From Hormiphora californensis (taxonomy: Eukaryota; Animalia; Ctenophora): a stretch of 64,000 bases of DNA. Made by a program: the position numbers and the translations under genes. The stretch is taken from the NCBI GenBank assembly GCA_020137815.1, contig CM035353.1, positions 248,001-312,000 on the forward strand, given 5' to 3'. The notes beneath the pieces were generated by a model. That model was not told where the DNA came from and searched no databases. It was given only the letters and a program-made list of their open reading frames with translations. Positions 1 through 64,000 of the stretch are shown here, one piece after another; within the stretch, counting starts at the first letter, position 1; each line of letters starts with the position of its first letter.

Positions 1-475
1 TACCTAAATATGCACAGATCCAGCTAGAAAACAATATAGCACACAAAAGCATATTATATAATTTTTATATCATCATCATATAATTTTTTTATCATCAGCT
101 CAACTTTGATTTTAAAAGAATATTAAAGAATAAATATCATTTTTGTTTGGATGGATTAAGTCCTAGATCGAGACACCGTCAGGCTCTGCTCTGCCCGTTG
201 TACTCGTGCCTAAACGATATAACTAGACTGCCGGAAACTCCAAAAAAGGCTGTTCTTACTTGGATTTAGACGATTTAAAAGCTTTCGAGGGTGTGTCAAA
301 TATACATCTAGTACCCCGCATAAAATCTATTTGAATTGTCTCAATGTGCTGCAACCCTACAACTGTTGTTTTGTTCAAACCCTTTTCATATTAAAAGGCA
401 AACTACACCTTCTTGTACTGCCTTTCTTCGTAATGCGTTGAAATTTATCAAGTACTGTGTACGTTGTGATAGTGC

Positions 476-24899
<24,424 letters not shown>

Positions 24900-26682
24900 A
24901 ATGCTATAGTTAGTTATTGTTGTTAGTTGGCTAAATCTAGTGCCAATGAGTTCATTTAAATTAAAAACTACAATAAAGCAAGCTTAGAATCTTGATCGTG
25001 ATTTTTATAAATGTTTTAATTTTTTTGAAGTAGTGATTGATTTATCTTTTTTTTCTTTACAGCTCGTCTGGATAGTTGCTAATGAGTAATGAAAGTGTGC
25101 AGGAAAGAGGTCACATCACTGTGGTTCTTTTAGGGAGCTCTTTTGTGACGATTCAACCAATATTAATAATTCCCGATTAAGTATAATTGGGCCATGATTC
25201 CAAAAGAATTATCAAATTGCTGTCTCGCCGTGACAAGTATTTGTAAATGTAAATGTAAATGTAAATGTAATATAATCATTTATATATACCACTTTATAGT
25301 GTAAAATAATGGAGCACGCACCAACAGCCTACGCTTGACATACTCTCTCACTTTCAAAAGTGGTACAGATACAAAACACGAGCATAACAAAACACGAACA
25401 TAGAAACACGAACATAAACACGAACATAAAAAACACGAACATACAAAACACGAACATATACCACGAACATTCAAAACACGATCATAATAGTTACTAGAAC
25501 ATCGGGACAAATAAATAGACCAACAAATCAACCCACCGACAAATAAATAGACCAACTAATCAACCCACCGACAGACCACCAAAGTCAAACAAACTGTACA
25601 AATAATGCAAACAATAAATAAATAAATTAGCTGTCCTTCAAACATGCAGTCCTTGAGAGTGTGTATTTCGATACAGAGTTTGTTTCGGTGGATATTATTG
25701 TCTGGACATACAAGGCATAGTTTTTTATCGAGAAAACGTTAAAACGGAGTGTATGGTCTTCACTCTTCTTTCATCATATGTTTGGGCATTGAATACATAC
25801 ATTGAATACATCAACTTCAAAACACAGTAATCTAGCCGGAATTTGGGAGCTAATGCAGGTGTGTGTAAATCAGAGGTTAATACGTATGTGTTCAGTTTGA
25901 AGACTCTTCAAATTGAACAGTGAGGCGTGAGCGTCTCAAAAAGCCGAATTTCAGTTCCATTCAATACAGCGCTTAAATCAAATGGTTCACTACTGGTAAC
26001 CAGATAACTGATACACAATTTACCACTTTCTAAAGCGATCTCGATGAGGAGGCCCTTGTAAAACAGAGCAGATTCAACGCCTCCGACTCGAAGAGTTCTT
26101 AGCGCTACCGAATGATCATGAGATAGGAACTAGCCAAAGTGTCATACAAAATCAGAACCTACGTTTATAACAACAACCGTCTGATATCAATGGATTTAGC
26201 ATCCAAGATTTTAACTTTTGTCTTGGCAAACGTTGCTGGCCCCCGATAGCGCGGGATAAGGCAGCGCTTTTCAAACTTTTGTCAAAACTAAAAACAGCGC
26301 CGAAAAAACGAAACAGTTTGATCACAGAAAAAGGTCTGAAAATGAGAACGCGCGCGTTATTAATCAGTGTCGCGCGGTACTTATTTGCGCGTCCATCGCG
26401 CATGAGGCACGCACAGTGCTGTACTTTAACTACAAGGGAGTCGTATGTCGGCCGCTGGTTCAAGGTTTTATCATTCCGCCAAACAATTCACGCGAGAAAA
26501 TAAAACTTCAAATTGAAGTTATATTTTTAGGAACGGGGGTAGGGATTATCAAGTCATTGAAGGGGTACCAGGAATAATTTTAGTTGCTCAATTACAGGAT
26601 ACAGACACGTATGGGAGACTTTTGGAAGAGTGATACTTGGTAATTGGTTGGGAGGTACTATTATAATAGTAGTTTTATACTA

Positions 26683-26914
26683 TAGTCGAATTTTTTAATC
26701 AAGGGACGGGGGGGTCTTTTTGACGTTATTTCAAACGCGCATATCTCCGGTTCCTGATAAGATAAAGACTTGAAATTTGAAGGTTATAAAGAACTTGGCA
26801 TGATCTTCCCAACCTCCAAATTTAAAGTCTCTATCTCATCAGGAACCGGAGATATGCGCGTTTGAAATAAGGTCAAAAAGACCCCCCTGTCCCTTGATTA
26901 AAAAATCCGACTTT
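26683..26914. mobile_element. Palindromic MITE (arms ~95 bp)
   Basis: agtcgaattttttaatcaagggac...gtcccttgattaaaaaatccgact. A terminal fragment also occurs at ~2047-2078. Confidence 0.75.
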
Positions 26915-27602
26915 ACTCGGGGGTTGGCAGGTTAAAGCAACATTAATATGCATAATATGGTATCCCGAAATTAAGATGCCAGACATTTTTGTGCCTCATT
27001 TCGAGTTTTTGATTTCAACCCTTTTTCCCTGCTCATGCTTTTTTTGCGAGAATTCTGAAGTGCATTACTATTTAGGAGCAACTTTGCATACCATAATAAT
27101 TTGGGGCAAATTGAACTCGGGATACCATTATTTGGGGTAAGTTTGGGGGATTAGGGTTGAGACACAATCATAACAAGTTGGTTTGCTTAGCAAAATTGGA
27201 GATGAAAAAAAGTGAGCATATATAATAGGAAGAATAATATAAATGGCAACTCTATCTCTCAGATGTATCCTAGAAACACGTGGCCTGTAGACGACAGCAA
27301 ATAAATATCTCACACGCTTCAACTATACCACATGAGTGTGTGTTGTATATATGCAATGTACAATACATTAAATACACCACCGGTAAAAACAACACACACG
27401 ACAATCCGAGAGAGATATATAAAACGCAGCTAGAGCTCAAGTAATACACTCCTACTTTAAATATAAAAACCAATGCACGGTGTAAACAACGTAAATAACA
27501 GAACTAATAGAACACCAAAAAAGCTAGGAATAGTGCTATATCCGTCAACAGAGACCGTTTCTATAGAGGCGGGACAATTACTTACACACACAGTGAGTGA
27601 CA

Positions 27603-27641
<39 letters not shown>

Positions 27642-28109
27642 TCTAATTATATGATGAAACCAACAGAGTACAGACCATCTAGAACTGAAAAGTAGTCACA
27701 ACCCTGTCTATTACAGATAAATATTTATCTCCCTCTAATTATATATGAGCTTCCTCTCTCTTTCATTAGACAGCTTAAACAGTTTCACAAGGAATGTGTG
27801 TGTGATTGTGTGTACATTTCTGTGTGTGTGCGTTCGTGTGAAGATCCTTGCAGAGCGCCAGAGCTAGTGTTGCAGAGAGCTGCATGATAATCACATTGTT
27901 ACCTATACAACACTCTACCAGTAGGTAGCTATATCTCTTGTGTGGCACACTCTCACAATATCTTGGTAACGCACTTACCCATATCTTGCAGTCTCGCTAA
28001 AACGTGTCTTACTACCGCGAGGGGTAATATCGTTACCAACACAATATCAGAATGTTATAATTTAAATTACCCTAGTATATTAATATTATCACACCGGTAT
28101 TATAATTCT

Positions 28110-31100
28110 CTACTCCGTTTTCCAACTCTCACCATCTAGTCCTGCATCATACCTAATCGGACCCCAAATGTCCCCTGCACCTCCGGCCCCACTTGACCGC
28201 TGCTGCTGCTGCTGGAGACCTCCATTAGACCCATTCTCCTGCTGGAAGAGAGACTGGAACCGAGATGTTTGCCGGGAGTTAGGAAGCAGAGCGAACTCGG
28301 AGAATGGGTTGGCTGCATTGGGTGCAAACCAGTCGTCTACCGATGTAAGAGGATTGAAAAGGCTGTATTGGGACATCATGGCGGGTGGTTGCTGCTGAGG
28401 GGGTGGTGGCTGCTGAGGTGGTGGCGGCTCAGACCGTGGGACATGTTGTGGAGAAGATGCCCACGAGTTCATGAACTTGTTGGAACGGTGTCGGAGTCGC
28501 TTCTCCTCCTGAACCGCCGCATCAAACTGCTCCGAGATCTCCGGTTTCTCCAGTTCCGACCTAAGCTGCTCCGACAATCTATAGTCCTGGAACAGGTCTG
28601 GCATAACGGGAGGAGGTGGTGGTGGGATATGGTGGTGGGTGGGTGGTGGGATGTGGTGGTGGGCGGGTGGTGGGATATGGTGGTGGGCGGGTGATGGGAT
28701 ATGGTGGTGGGCGGGTGATGGGATATGGTGTGGCGATGATGATCGGGGTGGTGTTGATACTCGCTGCTTCACCGGTTCGGGTTTCCTACTCTCGGCTCCG
28801 CTACTGCACCCTGCCTGGATAACGGGCTGCCTGAGTTCAGGTTTCACAACATTGATATCCTTTGCCTTCTTGATCGGGTTACTGGTTACAGCAGATGGAG
28901 AGGGAATCGGTTGTTCCTTAATCCTTGGCTTCACGATACTTGTCATTTTCTCTGCTTTTGGCGGATCCATCTTAACTATCTCTGTCTTAGGAGCGGCCGG
29001 ATGTAACACCGTTTCCGAAGTTACATGTTTTAATGAAGGAGCAGGGGTGTTTTTCTTCTTGGTAACCTTGGTAACAGGTGGCGCCACGGTCACTTTGACT
29101 GGTTTGTGTGTCTCTGGTACCACCTGGGGGACGGCAGCGGCCAGAGATGCCGCTTCTCTCAGCTTCTTTTTCTTTTGTTTAGCCGTTAGGACAGGTTGAG
29201 GGGGTGAAACAGGTATTTGTTGTACAACTTGTATCTCGCTCTTTATCTTCTTTTTAGGTTTAACCTGCACCTGATCAGCCGGTTGTTTTGGCGGGACGGC
29301 AACCTGTTTTGGGGGTATGGTGGGGGCTGGACTGATCACTATGGGGGTACTAAAGAACAGGTAACTCTGCACAAAGACAACCACAATAGCGCAGAAAGAT
29401 CCGGTGAGGAGAAGAAACCGAAAGGAGACCTCCCAGATCGGCTTCTTCAGGGTAGCCAGACACGGGGTGACCATATGGGGTGGTACTTTAGTTACAACTG
29501 GAATTGTCAGTGTCTCCCCCGAGGATGGAACTACGGACAGAGTGAACTCGCTATACGCGTAGTGGAAGTTTGGGGAGAAGTTGATCTTTAGGAGATGTGC
29601 GGTGTTGGGAGGAAGGGAGAAAGGAGAGCAATTGATCACTGTCACCCCATATCCCTGGCAGCTCGCCCCGTTAATCCTGATATCAGTTATCGTGGAAGAG
29701 AGATCTCCGACATTCTTCAATGTAAAGGAGCGGTTGACGTTCACAAAACCCGGTTCTAGGGTCCCCTCCTCGGAATAGTGACACTCTGATAACAGGCTCT
29801 CGGGGATGGATAGCACCAAACTGGACTTTTTCTCAAACATTAATTCCCCCTTTGCGGCGGTGGTCGAGTATAGTATGGGTTCAAAGAGCGTTAGGTTGTT
29901 CCTTACAACCAGGATACTCTTGTGATGACCCACGAATTGCGGTAGAAACTTTACCTTCACGCTTCTCCGCTCCTGAGGCTCCAAAAGGAGCTGGTGGATA
30001 TTTTGGGAGACATCAGATCCTAGTTTTATCCATTTCATCAAGCCACCACCCTGGTCCTCTAAGAAGAAAGCGTTATCAACATTTATCACCTCTTTCCTCA
30101 TACCCAGAATGTCAATCAGTGCCCGGGAGTGTGGATAGTCGTTGATAAAGAACAGCTCCACGTGGACGGGGTGGATGGAGGGATTCACTAAAACCACCTC
30201 CGACACACTAACCTCCTTCACATGGGTAGTAGGGAATTCAACATGCTGCTCGACAAGAGACGGCCATACCATATTAAAATCCACGTTTATGGGGGAGTTA
30301 TCACTAAAGCTCGATTTTATACTCCCCTCAACAGTAAACCTGTCCCTACCAGCCTTCTTCAGGGCGTTGTACTTGCCTTGGAGGTGCTTATACAGTTTTA
30401 ACTCGTAATCAACTTGGTCAAAGTTTAGTCTGCACCCTTTGAAGTACTCCATCTGTTTCCTGACATCACCCGTTAGGAGATAGTTGTATTGGCTGTCTCG
30501 CTCCGGTGTGAATCGTATCTTCCCCACCGAGTTGCTCTGGAGTGGTTTCAAGGTAACGCTTCGTTCCGTCCGGACCAGTGACACCAACTTGGAGGGTGCC
30601 AGCATAACCTTTTCAAGGGGAAATGATTCGTTGAATGTGTTGGTGATCATGAGAGTCATGTGGCTCGTTTTCCCCGGGAACACCTCCTTATAATCCAGAT
30701 GTGGCATGAGGAGGTGCCCCTCCAGCGTTCGGAAAGTCAACGGCAGTTGGATGATATCAAAATTAGTTTCGATGATAAAAAATCCAGACACGTTATGCCG
30801 CATTGAGGGTGTCTTGAGAGTAACATTAACTTGGACAAAGTCCCCCGGGTCTAGTGTTAACATTTGGTGTTGTACGGCATCCTCTCGATAAAACTTCAAC
30901 ATCACCCCCCTGGCCTTCCTCCAAACGTTAGTGTAGTAGACCTCACAAAAGGGCACGTTGGTGAAGTAGTAGTGTAGCTGAACGGGCACGGGGTTCTTGT
31001 TTGACAACTGGAGGATCTTAAACCTGGATTGGTTATATCCAAGCACCTCAAAGTTCAACACCTCTACCGGCTTTTTATCAACTGTCATATCCAAATCACC

Positions 31101-32474
31101 GTTATAGACGGGAATATAGAAGGAGTGGGACTGGGTGAGATTTGTCATTATATCCATCTCGAACGTTCCCTCTAACTGGCTCCCCTGTCGACGGAGTGAG
31201 AATTCAGCCAAGGGCAACTTTTCCTTGGGCTGTATGACAAAGGGTGTCCGAAGATTCTCAATAAGAAAATCCTTTGTAAGATCTTTGAGGCCCGCATTTT
31301 TAATCGCTATGGGAACGTTATAATAGTTCGTGACGAATATTGGTTTAGTATGTTGCCGAGGTGTCAGTGAACCGCTGTAGAACCCATCTTGGAATCCCGA
31401 TAAGGAGAGCGACCCTGAATAGACCCGGGCGGTAAAGGGGATGTTAATGGTTGCCACCTTTCTGTTCTTGAACTTGATACTGACATTGCCGGTGTGCTCC
31501 GTTAACCGTTGATCAGCAAACTCTGGAAGCAACTCCGGATCGATGGTAACATCCGCTACTTTTTGGAACATGCCCTGGCGTGCATAAACCGAGTCCTTGA
31601 TCAGGGTGACGGTGATACCGTTATCATGTAATATGCTGTCCGTTATGCTCACCGAGAAGAGCTTTGTCGTGCAGTTGAGGGTTGATAACAGGTATATTGA
31701 AACCACCTTCGTCGGAGAGAACCGGGTAAATTTGCCGAAATCGATGAGCCGTGGTAGGGGGAATATTTCCCCTGAACTGACCATACGCACGTCAATAGGC
31801 AGCCGTATATCAGGGTGGTTCGGCCTATCTACCTTAATCGTTACATACGATAAGTGTTGGGAGGGTCTATCGGAGAAGAGGTTTAACCTCATGACACTCT
31901 TACTCTCGTACGGGGGTATCGTCCAAATGTTGTACTCTTCAAAGGGTGGGAGCAAGTTGACATTACCCCCACTTGAGTACATCTCCTTTATCTTCAAATC
32001 AGTGGGATATGGATTATAGAAGTTGATGGAGGGAGAAAATACGAGGGATGTTGGCCATCTGATTCCCACAAAGGGCGTGATCTGGTAGGGGCTCTCCACG
32101 CCCACTCCTGTCATGTTTAGTGTGACAACATCACCGGGAACTGCCGAGGACAGGGAGTATATGTAGAGGGAGATAGTGGCTGATACATTACCCTCCGAGT
32201 GGGGTAGGAAGAGGACGGGAAGCTCGTAACTATCCCCCGGTTCCAGTATCACGGATTGTGTTTGTGTCAAGGAGGGCTGGAAGGGAGAGCGGAGGGAGTA
32301 GTCTGCAGCCACATATATCTCCCTGTCCACACGGTTGTAGAGGGAGATGTTTTGGGCTGATATGAATCCAATGGTGCACCTCCCGAACTCTATCGAGAGG
32401 GGGGAGATGGTGAGGGGCAGGTGATGGGTGAAGGGTAGGAGAGATAGGCAGCATAGCAGGAAGGACAACATCAT
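28110..32474 (-). CDS. TMEM131: Transmembrane protein 131-like, single coding exon
   Basis: 1454-aa ORF with a signal peptide and TMEM131-type motifs (GVGVESPYQITPFVG, NPYPTDLKIKEMYSSGG, VVRNNLT, RSFTLKNVG, INGASCQGYG...NCSPFSLPPN...INFSPNF). A TM follows PIWE, then a K/P-rich disordered tail. An acceptor (ctctctag) lies just upstream of the ATG. Confidence 0.9.
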   Translation of the reverse strand: MMLSFLLCCLSLLPFTHHLPLTISPLSIEFGRCTIGFISAQNISLYNRVDREIYVAADYSLRSPFQPSLTQTQSVILEPGDSYELPVLFLPHSEGNVSATISLYIYSLSSAVPGDVVTLNMTGVGVESPYQITPFVGIRWPTSLVFSPSINFYNPYPTDLKIKEMYSSGGNVNLLPPFEEYNIWTIPPYESKSVMRLNLFSDRPSQHLSYVTIKVDRPNHPDIRLPIDVRMVSSGEIFPLPRLIDFGKFTRFSPTKVVSIYLLSTLNCTTKLFSVSITDSILHDNGITVTLIKDSVYARQGMFQKVADVTIDPELLPEFADQRLTEHTGNVSIKFKNRKVATINIPFTARVYSGSLSLSGFQDGFYSGSLTPRQHTKPIFVTNYYNVPIAIKNAGLKDLTKDFLIENLRTPFVIQPKEKLPLAEFSLRRQGSQLEGTFEMDIMTNLTQSHSFYIPVYNGDLDMTVDKKPVEVLNFEVLGYNQSRFKILQLSNKNPVPVQLHYYFTNVPFCEVYYTNVWRKARGVMLKFYREDAVQHQMLTLDPGDFVQVNVTLKTPSMRHNVSGFFIIETNFDIIQLPLTFRTLEGHLLMPHLDYKEVFPGKTSHMTLMITNTFNESFPLEKVMLAPSKLVSLVRTERSVTLKPLQSNSVGKIRFTPERDSQYNYLLTGDVRKQMEYFKGCRLNFDQVDYELKLYKHLQGKYNALKKAGRDRFTVEGSIKSSFSDNSPINVDFNMVWPSLVEQHVEFPTTHVKEVSVSEVVLVNPSIHPVHVELFFINDYPHSRALIDILGMRKEVINVDNAFFLEDQGGGLMKWIKLGSDVSQNIHQLLLEPQERRSVKVKFLPQFVGHHKSILVVRNNLTLFEPILYSTTAAKGELMFEKKSSLVLSIPESLLSECHYSEEGTLEPGFVNVNRSFTLKNVGDLSSTITDIRINGASCQGYGVTVINCSPFSLPPNTAHLLKINFSPNFHYAYSEFTLSVVPSSGETLTIPVVTKVPPHMVTPCLATLKKPIWEVSFRFLLLTGSFCAIVVVFVQSYLFFSTPIVISPAPTIPPKQVAVPPKQPADQVQVKPKKKIKSEIQVVQQIPVSPPQPVLTAKQKKKKLREAASLAAAVPQVVPETHKPVKVTVAPPVTKVTKKKNTPAPSLKHVTSETVLHPAAPKTEIVKMDPPKAEKMTSIVKPRIKEQPIPSPSAVTSNPIKKAKDINVVKPELRQPVIQAGCSSGAESRKPEPVKQRVSTPPRSSSPHHIPSPAHHHIPSPAHHHIPPPAHHHIPPPTHHHIPPPPPPVMPDLFQDYRLSEQLRSELEKPEISEQFDAAVQEEKRLRHRSNKFMNSWASSPQHVPRSEPPPPQQPPPPQQQPPAMMSQYSLFNPLTSVDDWFAPNAANPFSEFALLPNSRQTSRFQSLFQQENGSNGGLQQQQQRSSGAGGAGDIWGPIRYDAGLDGESWKTE

Positions 32475-32775
32475 GTAGATCTCCTAGAGAGGAATGTGTG
32501 TGTGTGTTAGTTTGACAGCTGAATATTATGGGGGGAAATGACAAAAATAGAGGGAGTATAAAGATTGGCTTGCGAAACGCGTCCTGACGCGGACTCCAGA
32601 GACTGTGAAGCAGCTGAAAAAGGGGCTAAACCAAGGCCCTTTCTTGAAAGGGCCTTTATCAAAAAGTATCGTCGGTGCTACTCAGCAAAAAAACATGAAA
32701 GGATCATACAATTAATAATTGTAGGGTCCATGATAAATTGTGAATTTTACATGGGTACCGGAAAAAATCGGGCAA

Positions 32776-32842
32776 GAACAAAACTAATATATATAACTGA
32801 TGTGTCTTGAAGACACATCAGTTATATATATTAGTTTTGTTC
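32776..32842. repeat. Perfect 33-bp inverted repeat with a 1-nt spacer
   Basis: gaacaaaactaatatatataactgatgtgtctt G aagacacatcagttatatatattagttttgttc. Confidence 0.95.
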
Positions 32843-33064
32843 AAATACTTTTTCATTGCGGGGGGGGGGGGGGGGGGGCATTGTGCCTTGTGGGGCGCGG
32901 GGAATCAGGGTCGAGCAAAGCAGCAGTTACACAGGTCTTCTAGTCATATATCGGAGTATGATCAAGGTCTTTAAATGTATTACACTTATCTCAGTATGTC
33001 TGATGATACATGATATAATTCATTATCGTCCTTTTTATCCTTATTTTCTCTCTCTCTCTCTCTC

Positions 33065-33154
<90 letters not shown>

Positions 33155-33300
33155 CCTCTCTCTCTCTGGTCTCCACATGTACAGACTTCCTACTTCATCA
33201 GTCACACAACAATGCATTTACACGTGTAGAAAAGTAAATGCTTAGAAATCAGCTGCTTGCAAGATAATGAGAGAGAGAGATAATGAGAGAGAGAGTGAGA

Positions 33301-33368
<68 letters not shown>

Positions 33369-34254
33369 GACAGAGAGAGAGCGAGGGAGGGATGGAGAGA
33401 CGAGGGAGGGATGGAGAGAGAGAGAAAATGAGTACAATCATTGTCATGGCTTTCATCGTAAATTTTCACTGTGAACAGCTGCAACTAATGACCGTCACCC
33501 CCAAATCATTTACCTCTTTCAGATTTTATCTCTCTGCCTCGCTCTCGATCTATCCCTTTCTTTCGATTCTCTCACACTCTCTCCCTCAGCCCTCTATAAT
33601 AGTAGGAAATACAAGTTGATACACACACCAGCCAACACATTGTGACTAGTTAGAAATACCCCTTAATATAATGTGGCTTCCTAGAGATAGACCTGTTAGA
33701 AATAACAGTCTCTCTAACTTCTAATCTACTTCGACAGCTTCAAAGGTACGAAATCAAGCATTTCCAAACAAGGTATGATAAAAAACTCGAAGATAAATGA
33801 CAAAGGGACCCAGCGTGTGTGACTCAATAAGATGTTGTAATAAAGAATGTTATTGTGTGCAATCAAGGGTTCGAATTTTAATCTGCTAGAAATGTGACCT
33901 TTCTAAGCATCATGGGGCTTCAGACTCATTTATCCATTCTAATTGGTATAAATGCTCATCTGTCATTTCACCAATTGAGGATACTATGATCATCGGATAA
34001 CTAGTCGAGGATTTGGGAACTGAATTATTAATTTCAGCTAACTACAACGTAAAACTATTTATTGAGGATGACAGTGAACTGTATGAGTCGAGTGCTGTAA
34101 ATACACATGTTTTGGGTGACAAGTCCCATGTTCACAGTAAACAGTTGTAGTACATGTTAATATAATATCATATTGTAACAAAATCTTGATTACATAAAGC
34201 GATCATGGGGCTTTGCAGAGGACCATTTATCAAGATCTGTGTAAAGGTCTACTA

Positions 34255-34392
34255 CAGTCGGACTCCGATTTACCGGGCCCCGATTTACCGGAACCCCGAT
34301 TTACCGGGAGGATACACTTCCCCCGATATAGAAAATTTACATTATTTGAAAACTCTTTCCCCCGACCATCCCGGTAAATCGGGGTCCGACTG
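34255..34392. mobile_element. TA-flanked MITE, CAGTCGGACCCCGATTTA family
   Basis: Internally deleted, reverse-oriented relative of 16674-16845. Confidence 0.8.
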
Positions 34393-35189
34393 TATAATAA
34401 TAGTAGACAAACATTTAGATTGAGTATATGAGGCAGTCCTGCAACTCAGTAGTCAGTGGAAATATGACTCTCATCATGGAAATGTAGTAGTACACGCAGC
34501 TAATATACTGTACATTTTACATCCCTTTTCTAGTAGCTCTCTAGCTCACACAATCGCATCCATTCGACAAAAATATATACAGTACTGCCAGAAATGTGTT
34601 TTAGAATTGCCATTTATTACAGAGTCATATATTTCTGACATATTGGGATGTCCATTGAAATAATCCCTAGGCCCTAGCTGGGAAGTTGTTGGGGGGAGGT
34701 GCAAGGGAGGCCTTCAAGATAATTGTTTTGGCACGTGAGCTTCTGAGCAGCCACTTCGAGGTAAGACTGCAAGGGGAACCTGGGGCGGGAGGAATGCCGT
34801 AACATATTTCATGTATAATGCGAGTGTTCAAGAAAACAAACGAAAACAAGATGGAAAGAGATAAAATTAGCTTTTCTCTCTTGGAACTATTTCTGAAAAT
34901 ACCACACATTCGAACACGAACATGAGAGTATTGCAGGGAAAGAGGAAGGAGGGAAAAAACAAATTTATTTTATGAAAACAGAAAACATCATGGCAAAGAA
35001 AAGATGTGAGAGGGATCACATGAGCAGGTCCGAATAAAGAAAACAAATAAATAATAGCGGCATACCGCCTGATTTCCCTGCCAAGCATGTGATCTGGTAT
35101 GCGATCTGGTGGTTTGTTGCCACGCCTGCTTCTAATTGGGCACTGATACGTCGTGATCTGCCGATTACCACCCTCCTTCCCTCTCTCAC

Positions 35190-36161
35190 CCCAGTGTCAA
35201 CTTATTTCGAAAGGCATTAGACTCCGAAAATTTCTTAAAAAAGGCATTATTTTCTAACTAAAAAGTGTTGGCAATGATACTAGATAGTACATAGAAGACA
35301 TTAGTTAACAGTTTATTCGTTTATCCAGGCATCTTTTTAAATAATGCCCGATAATGCCATCTTGAGACTCTGTTGAAATTTGTCAAATTTGCATGAATTT
35401 AGTGCTTGGAATGACTTTATAGAGCCCCAGGGAACCATTCCCTATCATAATAAGTCATTTTGAATCAAAATCTGGCGAATTTTGAAGAAAAAATTTTTAA
35501 TACATAATTTAATTTTTTTAATTAAGTTAATTATAAAATAGGTTAATTGTTCTAATTTGTGGCACATCAACTCTCCCTATTTTGTTTTATGTGACCCTTA
35601 TAATGATTGCCTATCTCATTGAATCGTTTTTGAAGCTAAAAAACAGTTTTGAGTGATAAACTAAGGAGGGCATTATTTGGATTCTGGAGTCCCAATAATG
35701 CCCCCAGAGTCCCAATAATGCCCCAGAGTCCCTCAGAGTCCCAAAAACGCGCAAAAATAATGCCCTAGAATCTCAGAATCCCATGAAATCTGATACCTAG
35801 CACACTACCTTATTAGCACGAGCTAATTAGAGGGAGAGAGAGAGAGGAAGTGAGAGAGAGAAAGTGAGAGTGGGTGAGAGAGAGAGAGTGAGAGAGAGAG
35901 GGACAGAGAGAAATACAGAGAGAGAGAGGGAGAGAGAGACAGAGATAGACAGAGAGAAAGAGAGAGAAGAATAGAGGAGAGAGGGAGAGAGTGAGGGGAG
36001 AAACAGCTGTATAATTTCTTGTTTTGGGTTCACATTACACTGAAAATTAATGTGTGTGATTGGGGAACTAGGCTTGGCATTATTTTGGCATTATTTTGGC
36101 ATTATTTTTTCTAAAAGCATTGGAAATTAGATTCGCATATTCGTGGTTTTTTGACACTGGG
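35190..36161. mobile_element. Non-autonomous hAT-like DNA transposon
   Basis: 11-bp TIR CCCAGTGTCAA/TTGACACTGGG, 8-bp TSD TCTCTCAC (35182-35189, 36162-36169) and repeated GGCATTA/TAATGCC motifs inside. Confidence 0.75.
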
Positions 36162-36693
36162 TCTCTCACCTTACCTTGGTCGACCCTCCCTCTCTCCAAC
36201 CCCCGCCCCCCCGGTGTTTGACGAAACAAACTCCCAACCTTGTCCGAAGCTACATATTTTACTTCATACCGAGTTCAGTAGTCCCCCCGTGGTAATACAA
36301 TTACATCTTTCTGTACATGGCCCGCTGCACTGCATGACTGCACTAAAGCACAATGCCGTTGTGAGAACTCAACTACCGCACTAAAACTGTAAATTTGGAA
36401 CGGGGTGGACTGTACTGCTCAATTGTGTTTTACTTGTGCTGTTGCACCTGCAATACAATGTTTTACCAGTGTTAGAATAAATGAAAATAAATATAATAAT
36501 AACACATCATGCTGGTCAATGGTAGGGCTGTCGATTTAAGAATATATTGAGAATGCGGGTAGTACCGAATCCAGTCAATAGATTGATTCTTTAGCAAGAT
36601 TTGATTGGATGAAACAAAGAATCTTAGAAAGACACAGCGAGCTGCAGATAGCTAAGGAATAATGGGGATGGGTGTTATGTAAGTCAGGGAAGA

Positions 36694-36729
<36 letters not shown>

Positions 36730-36984
36730 GAAGAGAAGTAGAGACAGAGAGCGAGAGAGAGAGAAGGAAGCGAGAGCTAGATCTTCTCCTCGAAGCTGCG
36801 GAGTCTTCGCTCCTCTACTCTCTTCCTCTCGTCTCTCTCTAAAAAGTAGGATATCGTCGGGTCTCTGCTTTCGCTCGGTCTCTCTCTGTTCTCTGCAAAC
36901 TATCTCTGATCTCATCTACCCGCCCCCCTCAAGCACACCTTTCTCGCCTCAGGAAAAATTAATGTACCCACCTTACCCCGCCCT

Positions 36985-38035
36985 CCCCTCCAGACAAACA
37001 GAATGTACCCTACCCCCCCTCCAAACCCCCCTCTTACCCCCTAAAAGGGTACCCAGTACCCAGACCATACCCCCCCCCCCCCCATTACCCCAGATTACCC
37101 ATACCCCCCCAGACAAACAGAATGTACCCATTACCCCCCCAGACAAACAGAATGTACCCATTACCCCCAGACAAACAGAATGTCCATTACCCCCCCCCCA
37201 GACAAACAGAATGTACCCATTTCCCCCCCAGACAAACAGAATGTACCCTTACCCCCCAGACACCAGAATCTACCCATTACCCCCAGCAAAAGAATGTACC
37301 CATTACCCCCCAGACAAACAGAATGTACCCATTACCCCCCAGACAAACAGAATGTACCCCCCCCCCCCAGACAAACAGAATGTACCCATTCACCCCCCCC
37401 AGACAAACAGAATGTACCCATTACCCCCCAGACAAACAGAATGTACCCATTACCCCCCAGACAAACAGAATGTACCCATTACCCCCCAGACAAACAGAAT
37501 GTACCCATAACCCCCCAGACAAACAGAATGTACCCGTTACCCCCCAGACAAACAGAATCTACCCATTACATCCCCCAGGCAAACAGAATGTACCCATTAC
37601 CCTCCAGACAAACAGAATGTACCCATTACCCCCCAGGCAAACAGAATGTACCCATTACCCCCCAGACAAACAGAATGTGCCCATTACCACCACAGCCCCA
37701 GACAACCAGAATGTGCCCCATTAACCCTCAGACAACAGAATGTACCCATTACCCCCCCAGACAAACAGAATGTACCCAAATAGCCCCCAGACAACAGAAT
37801 GTACCCGTTACCCCCCAGACAAACAGAATCTACCCTACATCCCCCAGGCAACCGAATGTACCATTACCCCCCCAGACAAACATGAATGTACCCATTACCC
37901 CCCCCCCCCAGACAAACAGAATGTACCCATTACCCCACAGACAAACAGAATGTACCCATTACCCCCCAGACAAACAGAATGTACCCATAACCCCCCAGAC
38001 AAACAGAATGTACACATTACCCCCCCAAACAAACA
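36985..38035. repeat. ~29-30-bp minisatellite (agacaaacagaatgtacccattacccccc)
   Basis: About 30 tandem copies with variable C-run length. Confidence 0.95.
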
Positions 38036-39887
38036 GAGGTTTTTGTATCGGCTCTCACTACACAGTGTGTGTGTGTGTGTGTGTATCTGTGTATCTATGT
38101 GTGTGTGTGTGAGGAAGATAATCACCTAAGGACCTGGCTTGTAGCAAGTGGTAGGAGAGAAAGGCTGAGAGAGAAAGGCAGAGAAGAGAAGAAGAGAGAG
38201 AGACGGAGAAGCAGAGAGAGAGAGAGGGAAGAGGAGAGAGAGATGGGAGAGAGAGTAGAGAGAAGAGAAGACGAGAGGAGCGAGAGAGAGACGAGAGAGA
38301 GAAAGAGAGAGAGAAGAGAGATGAGAGAGAGAGAGAGAGAGAGAGAAAGAGGAGAGAGCGATGAGAGAGAGAGGAGAGAGAGAGAGAGAGACGATAGAGA
38401 GAGAGAGAGAGAGCAAGCGGGAAGGCAGAGAGAGAGAAAGAGAGCCAGGGGGAAAGGCAGTGAGAGAGAGAGAGAGAAGGAGAGCCAGGGGGAAAGATAG
38501 ATAGGGAAACGCTGTGGGTACATTACAGAGAAAAATGGCTTACCTTACTCTCGTTAATTAAGCTCCTATATTTCAAGAAACTTTAAAATAAGCAACTTTT
38601 TTCTAAGAAACCACAAGAGTAAGCAATAAAAAACTAAACGAATTTCTCGTTTGTTGAGAAACTTAAGAAGTTAGTTGTTTCCTATTTTGTTGGGGTGTCT
38701 CTAAATTTTGGTATTATGAAACAACTCCTCTGCGCTATATTAGCTGACGTAATATAATAACAGGGATGACTTCGTAACCAAACATACATTGATCACCACA
38801 CCCGGCGCATTGGGGACGGGAACTGACCAGTTGTAGCCCAGGCGTGACCGAGGGGGATTCAGGAGGAACCACAGCAACCCTATTGATAACGTATCTTATT
38901 GGGTAAGGTAGTACGTGGACATAAATATCGGTCAATAGATATATACACAGGTAGCATAGCGCCTAGATGGTATAATCACACTGATAAGAAGGAAAACGAG
39001 AAGGGAATATCAACTTTTATGAGACTAGCACACCCATTGGGGCTTTTTGATAATCCACCCGGCTTCGCCGGGCGGTTCTTTTCGCCACTTTCAACGTCAA
39101 TAACACGGTTGCCATGGCAACTGAATTGGTAACTATGGGGACTGGAATGTTAAAGGTCATTCGAAAATATTAACAAACTTCCACTGGAAGTTCAAACAGT
39201 GTTAATAACAGCTTTACAGCTGAGGTTCGTTACGTTGCATTTCGTTTCACTTTTGCTTGTCTCAGACACCAAAAAGGGCTATTTTCCTCAATAAAATGCA
39301 ACTCAAATCTGTTTCTAGTTCTCATTTCCATCACACATGACCTCCCAGTTACCACTGAACCGTCTCCCGGGCCTGGCCTGGTCTCATTACTAAATTACAG
39401 CTACGTTTTTGTCCAATATTACCCCCCGCCCCACCCCCACCCACCCTCCCCCACCCACCTCTCCCAATATAGCGGACATTGCAAAACACCACACTACATA
39501 GACAATCCTTGTGTTTTGGTGCACTAAGTCGCTTATCGCGTGTAACAACTAACAAATGTTCTTATCTATCTCATCCGAATGGTCTTCTAGAACATTTTAC
39601 ACTCTACACTGCTACAATCTGCCCAACCCCTTGTTTGTGTTTGATCGTCTTCGTTTCCGTTTATCTTTATCACCATTGGAAATGTTTACACCTCTCATCT
39701 CATCACCAACAACATCACGGTACCAATCATCCATCAAGGTCGTAAGTTCACCTGTCCGTATTGTTTGTTCATTTATTGTGTACAGTTGATATTGTGAATG
39801 TAATTGAATATTCAATAATTAAGAGTAAGACAAGACATAGCTTGAGAGTGTGCCCCAGACAGACCAACATACGATAAATATCAAACC

Positions 39888-40057
39888 AGACCAAGACCCT
39901 CTCAAAGGCAAAACGTTACCTACCCGACCAAGACCCTCTCAAAGGCAAAACGTTACCTATTTTCAAGACCAAGACCCTCTCAAAGGCAAAATGTTACCTA
40001 CCCGACCAAGACCCTCTCAAAGGCAAAACGTTACCTAACGGACCAAGATCCTCTCAA
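39888..40057. repeat. ~37-bp tandem repeat (gaccaagaccctctcaaaggcaaaacgttacctacc)
   Basis: Four to five direct copies. Confidence 0.85.
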
Positions 40058-41081
40058 ATGTTCCAGAAATTTAAACCATGAGTCTCTTTCTCTCCCAGGG
40101 GAGAGAAAGGGACTCAGCGCCATAGTTACCACATACCCGGGTTGGTATGGAGGTTTGCTGAGCGTATCCCATGGTTTAGTGACAAACAAACAAACAAACA
40201 AACAAACAGCTTTACAGCTTTCGCCATAGTGTTTTATGAAGGAGCACTGTCGCGTAGAAACGCACTGAACGAACGGCCATCACGATATTATAATAGAGAT
40301 AAATATCGTTGTTATTGACAATAATATTGTCACAATTCATGCATCAGAGAATATCAGTTTTATTCAATGAATAAAACTGATATTCCTTCGGGTCTCCTAC
40401 TTCAAAGCTTGATATTTGAAACTTCCAGGCAGTGTGAAGTTAAACCTTTCTGACACCTGTCATCTACTACACACAGAGAGAGAGAGACTCGATCATTTCC
40501 GTGTACTTCTCGCTAGAGCTGTCCGATTTGTGGGCCATAATTCTTAGATTAAATGCAGAACATATTTAATACATTCTGCAATCAGCTGTCTCAAATCCTA
40601 TTTCGACACAGTTGAAAACAACAAAAAAAGTTCAAAAAGCAAGTGTGTGGGGCAAGCGAGAAGAGAGGGTCGAGTAAGGCAAAATTTTGGACGGGATTTC
40701 TATTAACATTTGAGTAAAGTCGGATTTTTTGAAGTTGTCACCCCCCTTTTCATGCGCAGTGTCGTATTTGCGTGTGACAGCCCCCACTTCCTCTCACTGA
40801 CATCCTCCCACTTCCTCTCACTGACATTTTGACACAATGTTGTTGAGCTTAATATGCGAGATATGTGTTTCAAGCCCAAAAATGCAGAAATTCCTACTTT
40901 TAAGCCAATACAGGTTTTCTCTATACCAGTACTGGGTTTGGTGACGCGGTCCCACCTACACTAGGGCCGCGCGAAGCGCGGCAAACGAAGCCGGCTGAGT
41001 GTATATATTATAACATAATAGGGGATGTCATCACCAAGTACTGGGTACAAAAAAGGGAATTCGAGACCTATTCCAATCTTG

Positions 41082-41826
41082 CTAATCGGACACAATCGAA
41101 CAGGCACAGGAATTCTTAGAAAGTCTGGAAACGGCAGCGGCTGCAGTTGGTCTTCACCTGAATGAAGGGAAGACTAAGTTTATGGCTACTGGTATAGAGG
41201 AACCTTCCCTCGTTAGCTCTACGGGAAACTATCTAGAACAAGTGGAAGATTTCGTTTACCTTGGTGCCCACCTTAAATCGACGGAGAAGGATTTTAACAT
41301 TAGGAAGGCTAAGGCCTGGGCAGCCTGTCATAGACTCAAAGGAATATGGAAAACTGACCTGAGAAGGAGCATTAAGGTAAACCTGTTCCGTACTACTGTA
41401 GAGGCTATTCTATTATACGGCGCTGAAACGTGGACCCTTACATCTACTATGGAGAAACAATTGGATGGCTGTTATAGTAGGATGCTACGCATGGCGCTTG
41501 GCATCAACTGGTGGGATAGGGTCTCTAATGAGGAAGTCTTCCAGAATGTCCCCAGAGTTTCTGAGACTGTGAGGACTCGTAGACTTAGGCTGGCTGGACA
41601 TGTCCACAGGCACGAGGAGCTAACAGCTCACCAACTGCTGTTTTGGGAACCTGATAGGGGCTCTAGAAGCCGGGGTAGACCCAAGAAAACCTATATTAAC
41701 CAGCTCAGGGAGGATACTGGCCTATCTAATGATGGCGATATCAAGAGGCTAATGGAAGATCGTGTGCTGTGGCGGACCGAACTGACTGCTCGGACAATGA
41801 AGCCGCCTTAAGTAAGTAAGTAAGTA
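41082..41826 (+). mobile_element. 5'-truncated RTE-clade LINE (RT C-terminal part)
   Basis: GLHLNEGKTKFM, EQVEDFVYLGA, ILLYGAETWTLT, RRLRLAGHV and RSRGRPKKTY motifs. The element ends in a (TAAG)n tail, typical of RTE. Confidence 0.9.
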
Positions 41827-42367
41827 GCTAACAAGATTTTGTCACACCCTGGTTACGTTACTTGTTGCTTGCATGGAGGTGACATGACGCTTGTTGTTTT
41901 AATTTCATCTCTACAGTGCAAATCTCTCATTTTCAGCGAAAATATGTTTTCGGAAAAAGTTACCATTTTAATTCATTAATTTCACCCACTAACCTTGATT
42001 CATTTTCAATGAAATTTCAGATTGCCATTGATAAATGTTAACACTATTGAGTGGCTGCGATTTTGCGATCAAATAGACTTGGAACAAGGGAAAACCTTCA
42101 ATTAACTAAAAAACAGGAAATTACGTTCATTAATGAATTTCTGCATTTTTGGACTTGAAAATCTGTACACATATCTCGCATTTAAGCTCAACAACATTGT
42201 GTCAAAATTTCAGAACCATTGGAATTAAGGTGCCGCAGAAATCTAAGATTTAAGACCCTCCCTTTTTATTGGCCCACTCGGTATAAAGAAGCTTTCATTT
42301 GCTTCATTCTCTACTGCTATGGTGAATACAATTTAGAACATGTACAGAGATAGAAAGAGAGAACAGG

Positions 42368-42439
<72 letters not shown>

Positions 42440-42799
42440 GAAAGAGTGAGATTAGAGAAAGAAAGAGAGAACGTGGTCTTGATGCAAGCTGTATTGCGGT
42501 CTTGATTCTAAACACATAATATGTACACACAAACACACACACAATCACACGTAGAAGTAAAAAGGGGGGGGGGGCTGCGTATTTTAATGTCCCGTGATTT
42601 TTTCCCTGCCCGGGTGAAAACGTGCTAAAAAGATCATTCTGAGTTTTTTATTGAAATCACCAGAGATTAGATCTTCATTGAATCTGTATCTTCTGTATCT
42701 TCTGTATTTGACCTTTTCCTTGCATGTTCCTCAGGAAGAGGGATGGAATCTTGCCGGTTTTCTGCCGGAAACTACAAAAATTGAAATTTTCAAATCGGG

Positions 42800-43030
42800 T
42801 TTTAGCTCTACAAAACGCTTGTTCGCCCAATTCTAGAATACTGTTCAACTGTGTGGAACCCGTCATCGGTTGGTAAAATTCCCCAATTAGAGCAGGTGCA
42901 ACGGAATTTTACCACACGTATCCTGGGCTGTCAGAACTTGGACAATTATACTCCATTTATTTTCAACTGTTCCCAGAACCTGGACTACTGGCAGCGGCTA
43001 GAGGCGCTTGACCTCGAGAGGTTACTCTTT
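42800..43030 (+). pseudogene. Fragment of CR1-group LINE ORF2 C-terminus
   Basis: LEYCSTVWNPSSVGKIPQLEQVQRNFTTRILGCQNLD...LDYWQRLEAL. Confidence 0.65.
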
Positions 43031-43809
43031 CAGAAAAACTTCCTGGGTTCAAGGAAAACCTTGGTATGAAGGAATTCTATGACAGACCACCGGTGTGTGG
43101 CTATATGACGGTCCCTAATGAGTTTCGAGAGGCAGAAAGGAAGATGTACTGGTGTACTTTCTTTGTACATTTTCAAGAGCTTGGATGTCTGAGATTTTTG
43201 AAGAGTCCCATAGTGCACAGCAATACTCGAGTTTACTCCGTTTATCCAATCGATATGAAACTTAGTCAGTATGTGCATCTTGATGTCCTTTGGCCAGGGG
43301 TTCCCAGGAAACGGATTGGCAATATGAGAGTTGACTGGAGTTCTTAAAATTTCACGAAGTTTGAAGTTTTTCGTAGATTTTGGGGAAAATTGGGGGGGGA
43401 GGCCAATATCGGCCTTGAAATAAAATATGTAATAAATTATGCAGCATAAATCATTTGAATCAATTTATAATTGTGGAGTTAGTCCATACGATATAGATAT
43501 TCATCAGGGTCACTCGCAGCCGTCTTGCCCGGGCGCCGTTACGATCTGGGTGTTTGGAGGCCTGTTTACAGGTGCGCGCTGCCAAAAAAGTTGATTCACT
43601 AAAATGGCTCTAACCGCCAAACCACTCAACCGTTTTGGCTGATTCAAAGTTTATCTGGTAGGGAATGTCAAGGCCTAACCCCAACCCAAACCCCAACCCT
43701 AACCCTACTTTAGCCCTAACCCTAAAAAACCGTTTGTCAGCACTCCCAAAACACCCAGATTTTAACGCTGGCCGTCTTGCCCCTACCCCTTCCCCGAATC
43801 GGGGCCCCC

Positions 43810-44126
43810 GATGTCCCCTGATTGATTCAGTTATTGAGCGAACCATTGCAAATGATAGGCGCAGTCTGAGATATCGAACACAATCCTGTTTGGTATAGCC
43901 GGTTTTAGTGGATTTTCTGTTGGCCAGCTGTTTTAGAGTGTTCTTGAATTCTCGACCCAGTCCACCCGATGTTGACATGACAAGTGGAGTAAACACCGCC
44001 TTTTCAAGAAGAAGAACTCGTTGCAGATAAGCTTTCTTCTTCTCAGTTTCATGCTTCTCATACGTCTTCTGGATGCTCTGGTTTGCATTGGACTTTACCC
44101 TTGGATTAAATATCCTTACGTCAAAA
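43810..44126 (-). pseudogene. Restriction-like endonuclease C-terminal fragment of a CRE-type non-LTR retrotransposon
   Basis: FDVRIFNP...HETEKKKAYLQRV...FTPLVMSTSGGLG...RLRLSFAMVRS...IRG matches the pattern I recognise for the CRE-clade RLE domain. Confidence 0.7.
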
Positions 44127-44446
44127 TAATAATACAAATACAAATACAAATATACATTTATTGTCCGCTTTTCATTGTTCATATTTTAAAGAACAACACG
44201 AGTTCTGTTAGGTCTTGACTACTTGCATCACTTGGTGCGGACTTCGTCTCACTAACTCTCGTTTCAAAAGCGGTTAGTTCTATACCAAGGATTTCCAGAT
44301 GTTATTTCAAGATGATATTTTTCTGTAGGAGAACCAAGGAGCGGGAGAGAAGTCATACTCGTTGTAGCCTGCATCTCACCACACTGGCTGTACTTCTATA
44401 AGTAAAGCCCATCACACTCCACTGCACCACACCATACCGACTGTAC

Positions 44447-45116
44447 TGTAGTATCGGTGGTCAAAGGGCTGGTCGTCTAAAGCCGAGGTTCGTACCTGGT
44501 CAGACGCGATGACAGACGAGGTGAAGAGGTGTCGAGGTGAAGAGGTGAAGAGGTGTAGAGATGTAGAGATGTAGAGGTGTAGGGATGTAAATCGAGGGGA
44601 TTACCGTTGTCGGAGGTGACAGGTATTGTAGGTTGTAGTGTTGAAGGTTGTAAGGGTGGATGTAGAAGGGTTTTGTGAAGTTGTATTTATCAAAATAAAC
44701 GAACGGTTTTTGGGGTAACAAAACAAAAGGTAAAGCGTAAAACTTAGAAGTGAAGGCGGAGTTTGTTGTGATGATTAATATCTTTTCGCCTTCCCATCGT
44801 CATGCCCATTGGCTTTAGCCAATTAGGAATGCCGATGATCAAGTGCGGTTGTTCTGAGTTGTTCTGACTAGTTCTGACTAGTTCTGAGTAGTTCTGAGTT
44901 GTTCTGACTAGTTCTGACTAGTTCTGAGTAGTTCTGAGCTGTACTGACGTTATATAATAGCTGTTCTGTCTCTATGCTCTCTAGTTCTCTGTGGTTACAT
45001 AGCAACAGAGGGAGAGAGAGAGAGAGAGAGAGAGCAATAACGATTAACAGCTAGAGGTATAGAGAACTACTGATATATATCTCTCTGGGCTCTCACTATC
45101 AGCCCCATATAGTACA
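44447..45116 (-). repeat. 3' LTR (670 bp)
   Basis: Direct repeat of 59278-59946 (about 9 substitutions and 1 indel by eye). Contains a 10-bp gttctgacta tandem array at 44851-44940. Confidence 0.95.
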
Positions 45117-45133
45117 TCTCACCCCCCCCCTTT
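45117..45133 (-). other. Polypurine tract (plus-strand primer site)
   Basis: AAAGGGGGGGGGTGAGA on the - strand, directly 5' of the 3' LTR. Confidence 0.85.
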
Positions 45134-45324
45134 ATAAAGAAAGGGTGATTATCACAAACAAATCCTGTACACGTCTCACTGTGATCATAATAATCTATAG
45201 CGACAAAAGTGTTCAAAAAATTTTGATAGATAGTAAATTCTCTTTCTCGTATCTATTGTATCATACCACAAATTACTATGGGTCTTAAATCATTACCACG
45301 TATCTTTACTATCTTTTGCTTGAC

Positions 45325-45669
45325 ATGTCTCGCTTAATGCTGTCTTCCTATGAACTCAGCAAACTAGCAACATGTTTCTACCATATCTATGGTCTGGAGA
45401 GGACACACTTTATAAAGTCGATCCTCTCACCGCTACTACTCCAGCACATTGCGAGGAGCTGTATAATTAACGTCGCGGACCAAAATATACACCGAGTTAA
45501 GCAGATATTTCGTAACTTCTGGTATAGGCGGTCCTGGAATACGATCGCCCCCGACGGTTTAAACCCTCGTGGCGATCGTTATAGGTCGCTATTTAATAAC
45601 AAGGACTACTCCAGGAGACTGATTTATATGCCGGATGTTCTGGTGAACTTTCCTGCAATTCCAAATTAA
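45325..45669 (+). CDS. Putative antisense accessory ORF (114 aa), unknown function
   Basis: ATG-initiated, non-repetitive ORF next to the 3' LTR, followed by T-rich sequence. No recognisable motif. Confidence 0.35.
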   Translation: MSRLMLSSYELSKLATCFYHIYGLERTHFIKSILSPLLLQHIARSCIINVADQNIHRVKQIFRNFWYRRSWNTIAPDGLNPRGDRYRSLFNNKDYSRRLIYMPDVLVNFPAIPN

Positions 45670-46240
45670 TGGACCCCATTTTTCGAGACTAAGATTTTAT
45701 TTTGTAATTTTCTATTTATTTTTCTCTTATTGTACTCCTTTTTTCAACATTTTCTATCAGCTTCAGCGTGTTACTTTTAACGGGTACTCTACCCCCCGTT
45801 AATTACAGTTTGATGGTCTCGTATGTCCAAATGTGTCAATATTATTTATTGTTTTTGAAAAAAAAAATTTTTGTGTTTAATTTAGAGTTTTCGGGTGCCA
45901 CTGCAAGGTAAGTAACGACTCTAGTTTTCGGGTACTTACGGCACTAATTGTCTTTTCTATTTTCAGATAATTTTGTTTGGACGAGGACCATCTTACTCTC
46001 TATACTAAGGTATTTAAAATAGAAAGACTCTCTATTCGGTCGAGAGTTCTTAATTAGACTCTGGGTTCTGTTCAGAGTTCTTGCTATTTCCCCGTCTAAT
46101 GGCCGTTCAGAGTATTTGTGGAGTGCACTTGTAACCGATAATGTGGTGGTAGTTGCCGGAAACCCACAGCTGGAGCAATTAGCCAGGACCCGAAATAGCC
46201 TGGAAGTGGACCATTAAATTACGTTGGTTTATCTGAGAGC

Positions 46241-46855
46241 TTATTGGTCAGTTCTCCTGTTTAACCTCCTTCGCTGACACTGCGTAATATTTCTCTGTCT
46301 TCTGAGCTTGGTTACTGCAGTTCGTATCTCGTTAGGCAGTGTGAGGTTGATGCTCTCTTCCACTTCGGCCTTAGATTTGTCCAAGGTGGTGATATTGACA
46401 TCTCCATTCCTGACTTGGTGATGTAGTACTAGGGCTAGTTGTGACACTTTTCGCCTTGTACTGTTCCCCATTATCTGGTGTCTGGTTAACAGGCGTTTTG
46501 AGATTTCTGTGCAGGTGTGAATTGTGTCGTCCTTCTCACTCGTTGTAAGTTCACCATACACCGTGTCATTTAGCCCTTTACACCATATCTTTGTGATTTT
46601 CCTGGCGACCCTTATGTACTTTCTCACTAGATTTGCCACTGTGATTGTTTCCATCTTAGCGAGATATCTGGTGATGATTTCTGTTTTTGTCTCGCTATAC
46701 GTTGTTGTCCAGTGGGCGATGTTGAATCCGGCCTCTATCCCGCTTTCCAAAATTTCTCCGAGGATGAGATCTATGTATCCCTGGGAATTTGGCCATGTCT
46801 GGTCCAAGCAGGCCATAAGAAAGGCCGCGATATACCGGTACTTGGTGTACTCCAT
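46241..46855 (-). CDS. Orphan accessory protein of the LTR element (204 aa, Arg-rich C-terminus)
   Basis: Open ORF downstream of env2. The ATG at 46855 directly follows TTTCAG, and the protein ends KLRRQRNITQCQRRRLNRRTDQ. Confidence 0.7.
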   Translation of the reverse strand: MEYTKYRYIAAFLMACLDQTWPNSQGYIDLILGEILESGIEAGFNIAHWTTTYSETKTEIITRYLAKMETITVANLVRKYIRVARKITKIWCKGLNDTVYGELTTSEKDDTIHTCTEISKRLLTRHQIMGNSTRRKVSQLALVLHHQVRNGDVNITTLDKSKAEVEESINLTLPNEIRTAVTKLRRQRNITQCQRRRLNRRTDQ

Positions 46856-47270
46856 CTGAAATGTTTTTACTGGTTGTGTGTTGGCTTGTGTAGACGGTGC
46901 GTGTTTCAAGTCCCGACGGACGGACACGTGTTTTAAGTCTCGTCAGACGGGGTACGTAATGAAATGCCTCGCCAGGCTGATCTGTGTTTTGTTGGTCTCA
47001 GCAGACCTGTGTAGCGTTCACCGTTGATTAACCGGTATGACTGAGGTCTTATACGCCATCCCATTCATAATTACAACACGACAATTCTTAAATAATTTAC
47101 AGTTCCCATAAACTGTGACGTTTGTCGGTCTGTCTTGTCATTTTAGGTTTATTTGGGGACCTTTACTGTCGAAAAAAAAAAAATTTTATTTCCTACTATT
47201 AGTATAATTTTGTATATCTATTTTTTTTCTTTCTTTTCTTGTGACTATATTATTTTTTTTTTTTAATTAA

Positions 47271-49829
47271 TTATTTATCTAGGTTTTGAATTAGATGTGA
47301 TAACCTACTTTGTGCATTTTCTGGTGTTATTTCAGCAGTGCTCCTAGTTCTAGCTCGTAGTCCTGATGACGAGGGAGCTTCTACTAGGTTGGATATATTT
47401 GGTGTGCTGAATGTTCTTTGTTGTTCTTGCACTTCTGAATGTACTAATTCATGTAGGTCATCATTTAGTTTTTCATACATTATATTTTCGGTGAGTTGTG
47501 TATGTCGTCCCGGGGCTGGTGGTGCCCTTGTGGGTTTAGTTATTGAACTCGCGTTAAGTAATGTGGCTGGTGTGCTAAATCTTACTTCCTTTGTGAGTTC
47601 TGGCATGCTTTGGAACCTGTTTTCTCTGTGTGTTATTAGAGTCTCAGGTCTAGGTGGTAGTGGCCTTTCTCGGTGAAGCATCTCTATTTCTTCGTTGTGT
47701 TGTGTTGTGATATTTTGTCCTGATGTGGTGTTGGGTGGATGTGTTGTGTTACTATCTGTGGCTGTTCTTATTACCGATTGTACTTGTTTCTTATATTTCC
47801 TTAATCTGTAACATTGTCTGGCTACTATCAGACCGATAATTGTGAGTACGGAGAGAGCAACGGCTGCTACTCCTGCCCATTTGACGACTTCATCTTGCCA
47901 ATTACCTGGTAAGGAATGCTTTTTGAACTCGTCAAATGACTTTTTCATTTCATGTAGTGTTACTTCCTGTTTATCTGTAATTTTAACTAGTGTGCTTATG
48001 TTGCGCCTCACAATTCCGGATGCGGTACGCGCTACGAATTCTTCCCAGGGAACAATTTCCGGCATTTCCATCTCAATTTGTATAGTTGGTTCTTGGATGG
48101 ATTGCAGGACTCTGTTTCCCAGGACTACCATGGAATATTTGCTCCAGGGTAGGAATGCAGTGCCTTGTTTGCTCATCTGAACTTTATCTAGAGTGGTGAT
48201 GGTACTAGTTGCTTTCATGGCACTGATTTCGTGTTCACTATAAATTAGGACCCCTGCTGTGGTGAAGCTTGCTCTATCCACGCTCTCCACTAGCCTAATT
48301 TCGCAGTCGCCTTGTTTGTTAAGACAAGGGACTGCTACATGTTCTTTAGTAGATTTATCTGTTGATGGCCTGCTACAGATTTTTAGACTATTCGACCGTG
48401 AGTAGCAATTATCATTAATGATCTGGTAAAATTGGTCCCTAACCATATAAACTTCTTGTGGTAGATCCAGTTGGACACAGGTTCCGTTGTTCCTGAATCC
48501 AACTTGTTCCACCGCATATCTATTGTAAATTGAGGACTGTCTTAGTCCGGGTACTGTGAGCACAAAATGGAATTTGAATGAGTGGTCGGTTCTGACCATG
48601 CCAACGAGTGTTAATTTGCCTTGGGTCAGTATGCTCTCCGGCTTCTCTTGGTAAATGGTGCCAGAGAACCTACTGTCTTGTACCAACTCTCTTATGTGTT
48701 CCATGGTGAGTACTTCAGGAAGTACCCCCATGGTAAGTTCTGATTTGAGGACACCTGACAAAATGGTACGTATTTGGTTTTTCCACTTTGTCATTTGTCG
48801 CTCTCTCACAATTTGATATGCAACCGTGTCAATATCGCACTTTATTGAGTCTAGTTCTTCTTCTAGGACCTTATAAATTTCAACAATTTCTCTATTAAAT
48901 TTCACTTGCTCGTTTAAAAACTTGGTGTTTCCTTCCGCGAACTCACGAAATTGTTGATCTAGTCTCTTGACGTGTTTTCTAGTTTGGGCAGCCTCATACA
49001 TTGTAGCACCCAAACCTAGTAGAGCTGGTATTCCGACTGCTGCCATTATTACCCCCACATAACGTTTTTCTCGAGTGTTTGTGGTGGTAATATTGGTATT
49101 CCCGGTTGTATGGAGTTGGTATGCATCTACTAAATTTTTGTATTGTTTGTGGGAGTTTTCCCAAATTTCGTCGATTTCTCTGGATGTTTCATTTTTAAAG
49201 AATTCGGCCAAAGGTGTTTGTGGTAAATCTAGGTAACCATTGCACATACTGGGCAATTGTGGTTTCATACTTTCAACATCTATTGTCAGACTTTTCACGA
49301 ATCCCGGAATTTTTTGCCAAACTTGATGAAGTTTGACATTGTTTCCGTACAGAATTTTGTAACTGTCTCTTTCAGTATGGCATTTGCCTCCACCACCAAG
49401 AGCTCCTATTGGCTCAATAATTGCCAGGGAACAAAGCATGTTAAAGCATCTTTCCATGCATTTTTCAAAACTTTTGGGATTTCTCTCGTAATGTTCCATC
49501 ATGTGATGGTTTGCTACCAATTGAGGGGCTTTTTGAACTGCCGTGGTTAGCCAGCGATAGTTAGGTCGGCAATGAACGAGGTCTATGTCTCCGTCAGATT
49601 TTCTATTACATTGGAATCTCTTCAAGTCGGGTATGGGTGATGATAAAAATACTGACGCAAAAACACTTTCTGCACCAGCGGCGACATAACCTTGTGGTTT
49701 TAGGACAACTCCGATGTCCTTAAGGACTATAGGATCTAGTTGTAGCTCGAATTGAGCCTGCTGGTTCTCTGCCTCCATAAGGGCCGTGCCCAATAATGGG
49801 AGAATAAGTAGACATATCAGTCTCATCAT
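47271..49829 (-). CDS. env: Env2: class I viral fusion (F-like) glycoprotein
   Basis: 852 aa with signal peptide MMRLICLLILPLLGTA. A furin site REKR (49073-49062) is followed directly by the hydrophobic fusion peptide YVGVIMAAVGIPALLGLGA and a heptad region. It then has a Cys-rich region, a TM (WAGVAAVALSVLTIIGLIVA) and a ~180-aa tail. The layout matches paramyxo/pneumovirus F and baculovirus F/errantivirus Env. Confidence 0.85.
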   Translation of the reverse strand: MMRLICLLILPLLGTALMEAENQQAQFELQLDPIVLKDIGVVLKPQGYVAAGAESVFASVFLSSPIPDLKRFQCNRKSDGDIDLVHCRPNYRWLTTAVQKAPQLVANHHMMEHYERNPKSFEKCMERCFNMLCSLAIIEPIGALGGGGKCHTERDSYKILYGNNVKLHQVWQKIPGFVKSLTIDVESMKPQLPSMCNGYLDLPQTPLAEFFKNETSREIDEIWENSHKQYKNLVDAYQLHTTGNTNITTTNTREKRYVGVIMAAVGIPALLGLGATMYEAAQTRKHVKRLDQQFREFAEGNTKFLNEQVKFNREIVEIYKVLEEELDSIKCDIDTVAYQIVRERQMTKWKNQIRTILSGVLKSELTMGVLPEVLTMEHIRELVQDSRFSGTIYQEKPESILTQGKLTLVGMVRTDHSFKFHFVLTVPGLRQSSIYNRYAVEQVGFRNNGTCVQLDLPQEVYMVRDQFYQIINDNCYSRSNSLKICSRPSTDKSTKEHVAVPCLNKQGDCEIRLVESVDRASFTTAGVLIYSEHEISAMKATSTITTLDKVQMSKQGTAFLPWSKYSMVVLGNRVLQSIQEPTIQIEMEMPEIVPWEEFVARTASGIVRRNISTLVKITDKQEVTLHEMKKSFDEFKKHSLPGNWQDEVVKWAGVAAVALSVLTIIGLIVARQCYRLRKYKKQVQSVIRTATDSNTTHPPNTTSGQNITTQHNEEIEMLHRERPLPPRPETLITHRENRFQSMPELTKEVRFSTPATLLNASSITKPTRAPPAPGRHTQLTENIMYEKLNDDLHELVHSEVQEQQRTFSTPNISNLVEAPSSSGLRARTRSTAEITPENAQSRLSHLIQNLDK

Positions 49830-51510
49830 AGGGGTCTTCTCGGGGTACCTCTGAAAAGTTTGGACGTTGACGACGCATAAAGATTCGTTCTGTGTTTTGA
49901 GGGTTTCTAACTGTAATTTTAATGTTGCTCATTAAATTTCCAACTTTTCCAAAATTTATGTGACTTATTGCCCAAATTAGCCCACACACTGCACCAGTAC
50001 GGGTTACCCAAAGAAGTAATCCGTCTACTATATGATACCATTTTGAACTACTGAATCCTGGTAAAACGATTTCAGGAGTGTCTAAATTTTGATTTTGGTC
50101 CCGTTCTATGTCGTTGATCCTATTTTCCATGTACTCTAGTGCAGCTTTTGACGGATCTGTGTGTGATATGTCTTTATTATCGTATATGAACTCGTCAGGA
50201 AAGTGGAATAGGTCATCAAATGTGTGTGTCTTAAATATGGGTATTTCGAGAGCATTGTTTGTAACTATGACATGTGGTGTGCTCCCGGGTTGGTAATTGT
50301 ACGTGTTACCATGTAATTCTAAGAATCTATTGATTGATGCTGAACAATTGGTTCGTGTTGATTGGTGATTGATGATATTTGTTTGTGGGTCGATAAAACC
50401 ACTTCTAAAATTTTCTGCTTCATTTCCTTTGTAAACTATCGGCACATCGTAGAAGCATTCATCTGTTTGTCTAAATTCAACGTGGTTGATTGGTCTACAT
50501 GGTGTTACTTGTATTATTCCACCAGTAATGTGGTCACTCTGTGCTATTATATATGGATTATTAAGCATGTTTCTTGCGTATGCGGTAGGGTTCTTTAGAG
50601 CCAGTGCTTTGGTGACATTTATTGTTAACTGTATTGCCTCACATAAATTAGCATATTTTGTTGTTTTCTCAGTCACTACGTCAGACAGGTAATTTAATTT
50701 AGTTAAAAGTTCTTCTCTCACTGCTTCAATGGTAATGGTATTTTCATTGCTGCTAACGGACTTCGGTGTAGTACTTGGGTTACTTATTTTTATTTTGAAG
50801 CCATTAGCGTAGTAATCTTTGTCTAATTTTGGTTTTTCTTGTAGATCTGCGCTGAACCCGATTTCAGCTATAACAATGTGGTTTCCTAGAATAATTGCGG
50901 GGTAGTTGCCAACGAGTAAATGTGCCTTATTTACGTCTAGTTTTGGTTGATAGATAATTGCTTCGTTATTACTAGTTAAACAGTATCCTGTGTTATAATT
51001 TTTGGAACATTTGGTCATATCACCTAGGTTTGATATTGTATTTTCGTTATGTGTTTTTGCTACGTAGCCTTTTTTGATAATACACTCTGTGATTGTGTTT
51101 GTTTTTGTCTTCAACCATTGTGATTCGCATTTCGGTTCTACGTGTCCTAATGTATTGGTTCTTCTGCCTAATGTATCTTCGCATGTCGAGTGGGTGATGT
51201 GCTCTCTATATTTGCTTTCTGGCCAGTAAACTTTTTTATTTGATTTGGTAGTCTCTTTCGACCCGAAAAAATTGTTGGAGACCTTGCACGTCTTTTCTGT
51301 GACTCTCATGGACTTTGCATTTACTCGGTACTCTTTAATGTTTCTTTTCCACAGTGTGACATTGTAGATTGTCGGGTTTGTGTTGTCACATTTAAACGAC
51401 TGTGGTACTTTGAATAATTGTTTGGCGGTTCGGCCATCGCATATCATGGCAGTACTGCTTGCTTCGCCAATCATGACAGCAATCAACACGGCTGATACTA
51501 AGCCCTTCAT
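49720..51510 (-). CDS. env: Env1: class III-like viral glycoprotein (herpes gB/chuvirus G-like)
   Basis: 596 aa from ATG 51510, with signal peptide MKGLVSAVLIAVMIGEASS and a Cys-rich ectodomain. The segment LCE...NPTAYARNML...GGIIQVTPCRPI...RQTDECFYDVPIVY...GFIDPQTNII...RTNC resembles the gB/chuvirus glycoprotein C-terminal ectodomain pattern. A hydrophobic segment lies near the C-terminus. Confidence 0.75.
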   Translation of the reverse strand: MKGLVSAVLIAVMIGEASSTAMICDGRTAKQLFKVPQSFKCDNTNPTIYNVTLWKRNIKEYRVNAKSMRVTEKTCKVSNNFFGSKETTKSNKKVYWPESKYREHITHSTCEDTLGRRTNTLGHVEPKCESQWLKTKTNTITECIIKKGYVAKTHNENTISNLGDMTKCSKNYNTGYCLTSNNEAIIYQPKLDVNKAHLLVGNYPAIILGNHIVIAEIGFSADLQEKPKLDKDYYANGFKIKISNPSTTPKSVSSNENTITIEAVREELLTKLNYLSDVVTEKTTKYANLCEAIQLTINVTKALALKNPTAYARNMLNNPYIIAQSDHITGGIIQVTPCRPINHVEFRQTDECFYDVPIVYKGNEAENFRSGFIDPQTNIINHQSTRTNCSASINRFLELHGNTYNYQPGSTPHVIVTNNALEIPIFKTHTFDDLFHFPDEFIYDNKDISHTDPSKAALEYMENRINDIERDQNQNLDTPEIVLPGFSSSKWYHIVDGLLLWVTRTGAVCGLIWAISHINFGKVGNLMSNIKITVRNPQNTERIFMRRQRPNFSEVPREDPYDETDMSTYSPIIGHGPYGGREPAGSIRATTRSYSP

Positions 51511-52093
51511 CTGAAAAACACAATCGATTGATGACTTTGTTATTTCATGCTCAAACGAGTGATCAATTCGCCTATTCACGAAATAAAGTTTCTCGATGAC
51601 TGTGTGGTCGACCTCTCCAGATGATTTGTGTTGTGTGATATGCGGAGTTCTCTTTAGTGCGGTGTGAAGTGTACCTTATTATTCATGTCAGTGTGGTGTG
51701 ATCTATAGATTATTATTTGTGCCGTTCTACTGTGTTTTGTGTTTGTTCCTTAATTTTACTCGCGTTACCCTTATTCTACCTGTTGTTGTGTGCTTTTTAG
51801 TGACTGGTGTGTACTTAATTGGACTTCTTATTGCTAATTTTTAATGAGGAGAGTGCTCCTCTTTTGCAGCCTTCTTTAGCAAAGGGAGGTCAATTAATTT
51901 TAGAGAAAATTTACTCAGTTTATGTCTGAGTTCTGAGTGTGAGACGAATGTGCTGACAATGAAGGGGATTACTGGCCCACCTTTGCTTCTAGACAAGTTC
52001 TTGACGATTCAAATAAATCATATCTTCCCTTGTCTTATTGCTTTATTTTGTTGTTGACGGTTTATCTTTTTTTTTTTAGCAATTCTCTCTCTA

Positions 52094-52537
52094 ATGGACG
52101 CCAGACAGGAAATCATTCGGCAGGTCCTCTGGGACTCTACCTTGACCTTGGTGGTGGAACGGTTGGGTTGGCCTGTAGACGCCTCAGCCGTTACGTTTTG
52201 TATGGTTGAGGCCCTACTAGCTGGGCATGCTAGACTGGTTTGTTCCCACCGCCTTCGGGATTTGTTGGAGTGCCAGGGGGCTGGTCACCCGACCCCCTTT
52301 TGGTCCGTGATCCCTTCTAGGAACGGGGTGCCGGTGGTCTATTGCCCCTGCTCCCTGTTTAGTTGGGCGATCAACAGGCCGGTCGCCATGGAGGAGTGTC
52401 ATGGGATTCTTCCCTTGACGCACCTCCAATGCGCTATATGTGAGGACACCCCGGAAGACATACCATGGACTTCCTTCTACGCCGACTGTGTTGGGTGTTC
52501 TCTGTGCGAGCGGCCGGGGACGCCTGTTGATCGGTGA
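52094..52537 (+). CDS. Antisense Cys/His-rich protein A (147 aa)
   Basis: GC-rich ORF island in AT-rich spacer, with a poly-T/AG acceptor upstream and AATAAA at ~52592. Paralogous to 52773-53255. Confidence 0.75.
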   Translation: MDARQEIIRQVLWDSTLTLVVERLGWPVDASAVTFCMVEALLAGHARLVCSHRLRDLLECQGAGHPTPFWSVIPSRNGVPVVYCPCSLFSWAINRPVAMEECHGILPLTHLQCAICEDTPEDIPWTSFYADCVGCSLCERPGTPVDR

Positions 52538-52772
52538 TCTCATGTAGGTGGACTTTATGCTTTTATGCTCTTTGTCTTTAATTGTGGCTCTAATAAATTT
52601 TTAAATTTTTCTAGTTTTGTAACGGTCATTTGGTATTCCGCTTGGCTTCAGGGTAAGGTGTGAACCTTGCTATTTGGTTGACACATTACACCCTTTTAGT
52701 CCCCTGTATATTTTCCTATATTCAATTTGTTCTCAATTTATTTCTAACACGTTTTTACTTTTTTAGAACATT

Positions 52773-53255
52773 ATGTCTTTCTTGACTATCGTCGGTGAGC
52801 TCCGGACCGTCTGGGAATTGGACTGTCCCCACGAGCGAATGGTCGCCTGGAACATACGCTTTGACTCGGTAGTGGGGCAGTGCGGGGTTCCCATCAACCC
52901 CGTTACTGTAAGTCGCTGCGACTTACAGTTTATTTTCGACGAGCTGGCACCTCTGATATGCCATCACCGGCTCGTCGAAATACTGTCGTGCCCATTAAAT
53001 GGGCACCCTCAATTTCAGGGAGAGCACTGCCTTTGTGGCTGGTGGCGAGCGGCGGTCTGTGCTCCGGACTGGGTCAGGCCCAATTCAACAGCTCCCTGGC
53101 CCGTCCGGTTCACCCGCTGCAGCTTACACCGCTGCAGGGCGGCTCCCCTTTTGGGGCCGCTATCGATTCGGCATTGGCTTTTCGACCATGAGTTCTGTGG
53201 GGATTGTGCCAACTGCCAGCCACCAACCTCGAGGACTCCGGAGCCCGACCGATAG
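52773..53255 (+). CDS. Antisense Cys/His-rich protein B (160 aa)
   Basis: Shares CxHRLxxxLxCxxxGHP, CxC, CxxC/H and CxxCxxC motifs with protein A. Acceptor ttttttag lies 6 nt before the ATG. Confidence 0.75.
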   Translation: MSFLTIVGELRTVWELDCPHERMVAWNIRFDSVVGQCGVPINPVTVSRCDLQFIFDELAPLICHHRLVEILSCPLNGHPQFQGEHCLCGWWRAAVCAPDWVRPNSTAPWPVRFTRCSLHRCRAAPLLGPLSIRHWLFDHEFCGDCANCQPPTSRTPEPDR

Positions 53256-53451
53256 TGGGTTATTTTTTCTGAATTTTATTATGCATTTTTTCCAATTTGT
53301 TTCATGTTTTTTTTCTAACTTGTTCTTATATTCAATTTTTCAGGGAGGACGGTGAGGGGGGACGGTGAAAGGTCTGCCGAGTGTTTCCAGTAAAGGTCTG
53401 CCGAGGTAATTACTTTTTAAATCATTGTTCCGTATTACCTACTGTTGTAGC

Positions 53452-56400
53452 TTATTTTGGCCCTGACATATCGTAATCTTTTAAATACGGAGGTAATTTT
53501 TTTAGCCTGTTTGACCTACGAAGTACAGGTGGTTCTGTGGTTTGTTCTACTTGTTTATTCTTTTCTTTTTCTGATGTGGCTGTGTGAGGTGTTGTTTTCT
53601 GTGTGACGGTTTCTTTTTTGTTAATGTGTGGTGTCGAGTCGGCTAATGATTCATCATCACTTTCCGAGTGAACGTGTACGTGAATGGCTGGCCTTTCCTC
53701 AACAGTGTCCGTGACACCGTCGATAGTAAGTTTTTCTGCTAAAGCTTCGGGGACAAATTTCATAAGATCGTGGTGTACGACCTTTTGCTTTCCTGATTCT
53801 ATATGTTTGATTAGATAATTATGATCAGATATAATTTTCTCAATTATGTATAATACCTTAAATCTAGATTTGAATTTATTATTAGCCATTTCTTTTGGAG
53901 GCAATGGTACTAGTATGGCTACATGATCACCTATTTTGTACTTAGTAATTTTGGCTGAGCGGTCATAGAACTTCTTAGCTTGCACCTGTTGTGCTTTAAG
54001 ACTTTTTTGTACTTGGCCATAGACTCCTTTCATTTCCCAGTATAAATTATGTGCATAATGACATTCATCTCTGAAGAACTGGGTTGACGTTGTTTCATAA
54101 ATTAGGTCATTTGGTGCTCTAAGTTCTCTACCAAAGAAAAGGTAGTTTGGCGTGTACCCTGTCGCCTGATGTATCGTACCATTGTACGATGATATTGCTA
54201 TGGGGAAATATTTTTCCCATTGATTAGGGTTATTATGCGTCAATTTTGAGAGTATGGCTTTCAAAGTTTTATTAACCCTTTCCACTAAGTTTGTGGCTGG
54301 GTGATAAGGCGTTGTGCGAATCTTGGTGATTCCCAGCAAGCTATAAAAGTTTTGGATGAACTCGGCTCCATCAATTGATGAACCTTGATCACTGAGGACC
54401 TGTTCTGGTACTCCAAAAGGAAGTACGTGAGACATCAAGAACGCTCTGGCTAGTGTCGGGGCTTTAATATCACTAACAATTGCACCTGTGACGTACTTAG
54501 TGAACGCACAGGTACTGAGGAGTATGTGTTTAGTCGCCCCTGAATTCTTTGTTATGGGTCCCATCGTGTCTATGTAGCATCTATAGTTAGGAATATTTCG
54601 CTGTTCGTAAAGTTTCATGACCATTTTGGGTTTCTTATGAAAACCTTTGTTGTGGAAGAAACACTCTTCACACGCTTTAGTGTGTAATGTGATCTCTTCC
54701 GTCATGTTAGGCCACCAAAATTTTAACATAATGGCCCGTTTAGTTTTGAGTATGCCTGGGTGACCTGATTTGTCATGTTTCAACTCCATGATATCTTGTT
54801 TCAGGGTTTGCGGTGTACAGAGGAGCAACCGGAATTTACCGCTGGATTCGCTCATGTACTTAATGGCCACTAGTCCTTGGAGGGTAAGTTGAAGTCTTTT
54901 AAATTTGTTATAGTAAATTTTCAACTCTTTTGTGTAATTTGAGTCGGCTGGTTGTGCGGGACGTTCTTTTTGAACGAGCCATGACCTTACTTCTGACAAA
55001 GACGTATCGTTAATCTGCGCTTGGTATAGAGGTTCATGGTCATGGAACTCTAGTGATATCGGATTCTCAAACGTACCTATCTCTTCTTTTTTCTCTTTAG
55101 TAATTATTTGGATTATCTCTTCTAGATGACTACTGGGCTCATCATCAATCTTTAGATTGATGGCATCTTTAATTAGGCCAATGACTGTCTGTGGTGACTC
55201 TTCTTGCTTTTTAATTGTGTTTTCCCAATATTCCCATAAATCGCCTGATTTCTGGGGTAAATTACGGGAAAGAAAATCTGCTAATTGATTATCTTTTCCG
55301 GGTGTGTGCTCCAATACAAAGTTGTATTCTGATAACTTAATGGACCAACTGAGCAAAAGTCTACATGTGGTTTTGTTAAGATACCCGGATTGTGTGAGTG
55401 ATTTCATATCAGTGAATACTACAAATGGTTCTTGAGCACCGTATACTAGATGATCATATTTCTGTATAGCCCATAAAACAGCTCTCATTTCGAGTTTAAA
55501 ACTTGGCCATTTCTGCTCTGCCGGTGAGAGTACCCTACTCCCGTAACTAATCGGCCTAAAGAACTCTTGACCATTTTGGTCCGTGAATTTGTGAGTTATT
55601 GCACAACCTAATCCTTGAAAGCTGGCATCACACCATAAGTAAAATTTCTTTTTAACGTCAGGCATGACAAGTATGGGCATAGTGGTAAGCTTATTTTTAA
55701 TCATTTCAAAAGCGTGTTGTGCTTCGGGTGTGGCTTTAATGTTGTAACTTGTTCCGGTTAACAAGTCAGTGAGTGGTTTAATTTCGGAAGCACAATTTTG
55801 AAGTAAATTTCGGAACCAATTTATTGCCCCCAAAAAACTCATTAATTTCTTTTTAGTGGTGGGGAATGGGATTTCGCGAACTGCTCTAACTTTTTCTTTG
55901 TCCGCTTCATATCCCTCTTTACTAAGCCATGCACCTAGGAATTTAACTTTTTTCACTAGTAATGAGCATTTGGTGGGTGATATTTTCAAGCCTCCTTGCC
56001 TAATGCAGTCGAATACTTGTTTCAAGTTGATGAGCATCTGATCTGTCGAATCTGTACCTATGAGGATATCATCTAGGTACACTTGTATGTTGTTAGGCAA
56101 ATGCTGAAATATCATGGTTAATGCTTGACAGAAATAACTGGGTGCATTTTTTAGACCAAAGCCAAGGCGGTTCTGCTCGAAGAGACCTACTCCAGGGACA
56201 TTCCATGCTGTTTTGTGTTTATCAGACTCTTTTATGCGAAGGCTCATGTAACCTTTTGTGAGATCGAGGGATGAGTAGTATTCCTTCCCTCCTACATGAG
56301 CAACAACTACGTCGAGAGGCGGTATACTAGAAGTAAATGACTCTGTTTTAGCATTGAGTTGGCGATAATCGGTACATATACGTACGTCATCTGAATCTTT

Positions 56401-57516
56401 TTTCTTGACTATGACTGTGGGTGCACTATAGGCAGATTGGGATGGTTGAATGACCCCTATGTCTAGTAATGCTTGTATTTCCTTGCGAACTTGAGGTAAC
56501 AGATGTATCGGTATGCGTCTGGGAGGCAATGCTACAGGAATATCATCTTTTAAATTAATTTCTGCTTCCAAAATATTAGTGAGCCCTATGTCATATTTGT
56601 GAGATGAGAATATGTCTAAATATTCACTAACTAGTTCTTTAATTTTATTTTTAGTTTCGCTATTAAGGTGTTCGTTAGTGTCGATTTTTAGTTCTCGGAT
56701 AACTTTTGCTAACTTTGTAGTGGGTGAAACTACTTCACTAATGTTCTTAATTGCTTTTTCTACCGGTGTGAGGTATCCGAAGATTGTACCGGCTGGGAAG
56801 AAATATTCAGCCTGCTCATCAGTGTTCTCAAGTGTGATAGGTATCTCGGACTCATTAACATCTACTAAACATGAAGGTGGGTCATCTTTCTCTCTCGGCC
56901 AGAACAATGTACTTGGTGTATATACATATGTGCCACTATTTATGGGACTATCTATTGCACTAGTGTTTAGGCCAATGCACGTGACTGTGTGTGTCTTACC
57001 TATGCCAATATTAGTGTTAGCTTTTGACTTAACAAGAATTGTCTGATCTCGGGCCTTGTGAATGATTATTGGTACTTTATGGGGTCCTTTTCCAAGAGTC
57101 ATATTTGACAAATCTACTACAAGCCCGTTATCTATGAGGAAGTTAGAGCCTAAGACCAAAGGTGCTATTATCTCATCAATGATTATGAAATCAAGGTTGA
57201 ATTTTAGATTGCCTAGTTGTAATGGAACGTTTTTGATGGTCCCTAAAACTCTAAGATTGTGACCCGTCGCACCGATTAATTTGTACTTCGTTGCTTCTAT
57301 ACTACTGGTAGGTATTTGTAATTTATCGAGCATCGATTTAGACATGCAATTAAGCACTGCGCCGCTATCTATTAGTAATTTCGCGTCTTGACTATTGATT
57401 TTCCCTGCCGCGAATAGTGAATTAGTGTGCTTGTCTGCTATTGTTAAAATGGGCGACGCGGGTACAAAGTCACGTGCGGTAGCCTCGGTCGAGGGCCGAG
57501 GCACACTTAGTTTAAA
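53452..57516 (-). CDS. pol: Pol polyprotein (protease, RT, RNase H, integrase), expressed by -1 frameshift
   Basis: Protease LLIDSGA; RT LDLTKGY, FGLKNAP and YLDD; RNase H WCDAS. Integrase has HHCC (H..SGHPG...CEEC) and a D-D-E core (YIDTMGP, SDQGS, VERVN). No stop codons. Confidence 0.97.
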   Translation of the reverse strand, partial: FKLSVPRPSTEATARDFVPASPILTIADKHTNSLFAAGKINSQDAKLLIDSGAVLNCMSKSMLDKLQIPTSSIEATKYKLIGATGHNLRVLGTIKNVPLQLGNLKFNLDFIIIDEIIAPLVLGSNFLIDNGLVVDLSNMTLGKGPHKVPIIIHKARDQTILVKSKANTNIGIGKTHTVTCIGLNTSAIDSPINSGTYVYTPSTLFWPREKDDPPSCLVDVNESEIPITLENTDEQAEYFFPAGTIFGYLTPVEKAIKNISEVVSPTTKLAKVIRELKIDTNEHLNSETKNKIKELVSEYLDIFSSHKYDIGLTNILEAEINLKDDIPVALPPRRIPIHLLPQVRKEIQALLDIGVIQPSQSAYSAPTVIVKKKDSDDVRICTDYRQLNAKTESFTSSIPPLDVVVAHVGGKEYYSSLDLTKGYMSLRIKESDKHKTAWNVPGVGLFEQNRLGFGLKNAPSYFCQALTMIFQHLPNNIQVYLDDILIGTDSTDQMLINLKQVFDCIRQGGLKISPTKCSLLVKKVKFLGAWLSKEGYEADKEKVRAVREIPFPTTKKKLMSFLGAINWFRNLLQNCASEIKPLTDLLTGTSYNIKATPEAQHAFEMIKNKLTTMPILVMPDVKKKFYLWCDASFQGLGCAITHKFTDQNGQEFFRPISYGSRVLSPAEQKWPSFKLEMRAVLWAIQKYDHLVYGAQEPFVVFTDMKSLTQSGYLNKTTCRLLLSWSIKLSEYNFVLEHTPGKDNQLADFLSRNLPQKSGDLWEYWENTIKKQEESPQTVIGLIKDAINLKIDDEPSSHLEEIIQIITKEKKEEIGTFENPISLEFHDHEPLYQAQINDTSLSEVRSWLVQKERPAQPADSNYTKELKIYYNKFKRLQLTLQGLVAIKYMSESSGKFRLLLCTPQTLKQDIMELKHDKSGHPGILKTKRAIMLKFWWPNMTEEITLHTKACEECFFHNKGFHKKPKMVMKLYEQRNIPNYRCYIDTMGPITKNSGATKHILLSTCAFTKYVTGAIVSDIKAPTLARAFLMSHVLPFGVPEQVLSDQGSSIDGAEFIQNFYSLLGITKIRTTPYHPATNLVERVNKTLKAILSKLTHNNPNQWEKYFPIAISSYNGTIHQATGYTPNYLFFGRELRAPNDLIYETTSTQFFRDECHYAHNLYWEMKGVYGQVQKSLKAQQVQAKKFYDRSAKITKYKIGDHVAILVPLPPKEMANNKFKSRFKVLYIIEKIISDHNYLIKHIESGKQKVVHHDLMKFVPEALAEKLTIDGVTDTVEERPAIHVHVHSESDDESLADSTPHINKKETVTQKTTPHTATSEKEKNKQVEQTTEPPVLRRSNRLKKLPPYLKDYDMSGPK
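57482..57516 (-). promoter_or_regulatory. -1 programmed ribosomal frameshift signal
   Basis: T TTA AAC (57516-57510) in the gag frame just before the TAA stop, then a 7-nt spacer and a GCCTCGG/CCGAGGC hairpin. Pol is in the -1 frame. Confidence 0.85.
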
Positions 57517-59015
57517 TCTTGATCCTTGAAGATATTCTCCACCAGAGCCATGTTGTATGTCTTTTCTTGGTCCGGGAAGCCGCTGTTTCCTGGGCCGTCG
57601 TCAATAGCCAGCTGTGCCATGGGTGCCGTTATGGCGTGTTGCATCATATTGATGGGGCGTTGCTGTTGTTGCTGTTGTTGTTGTTGGGCCGCATTGTTGG
57701 GTGCTCGCCAATTACCGGGTGGTGCAGTAGTAGTCTGGTACTGGTTCGGGTTTTGTTTCCACTGGTTTTGAGTGTTCTGGTAATTAGGCTGGTAATTGGG
57801 ACGGTAATTGGGGCGGTAGTTGGGGCGGTAGTTGTCCCTATTGTTGGGACGGTAGTTGTCCCGATTGTTGGGTCGGTAGTTGGGGCGGTTGTCGTTCCTT
57901 CCCCGGTTACCATTGTAGTTGTTTCTCCCCTGGTTATTGTTGTTATTGCCACGGTTGTTGTTGTTATTCCAGCCTCTGCTATTTCCTCCTCTGCTGTTGT
58001 TTCCCTGCTGGTACTGCCTGACCCTTCTCTCTGTTGATCGGCAATCACTGGTCCAGTGCCACCCTCCGCATTTTCGACATGCTGATGGTGGTTGGGTATC
58101 TCGTTGCTGTCGAGTTGGGCACTCCCTGGCGAAGTGTCCATCCTTTCCACATGAGTAGCATTGATTAGATGGCGGTCTTGCAATGACCTTCTCTTTCCCC
58201 GTCAAGTGTGAAACTGGAGCATCTTGGATAGCTAGTACCGGTGGAGGTTGTTCAACTTCCACTGTTGCCGGTATCGGGAGTGTGACGATTCCCTTGTGAG
58301 AGTCGTCATTCTGGGAGCGTAGAAGTAGAGCCTCCTTCAAAGCCAGTTCCTTCTCCATGGTGATTTCAGCAAGTTGATGTTCGGTGATGTCCTTCAAACA
58401 TGAAACTTCAGCGGCTAGTCGCGCGTCACTCAACCCGCTCAAAAAAGCATCTCGCAACATCTTCTGTGTGAACTTCTTCTCCATCGTGCGATCGGCGCGG
58501 GACAGTTCGGGCGTGTCAACGCTGTCAAAATATTTGTCTACTATTTTGACTAATCGTTCGAAAAAATCGAGCGCAGTTTCATCCCGCCCCTGTGTAGCTT
58601 TACGTAACTCTACTTTAGCTGACATTTTTTGTGTTTTTGGAGTAAGAGTTTTAATTATTGTTGGTTTGAGATCTGACCAATCTGCTTTCTGGTCTTCTGT
58701 CAAATCAAGCGCTGCTAGTTTATCTCGGCAGCTCTCAGGCAGGTAAGTGATGAAATTGCTGTACGCCTTTTCATCACTTAGTGAGATGAGTGTTCTATAA
58801 TCATCAAATGTTTTAATGAATTTAGACACACTTTTTCCCAAAACATAGTTAGTCGGCTGTTTCGCTGCTGCGTAACTTGCCGTTAACTCCCTACGATAAT
58901 CGCGGAACTTGGTTTTGACCTGTTCCTCCGAAAATGTAGCATGATGGCTTGTTGCACTAGGGTCTGTTACCCCGGGCAAAATGCCATTTTTATTATCTTT
59001 ACTTTCGTCCCCCAT
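57507..59015 (-). CDS. gag: Gag (capsid, two zinc knuckles, N/Q/R-rich C-terminus)
   Basis: First ATG at 59015 (the frame is open from 59255). Has a major-homology-like segment ATQGRDETALDFFERL and knuckles CYSCGKDGHFAREC and CRKCGGWHWTSDC. Confidence 0.92.
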   Translation of the reverse strand: MGDESKDNKNGILPGVTDPSATSHHATFSEEQVKTKFRDYRRELTASYAAAKQPTNYVLGKSVSKFIKTFDDYRTLISLSDEKAYSNFITYLPESCRDKLAALDLTEDQKADWSDLKPTIIKTLTPKTQKMSAKVELRKATQGRDETALDFFERLVKIVDKYFDSVDTPELSRADRTMEKKFTQKMLRDAFLSGLSDARLAAEVSCLKDITEHQLAEITMEKELALKEALLLRSQNDDSHKGIVTLPIPATVEVEQPPPVLAIQDAPVSHLTGKEKVIARPPSNQCYSCGKDGHFARECPTRQQRDTQPPSACRKCGGWHWTSDCRSTERRVRQYQQGNNSRGGNSRGWNNNNNRGNNNNNQGRNNYNGNRGRNDNRPNYRPNNRDNYRPNNRDNYRPNYRPNYRPNYQPNYQNTQNQWKQNPNQYQTTTAPPGNWRAPNNAAQQQQQQQQQRPINMMQHAITAPMAQLAIDDGPGNSGFPDQEKTYNMALVENIFKDQDLN

Positions 59016-59258
59016 TAGTAAAATTAAATCGTGATAAACTGTTTTATTTACTGTAACTGTGAGTGGGCGATTATTTTGTAACGGTGTTGAAAATTGATCT
59101 GATTCTAATTCTAAACTTAAATTTAGGCTATTTGAGCTAATCGAGAATTCAGAGTCTTCAGAAAGTCTTGTCTGAGATAAATCTGAGTTTTCAGAAAGTC
59201 TTGTCTGATTTTCAAGTTCACGTGGGTCTGAACTTGCTATATTGGCCACACAAAACTA

Positions 59259-59273
59259 CAAGTCACAGCACCA
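59259..59273 (-). other. Primer binding site, tRNA-His-like
   Basis: TGGTGCTGTGACTTG lies 4 nt inside the 5' LTR end. It is complementary to the typical eukaryotic tRNA-His 3' end (TGGTGCCGTGACTCG) with two G:U pairs. Confidence 0.75.
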
Positions 59274-59277
59274 ATTA

Positions 59278-59946
59278 TGTAGTATCGGTGGTCAAAGGGC
59301 TGGTCGTCTAAAGCCGAGGTTCGTACCTGGTCAGACGCGGTGACAGACGAGGTGAAGAGGTGTCGAGGTGAAGAGGTGAAGAGGTGTAGAGATGTAGAGA
59401 TGTAGAGGTGTAGGGGTGTAGATCGAGGGGATTACCGTTGTCGGAGGTGACAGGTATTGTAGGTTGTAGTGTTGAAGGTTGTAAGGGTGGATGTAGAAGG
59501 TTTTTGTGAAGTTGTGTTTATCAAAGTAAACGAACGGTTTTGGGGTAACAAAACAAAAGGTAAATTGTAAAACTTAGAAGTGAAGGCGGAGTTTGTTGTG
59601 ATGATTAATATCTTTTCGCCTTCCCATCGTCATGCCTATTGGCTTTAGCCAATTAGGAATGCCGATGATCAAGTGCGGTTGTTCTGAGTTGTTCTGACTA
59701 GTTCTGACTAGTTCTGAGTAGTTCTGAGTTGTTCTGACTAGTTCTGACTAGTTCTGAGTAGTTCTGAGCTGTACTGACGTTATATAATAGCTGTTCTGTC
59801 TCTATGCTCTCTAGTTCTCTGTGGTTACATAGCAACAGAGGGAGAGAGAGAGAGAGAGAGAGAGCAATAACGATTAACAGCTAGAGGTATAGAGAACTAC
59901 TGATATATATCTCTCTGGGCTCTCACTATCAGCCCCATATAGTACA
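59278..59946 (-). repeat. 5' LTR (669 bp)
   Basis: Direct repeat of 44447-45116. Confidence 0.95.
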
Positions 59947-61059
59947 AAACCCGAGTAAATATCCAATTGTGGAGATGAGGAGTCTGGGAGAGAGGTCCTC
60001 CATTGTCTATGCCTTTGTAATGAATATCTCTGCGATTCTTGGTGGTGCTATTTCCGGGGTAACAGTACCAGAGAGGTCAGAAGGGCCACCCTGATCGTTA
60101 CTACTCTTGGTACTTGGATGTTGATGACTGTACTTCTCATTGTACCCCGTCTTGTGAAGTGAGGATGTGGTCCTGATATATGTACTGACACTGACACATT
60201 TTAGTGTGCAATCATCATTGCCATCATTAATGATTTTTCTTTATTTTAGCATACATTACAAGTAAAGAAGAATCATAATTCGGACTCGAATATTTAAGTT
60301 AACCTACGCCCTCCATAGGAAGATATTCTTCTTAATTGTTGACTTCCGAACATTCATTACAAATTTTTATGACACTGTCGTTTATCTTGACTCATATTAG
60401 AATGTGTGATAACAGCCTATGGTATGGTCTTTTTTTGACGAGCAGATGTGGTATGTGTTCATGAATCTCTGATCAGAGGTACGTCATTGGCTCATTGGCG
60501 AATAATTGGAAATCTCATTTCCTTCGATTGCAAATTCTCTTCCAGACATGTCTCGCTCAGTCATGTCTTTCTCTCACATCTTTCTCTCTTGCTCTCTCTC
60601 GCTCTCTCTCCTTCTATCTCTCTATATCTCTCTCTGTCTCTGTCTCTCTCTCTATCGTTAAATCATTGTCCTCACTATTTCACTATAATATCCAATTAAA
60701 TAGTCAATCACTGTGAGGTAAAAACTGAGACACATCTAGACTTTTTCCAAAAAGAAACAAAACACAGTTCAGCTAAAAATAGACACTATCGCTTTTCCAC
60801 CGCCCCCAACATTCTCTACTCTGGGTTAGGAAGAACAGTCCCTCCCAATAAGGTTAAAGAGTTCGATCCGTGACAAGCGGTGCAACACATTGCCTCTCTT
60901 TCCCTCTCTCCTTGCCTGCAGATTACATACATATAATAACAACGACACGGTGATCAATCAGGCGGGGCCTAAAAAAGACAGTCAATACTAGATCTCTCAT
61001 CAGTTGATTCACATTTGGTGATCCTTCTCTTGCAAGTACGTCGACATCTTAACAGAGAA

Positions 61060-61723
61060 CCTCCAACAACCGGCCCGTCGAAATACACTTTTGCTCACTC
61101 GCCCACACACTCCTCCAGTTGCCTCTTCCTCTCCAGAACAGCAGGTGGGTATATGGTAGCACCATATTCTTCTTTCCTTTCTCAGGGGACCCCCTGTCCG
61201 CCTGTAATCAGAAACAATGTCCTTATCCCGGATGTGACTAAATACAACAGTTACTGAGCGGGGTTTGGCTGGATCCTTCAATTTGTTCCGGTGTACAGTT
61301 GATATCCGGCTGGATGTGAAGTCGGGAATGATCTCCCTAACATGCTTGGCCACCACCTCAGTGATGTCCTCGCTGGGGTCCTCTTTTATACCGGTCAGAA
61401 TGGTGGTAGATCTCCCGGAGTATGATTCAGAATCAGCAGGCGGTCCTCAAGGGAGGGGTGTCGTGGTTGCCAGTGGAGACAAGAGGTCCCATCGACTCCA
61501 AACGAGTCTCAAGAGCTGCATTACTCTTCTGGAGCTCAGCAACGGTGCTTTTGAGAGCAGCATTTTCCTCTCGGATCTCAGCGATGGCCAAATACAGAAC
61601 ATTGAATACTGCGGCAATGTCACCATGTTTAGCAGCAAGTTTTTTGGACTCAGCTATCACCTTAGACTGGTCTAGAGCAAGAAAGGCACTGGTATCGGTT
61701 CTAGTACGGGTAGCAGTGACCAT
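61060..61723 (-). pseudogene. Frameshifted LINE ORF1-like (coiled coil plus RRM) remnant
   Basis: Coiled coil IAEIREENAALKSTVAELQKSNAALETRLE, then in another frame ESYSGRSTTILTGIKE...ISTVHR...PRSVTVVF...DKDIV. Confidence 0.65.
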
Positions 61724-61821
61724 ATTAATTAATCAAGGTGGCAGGAATTTGTTGGGGTTGAAGAAGAGTAGATGTATCAGGAGCTCTAAAAACACGACCA
61801 AATATACGATGGCAATTGCAA

Positions 61822-63086
61822 TTAGAGTTGGTCATTCCTGTGAAACTCTACTCATGGGGATGGTTTGATGATCTACTACAGGAGATGGATAAGGGAAATG
61901 TTGTAGCTCTACTTCTGTGGACATGAGTGCAGCGTTTGACACGGTTGACCATGCTAAACTTGTGGATGTTTTGAGGAGGAGATTTGGAATAAGAGGAACA
62001 GCTCTCAAGTGGTTTACTAGCTATCTTGGATCGAGGAATTTCAGAGTCAACGTCAGAGGAGAACTTCGAAGATTATCTACCTCATTTGTGGAGTACCCCA
62101 AGGGTCCCTTCTTGGACCGGTTTTGTTTCTTTATATGTTGAGGAACTACAGGATCTGGTAAACAAATATGGACTCAAAATCAAGCTCTATGCAGATGACT
62201 CTCAATATATGTGAGTCTAGTCCCTCTTGATGAAGGTGGATGGAATATCACAAGGAGGAAAGTAGAAGAGTGTCTTGATCAGATCAAGATTTGGATGGTT
62301 CAGCATGGTGAAATGTAATGAGTCGAAGACGGAGCTCCTTCTTCTAGGGAAGAGCAGTGCAATTGACAAGCTGGCTTTTGAGCCTGTATTGGTTTGGAGA
62401 TGCAGATATCTACCAGTTGACTTCACAGGTACTACCGGAAAGACTCTGGGTATTTATATGGATGAGAACTTGACATTGGAACGTCAGGTGAACAGTGTCA
62501 AAAGAAAACTGTGGAATGTTACTGAGGAATTTGTGGCAGGTCCACCGATGCTTAGACTTCTCTACCAGAATCCTTCTTGTTAAGCAGCTGGTTATATCCC
62601 GCTTGGATTACTGCAATGTCCTCTACGGAGGTTTGCCAATGAAGCTCATCTCTCGTTTACAGAAAGTGATCAACTCTTGTATAAGGTTTATCTATGGACT
62701 CCACGGTCATCAAGAGGACTACCTCTCCTACATGAGAGAAACCCACATTCTTCCTGTGGAGCAAAGAGTGATCTTTAAGGCCTGTCTCATAGCCTATATA
62801 AGATTGTACATGGAAGTGCTCCAGATTACCTCATCGAGCAAATACCTACAGATATCGTTGATGTTACTTGCCGTACCAGAGCGACTGCTGTTCCAGACCC
62901 TTATAAGCTCCAGTACCGAAGCTGTCGAGCATTAATGCCAATTCTAAACTGAGGAAAAGGAGACCATCTGTTTTCTGCCAGATTGTGGAATGCACTCCCC
63001 CTTGAGTTGCGATCTCGGCCTACTGCGGAATCTTTCAAAACGGGTTTAAAGACAAGACTGTTTGTGGATGCCTTTGGATCAGGCTA
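61822..63086 (+). pseudogene. Decayed L2/CR1-group LINE reverse transcriptase
   Basis: GHSCETLL, DMSAAFDTVDH, GVPQGSLLGP, LYADDSQ, SRLDYCN and FKTGLKT are spread across several frames by frameshifts. Confidence 0.9.
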
Positions 63087-63797
63087 GTTCCGGTTGTTTT
63101 CTCCTTTATTCCAGCCTACTTCTTTTCTCGGTACCTGTACTCCTCCCATCACGTGTACTGTCTAGCGTAAGTATTGTACTTAGGTCTGTATCTTCTCGTG
63201 ACAAGTTTTTAACTTAGCTTTATTCTTGAGTTTGCAGCATGAGTGAAGCACGAGTGTGGTAATATTTTTCCGTTTTTCAGTTTCCCAGTTGTTTCAGAAT
63301 CTGTTCTCTGAACATTTCATCTGGGTCTATATATAGGAGTGATCAAGTGACAGTGGTGACATTTAACAGTGGCCTTTTTCGAGTTTTTTAATTTTGTCTG
63401 TTATGAGCCTAATCTGTTTTCCCACATATGTGAGCCGGATAATTTGGATTTTCCACCGTTTTTTAGTAGTCTATTAAATTGGGTCAAGTGTAGTTAACTG
63501 CTTGAGTTTCTTCAGTGGCAGCATCTGTAAAGCTCTGCTGTCCCTGTAGAATATGGGCAGGATATAAGTTTGAGTATTATTATTATATTATTATTATTTG
63601 TTTGTTTGTTTGTTAACTCACTTGTCAGCAATAGATACTTCCTATCAGTGAAAGTCCTCTCACTAACATCAGGTCCAGGGGTATCCCCTCCTCGTCAGGC
63701 TCCTCCCCCTTCTCAGCCAGGTTTTTCAGAAACTCCTTGTAGAAGGCTGATGTTTGTTCGTAGGCAACATGATCCCCTGGTAGGAGATCGCACCGTG

Positions 63798-63950
63798 CTC
63801 CAATTCTACCACCTGTAATTTAGTTGGGTGTGTTAGCTCCAATTCTACCACCTGTAATTTAGTTGGGGGTTTGTTAGCTCTAATTCTACCACCTGTAATT
63901 TAGTTGGGTGTGTTAGCTCAAATTCTACCGACTACCACCTGTGTAGTTGG
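63798..63950. repeat. ~39-bp tandem repeat (ctccaattctaccacctgtaatttagttgggtgtgttag)
   Basis: About four direct copies. Confidence 0.85.
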
Positions 63951-64000
63951 GTTGTGTGAGTGTTTGGTAGATACAACTTGTTATGTTCTAATCCTCTACA

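What the first reader, a model, noticed from the sequence alone, without database searches (positions are those of the whole stretch)
44447..59946. 15.5-kb 'complex' LTR retroelement with 7-8 intact ORFs on both strands
Seen: gag, pol, two antisense Cys-rich ORFs, env1, env2, an orphan ORF and a possible third antisense ORF. All are free of stops, and the LTRs are ~98.5% identical by eye. This is about twice the usual gypsy size and is organised like a complex retrovirus. Inference: a recently active, possibly undescribed Metaviridae group.
Basis: partly seen in the sequence, partly recalled or inferred. Interest (0 to 1): 0.85.

Follow-up and report, generated by a model that had tools for sequence, protein, structure and literature searches.

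The report
Retrotransposon with two unrelated envelope fusogens
A 15.5-kb virus-like jumping gene, probably from a comb jelly, carries two intact envelope genes of unrelated kinds side by side, one predicted to fold like the measles fusion protein and one related to herpes-gB-type proteins, and it likely shows how such elements gain a new way of entering cells while keeping the old one.

Summary
The structure is real. It is a minus-strand Ty3/gypsy element with 669/670-bp LTRs (98.5% identical), a tRNA-His-like PBS, a PPT, gag, a -1 frameshifted pol, and five extra genes. The main finding is that the two env genes belong to different fusogen classes. env1 is class III: Pfam PF24664 at E 7e-18, and about 72% identical over 198 aa to the gB-type Env of a published Pleurobrachia element. 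env2 is class I: furin site, fusion peptide, TM, and the top 13 fold matches are paramyxo-/pneumovirus F. A contig from a second sample and study joins the two genes. All five extra ORFs have a 3' splice acceptor 0-21 nt before the ATG; on the sense strand the only 4 such ATGs of 230 are these starts. No clear donor lies in the 5' leader, which suggests spliced-leader trans-splicing. A relative with 47% pol identity has only the F gene, so gB and the two orphan Cys-rich genes were probably added later. The 1,512 published env-bearing gypsy elements are each listed with one env type. Caveats: no target-site duplication, expression and fusion activity untested, and the eighth ORF is probably not a gene.

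The parts
59278..59946 (-). 5' LTR, 669 bp, TG...CA
   Evidence: 98.5% identical to the 3' LTR
59262..59273 (-). primer-binding site, tRNA-His-like, 4 nt after the LTR
   Evidence: sequence; 1 mismatch (a possible G:U pair) to the His_GUG 12-mer in Supplementary file 1 of PMC13524379
57507..59015 (-). gag, 502 aa, CCHC zinc knuckle, N/Q/R-rich tail
   Evidence: PF00098 E 3.2e-6; 30% identical to L001 gag, E 5e-46
57510..57516 (-). predicted -1 frameshift heptamer T TTA AAC just before the gag stop, followed by a hairpin
   Evidence: only slippery-type heptamer in the gag/pol overlap; the same GATTTAAACTAA ends gag in L001; 7-bp stem, whole-segment z -1.65
53452..57600 (-). pol frame, 1382 codons: protease (LIDSGA), RT, RNase H, integrase
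   Evidence: PF00078, PF17919/PF17917, PF17921, PF00665, PF22938 in that order; protease motif seen
52773..53255 (+). CysA, antisense orphan gene, 160 aa, 13 Cys, 8 His, 7 Trp; acceptor 6 nt before the ATG; 59% GC
   Evidence: paralog of CysB at E 9e-10; no hits
52094..52537 (+). CysB, antisense orphan gene, 147 aa, 11 Cys; acceptor 14 nt before the ATG; 58% GC
49720..51510 (-). env1, 596 aa, class III (gB/G-type) fusogen; acceptor directly before the ATG
   Evidence: PF24664 E 7.1e-18, score 64.3 over a cut-off of 27; about 142/198 identical (counted by eye) to the ENV_HSV of Pbac_errantivirus_5; homologs 43% identical
47271..49829 (-). env2, 852 aa, class I F-type fusogen: signal peptide 1-19, REKR 253-256, fusion peptide 258-276, heptad repeat 281-345, TM 652-670; acceptor 21 nt before the ATG; start overlaps the end of env1 by 110 nt
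   Evidence: ranks 1-13 of the fold search are paramyxo-/pneumovirus F proteins; 6 homologs plus the L001 env
46241..46855 (-). ORF204, sense orphan gene, no TM segment, basic C-terminus; acceptor directly before the ATG
   Evidence: no informative hit
45117..45133 (-). polypurine tract
44447..45116 (-). 3' LTR, 670 bp

Best explanation
This is an env-carrying Ty3/gypsy retroelement, likely of a ctenophore, that encodes two intact envelope genes of unrelated classes, a predicted class I F-type fusogen (env2) and a class III gB-type one (env1), and it likely keeps both as working entry proteins. Shown: gene order, intact frames, domain identities, and a splice acceptor before each extra ORF. 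Inferred: (1) the full-length RNA makes Gag, and Gag-Pol by a -1 frameshift at T TTA AAC, with tRNA-His priming and the PPT; (2) env1, env2 and ORF204 are made from separate subgenomic mRNAs cut at their own acceptors, most likely by the host's spliced-leader trans-splicing, and CysA/CysB are made the same way from an antisense transcript; (3) F is the resident env of this lineage, and the gB gene and Cys pair were added between pol and F by recombination with another element; (4) particles would carry one or both fusogens, giving two entry routes, for example into different cell types or from soma to germline; (5) CysA/CysB are probably metal-binding regulators of RNA fate or host silencing, the weakest step.
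For: env2 is class I: R-x-K/R-R or KKR followed by a hydrophobic peptide in 9 of 9 aligned family members, 12 conserved Cys columns, heptad periodicity reached by 0 of 2000 shuffles, and a TM segment. Fold search ranks 1-13 are all paramyxo-/pneumovirus F (Z 10.0 to 6.4; e.g. 8tvb Z 9.6, rmsd 4.2 over 158), foamy virus Env scores 5.7, and unrelated chains score 5.5 or less. env1 is class III: PF24664 E 7e-18, about 72% identity to a published gB-type ctenophore Env, and the two best PDB profile hits are herpesvirus gB/ORF8 chains, weak at E 0.11-0.13. Linkage: contig X5 record 11 (48474-51504; second sample and study) joins env2 and env1; X4 records 1, 4 and 5 join ORF204-env2, env2-env1-CysB and CysA-pol. 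Acceptors: TTTYAG ends 0, 21, 0, 6 and 14 nt before the five extra ATGs; on the sense strand 4 of 230 ATGs have one, and all 4 are these starts. No donor-like site was listed on the sense strand between 59926 and 56999. SL trans-splicing marks at least 56% of Iso-Seq reads in Hormiphora (PMC8527503), and the gypsy element Cer1 uses SL1 (PMC3315495). F as the resident env: L001 (pol 47%, gag 30%, F env 23% identical) is a one-LTR circle of gag-pol-F-ORF with no gB or Cys match. Pol P0161 (57% identical) and F homolog P0004 both report a longest contig of 18,459 bp, so probably the same contig.
Against: No expression, splicing or fusion data exist; the seawater RNA library covers 22 of 30 bins, but its contigs cannot show transcription. 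In sample S2 the env2 contig has a 1-nt gap at 48916, so at least one copy there has a broken F gene. There is no TSD. The 52387-52857 stretch between CysB and CysA is not bridged by any listed contig piece. The env2 model is low-confidence (mean pLDDT 42.5), and env1 was not folded. The env1 TM segment is only moderately hydrophobic (1.57). Listed differences between copies were 3 synonymous and 3 non-synonymous in each env, too few to show selection.
Confidence: 0.55

Rival explanations
1. Envelope replacement caught part-way, or a division of labour: the newly gained gB protein does the fusing and the old F protein is decaying or now serves only for attachment, as happened when group I alphabaculoviruses gained GP64 and kept a remnant F.
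For: Precedent in PMC4741009 (passages). One copy in sample S2 has a 1-nt gap in env2. The env2 family has a PAN/apple-like insert in F2 that could bind a receptor: PF00024 above cut-off in P0005 and P0006, weaker in P0001 and the L001 env.
Against: env2 in the window keeps the furin site, fusion peptide, 12 family Cys columns, TM segment and its own acceptor. The PAN-like insert is also in the F-only relative L001, so it predates the gB gain.
Confidence: 0.25
2. The gB gene and the Cys pair are a one-off passenger cassette in this family, from a recent recombinant or a nested fragment, and are not needed for replication.
For: The closest fully seen relative lacks the cassette. A variant that skips 52458-52682 exists as DNA in both samples, and summed contig depth is higher around 52344-52927, so part of this stretch also occurs elsewhere. 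CysA/B have a very different GC content (58-59% against 32-37% in the spacers).
Against: There is no internal LTR or terminal repeat around the cassette. The cassette is present in both samples with DNA runs, and env1 pieces also appear in two seawater libraries. All three ORFs are open and carry acceptors. A 72%-identical gB is annotated as the env of a gypsy element in Pleurobrachia. CysA and CysB use different codons at 21 of 39 identical residues, which points to long selection at the protein level.
Confidence: 0.14
3. The 15.5-kb structure is an assembly chimera of two different elements.
For: There is no TSD, and the two flanks belong to unrelated sequences. Contigs of both samples join the right flank at 59969/59970 to a different sequence that is not in the window. 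No listed piece spans the whole element.
Against: Short-read contigs cover the internal region in overlapping pieces with 0-6 substitutions each in X4 (and up to 6 gaps), and the env1/env2 junction is bridged in the independent sample S2. A mis-join at an LTR would change the flanks, not the internal gene set.
Confidence: 0.06

Closest known systems
Ctenophora_Tentaculata_Pbac_errantivirus_5 and the other 8 ctenophore 'ancient errantiviruses' of Chary & Hayashi (eLife 2026, PMC13524379)
   Same: Ty3/gypsy gag-pol-env layout. The env1 domain I-II region is about 72% identical (142/198, by eye) to the Pbac_5 ENV_HSV, a C1c cysteine type. Ctenophore elements of both env types exist and are large, 12-13 kb.
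   Different: Each published element is listed with one env type: 1291 ENV_F + 221 ENV_HSV = 1512. Pbac_5 sits on an 11,313-bp contig, so a second env could be cut off. The search steps capped regions at 10 kb and the pol-env gap at 1 kb, or looked only 5 kb beyond pol for ctenophores, and LTR pairs had to be under 14 kb apart and over 99% identical. The terms 'antisense', 'accessory', 'two env' and 'second env' do not occur in the main text. I did not test whether any listed entry is this same family.
L001 (SPKZ01017220.1), a circular one-LTR relative found here
   Same: Same RT clade (SH-aLRT 100); pol 47%, gag 30% and F env 23% identical; same frameshift motif; a downstream ORF with an acceptor before an in-frame ATG.
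   Different: 10.1 kb, F env only, no gB gene and no Cys pair; its downstream ORF shows no match to ORF204.
Group I alphabaculoviruses (GP64 plus remnant F, Ac23)
   Same: One genome with a class III and a class I envelope gene, the class III gene gained later (PMC4741009, passages).
   Different: Large DNA viruses, not retroelements. Their F cannot compensate for loss of gp64, whereas env2 here keeps its furin site and fusion peptide.
C. elegans Cer1 (SL1 trans-spliced subgenomic mRNA; Cys-rich CERV export factor)
   Same: A gypsy element that uses host trans-splicing (PMC3315495) and a Cys-rich accessory protein needed for RNA export (PMC10309623).
   Different: CERV is a 517-aa product of a spliced mRNA. 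No sequence relationship with CysA/B was tested or seen, so the parallel is only by analogy.
Antisense additional ORFs of plant LTR elements (Grande, RIRE2, Retand) and ORF3 genes of bdelloid LTR elements
   Same: Extra ORFs between pol and the 3' LTR, some of them antisense (PMC7264820 and PMC5408684, abstracts only).
   Different: Neither abstract reports two fusogens of different class in one element; CysA/B match no family searched.

Membership tests
env-carrying Ty3/gypsy element ('errantivirus' in the operational sense of PMC13524379) | two direct LTRs with TG...CA ends, PBS and PPT | tested here: met
env-carrying Ty3/gypsy element ('errantivirus' in the operational sense of PMC13524379) | gag plus pol in the order PR-RT-RH-IN, uninterrupted | tested here: met
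env-carrying Ty3/gypsy element ('errantivirus' in the operational sense of PMC13524379) | Pol classed as Ty3/gypsy against GyDB profiles or on a tree with named clades | not testable with these tools
   No GyDB/Repbase references were at hand. Named hits include K02A2.6-like gypsy-type polyproteins. The tree shows a separate 5-member clade on a long stem among mostly unnamed relatives.
env-carrying Ty3/gypsy element ('errantivirus' in the operational sense of PMC13524379) | intact env-like fusogen gene (F-type or HSV/gB-type) | tested here: met
   both types are present; the published elements are listed with one each
env-carrying Ty3/gypsy element ('errantivirus' in the operational sense of PMC13524379) | target-site duplication marking integrase-made insertion (expected of any LTR insertion, recalled; not part of that paper's definition as read) | tested here: not met
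   flanks differ at this copy; a contig consensus next to another LTR copy in X4 ends in the same 4 letters that start this right flank, which hints at a 4-bp TSD and later rearrangement but does not show it
class I F-type fusogen (env2) | signal peptide, furin site followed by a hydrophobic fusion peptide, heptad repeat, C-terminal TM | tested here: met
   site in 9 of 9 family members; HR1 periodicity 0 of 2000 shuffles; the HR2 segment was not significant (p 0.29) although modelled as a helix
class I F-type fusogen (env2) | paramyxovirus-F-like fold | tested here: met
   ranks 1-13 are F proteins, Z up to 10.0, from a low-confidence model; no Pfam or PDB sequence hit to F
class III gB/G-type fusogen (env1) | sequence homology to class III fusion glycoproteins | tested here: met
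   PF24664 E 7e-18; homolog P0008 also hits PF00606 herpes gB at E 7e-4; about 72% identity to a published gB-type Env
class III gB/G-type fusogen (env1) | five-domain trimeric hairpin fold with fusion loops | not tested
class III gB/G-type fusogen (env1) | signal peptide and C-terminal TM anchor | tested here: inconclusive
   N-terminal hydrophobic stretch 1.78; best C-terminal 19-mer 1.57, at the same place in both homologs (1.68, 1.57)
either fusogen class | membrane-fusion activity | not testable with these tools
   needs an expression assay
complex retroviruses (Retroviridae) | RT within Retroviridae and a retroviral SU/TM Env | tested here: inconclusive
   none of the named hits among the 120 listed Pol homologs is called retroviral, but most have no name; the envs match F and gB folds and families, not SU/TM. 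It works like a complex retrovirus in having accessory genes; I do not file it there.

The most novel reading that the evidence does not exclude
A ctenophore lineage of Ty3/gypsy elements routinely carries two working fusogens of different structural class and runs a multi-gene programme on both strands through the host's spliced-leader trans-splicing. The even mix of labels among ctenophore elements in RT clade T of the eLife survey (3 ENV_F, 3 ENV_HSV) and their 12-13 kb length would then partly reflect annotation of only one of two envs. Two-env intermediates would be the route by which retroelements switch envelope class.
Probability: 0.35. Interest if true: 0.85.

Novelty: new variant of a known kind. 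Interest (0 to 1): 0.72.

Why it matters
Gypsy-type elements are known with either an F-type or a gB-type envelope, and how a lineage changes from one to the other is open. The recent survey reads the two types as ancient, rarely exchanged, and one per element. An intact element with both is the intermediate such a switch needs, and it parallels the GP64/F history of baculoviruses in a retroelement. It offers a natural side-by-side test of two fusogen classes in one genome. It also shows a blind spot of size-capped surveys, and it suggests that retroelements in trans-splicing animals can add genes cheaply by placing an acceptor before an ATG. CysA/B are an orphan, possibly metal-binding protein family with no relative among 1.84 billion representatives.

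Tried and rejected
No whole genome is held, so copies could not be counted. The env2 alignment found no relatives in metagenome or viral contigs, nor did the pol and env1 alignments in viral contigs. The pol scan of metagenome contigs gave 5 loci, and only L001 is close. CysA/CysB: no hit in Pfam, PHROGs, the ESM Atlas (CysA only) or a two-sequence profile against 1.84 billion representatives; a two-sequence profile is weak, so remote homologs are not excluded. ORF204: only uninformative Atlas neighbours (recognition 1715) and one PHROG at E 0.012. Single-sequence PDB searches with env1 and env2 found nothing; the env2 profile gave only PAN-type domains at E 0.55-0.72. Foldseek searches never ran because the machine was busy, and a second, ectodomain-only model of env2 had not finished at its last collection. 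The Hormiphora spliced-leader 3' end is not in the window, as expected for a leader encoded elsewhere. The sequence that public contigs join to the right flank is not in the window. The antisense 114-aa ORF was rejected as a gene (no acceptor, no Pfam hit). Antisense ORFs inside gag and pol were treated as by-products. I do not use summed contig depth as copy number. Earlier scan notes hold nothing for this genome or these sequences and no dual-env case.
Full report
1. Observation. The window is eukaryotic, microsatellite-rich DNA with rhodopsin-type GPCR frames and a TMEM131-like gene in one open frame. The element reads on the minus strand. Its LTRs are 59278-59946 and 44447-45116, 660 of 670 columns identical. 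Four bases inside the 5' LTR end lies TGGTGCTGTGAC, one mismatch from the tRNA-His 3' end listed in Supplementary file 1 of PMC13524379. A G-rich polypurine tract precedes the 3' LTR. There is no target-site duplication. Seven genes are open: gag (502 aa), pol (1382 codons), antisense CysA (160 aa) and CysB (147 aa), env1 (596 aa), env2 (852 aa) and ORF204. The eighth, antisense 114-aa ORF is open but has none of the marks of the others.

2. Core machinery. Gag has a CCHC knuckle. Pol has RT, RNase H and integrase hits in gypsy order, behind a LIDSGA protease motif. Pol overlaps gag in the -1 frame. The only slippery-type heptamer in the overlap is T TTA AAC, directly before the gag stop. It is followed by a 7-bp hairpin (z -1.65 for the 80 nt, 12 of 200 shuffles as stable), and the relative L001 ends gag with the same 12 bases. 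A -1 frameshift is inferred. On a quick RT-RNase H tree of the window Pol and the 45 best of 121 matched homologs, the element groups with P0030, L001, P0023 and P0024 (SH-aLRT 100) on a long stem (the careful search did not finish). No named GyDB clade could be included.

3. Two envelopes of different class. env1 matches PF24664 (Monjiviricetes fusion glycoprotein) at E 7e-18. Its homolog P0008 also touches herpes gB, PF00606, at E 7e-4, and the best PDB profile hits are gB/ORF8 chains at E 0.11-0.13. Supplementary file 2 of PMC13524379 prints a 198-aa domain I-II stretch of the gB-type Env of Ctenophora Pbac_errantivirus_5; counted by eye, 142 of 198 positions are identical to env1. This is my main basis for a ctenophore host, probably pleurobrachiid; partial matches in seawater libraries agree with a marine host. 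env2 has no Pfam or PDB sequence hit to a fusion protein. It has a signal peptide, REKR at 253-256, a hydrophobic peptide at 258-276, a heptad repeat, 12 family-conserved Cys columns and a TM segment; the basic site plus hydrophobic peptide is present in 9 of 9 aligned members. Its AlphaFold model is poor overall (pLDDT 42.5). Even so, against 48,161 PDB representatives ranks 1-13 are all paramyxo- or pneumovirus F proteins (measles 9coh Z 10.0, rmsd 9.1 over 191; PIV5 2b9b Z 9.9; RSV 8wsq Z 9.7; GhV 8tvb Z 9.6, rmsd 4.2 over 158). Rank 14 is foamy virus Env (Z 5.7), and unrelated helical chains start at 5.5. A PAN/apple-like insert lies before the furin site in the family.

4. Is the arrangement real? 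Contigs of public runs were laid on 43000-60500 (4 of the 11 listed runs). X4 (sample S1, which may be the window's source) and X5 (sample S2, another study, 2025) cover 30 of 30 bins. Listed pieces bridge ORF204-env2 (X4), env2-env1 (X5, 48474-51504; X4, 49751-52387), env1-CysB (X4, X5) and CysA-pol (X4). Not bridged among the listed pieces are 52387-52857, 56836-56902, 57511-57526 and both LTR edges; 15,510 pieces were not shown. Against intactness: X5 has a 1-nt gap in env2 at 48916, and both samples hold variants that skip 52458-52682 and 56075-56796. Of the 40 differences shown (138 in all), 19 fall in ORFs: 9 synonymous, 10 non-synonymous, no stop. One search lists other LTR-flank junctions in X4 (two left, one right), X5 (one left) and X6 (one left, one right), so the family has several insertions. 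All three DNA runs join the right flank at about 59970 to a different sequence, so the surroundings of this copy have been rearranged or mis-joined. That weakens dating by LTR divergence but does not touch the internal gene set. The seawater RNA library X7 covers 22 of 30 bins, including both envs; contigs cannot show transcription.

5. How the extra genes would be expressed. Each of the five extra ORFs has TTTYAG ending 0 (env1), 21 (env2), 0 (ORF204), 6 (CysA) or 14 (CysB) nt before its ATG; gag and the 114-aa ORF have none. On the sense strand 4 of 230 internal ATGs have the motif within 24 nt, and they are env1, the two tandem ATGs of env2, and ORF204. On the antisense strand 10 of 245 do, and the two longest ORFs among them are CysA and CysB. 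The motif is the ordinary 3' splice consensus (recalled), but I fixed its exact form after seeing the sites. No donor-like site was listed on the sense strand between 59926, inside the LTR, and 56999. Ctenophores use spliced-leader trans-splicing widely (at least 56% of Iso-Seq reads in Hormiphora; PMC8527503, passages), and the gypsy element Cer1 makes an SL1 trans-spliced mRNA (PMC3315495, passages). I therefore favour trans-splicing (about 60%) over cis-splicing from a weak or LTR donor; neither is shown. CysA and CysB are paralogs (34% over 58 aa, E 9e-10) that share Cys, His and Trp positions. Identity by codon position is 0.49, 0.49 and 0.38, and 21 of 39 identical residues use different codons, which fits selection on the protein. 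They have no homolog in any library searched. A metal-binding regulator, like the Cys-rich export factor CERV of Cer1 (PMC10309623, passages), is my guess at about 35%.

6. History. L001 is a 10,237-bp contig with a 99-nt terminal overlap, that is, a one-LTR circle: LTR, gag, pol, then an F-type env (23% to env2, E 1e-39) and one further ORF, with no match to env1, CysA/B or ORF204. The closer Pol P0161 (57%) and the env2 homolog P0004 both report a longest contig of 18,459 bp, which suggests one contig; I could not read that DNA. So F travels with this Pol lineage, and gB plus the Cys pair look like a later addition between pol and F. This rests on one fully seen relative and an unrooted tree; loss in L001 is not excluded.

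7. Comparison with what is known. Chary and Hayashi (PMC13524379) describe F-type and gB-type env in Ty3/gypsy elements across animals, ctenophores included. I read the abstract, sections 8, 14 and 22 whole, part 1 of sections 5, 6 and 9, term passages, part 1 of Supplementary file 1, and searched rows of files 1, 2, 4 and 5. Figures and the GitHub sequences were not visible and may bear on whether a listed entry is this family. Their table gives each element one type (1291 + 221 = 1512), and their size limits would miss or truncate a 15.5-kb element. Six of the nine ctenophore entries share RT clade T, three labelled F and three gB. Paper searches listed no report of a retrotransposon with both classes; this covers open-access PMC and bioRxiv only, and I saw listings and abstract starts for most hits. 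One listing I followed up (PMC8672886, one passage) was irrelevant. The closest functional parallel is the GP64-plus-F state of group I alphabaculoviruses (PMC4741009, passages). Antisense extra ORFs are known in plant elements (PMC7264820, abstract) and varied ORF3 genes in bdelloids (PMC5408684, abstract).

8. Verdict. The element is real and belongs to a known kind, the env-carrying Ty3/gypsy elements. Its dual class I plus class III envelope and its acceptor-led accessory genes on both strands were not found in print by my searches. Approximate odds: dual-env gene set real 0.93; both envs working fusogens 0.55; replacement or division of labour 0.25; passenger cassette 0.14; chimera 0.06. 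New variant of a known kind; interest 0.72.

Noticed in passing
window:43531-44446: The left flank is very high-copy DNA in the public contigs. It holds a truncated ORF that resembles the C-terminus of a restriction-like-endonuclease non-LTR element (resemblance recalled; no Pfam hit), telomere-type ACCCTA repeats at 43674-43707, and what looks like the 3' end of a second element at about 44130.
   Followed up: partly
window:28110-32483: TMEM131-like gene (Pfam) in a single 1457-codon open frame with an acceptor-like site shortly before its ATG, which would fit an intronless trans-spliced host gene.
   Followed up: partly
window:2212-3276 and 14230-15743: Rhodopsin-family GPCR open frames (PF00001).
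   Followed up: no
window:41086-41811: 241-codon frame that looks like the C-terminal part of a non-LTR (RTE-like) reverse transcriptase; no Pfam hit at 1e-3, label recalled.
   Followed up: no
window:7638-11140, 17433-19970, 36970-38080: Tandem arrays with 32-, 70/77- and 29-bp units; the 32-bp array switches orientation near 9133-9237 and forms a long inverted repeat.
   Followed up: no
window:52458-52682 and 56075-56796: Internally deleted variants of the element exist as DNA in both samples, with high contig depth in X5; possibly non-autonomous derivatives.
   Followed up: no
window:53343-53493 (+ strand): A further strong antisense acceptor at 53343 with donor-like sites at 53406 and 53493, and others at 45766, 45966, 47146 and 51879: possible small antisense exons.
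   Followed up: no
L001:1-10237: Complete one-LTR circle of a related gag-pol-F element with a Pro/Gln-rich ORF after env that starts behind an acceptor at 3127.
   Followed up: yes
window env2 residues about 85-150; P0005, P0006: PAN/apple-like domain inserted in the F2 part of this F family, a candidate built-in receptor-binding module.
   Followed up: partly

Follow-up and report, generated by a model that had tools for sequence, protein, structure and literature searches.

The window, a stretch of 64,000 nucleotides, contains on its minus strand a 15.5-kb LTR element of the Ty3/gypsy type (59946-44447) with gag, pol, and two intact env genes; all features given below are on the minus strand unless stated otherwise. 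The element begins with a 5' LTR (59278..59946, 669 nt, TG...CA), which carries a candidate splice donor at 59328 by motif match only, and with a tRNA-His-type primer-binding site (59262..59273) showing one mismatch in 12 to the His_GUG 12-mer of supplementary file 1 of PMC13524379. It ends with a polypurine tract (45117..45135) and a 3' LTR (44447..45116, 670 nt) that is identical to the 5' LTR in 660 of 670 columns (1.5% apart). The gag gene (57507..59015, first ATG at 59015 in a frame open from 59255) encodes a CCHC zinc knuckle (zf-CCHC, E 3.8e-6), and at its end a TTTAAAC heptamer (57516-57510) is followed by a stem, with pol (53452..57600, 1382 stop-free codons) in the -1 frame; a Gag-Pol protein would probably be made by -1 frameshifting. 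The pol product has protease (DSGA), RT (YLDD), RNase H, and integrase (HHCC, D, D, E) in this order with the catalytic residues present, which, together with the paired TG...CA LTRs, the primer-binding site, the polypurine tract, and the CCHC knuckle, are features of Ty3/gypsy elements (Metaviridae). The same pol order is also that of BEL/Pao elements, and the Pfam set found in pol is one that we take to be the gypsy-type set. In the operational sense of PMC13524379, the element is an errantivirus, since its LTRs enclose gag, pol, and an env-like gene for a fusogen, all intact, whereas errantiviruses as catalogued there carry one env of either the F or the HSV/gB type (not a stated criterion) and the present element carries both types. 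A target-site duplication was not found, the flanks GGGTTT and GTACAG not being repeats of each other; this absence concerns the history of one copy and not the family.

Two further parts of the element were absent from the preliminary description. One is a 1.9-kb spacer between pol and the first env gene, which holds two antisense (plus-strand) Cys-rich ORFs of 160 aa (52773..53255, no family, T-rich AG at 52766) and 147 aa (52094..52537, T-rich AG at 52079); these are paralogues (34% over 58 aa), and both stand out from the rest of the element by their composition and a higher read depth. The other is a fifth sense ORF downstream of the second env gene (ORF5, 46241..46855), encoding 204 aa without a family or a hydrophobic segment, and with a TTTCAG abutting its ATG.

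The two env genes, Env1 (49720..51510, 596 aa) and Env2 (47271..49829, 852 aa), lie on the sense strand downstream of pol and share 110 nt (36 codons) that are read in different frames, which confirms the two intact ORFs reported previously. When the region 46200-52000 was shuffled 500 times, the longest open frame had a mean of 99 codons and a maximum of 199. Env1 is not related to Env2 (hhalign probability 0.4%). Each has one N-terminal and one C-terminal hydrophobic segment, by hydropathy only, in line with their earlier portrayal as signal-peptide-bearing membrane glycoproteins; the label "Cys-rich" was an overstatement, with 13 Cys in Env1 and 15 in Env2 (~2%), although these cysteines are conserved.

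The assignment of Env1 to the class III glycoproteins, proposed earlier as a gB/chuvirus-G-like resemblance, is supported at the level of sequence by Pfam, by the Atlas search, and by a close published relative. Residues 288-450 match Monjiviricetes_fusion (PF24664), a class III family (E 7.1e-18, 64 bits with a cut-off of 27), and the top Atlas match was at 0.96, all families among the matches listed being class III. The comparison with herpes gB gave an E of only 0.08-0.09, and a single-sequence search of the PDB gave no match. All 12 ectodomain cysteines are kept in every aligned relative covering them, and FFG (82-84) and W (132), which from general class III anatomy we take to be the tips of the hydrophobic fusion loops, are kept in 3 of 3 relatives. 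Env1 is without an R-X-K/R-R site, and its anchor is weaker, with a hydropathy peak of 1.56 and D and R inside. Counted by eye, Env1 and the gB-type ENV of Ctenophora_Tentaculata_Pbac_errantivirus_5 are identical at about 142 of 198 residues, and this ~72%-identical relative has been modelled as gB-type C1c (PMC13524379), whereas our own structure model of Env1 (pLDDT 36.8, built on 7 sequences) is unusable and gives the assignment no backing.

For Env2, the family profile and the modelled fold show an F-type class I glycoprotein with a predicted paramyxo/pneumovirus F fold, bearing out its previous identification as a class I protein with REKR, a fusion peptide, helical repeats, and an anchor. 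Behind the signal, the basic cleavage site REKR (253-256) is immediately followed by a hydrophobic segment (258-276) as fusion peptide, and long helical repeats, a strong anchor (652-670), and a 180-aa tail complete the protein. All 6 close relatives that were aligned have the basic site and the hydrophobic peptide, and of the 13 cysteines outside the signal and the tail, 11 are conserved in every relative that covers them. The profile of the Env2 family (102 relatives) matches hPIV3 F (1ztm) with an E of 5.1e-12, the best 60 of 116 PDB matches being all paramyxo/pneumovirus F, and the monomer model (pLDDT 79.9) matches RSV F (Foldseek E 5.6e-14; Z 15.5, 310 residues, rmsd 4.8). Env2 itself gave no Pfam fusogen match, including to PF00523, and no match in a single-sequence PDB search; PF00523 was matched (E <= 0.01) by 11 of 51 proteins among its relatives, 4 of them at or above the cut-off, and a PAN match was absent from Env2 itself and found in its relatives only. 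The Atlas matches of Env2 were all class I with scores of at most 0.83, a lead only.

That the two genes came together as an assembly chimera, or through an env-only element nested by chance in a gypsy element, is largely refuted and highly improbable. The preliminary description had considered a chimera, and in a second sample and study two contigs run across the Env1-Env2 overlap, one of 3,030 nt from run X5, with 6 differing letters in 3,030, and one of 563 nt from run X6. The overlap of the ORFs argues in the same direction, as do overlapping or near-abutting pieces of run X1, which cover 45088 to 59307 at a depth of 81-104, and the 20 repeat families listed, which include neither another LTR pair nor an internal repeat. 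Such an origin would nevertheless fit the missing target-site duplication, the composition and deeper coverage of the spacer ORFs, and the fact that no single contig spans the full element in the runs examined. The depth in run X1, 81-104 over the genes, 65-74 in two flank contigs, and 170 in the LTR, hints at a low copy number, though it is not a copy count.

The downstream ORFs may each be expressed from an mRNA of their own. The motif TTTCAG occurs four times in the sense orientation in 14.2 kb, and three of the four closely precede a start codon, ending 0 nt from the ATG of Env1, 21 nt from that of Env2, and 0 nt from that of ORF5; the one ahead of Env2 sits within the Env1 coding region. 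The motif was picked post hoc, after being seen, and by a general pyrimidine-YAG score only the Env1 site is in the top 15 of 494. Contigs of runs X7 and X8, which are not necessarily transcript-only, cover parts of both env genes, with no splice joint listed and none bridging Env1 and Env2, and runs X9 and X10 gave one short piece each. An X7 contig ending at 51514, 4 nt from the Env1 ATG and with 30 unaligned letters, was rejected as evidence of splicing because similar unaligned ends (29-30 letters) occur in three other contigs at positions of no particular interest, and because in X8 one contig runs straight through the site without splicing. In the available portion of PMC8527503, at least 56% of the reads from Hormiphora are reported to carry a spliced leader. 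Each downstream ORF could obtain its own mRNA through the TTTCAG acceptors, either by cis-splicing to the donor in the LTR or by trans-splicing of a spliced leader, which is common in ctenophores. Env2 would be cut by furin at REKR and might use a PAN/Apple-like insert in its F2 portion to bind cells, and Env1 would need no cleavage and would use its two hydrophobic loops. Each might be kept for a cell type, compartment, or stage of its own, such as soma-to-germline passage for one and passage between animals in sea water for the other. Our favored reading, to which we give a probability of roughly 0.55, is that of an intact Ty3/gypsy element with a class III Env1 and an F-type Env2, each likely on its own spliced mRNA and each a predicted working fusogen, together providing two alternative entry routes.

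The named close relatives are all from ctenophores, Pleurobrachia bachei and Mnemiopsis leidyi, which indirectly supports the non-bilaterian host suggested before. Related loci were not found in metagenome contigs (Env2 alignment; P0003), viral contigs (Env1 or Env2 alignment), or phage records (Env1). In a public assembly, a relative of Env1 (43-45% identity) and a distant F relative (22-26%) occur on contigs of four matching sizes: 4 of 4 contigs of the F-type cluster P0031/P0180/P0181/P0182 are equal in size to 4 of 6 contigs of the class III cluster P0007, compared with 0 of 39 other F-type members. Both genes are more than 99% identical among the copies, and on the 88,484-nt contig both are present as fragments. 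The shared contig sizes are pointing to a second, distant, multi-copy dual-env family, in which both genes appear intact, and in which neither adjacency of the two nor their inclusion in one LTR element was seen. A dual-coding test, which recovered the Env1-Env2 overlap as a run of 36, found the genes of this second family to be without overlap in either order (best 4-7, background 5-6). In an F tree from a quick search (61 rows, long branches, SH-aLRT support only), the F of the second family is not sister to Env2, and the F partners of the two families fall in different well-supported clades; the pairs may therefore have formed independently or exchanged F. These placements would also suit a snapshot of envelope replacement, in which recombination of two env-bearing elements paired the envs and one of them is now an outgoing passenger. 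So would the mixed-type clades of the published survey, which suggest recombination (PMC13524379 section 6), the closest published Env1 relative, which is listed with one env, and the lack of a target-site duplication with LTRs 1.5% apart. The sequence differences in the read tables (partial lists) are 4 non-synonymous to 1 synonymous in Env1 and 4 to 5 in Env2; those of Env1, a small sample, give no sign of purifying selection and add a further point for replacement. Against it, the genes are knit together by 36 dual-coding codons and a putative Env2 acceptor inside the Env1 frame, the env genes share the base bias of pol, the arrangement is identical in two samples, and in another family, distant and multi-copy, both genes seem to be intact; we regard a replacement as quite unlikely.

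Two uses of the pair had been put forward before, namely two entry machines, or attachment by one protein and fusion by the other. The former, our favored reading, fits better because both proteins keep their fusion motifs: Env2 retains site, peptide, helices, and anchor, and Env1 retains both loop tips and all ectodomain cysteines. A division of labour, in which one Env would be the fusogen and its partner would serve in attachment, triggering, or receptor blocking, has its models in GP64 and the remnant F of group I alphabaculoviruses and in HN and F of paramyxoviruses, and we consider it unlikely. Paramyxovirus F requires a partner attachment protein, a point in favor of such a division, as are the weak anchor of Env1 and the recurrence of the class III and F pairing in the putative second family. 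According to the available part of PMC4741009, the F homologue of group I alphabaculoviruses has likewise been retained though unable to replace GP64. On the other hand, single-env elements of either type are common (PMC13524379), and the PAN-like module in Env2 relatives could bind alone.

A broader reading is more tentative and, at somewhat less than even odds, possible: the element would belong to a long-lived marine retrovirus-like lineage with two working fusogens of different classes on their own spliced or trans-spliced mRNAs, the pair being kept through deep divergence and F-partner exchange; dual-env elements would be intermediates of F/gB swaps, and several "one-env" elements would have two. 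In descriptions of retroviruses and of retrotransposons with an env, there is one fusogen, and intact class I and class III proteins in one transcription unit would make a small natural system for asking why two entry machines are kept, a question known from baculoviruses, in which F decayed after the arrival of GP64. From an evolutionary point of view, a dual-env element provides a tangible path by which envs could have been swapped, as the mixed F/gB distribution on the gypsy tree implies that they were, and suggests an under-count of env genes in the 1,512-element survey (PMC13524379).

That survey (Chary and Hayashi, eLife 2026; PMC13524379) gives one env type to each of its 1,512 elements (1,291 ENV_F and 221 ENV_HSV), and among its nine ctenophore elements six have an F-type and three a gB-type env. 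Each env type is already known in ctenophore gypsy elements, one per element, and our literature searches found no element described with both types; the preliminary description of what is known was out of date in the former respect. Pbac_errantivirus_5, classed as Ty3/gypsy by the survey's authors, has a Ty3/gypsy gag-pol followed by env, as here, with domains I-II of its HSV/gB-type ENV ~72% identical to Env1 (by eye), but it is scored ENV_HSV only, on an 11.3-kb contig without LTRs. Splice acceptors, a PAN insert, and extra ORFs are not mentioned in the main text of PMC13524379. The survey apparently translated 5,000 nt behind pol, a stretch that in the present element would take in the whole of Env1 yet stop after codon 459 of Env2; a second env may therefore have escaped notice. 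The long spans of some of the listed ctenophore elements (12.1-13.3 kb) were rejected as a sign of a second env, since mollusc rows reach 12.7 kb. Rotifer TelKA has a paramyxovirus-like F env (PMC5408684) and mosquito Anakin, a BEL/Pao element of another LTR superfamily, a chuvirus glycoprotein (PMC7642597, as far as available); both are from other hosts and have one env per element as described. As far as the available portion of PMC4741009 goes, class III and class I envs share one genome, as they do here, in group I alphabaculoviruses (GP64 and the F homologue Ac23) and in the betabaculovirus DisaGV (F and GP64), whose reads show deletions in F. Baculoviruses, however, are large DNA viruses and not retroelements, whereas the env genes of the present element are adjacent and overlapping, and whereas the F of group I alphabaculoviruses is a remnant unable to replace GP64 (same portion of PMC4741009), Env2 differs from such a degenerate F in keeping, at least in its sequence, both the cleavage site and the fusion peptide.

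The minus strand of the window, which is the sense strand of this Ty3/gypsy-type LTR element (59946-44447), carries two envelope ORFs downstream of pol, Env1 (51510-49720, 596 aa) and Env2 (49829-47271, 852 aa), which overlap by 110 nt in different frames. Both are far longer than the open frames of the shuffled region (500 shuffles; average 99 codons, longest 199), and direct comparison shows two mutually unrelated proteins, so that the preliminary description of one gypsy element with two dissimilar fusogen-like proteins in tandem holds on both points. The dual-env combination is real and intact. A chimeric assembly or other artefact is very improbable, because contigs of 3,030 nt (48474-51504; six differing letters and one gap) and 563 nt (49611-50173) from a second sample and study bridge the overlap and join Env1 to Env2, although no single contig among the sequencing runs compared covers the element end to end. 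In run X1, which may be the window's own source, pieces run through the element interior at even depth. Marine sequencing runs contain the stretch, and the named close relatives, which belong to Pleurobrachia bachei and Mnemiopsis leidyi, point to a ctenophore as the probable host.

Env2 belongs with the F-type class I proteins. Neither Pfam nor a single-sequence PDB search matched it, but 217 relatives turned up among 1.84 billion representatives, and the resulting family profile (102 sequences, all but one picked by coverage from those 217) matched hPIV3 F with an E-value of 5.1e-12, the best 60 of 116 PDB matches all being paramyxo- or pneumovirus F. The predicted fold (pLDDT 79.9) likewise matched RSV, hMPV, and hPIV3 F (Foldseek, E 5.6e-14; Z 15.5 over 310 residues, rmsd 4.8), as had been expected of a class I protein. 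All six close relatives have counterparts of the REKR motif and of the hydrophobic peptide that follows it. The F2 part contains a variable insert (residues about 96-205), with 13-19% identity versus 41-50% in the core of this F family; PAN/Apple families match this insert in the relatives P0005, P0025, P0027, P0030, P0031, P0060, and P0182, and none matches it in Env2 itself, though the cysteines are kept. PAN in this sense is absent from the main text of the errantivirus survey PMC13524379. Env1, on the other hand, is by sequence a class III family member, with PF24664 scoring 64 bits (cut-off 27) across residues 288-450 and Atlas giving 0.96 to the PF24664 family, followed by rhabdovirus G, herpes gB, and GP64 clusters. 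Its domains I-II share about 72% identity (142/198, counted by eye) with the ENV of the Pleurobrachia element Pbac_errantivirus_5, which was modelled and classed as HSV/gB type by the authors of PMC13524379, and relatives share its cysteines and two hydrophobic loop tips. The structure model of Env1 is too poor to show a fold (pLDDT 36.8), and the class III assignment stands on sequence; herpes gB matches a seven-sequence Env1 profile at no better than E 0.08-0.09.

A TTTAAAC heptamer (57516-57510, minus strand), followed by a stem, lies just before the gag stop, with pol in the -1 frame. The 1.9-kb spacer between pol and Env1 holds two antisense Cys/His-rich ORFs (52773-53255 and 52094-52537, plus strand) without a Pfam or PHROG family, which are paralogues (34% over 58 aa, E 9e-10), are each preceded by a strong T-rich AG, and have a GC content of about 58% versus about 41% for the element. 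Contigs over these ORFs reach 2 to 10 times the depth seen over the env genes, which makes related copies elsewhere in the genome probable. Behind Env2, ORF5 (46241-46855, minus strand, 204 aa), with a basic C-terminus and no family, is likely an accessory gene; the about 1.1 kb from there to the 3' LTR is mostly non-coding (45700-46240) and includes a 114-aa antisense ORF (45325-45669, plus strand). The 14.2-kb interior has four TTTCAG motifs in sense orientation, and three of them end close to a start codon: 0 nt before the Env1 ATG, 21 nt before the Env2 ATG, and 0 nt before the ORF5 ATG (nominal chance 7e-7, for a motif chosen post hoc); by a general acceptor score, Env1's site alone of the three is among the top 15 of 494 sites. 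The 5' LTR has a donor-like site at 59328, and trans-splicing is widespread among ctenophore mRNAs (PMC8527503). Each downstream ORF might thus receive its own mRNA, by cis-splicing from the LTR site or by trans-splicing.

A target-site duplication is absent from the element's flanks; this copy may thus have arisen by recombination between two insertions, or its flanks may have changed. Nearby are a highly repeated stretch (about 43530-43775), where loose ends carry telomere-like repeats, and fragments at 41182-41811 (plus) and 43610-44182 (minus) that resemble the ends of non-LTR retroelement ORFs. GA microsatellites are numerous in the window, which also contains minisatellite arrays at 7600-11200, 17400-19900, and 36900-38100 (periods 32, 70, and 29 nt).

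Ectodomain identity to relatives is 41-50% versus 12-26% in the tails, which shows, at the level of family alignments, that constraint acts on each env family. Among the between-sample differences listed, neither env gene has a stop; Env2 has five synonymous and four non-synonymous differences and Env1 one and four, so that these do not argue for selection acting on Env1 at present. Rotifer env also varies near-neutrally among copies (PMC5408684). We favor, at a probability of roughly 0.55, Env1 and Env2 as two alternative predicted entry proteins, either of which would bring element particles into cells, because fusion motifs are kept in both, other elements, as catalogued, make do with one env type or the other, and the receptors used by baculovirus F and by GP64 can differ (PMC4741009). 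A division of labour between the two proteins seems less likely, and a transient state of envelope replacement slightly less likely still.

Our analyses indirectly suggest a second such family. Its class III protein, P0007, is 43-45% identical to Env1, with cluster members on six contigs, and its F-type protein, P0031, is 22-26% identical to Env2, with four cluster members on contigs of 91,343, 192,794, 88,484, and 449,631 nt, all four matching P0007-cluster contigs by size; none of the 39 other F-type members with recorded size does so (28 F-type clusters looked up). Because of these shared sizes, the >99% identity of copies in both env genes, and the fragmentary state of both on the 88,484-nt contig, the simplest reading would be a young multi-copy element carrying both genes, here without overlap. 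In a rapid tree of 61 F proteins, the 13-member clade with Env2 (SH-aLRT 100) also includes the named proteins of Pleurobrachia and Mnemiopsis; P0031 falls in a different clade (SH-aLRT 99). The F partners are, on this tree, non-sisters, so either the pairing is old and F was exchanged or the pairing arose twice. A third dual family may be marked by P0033, with 58% identity to the F of the second family, and P0022 (entry P0008/P0022), with 50% identity to that family's class III protein, though they are on short contigs of differing sizes.

F-type and gB-type env genes are known across animals, nine ctenophore elements included, from PMC13524379, in which 1,512 elements are each catalogued with one env type and a clade "carrying both types" comprises different elements with one type each. 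Its main text mentions no two, dual, or second env, splicing, or accessory gene, though further detail may be present in its figures or in the sequences deposited with it. No retroelement with both env classes was found in the literature, including PMC12440569, in a search whose scope left out most subscription journals and Repbase. The combination is apparently undescribed; each env type, and a close Env1 relative, is already published. That relative belongs to Pbac_errantivirus_5, which is catalogued with one env type, whereas the element described here carries two.

Follow-up and report, generated by a model that had tools for sequence, protein, structure and literature searches.

Several Ty3/gypsy elements of plants and fungi, among them maize Grande (gene23), rice RIRE2, Retand (the TRP28 ORFs) and Botrytis Boty, carry additional antisense ORFs, the so-called aORF-3R (PMC7264820, PMC11963269). 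In animals other than insects, the env-carrying members of the Ty3/gypsy group have been described as "ancient errantiviruses" by Chary and Hayashi (PMC13524379). The table of that work assigns a single env type to each element (1291 F and 221 HSV, 1512 altogether), and the words "antisense", "accessory" and "zinc" are absent from its main text. Furthermore, bdelloid rotifer LTR elements harbor ORF3s other than env (PMC5408684), and orchid gypsy elements carry AlkB (PMC9289625). Like the ORFs presented here, these are extra Ty3/gypsy genes, but they encode recognisable enzymes or coiled-coil/TM proteins, and the consulted sections of the rotifer study name no antisense ORF. Among the matches listed for animal env-bearing gypsy elements in the literature, no antisense protein genes were described in the titles and abstract openings.

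The window, i.e. the whole stretch of DNA that was analysed (64 kb), contains on its minus strand a 15.5-kb element, which is an intact, young, envelope-bearing Ty3/gypsy element. Its parts on the sense strand are the following:

59278..59946, minus strand: 5' LTR, which starts with TG and finishes with CA
59262..59273, minus strand: primer-binding site, TGGTGCTGTGAC
57507..59015, minus strand: gag, 502 aa, with a CCHC knuckle
53452..57345, minus strand: pol, with RT, RNase H and integrase; its frame stays open further upstream, across a DSG motif of the protease
49720..51510, minus strand: env1, 596 aa, a class III (gB/chuvirus-like) glycoprotein of Pfam family PF24664
47271..49829, minus strand: env2, 852 aa, F-type-like by eye
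46241..46855, minus strand: sense ORF of 204 aa, downstream of env2
45117..45133, minus strand: polypurine tract
44447..45116, minus strand: 3' LTR, which starts with TG and finishes with CA

The two LTRs agree in 659 of 668 aligned bases (98.6% identity), and the primer-binding site is putatively tRNA-His-like. The slippery heptamer TTTAAAC (57510-57516, minus strand) stands directly ahead of the gag stop, with pol in a shifted frame, and the domain order of pol (RT, RNase H, integrase) is of the Ty3/gypsy type. Of the features by which an errantivirus is recognised, the LTRs, primer-binding site, polypurine tract, gag and the order of pol are present, together with an intact env of the F or HSV/gB type; this is env1, which scores 64.3 bits with PF24664 (the cut-off being 27) and has two relatives at 43%, both unnamed. 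In env2, a signal peptide, a REKR site, a hydrophobic peptide and a TM segment near residue 650 were read by eye; the label of F-type rests on that reading, since the comparison with Pfam and PDB gave zero matches. The overlapping env1 and env2 (together 47271-51510, minus strand) are two envelope-like ORFs within one element, an observation possibly more interesting than the antisense pair discussed below. An acceptor TTTCAG abuts the ATG of env1, and the same is true of the 204-aa sense ORF, an arrangement that would suit either cis-splicing or spliced-leader trans-splicing. In spite of the high identity of the LTRs, no target-site duplication flanks the element (44437-44446 compared with 59947-59956); it could be a recombinant of two insertions or the product of an assembly join. 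Rfam and ARAGORN gave no matches, and scans for related loci with integrase, RT, env1 and the antisense pair as queries returned no usable locus.

As in the ancient errantiviruses (PMC13524379), the layout is LTR-gag-pol-env, the env is of class III or F-type, and the element is intact and young. Compared with the elements of that work, however, the Hormiphora element has two env-like ORFs and four further ORFs. It has at least seven ORFs and several acceptors. Two of these further ORFs lie antisense between pol (minus strand, ending at 53452) and env1 (minus strand, starting at 51510), the place and strand that the earlier note had given for them:

52773..53255, plus strand: ORF B, 160 aa, paralogous to A, without lysine, pI 6.4, C-terminus TPEPDR
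52094..52537, plus strand: ORF A, 147 aa, Cys-rich, without lysine, pI 5.1, C-terminus TPVDR

The position of A and B, antisense to gag-pol and between pol and the 3' LTR, is that of an aORF-3R. They share with the elements of this kind the presence of extra ORFs antisense to gag-pol and downstream of pol, which often lack database relatives (PMC7264820, PMC11963269). The aORF-3R hosts described in these sources are plants and fungi, the elements have no fusogenic env and their ORFs contain other domains (TRP28, SMC), whereas the host is here likely an animal. Moreover, A and B differ from aORF-3R in being located between pol and env, duplicated, Cys-rich, lysine-free and outside any Pfam family.

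That A and B are paralogs, as had been claimed from an alignment by eye, was borne out by BLASTP (20 of 58 positions identical, E 9e-10) and by the shuffle check, in which the local score of 98 was reached by 0 of 5000 shuffles (mean 33, maximum 77). In the MAFFT alignment, with an overall identity of 29%, 12 of the 16 Cys/His of A are paired with the same residue in B, a number reached by none of 2000 shuffles. To this extent the correspondence of ligand motifs along the pair is real. It does not hold for the C-terminal halves alone, which are not significant: their local score was matched by 1539 of 5000 shuffles, and when they were anchored and aligned globally the score was reached by 96 of 3000 shuffles and the number of Cys/His pairs by 254 of 2000. 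The homology signal is carried by the N-terminal halves, and the CxC, CxxC and CxxCxxC matches are therefore believable only as a continuation of it. No similarity is left between the two ORFs at the DNA level, while the protein alignment is significant; the duplication is thus old, as had also been proposed. No further paralog of A and B occurs within the window.

We consider it very probable that A and B are real protein-coding accessory genes. When the bases were shuffled 20000 times, a stop-free frame as long as A arose in 117 of the shuffles and one as long as B in 109. The five other frames across each ORF contain 3-8 stops apiece, so no overlapping gene explains them. The best-fit GC blocks (52097-52553 for A, 52791-53259 for B) end within 3-18 nt of the ORF borders, with 58-60% GC inside and 28-34% outside (the spacers have about 30%). 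At fourfold sites, 101 of 154 positions in A and B are G/C (66%) versus 454 of 1297 (35%) in gag, pol, env1 and env2 (P 6e-13). Together with the alignment and the splice acceptors presented next, these GC islands and this codon bias support the claim that the ORFs are genuine and accessory. The features that could serve their expression are as follows:

45908..46009, plus strand: predicted antisense leader (intron, exon and donor) near the 3' LTR
51511..52093, no strand: spacer of 583 bp between the head-to-head ORF A and env1
52055..52079, plus strand: predicted splice acceptor (T-tract and TAG), 14 nt ahead of the ATG of A
52592..52597, plus strand: AATAAA, possible poly(A) signal, 55 nt past the stop of A
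52742..52766, plus strand: predicted splice acceptor (T-tract and TAG), 6 nt ahead of the ATG of B
53344..53405, plus strand: predicted small 3' exon beyond ORF B (acceptor ending at 53343, donor starting at 53406), a prediction only

By a crude custom score, applied to a T-rich strand, the acceptors of A and B rank 2 and 12 among 615 AG sites of the same strand. The predicted plus-strand intron of the leader (45908-45966, 59 nt) has the textbook form AG/GTAAGT ... CTAAT ... TTTCAG and is followed by a predicted exon of 43 nt (45967-46009) without ATG and by a donor at 46010. The predicted leader, taken together with the small exon beyond B, suggests an antisense unit that is spliced. Two starts of transcription can be envisaged. 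When read on the plus strand, the 3' LTR shows CCAAT and TATATAA and is a possible antisense promoter. The ATGs at 45278, 45325 and 45813-45831 would fall in a leader begun in that LTR, which is a problem for the simplest LTR-driven antisense mRNA. The geometry of the 583-bp spacer makes it a possible bidirectional internal promoter; no TATA was found in it. Internal env promoters are known in the Tor elements of Oikopleura (PMC4402516). An in-frame fusion of A and B through weak donors at the end of A was also considered and fails by hand reading.

The RNA contigs came from two studies, and five of the seven listed runs, which were picked with this stretch, were used; the contigs are about 99% alike to the window, and their depth is below 4. 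Over ORF B there are contigs X3 (52860-53105) and X5 (52990-53193, oligo-dT), and over the end of A and the spacer, X6 (52475-52692, oligo-dT) and X2 and X3 (52567-52704). They cover 334 of the 483 nt of B and 63 of the 444 nt of A, and in these covered parts no stop or frameshift and a single missense difference are listed. It should be noted that the contigs carry neither strand nor splice joint, and that oligo-dT priming on A-rich spacers of the genomic RNA would look alike. Gaps in the coverage of other parts of the element carry no weight either way. Three contigs run beyond the AATAAA at 52592, to about 52700, and the predicted leader intron is spanned in unspliced form by one contig of X6 (45868-46018). 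The substitution sites listed over 52475-53193 number four and fall in 52582-53104; all show T>C, equivalent to A>G when read on the genomic strand, and could be alleles or A-to-I editing. Loose contig ends before 52567 and 50364, both with TTGTGTTTGA, were considered as a spliced leader and rejected; we take this sequence to be a library adaptor.

With respect to the proteins, their description as Cys/His-rich is right for cysteine (24 in A and B versus 11.4 expected, P 0.0006) and not for histidine, which is not enriched (13 versus 10.3). The shared ligand pattern is C-x13-C-x-H-x7-C-x4-H, followed by CxC, Cxx(C/H) and CxxCxxC. From the conserved Cys/His, both proteins are predicted to bind zinc, which we regard as probable; the twelve shared ligands would fill three sites. 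Their shared C-terminus is TP-x(1-2)-DR, in agreement with the remark that both end in DR. The net charge is -7 in A and -2 in B, with no run of three K/R and no TM segment. Lysine is absent from all 307 residues of A and B, while the nine other ORFs counted contain 4-125 lysines; after correction for base composition 4.7 would be expected (P 0.006-0.009), a feature noticed post hoc among 20 amino acids, and tyrosine is equally depleted (2 versus 9.2). The absence of lysine is thus a lead, not proof. By a published definition, a lysine desert spans 150 aa or more, or half of the sequence or more, without any lysine (PMC10665810); both proteins are 100% lysine-free, and the 147 aa of A are just under the 150-aa size floor.

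The searches returned no relative. Whole A and B hit 0 Pfam families at E up to 10, and their halves only DUF6408 at E 0.44; NCBIfam and PDB sequences contained no relative, and a profile of the pair gave 0 hits at E 0.001 against 1.84 billion representatives. Among homolog candidates of near length, 0 of 7 and 0 of 18 were accepted. The ESM Atlas offered nothing usable (best 0.86, unnamed), and an exact sequence look-up was also blank. From the metagenomes, we dropped a wrong-frame match over bacterial genes (L001), a locus with the same matched range (L002) and a short match of 38% (L003), as well as a 24-residue match in a bacterial MAG (L004). No profile match was obtained for the SWIM, Zn2Cys6, zf-CXXC, RING and paramyxovirus V families, and a pattern scan found neither a BC-box nor a RING pattern. 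Likenesses seen by eye to paramyxovirus V, the RecQ zinc site, zf-CXXC, SWIM, E1A and NS5A were rejected, since none is present in both paralogs and Pfam supports none. The AlphaFold2 models are unusable (pLDDT 44.9 for A with B, 32.3 for B alone), and the best Foldseek values with the low-confidence model of A (E 2.3 for viral structures, 5.3 for PDB) are meaningless. A and B make up a new family of orphan proteins; the slot that they occupy is of a known kind, and the element around them is unusually gene-rich.

Lentiviral Vif and adenovirus E4orf6 are zinc-binding ubiquitin-ligase adaptors. They resemble A and B in being small Cys/His proteins without known cellular homologs and accessory to replication; there is no sequence match and A and B have no BC-box, and the comparison concerns the proposed mode of action only. 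Of the three functions that had been suggested for the pair, i.e. silencing suppressors, ubiquitin-ligase adaptors and transcription regulators, the adaptor fits best, given that there is no lysine and the net charges are -7 and -2. With these features and the TP-x-DR end, an HBZ-like binder of DNA or a suppressor that binds RNA agrees less well than a zinc-stabilised protein acting as adaptor or decoy within the ubiquitin system. Our preferred reading, which we hold only tentatively, is that A and B could be zinc-stabilised accessory adaptors acting in the host ubiquitin system as counter-defence. Antisense transcription would begin in the 3' LTR or in the spacer beside env1, and the transcript would be spliced to the acceptors at 52079 and 52766, with each ORF likely on its own mRNA. 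Through their 12 shared Cys/His the products would bind up to three zinc ions, and they would bind proteins and not nucleic acid, the neutral to acidic charge arguing against direct binding of the latter. Their partner would be a ubiquitin ligase, the lack of lysine would spare the adaptor from its own tagging, the duplication would have yielded two targets, and the activity would likely remove or block a host defence factor. Lysine deserts have been reported in cullin-RING substrate receptors (PMC10665810), and FEM1 proteins recognise Arg at the C-terminus as a degron residue (PMC10767929, PMC10943247). Against the ubiquitin reading, there is no ligase motif in A and B, the lysine gap is modest, the DR end comprises only two residues and no structure is usable.

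It is less likely, and on balance we think it unlikely, that A and B regulate the transcription, splicing or export of the element itself through host cofactors, in the manner of HBZ, Tat, Rev or Grande gene23. The slot and strand are those of the plant antisense aORFs, one of which, Grande GENE23, encodes a nuclear protein (PMC7264820). A and B share an LxxLL-like motif, which reads LRDLL in A and LVEIL in B and occupies corresponding positions of the alignment, and an element with so many ORFs and acceptors needs staged expression. Yet neither protein has a basic region, a zipper, an NLS-like run or an Arg-rich motif, both pI values are below 7, and no Pfam DNA-binding domain was found. HTLV-1 HBZ and APH-2 are similar to the pair as antisense genes of a retro-transcribing element, possibly driven by the 3' LTR and spliced, but HBZ is a basic bZIP protein and A and B are Cys-rich. 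The analogy with HBZ that had been drawn thus survives for position and strand and fails for the protein itself, in view of its charge and the lack of a Pfam hit.

Small-RNA silencing is the main defence of animals against such elements, and small Cys-rich silencing suppressors exist in plant RNA viruses. With these precedents, A and B could be suppressors with dsRNA, small RNA or Argonaute/Piwi as their direct binding partners, and each contains one GW dipeptide. We find this quite unlikely, because the dipeptides (at 25 in A and 89 in B) do not align, the proteins are acidic to neutral, unlike RNA-binding suppressors, and no family matched. Neither a basic RNA-binding surface nor a conserved GW, the marks of the Cys-rich viral suppressors, is found in the pair.

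It is distinctly improbable that A and B are mere passengers, two GC-rich genes that were captured together from a host or another virus and are useless to the element. Their codon bias departs from that of gag, pol and the env genes and comes close to that of a TMEM131-like host ORF, in which 395 of 703 fourfold sites are G/C (56%); in addition, one copy was examined and relatives in other elements were not found. However, the GC islands extend no further than the ORFs, and the spacers are element-like, each ORF has an acceptor of its own, a third antisense ORF is patterned alike, and the 1.84 billion representatives contained no host or viral homolog. Finally, that the antisense RNA itself is the product (a self-limiting dsRNA), with chance or dead frames, is very improbable: micropia is among the elements with non-coding antisense RNAs (PMC7264820) and dsRNA editing could give the four T>C sites, but T-rich DNA is expected to yield T>C alleles, the depth is below 4, and a paralogy visible in protein and not in DNA, the Cys enrichment and the codon bias require translation.

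The third antisense ORF is the following:

45325..45669, plus strand: ORF of 114 aa, basic, pI 10.1, with a loose BC-box-like stretch, LQHIARSCI

Its GC block (45317-45676) matches its borders, and a stop-free frame of this length appeared in 37 of 20000 shuffles. The BC/SOCS-box-like stretch was spotted by a regular expression only, and the Pfam SOCS-box gave no match in this ORF.

Accessory genes against host restriction are a mark of complex vertebrate retroviruses. A bolder version of the counter-defence reading, which we offer as a speculation and consider rather doubtful, is that an invertebrate Ty3/gypsy lineage may have become independently a "complex retrovirus": its sense strand would encode two different fusogens and its antisense strand a spliced counter-defence operon, in which lysine-free twin zinc proteins of a new fold would hijack or decoy ubiquitin ligases, possibly through an Arg C-degron and with the help of the third antisense, BC-box-like protein. 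A dedicated antisense set in an animal Ty3/gypsy element would represent the strategy of such retroviruses outside Retroviridae, and the partners of A and B would lead to new factors with which a marine invertebrate acts against retroelements. A new zinc fold may also be represented by the pair. Should A and B turn out to be cargo or ordinary aORFs, they would only add another orphan family to a slot that is already known.

Elsewhere in the window, the TMEM131-like host gene (28110-32483, minus strand) is a single uninterrupted frame of 1457 codons; with this gene, and with the DNA present in runs from seawater and marine RNA libraries, the host is likely a marine animal. Two long open frames on the plus strand (2212-3276 and 14230-15743) look GPCR-like by eye. 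Two fragments on the minus strand (41086-41811 and 43610-44185) resemble, by eye, the C-termini of non-LTR retrotransposons. Minisatellite arrays occupy 7638-11136, 17433-19969 and 37074-38083, with units of 32, 70/77 and 29 nt, respectively, and the 32-nt array flips its orientation near 9133-9237, which results in a long inverted repeat.
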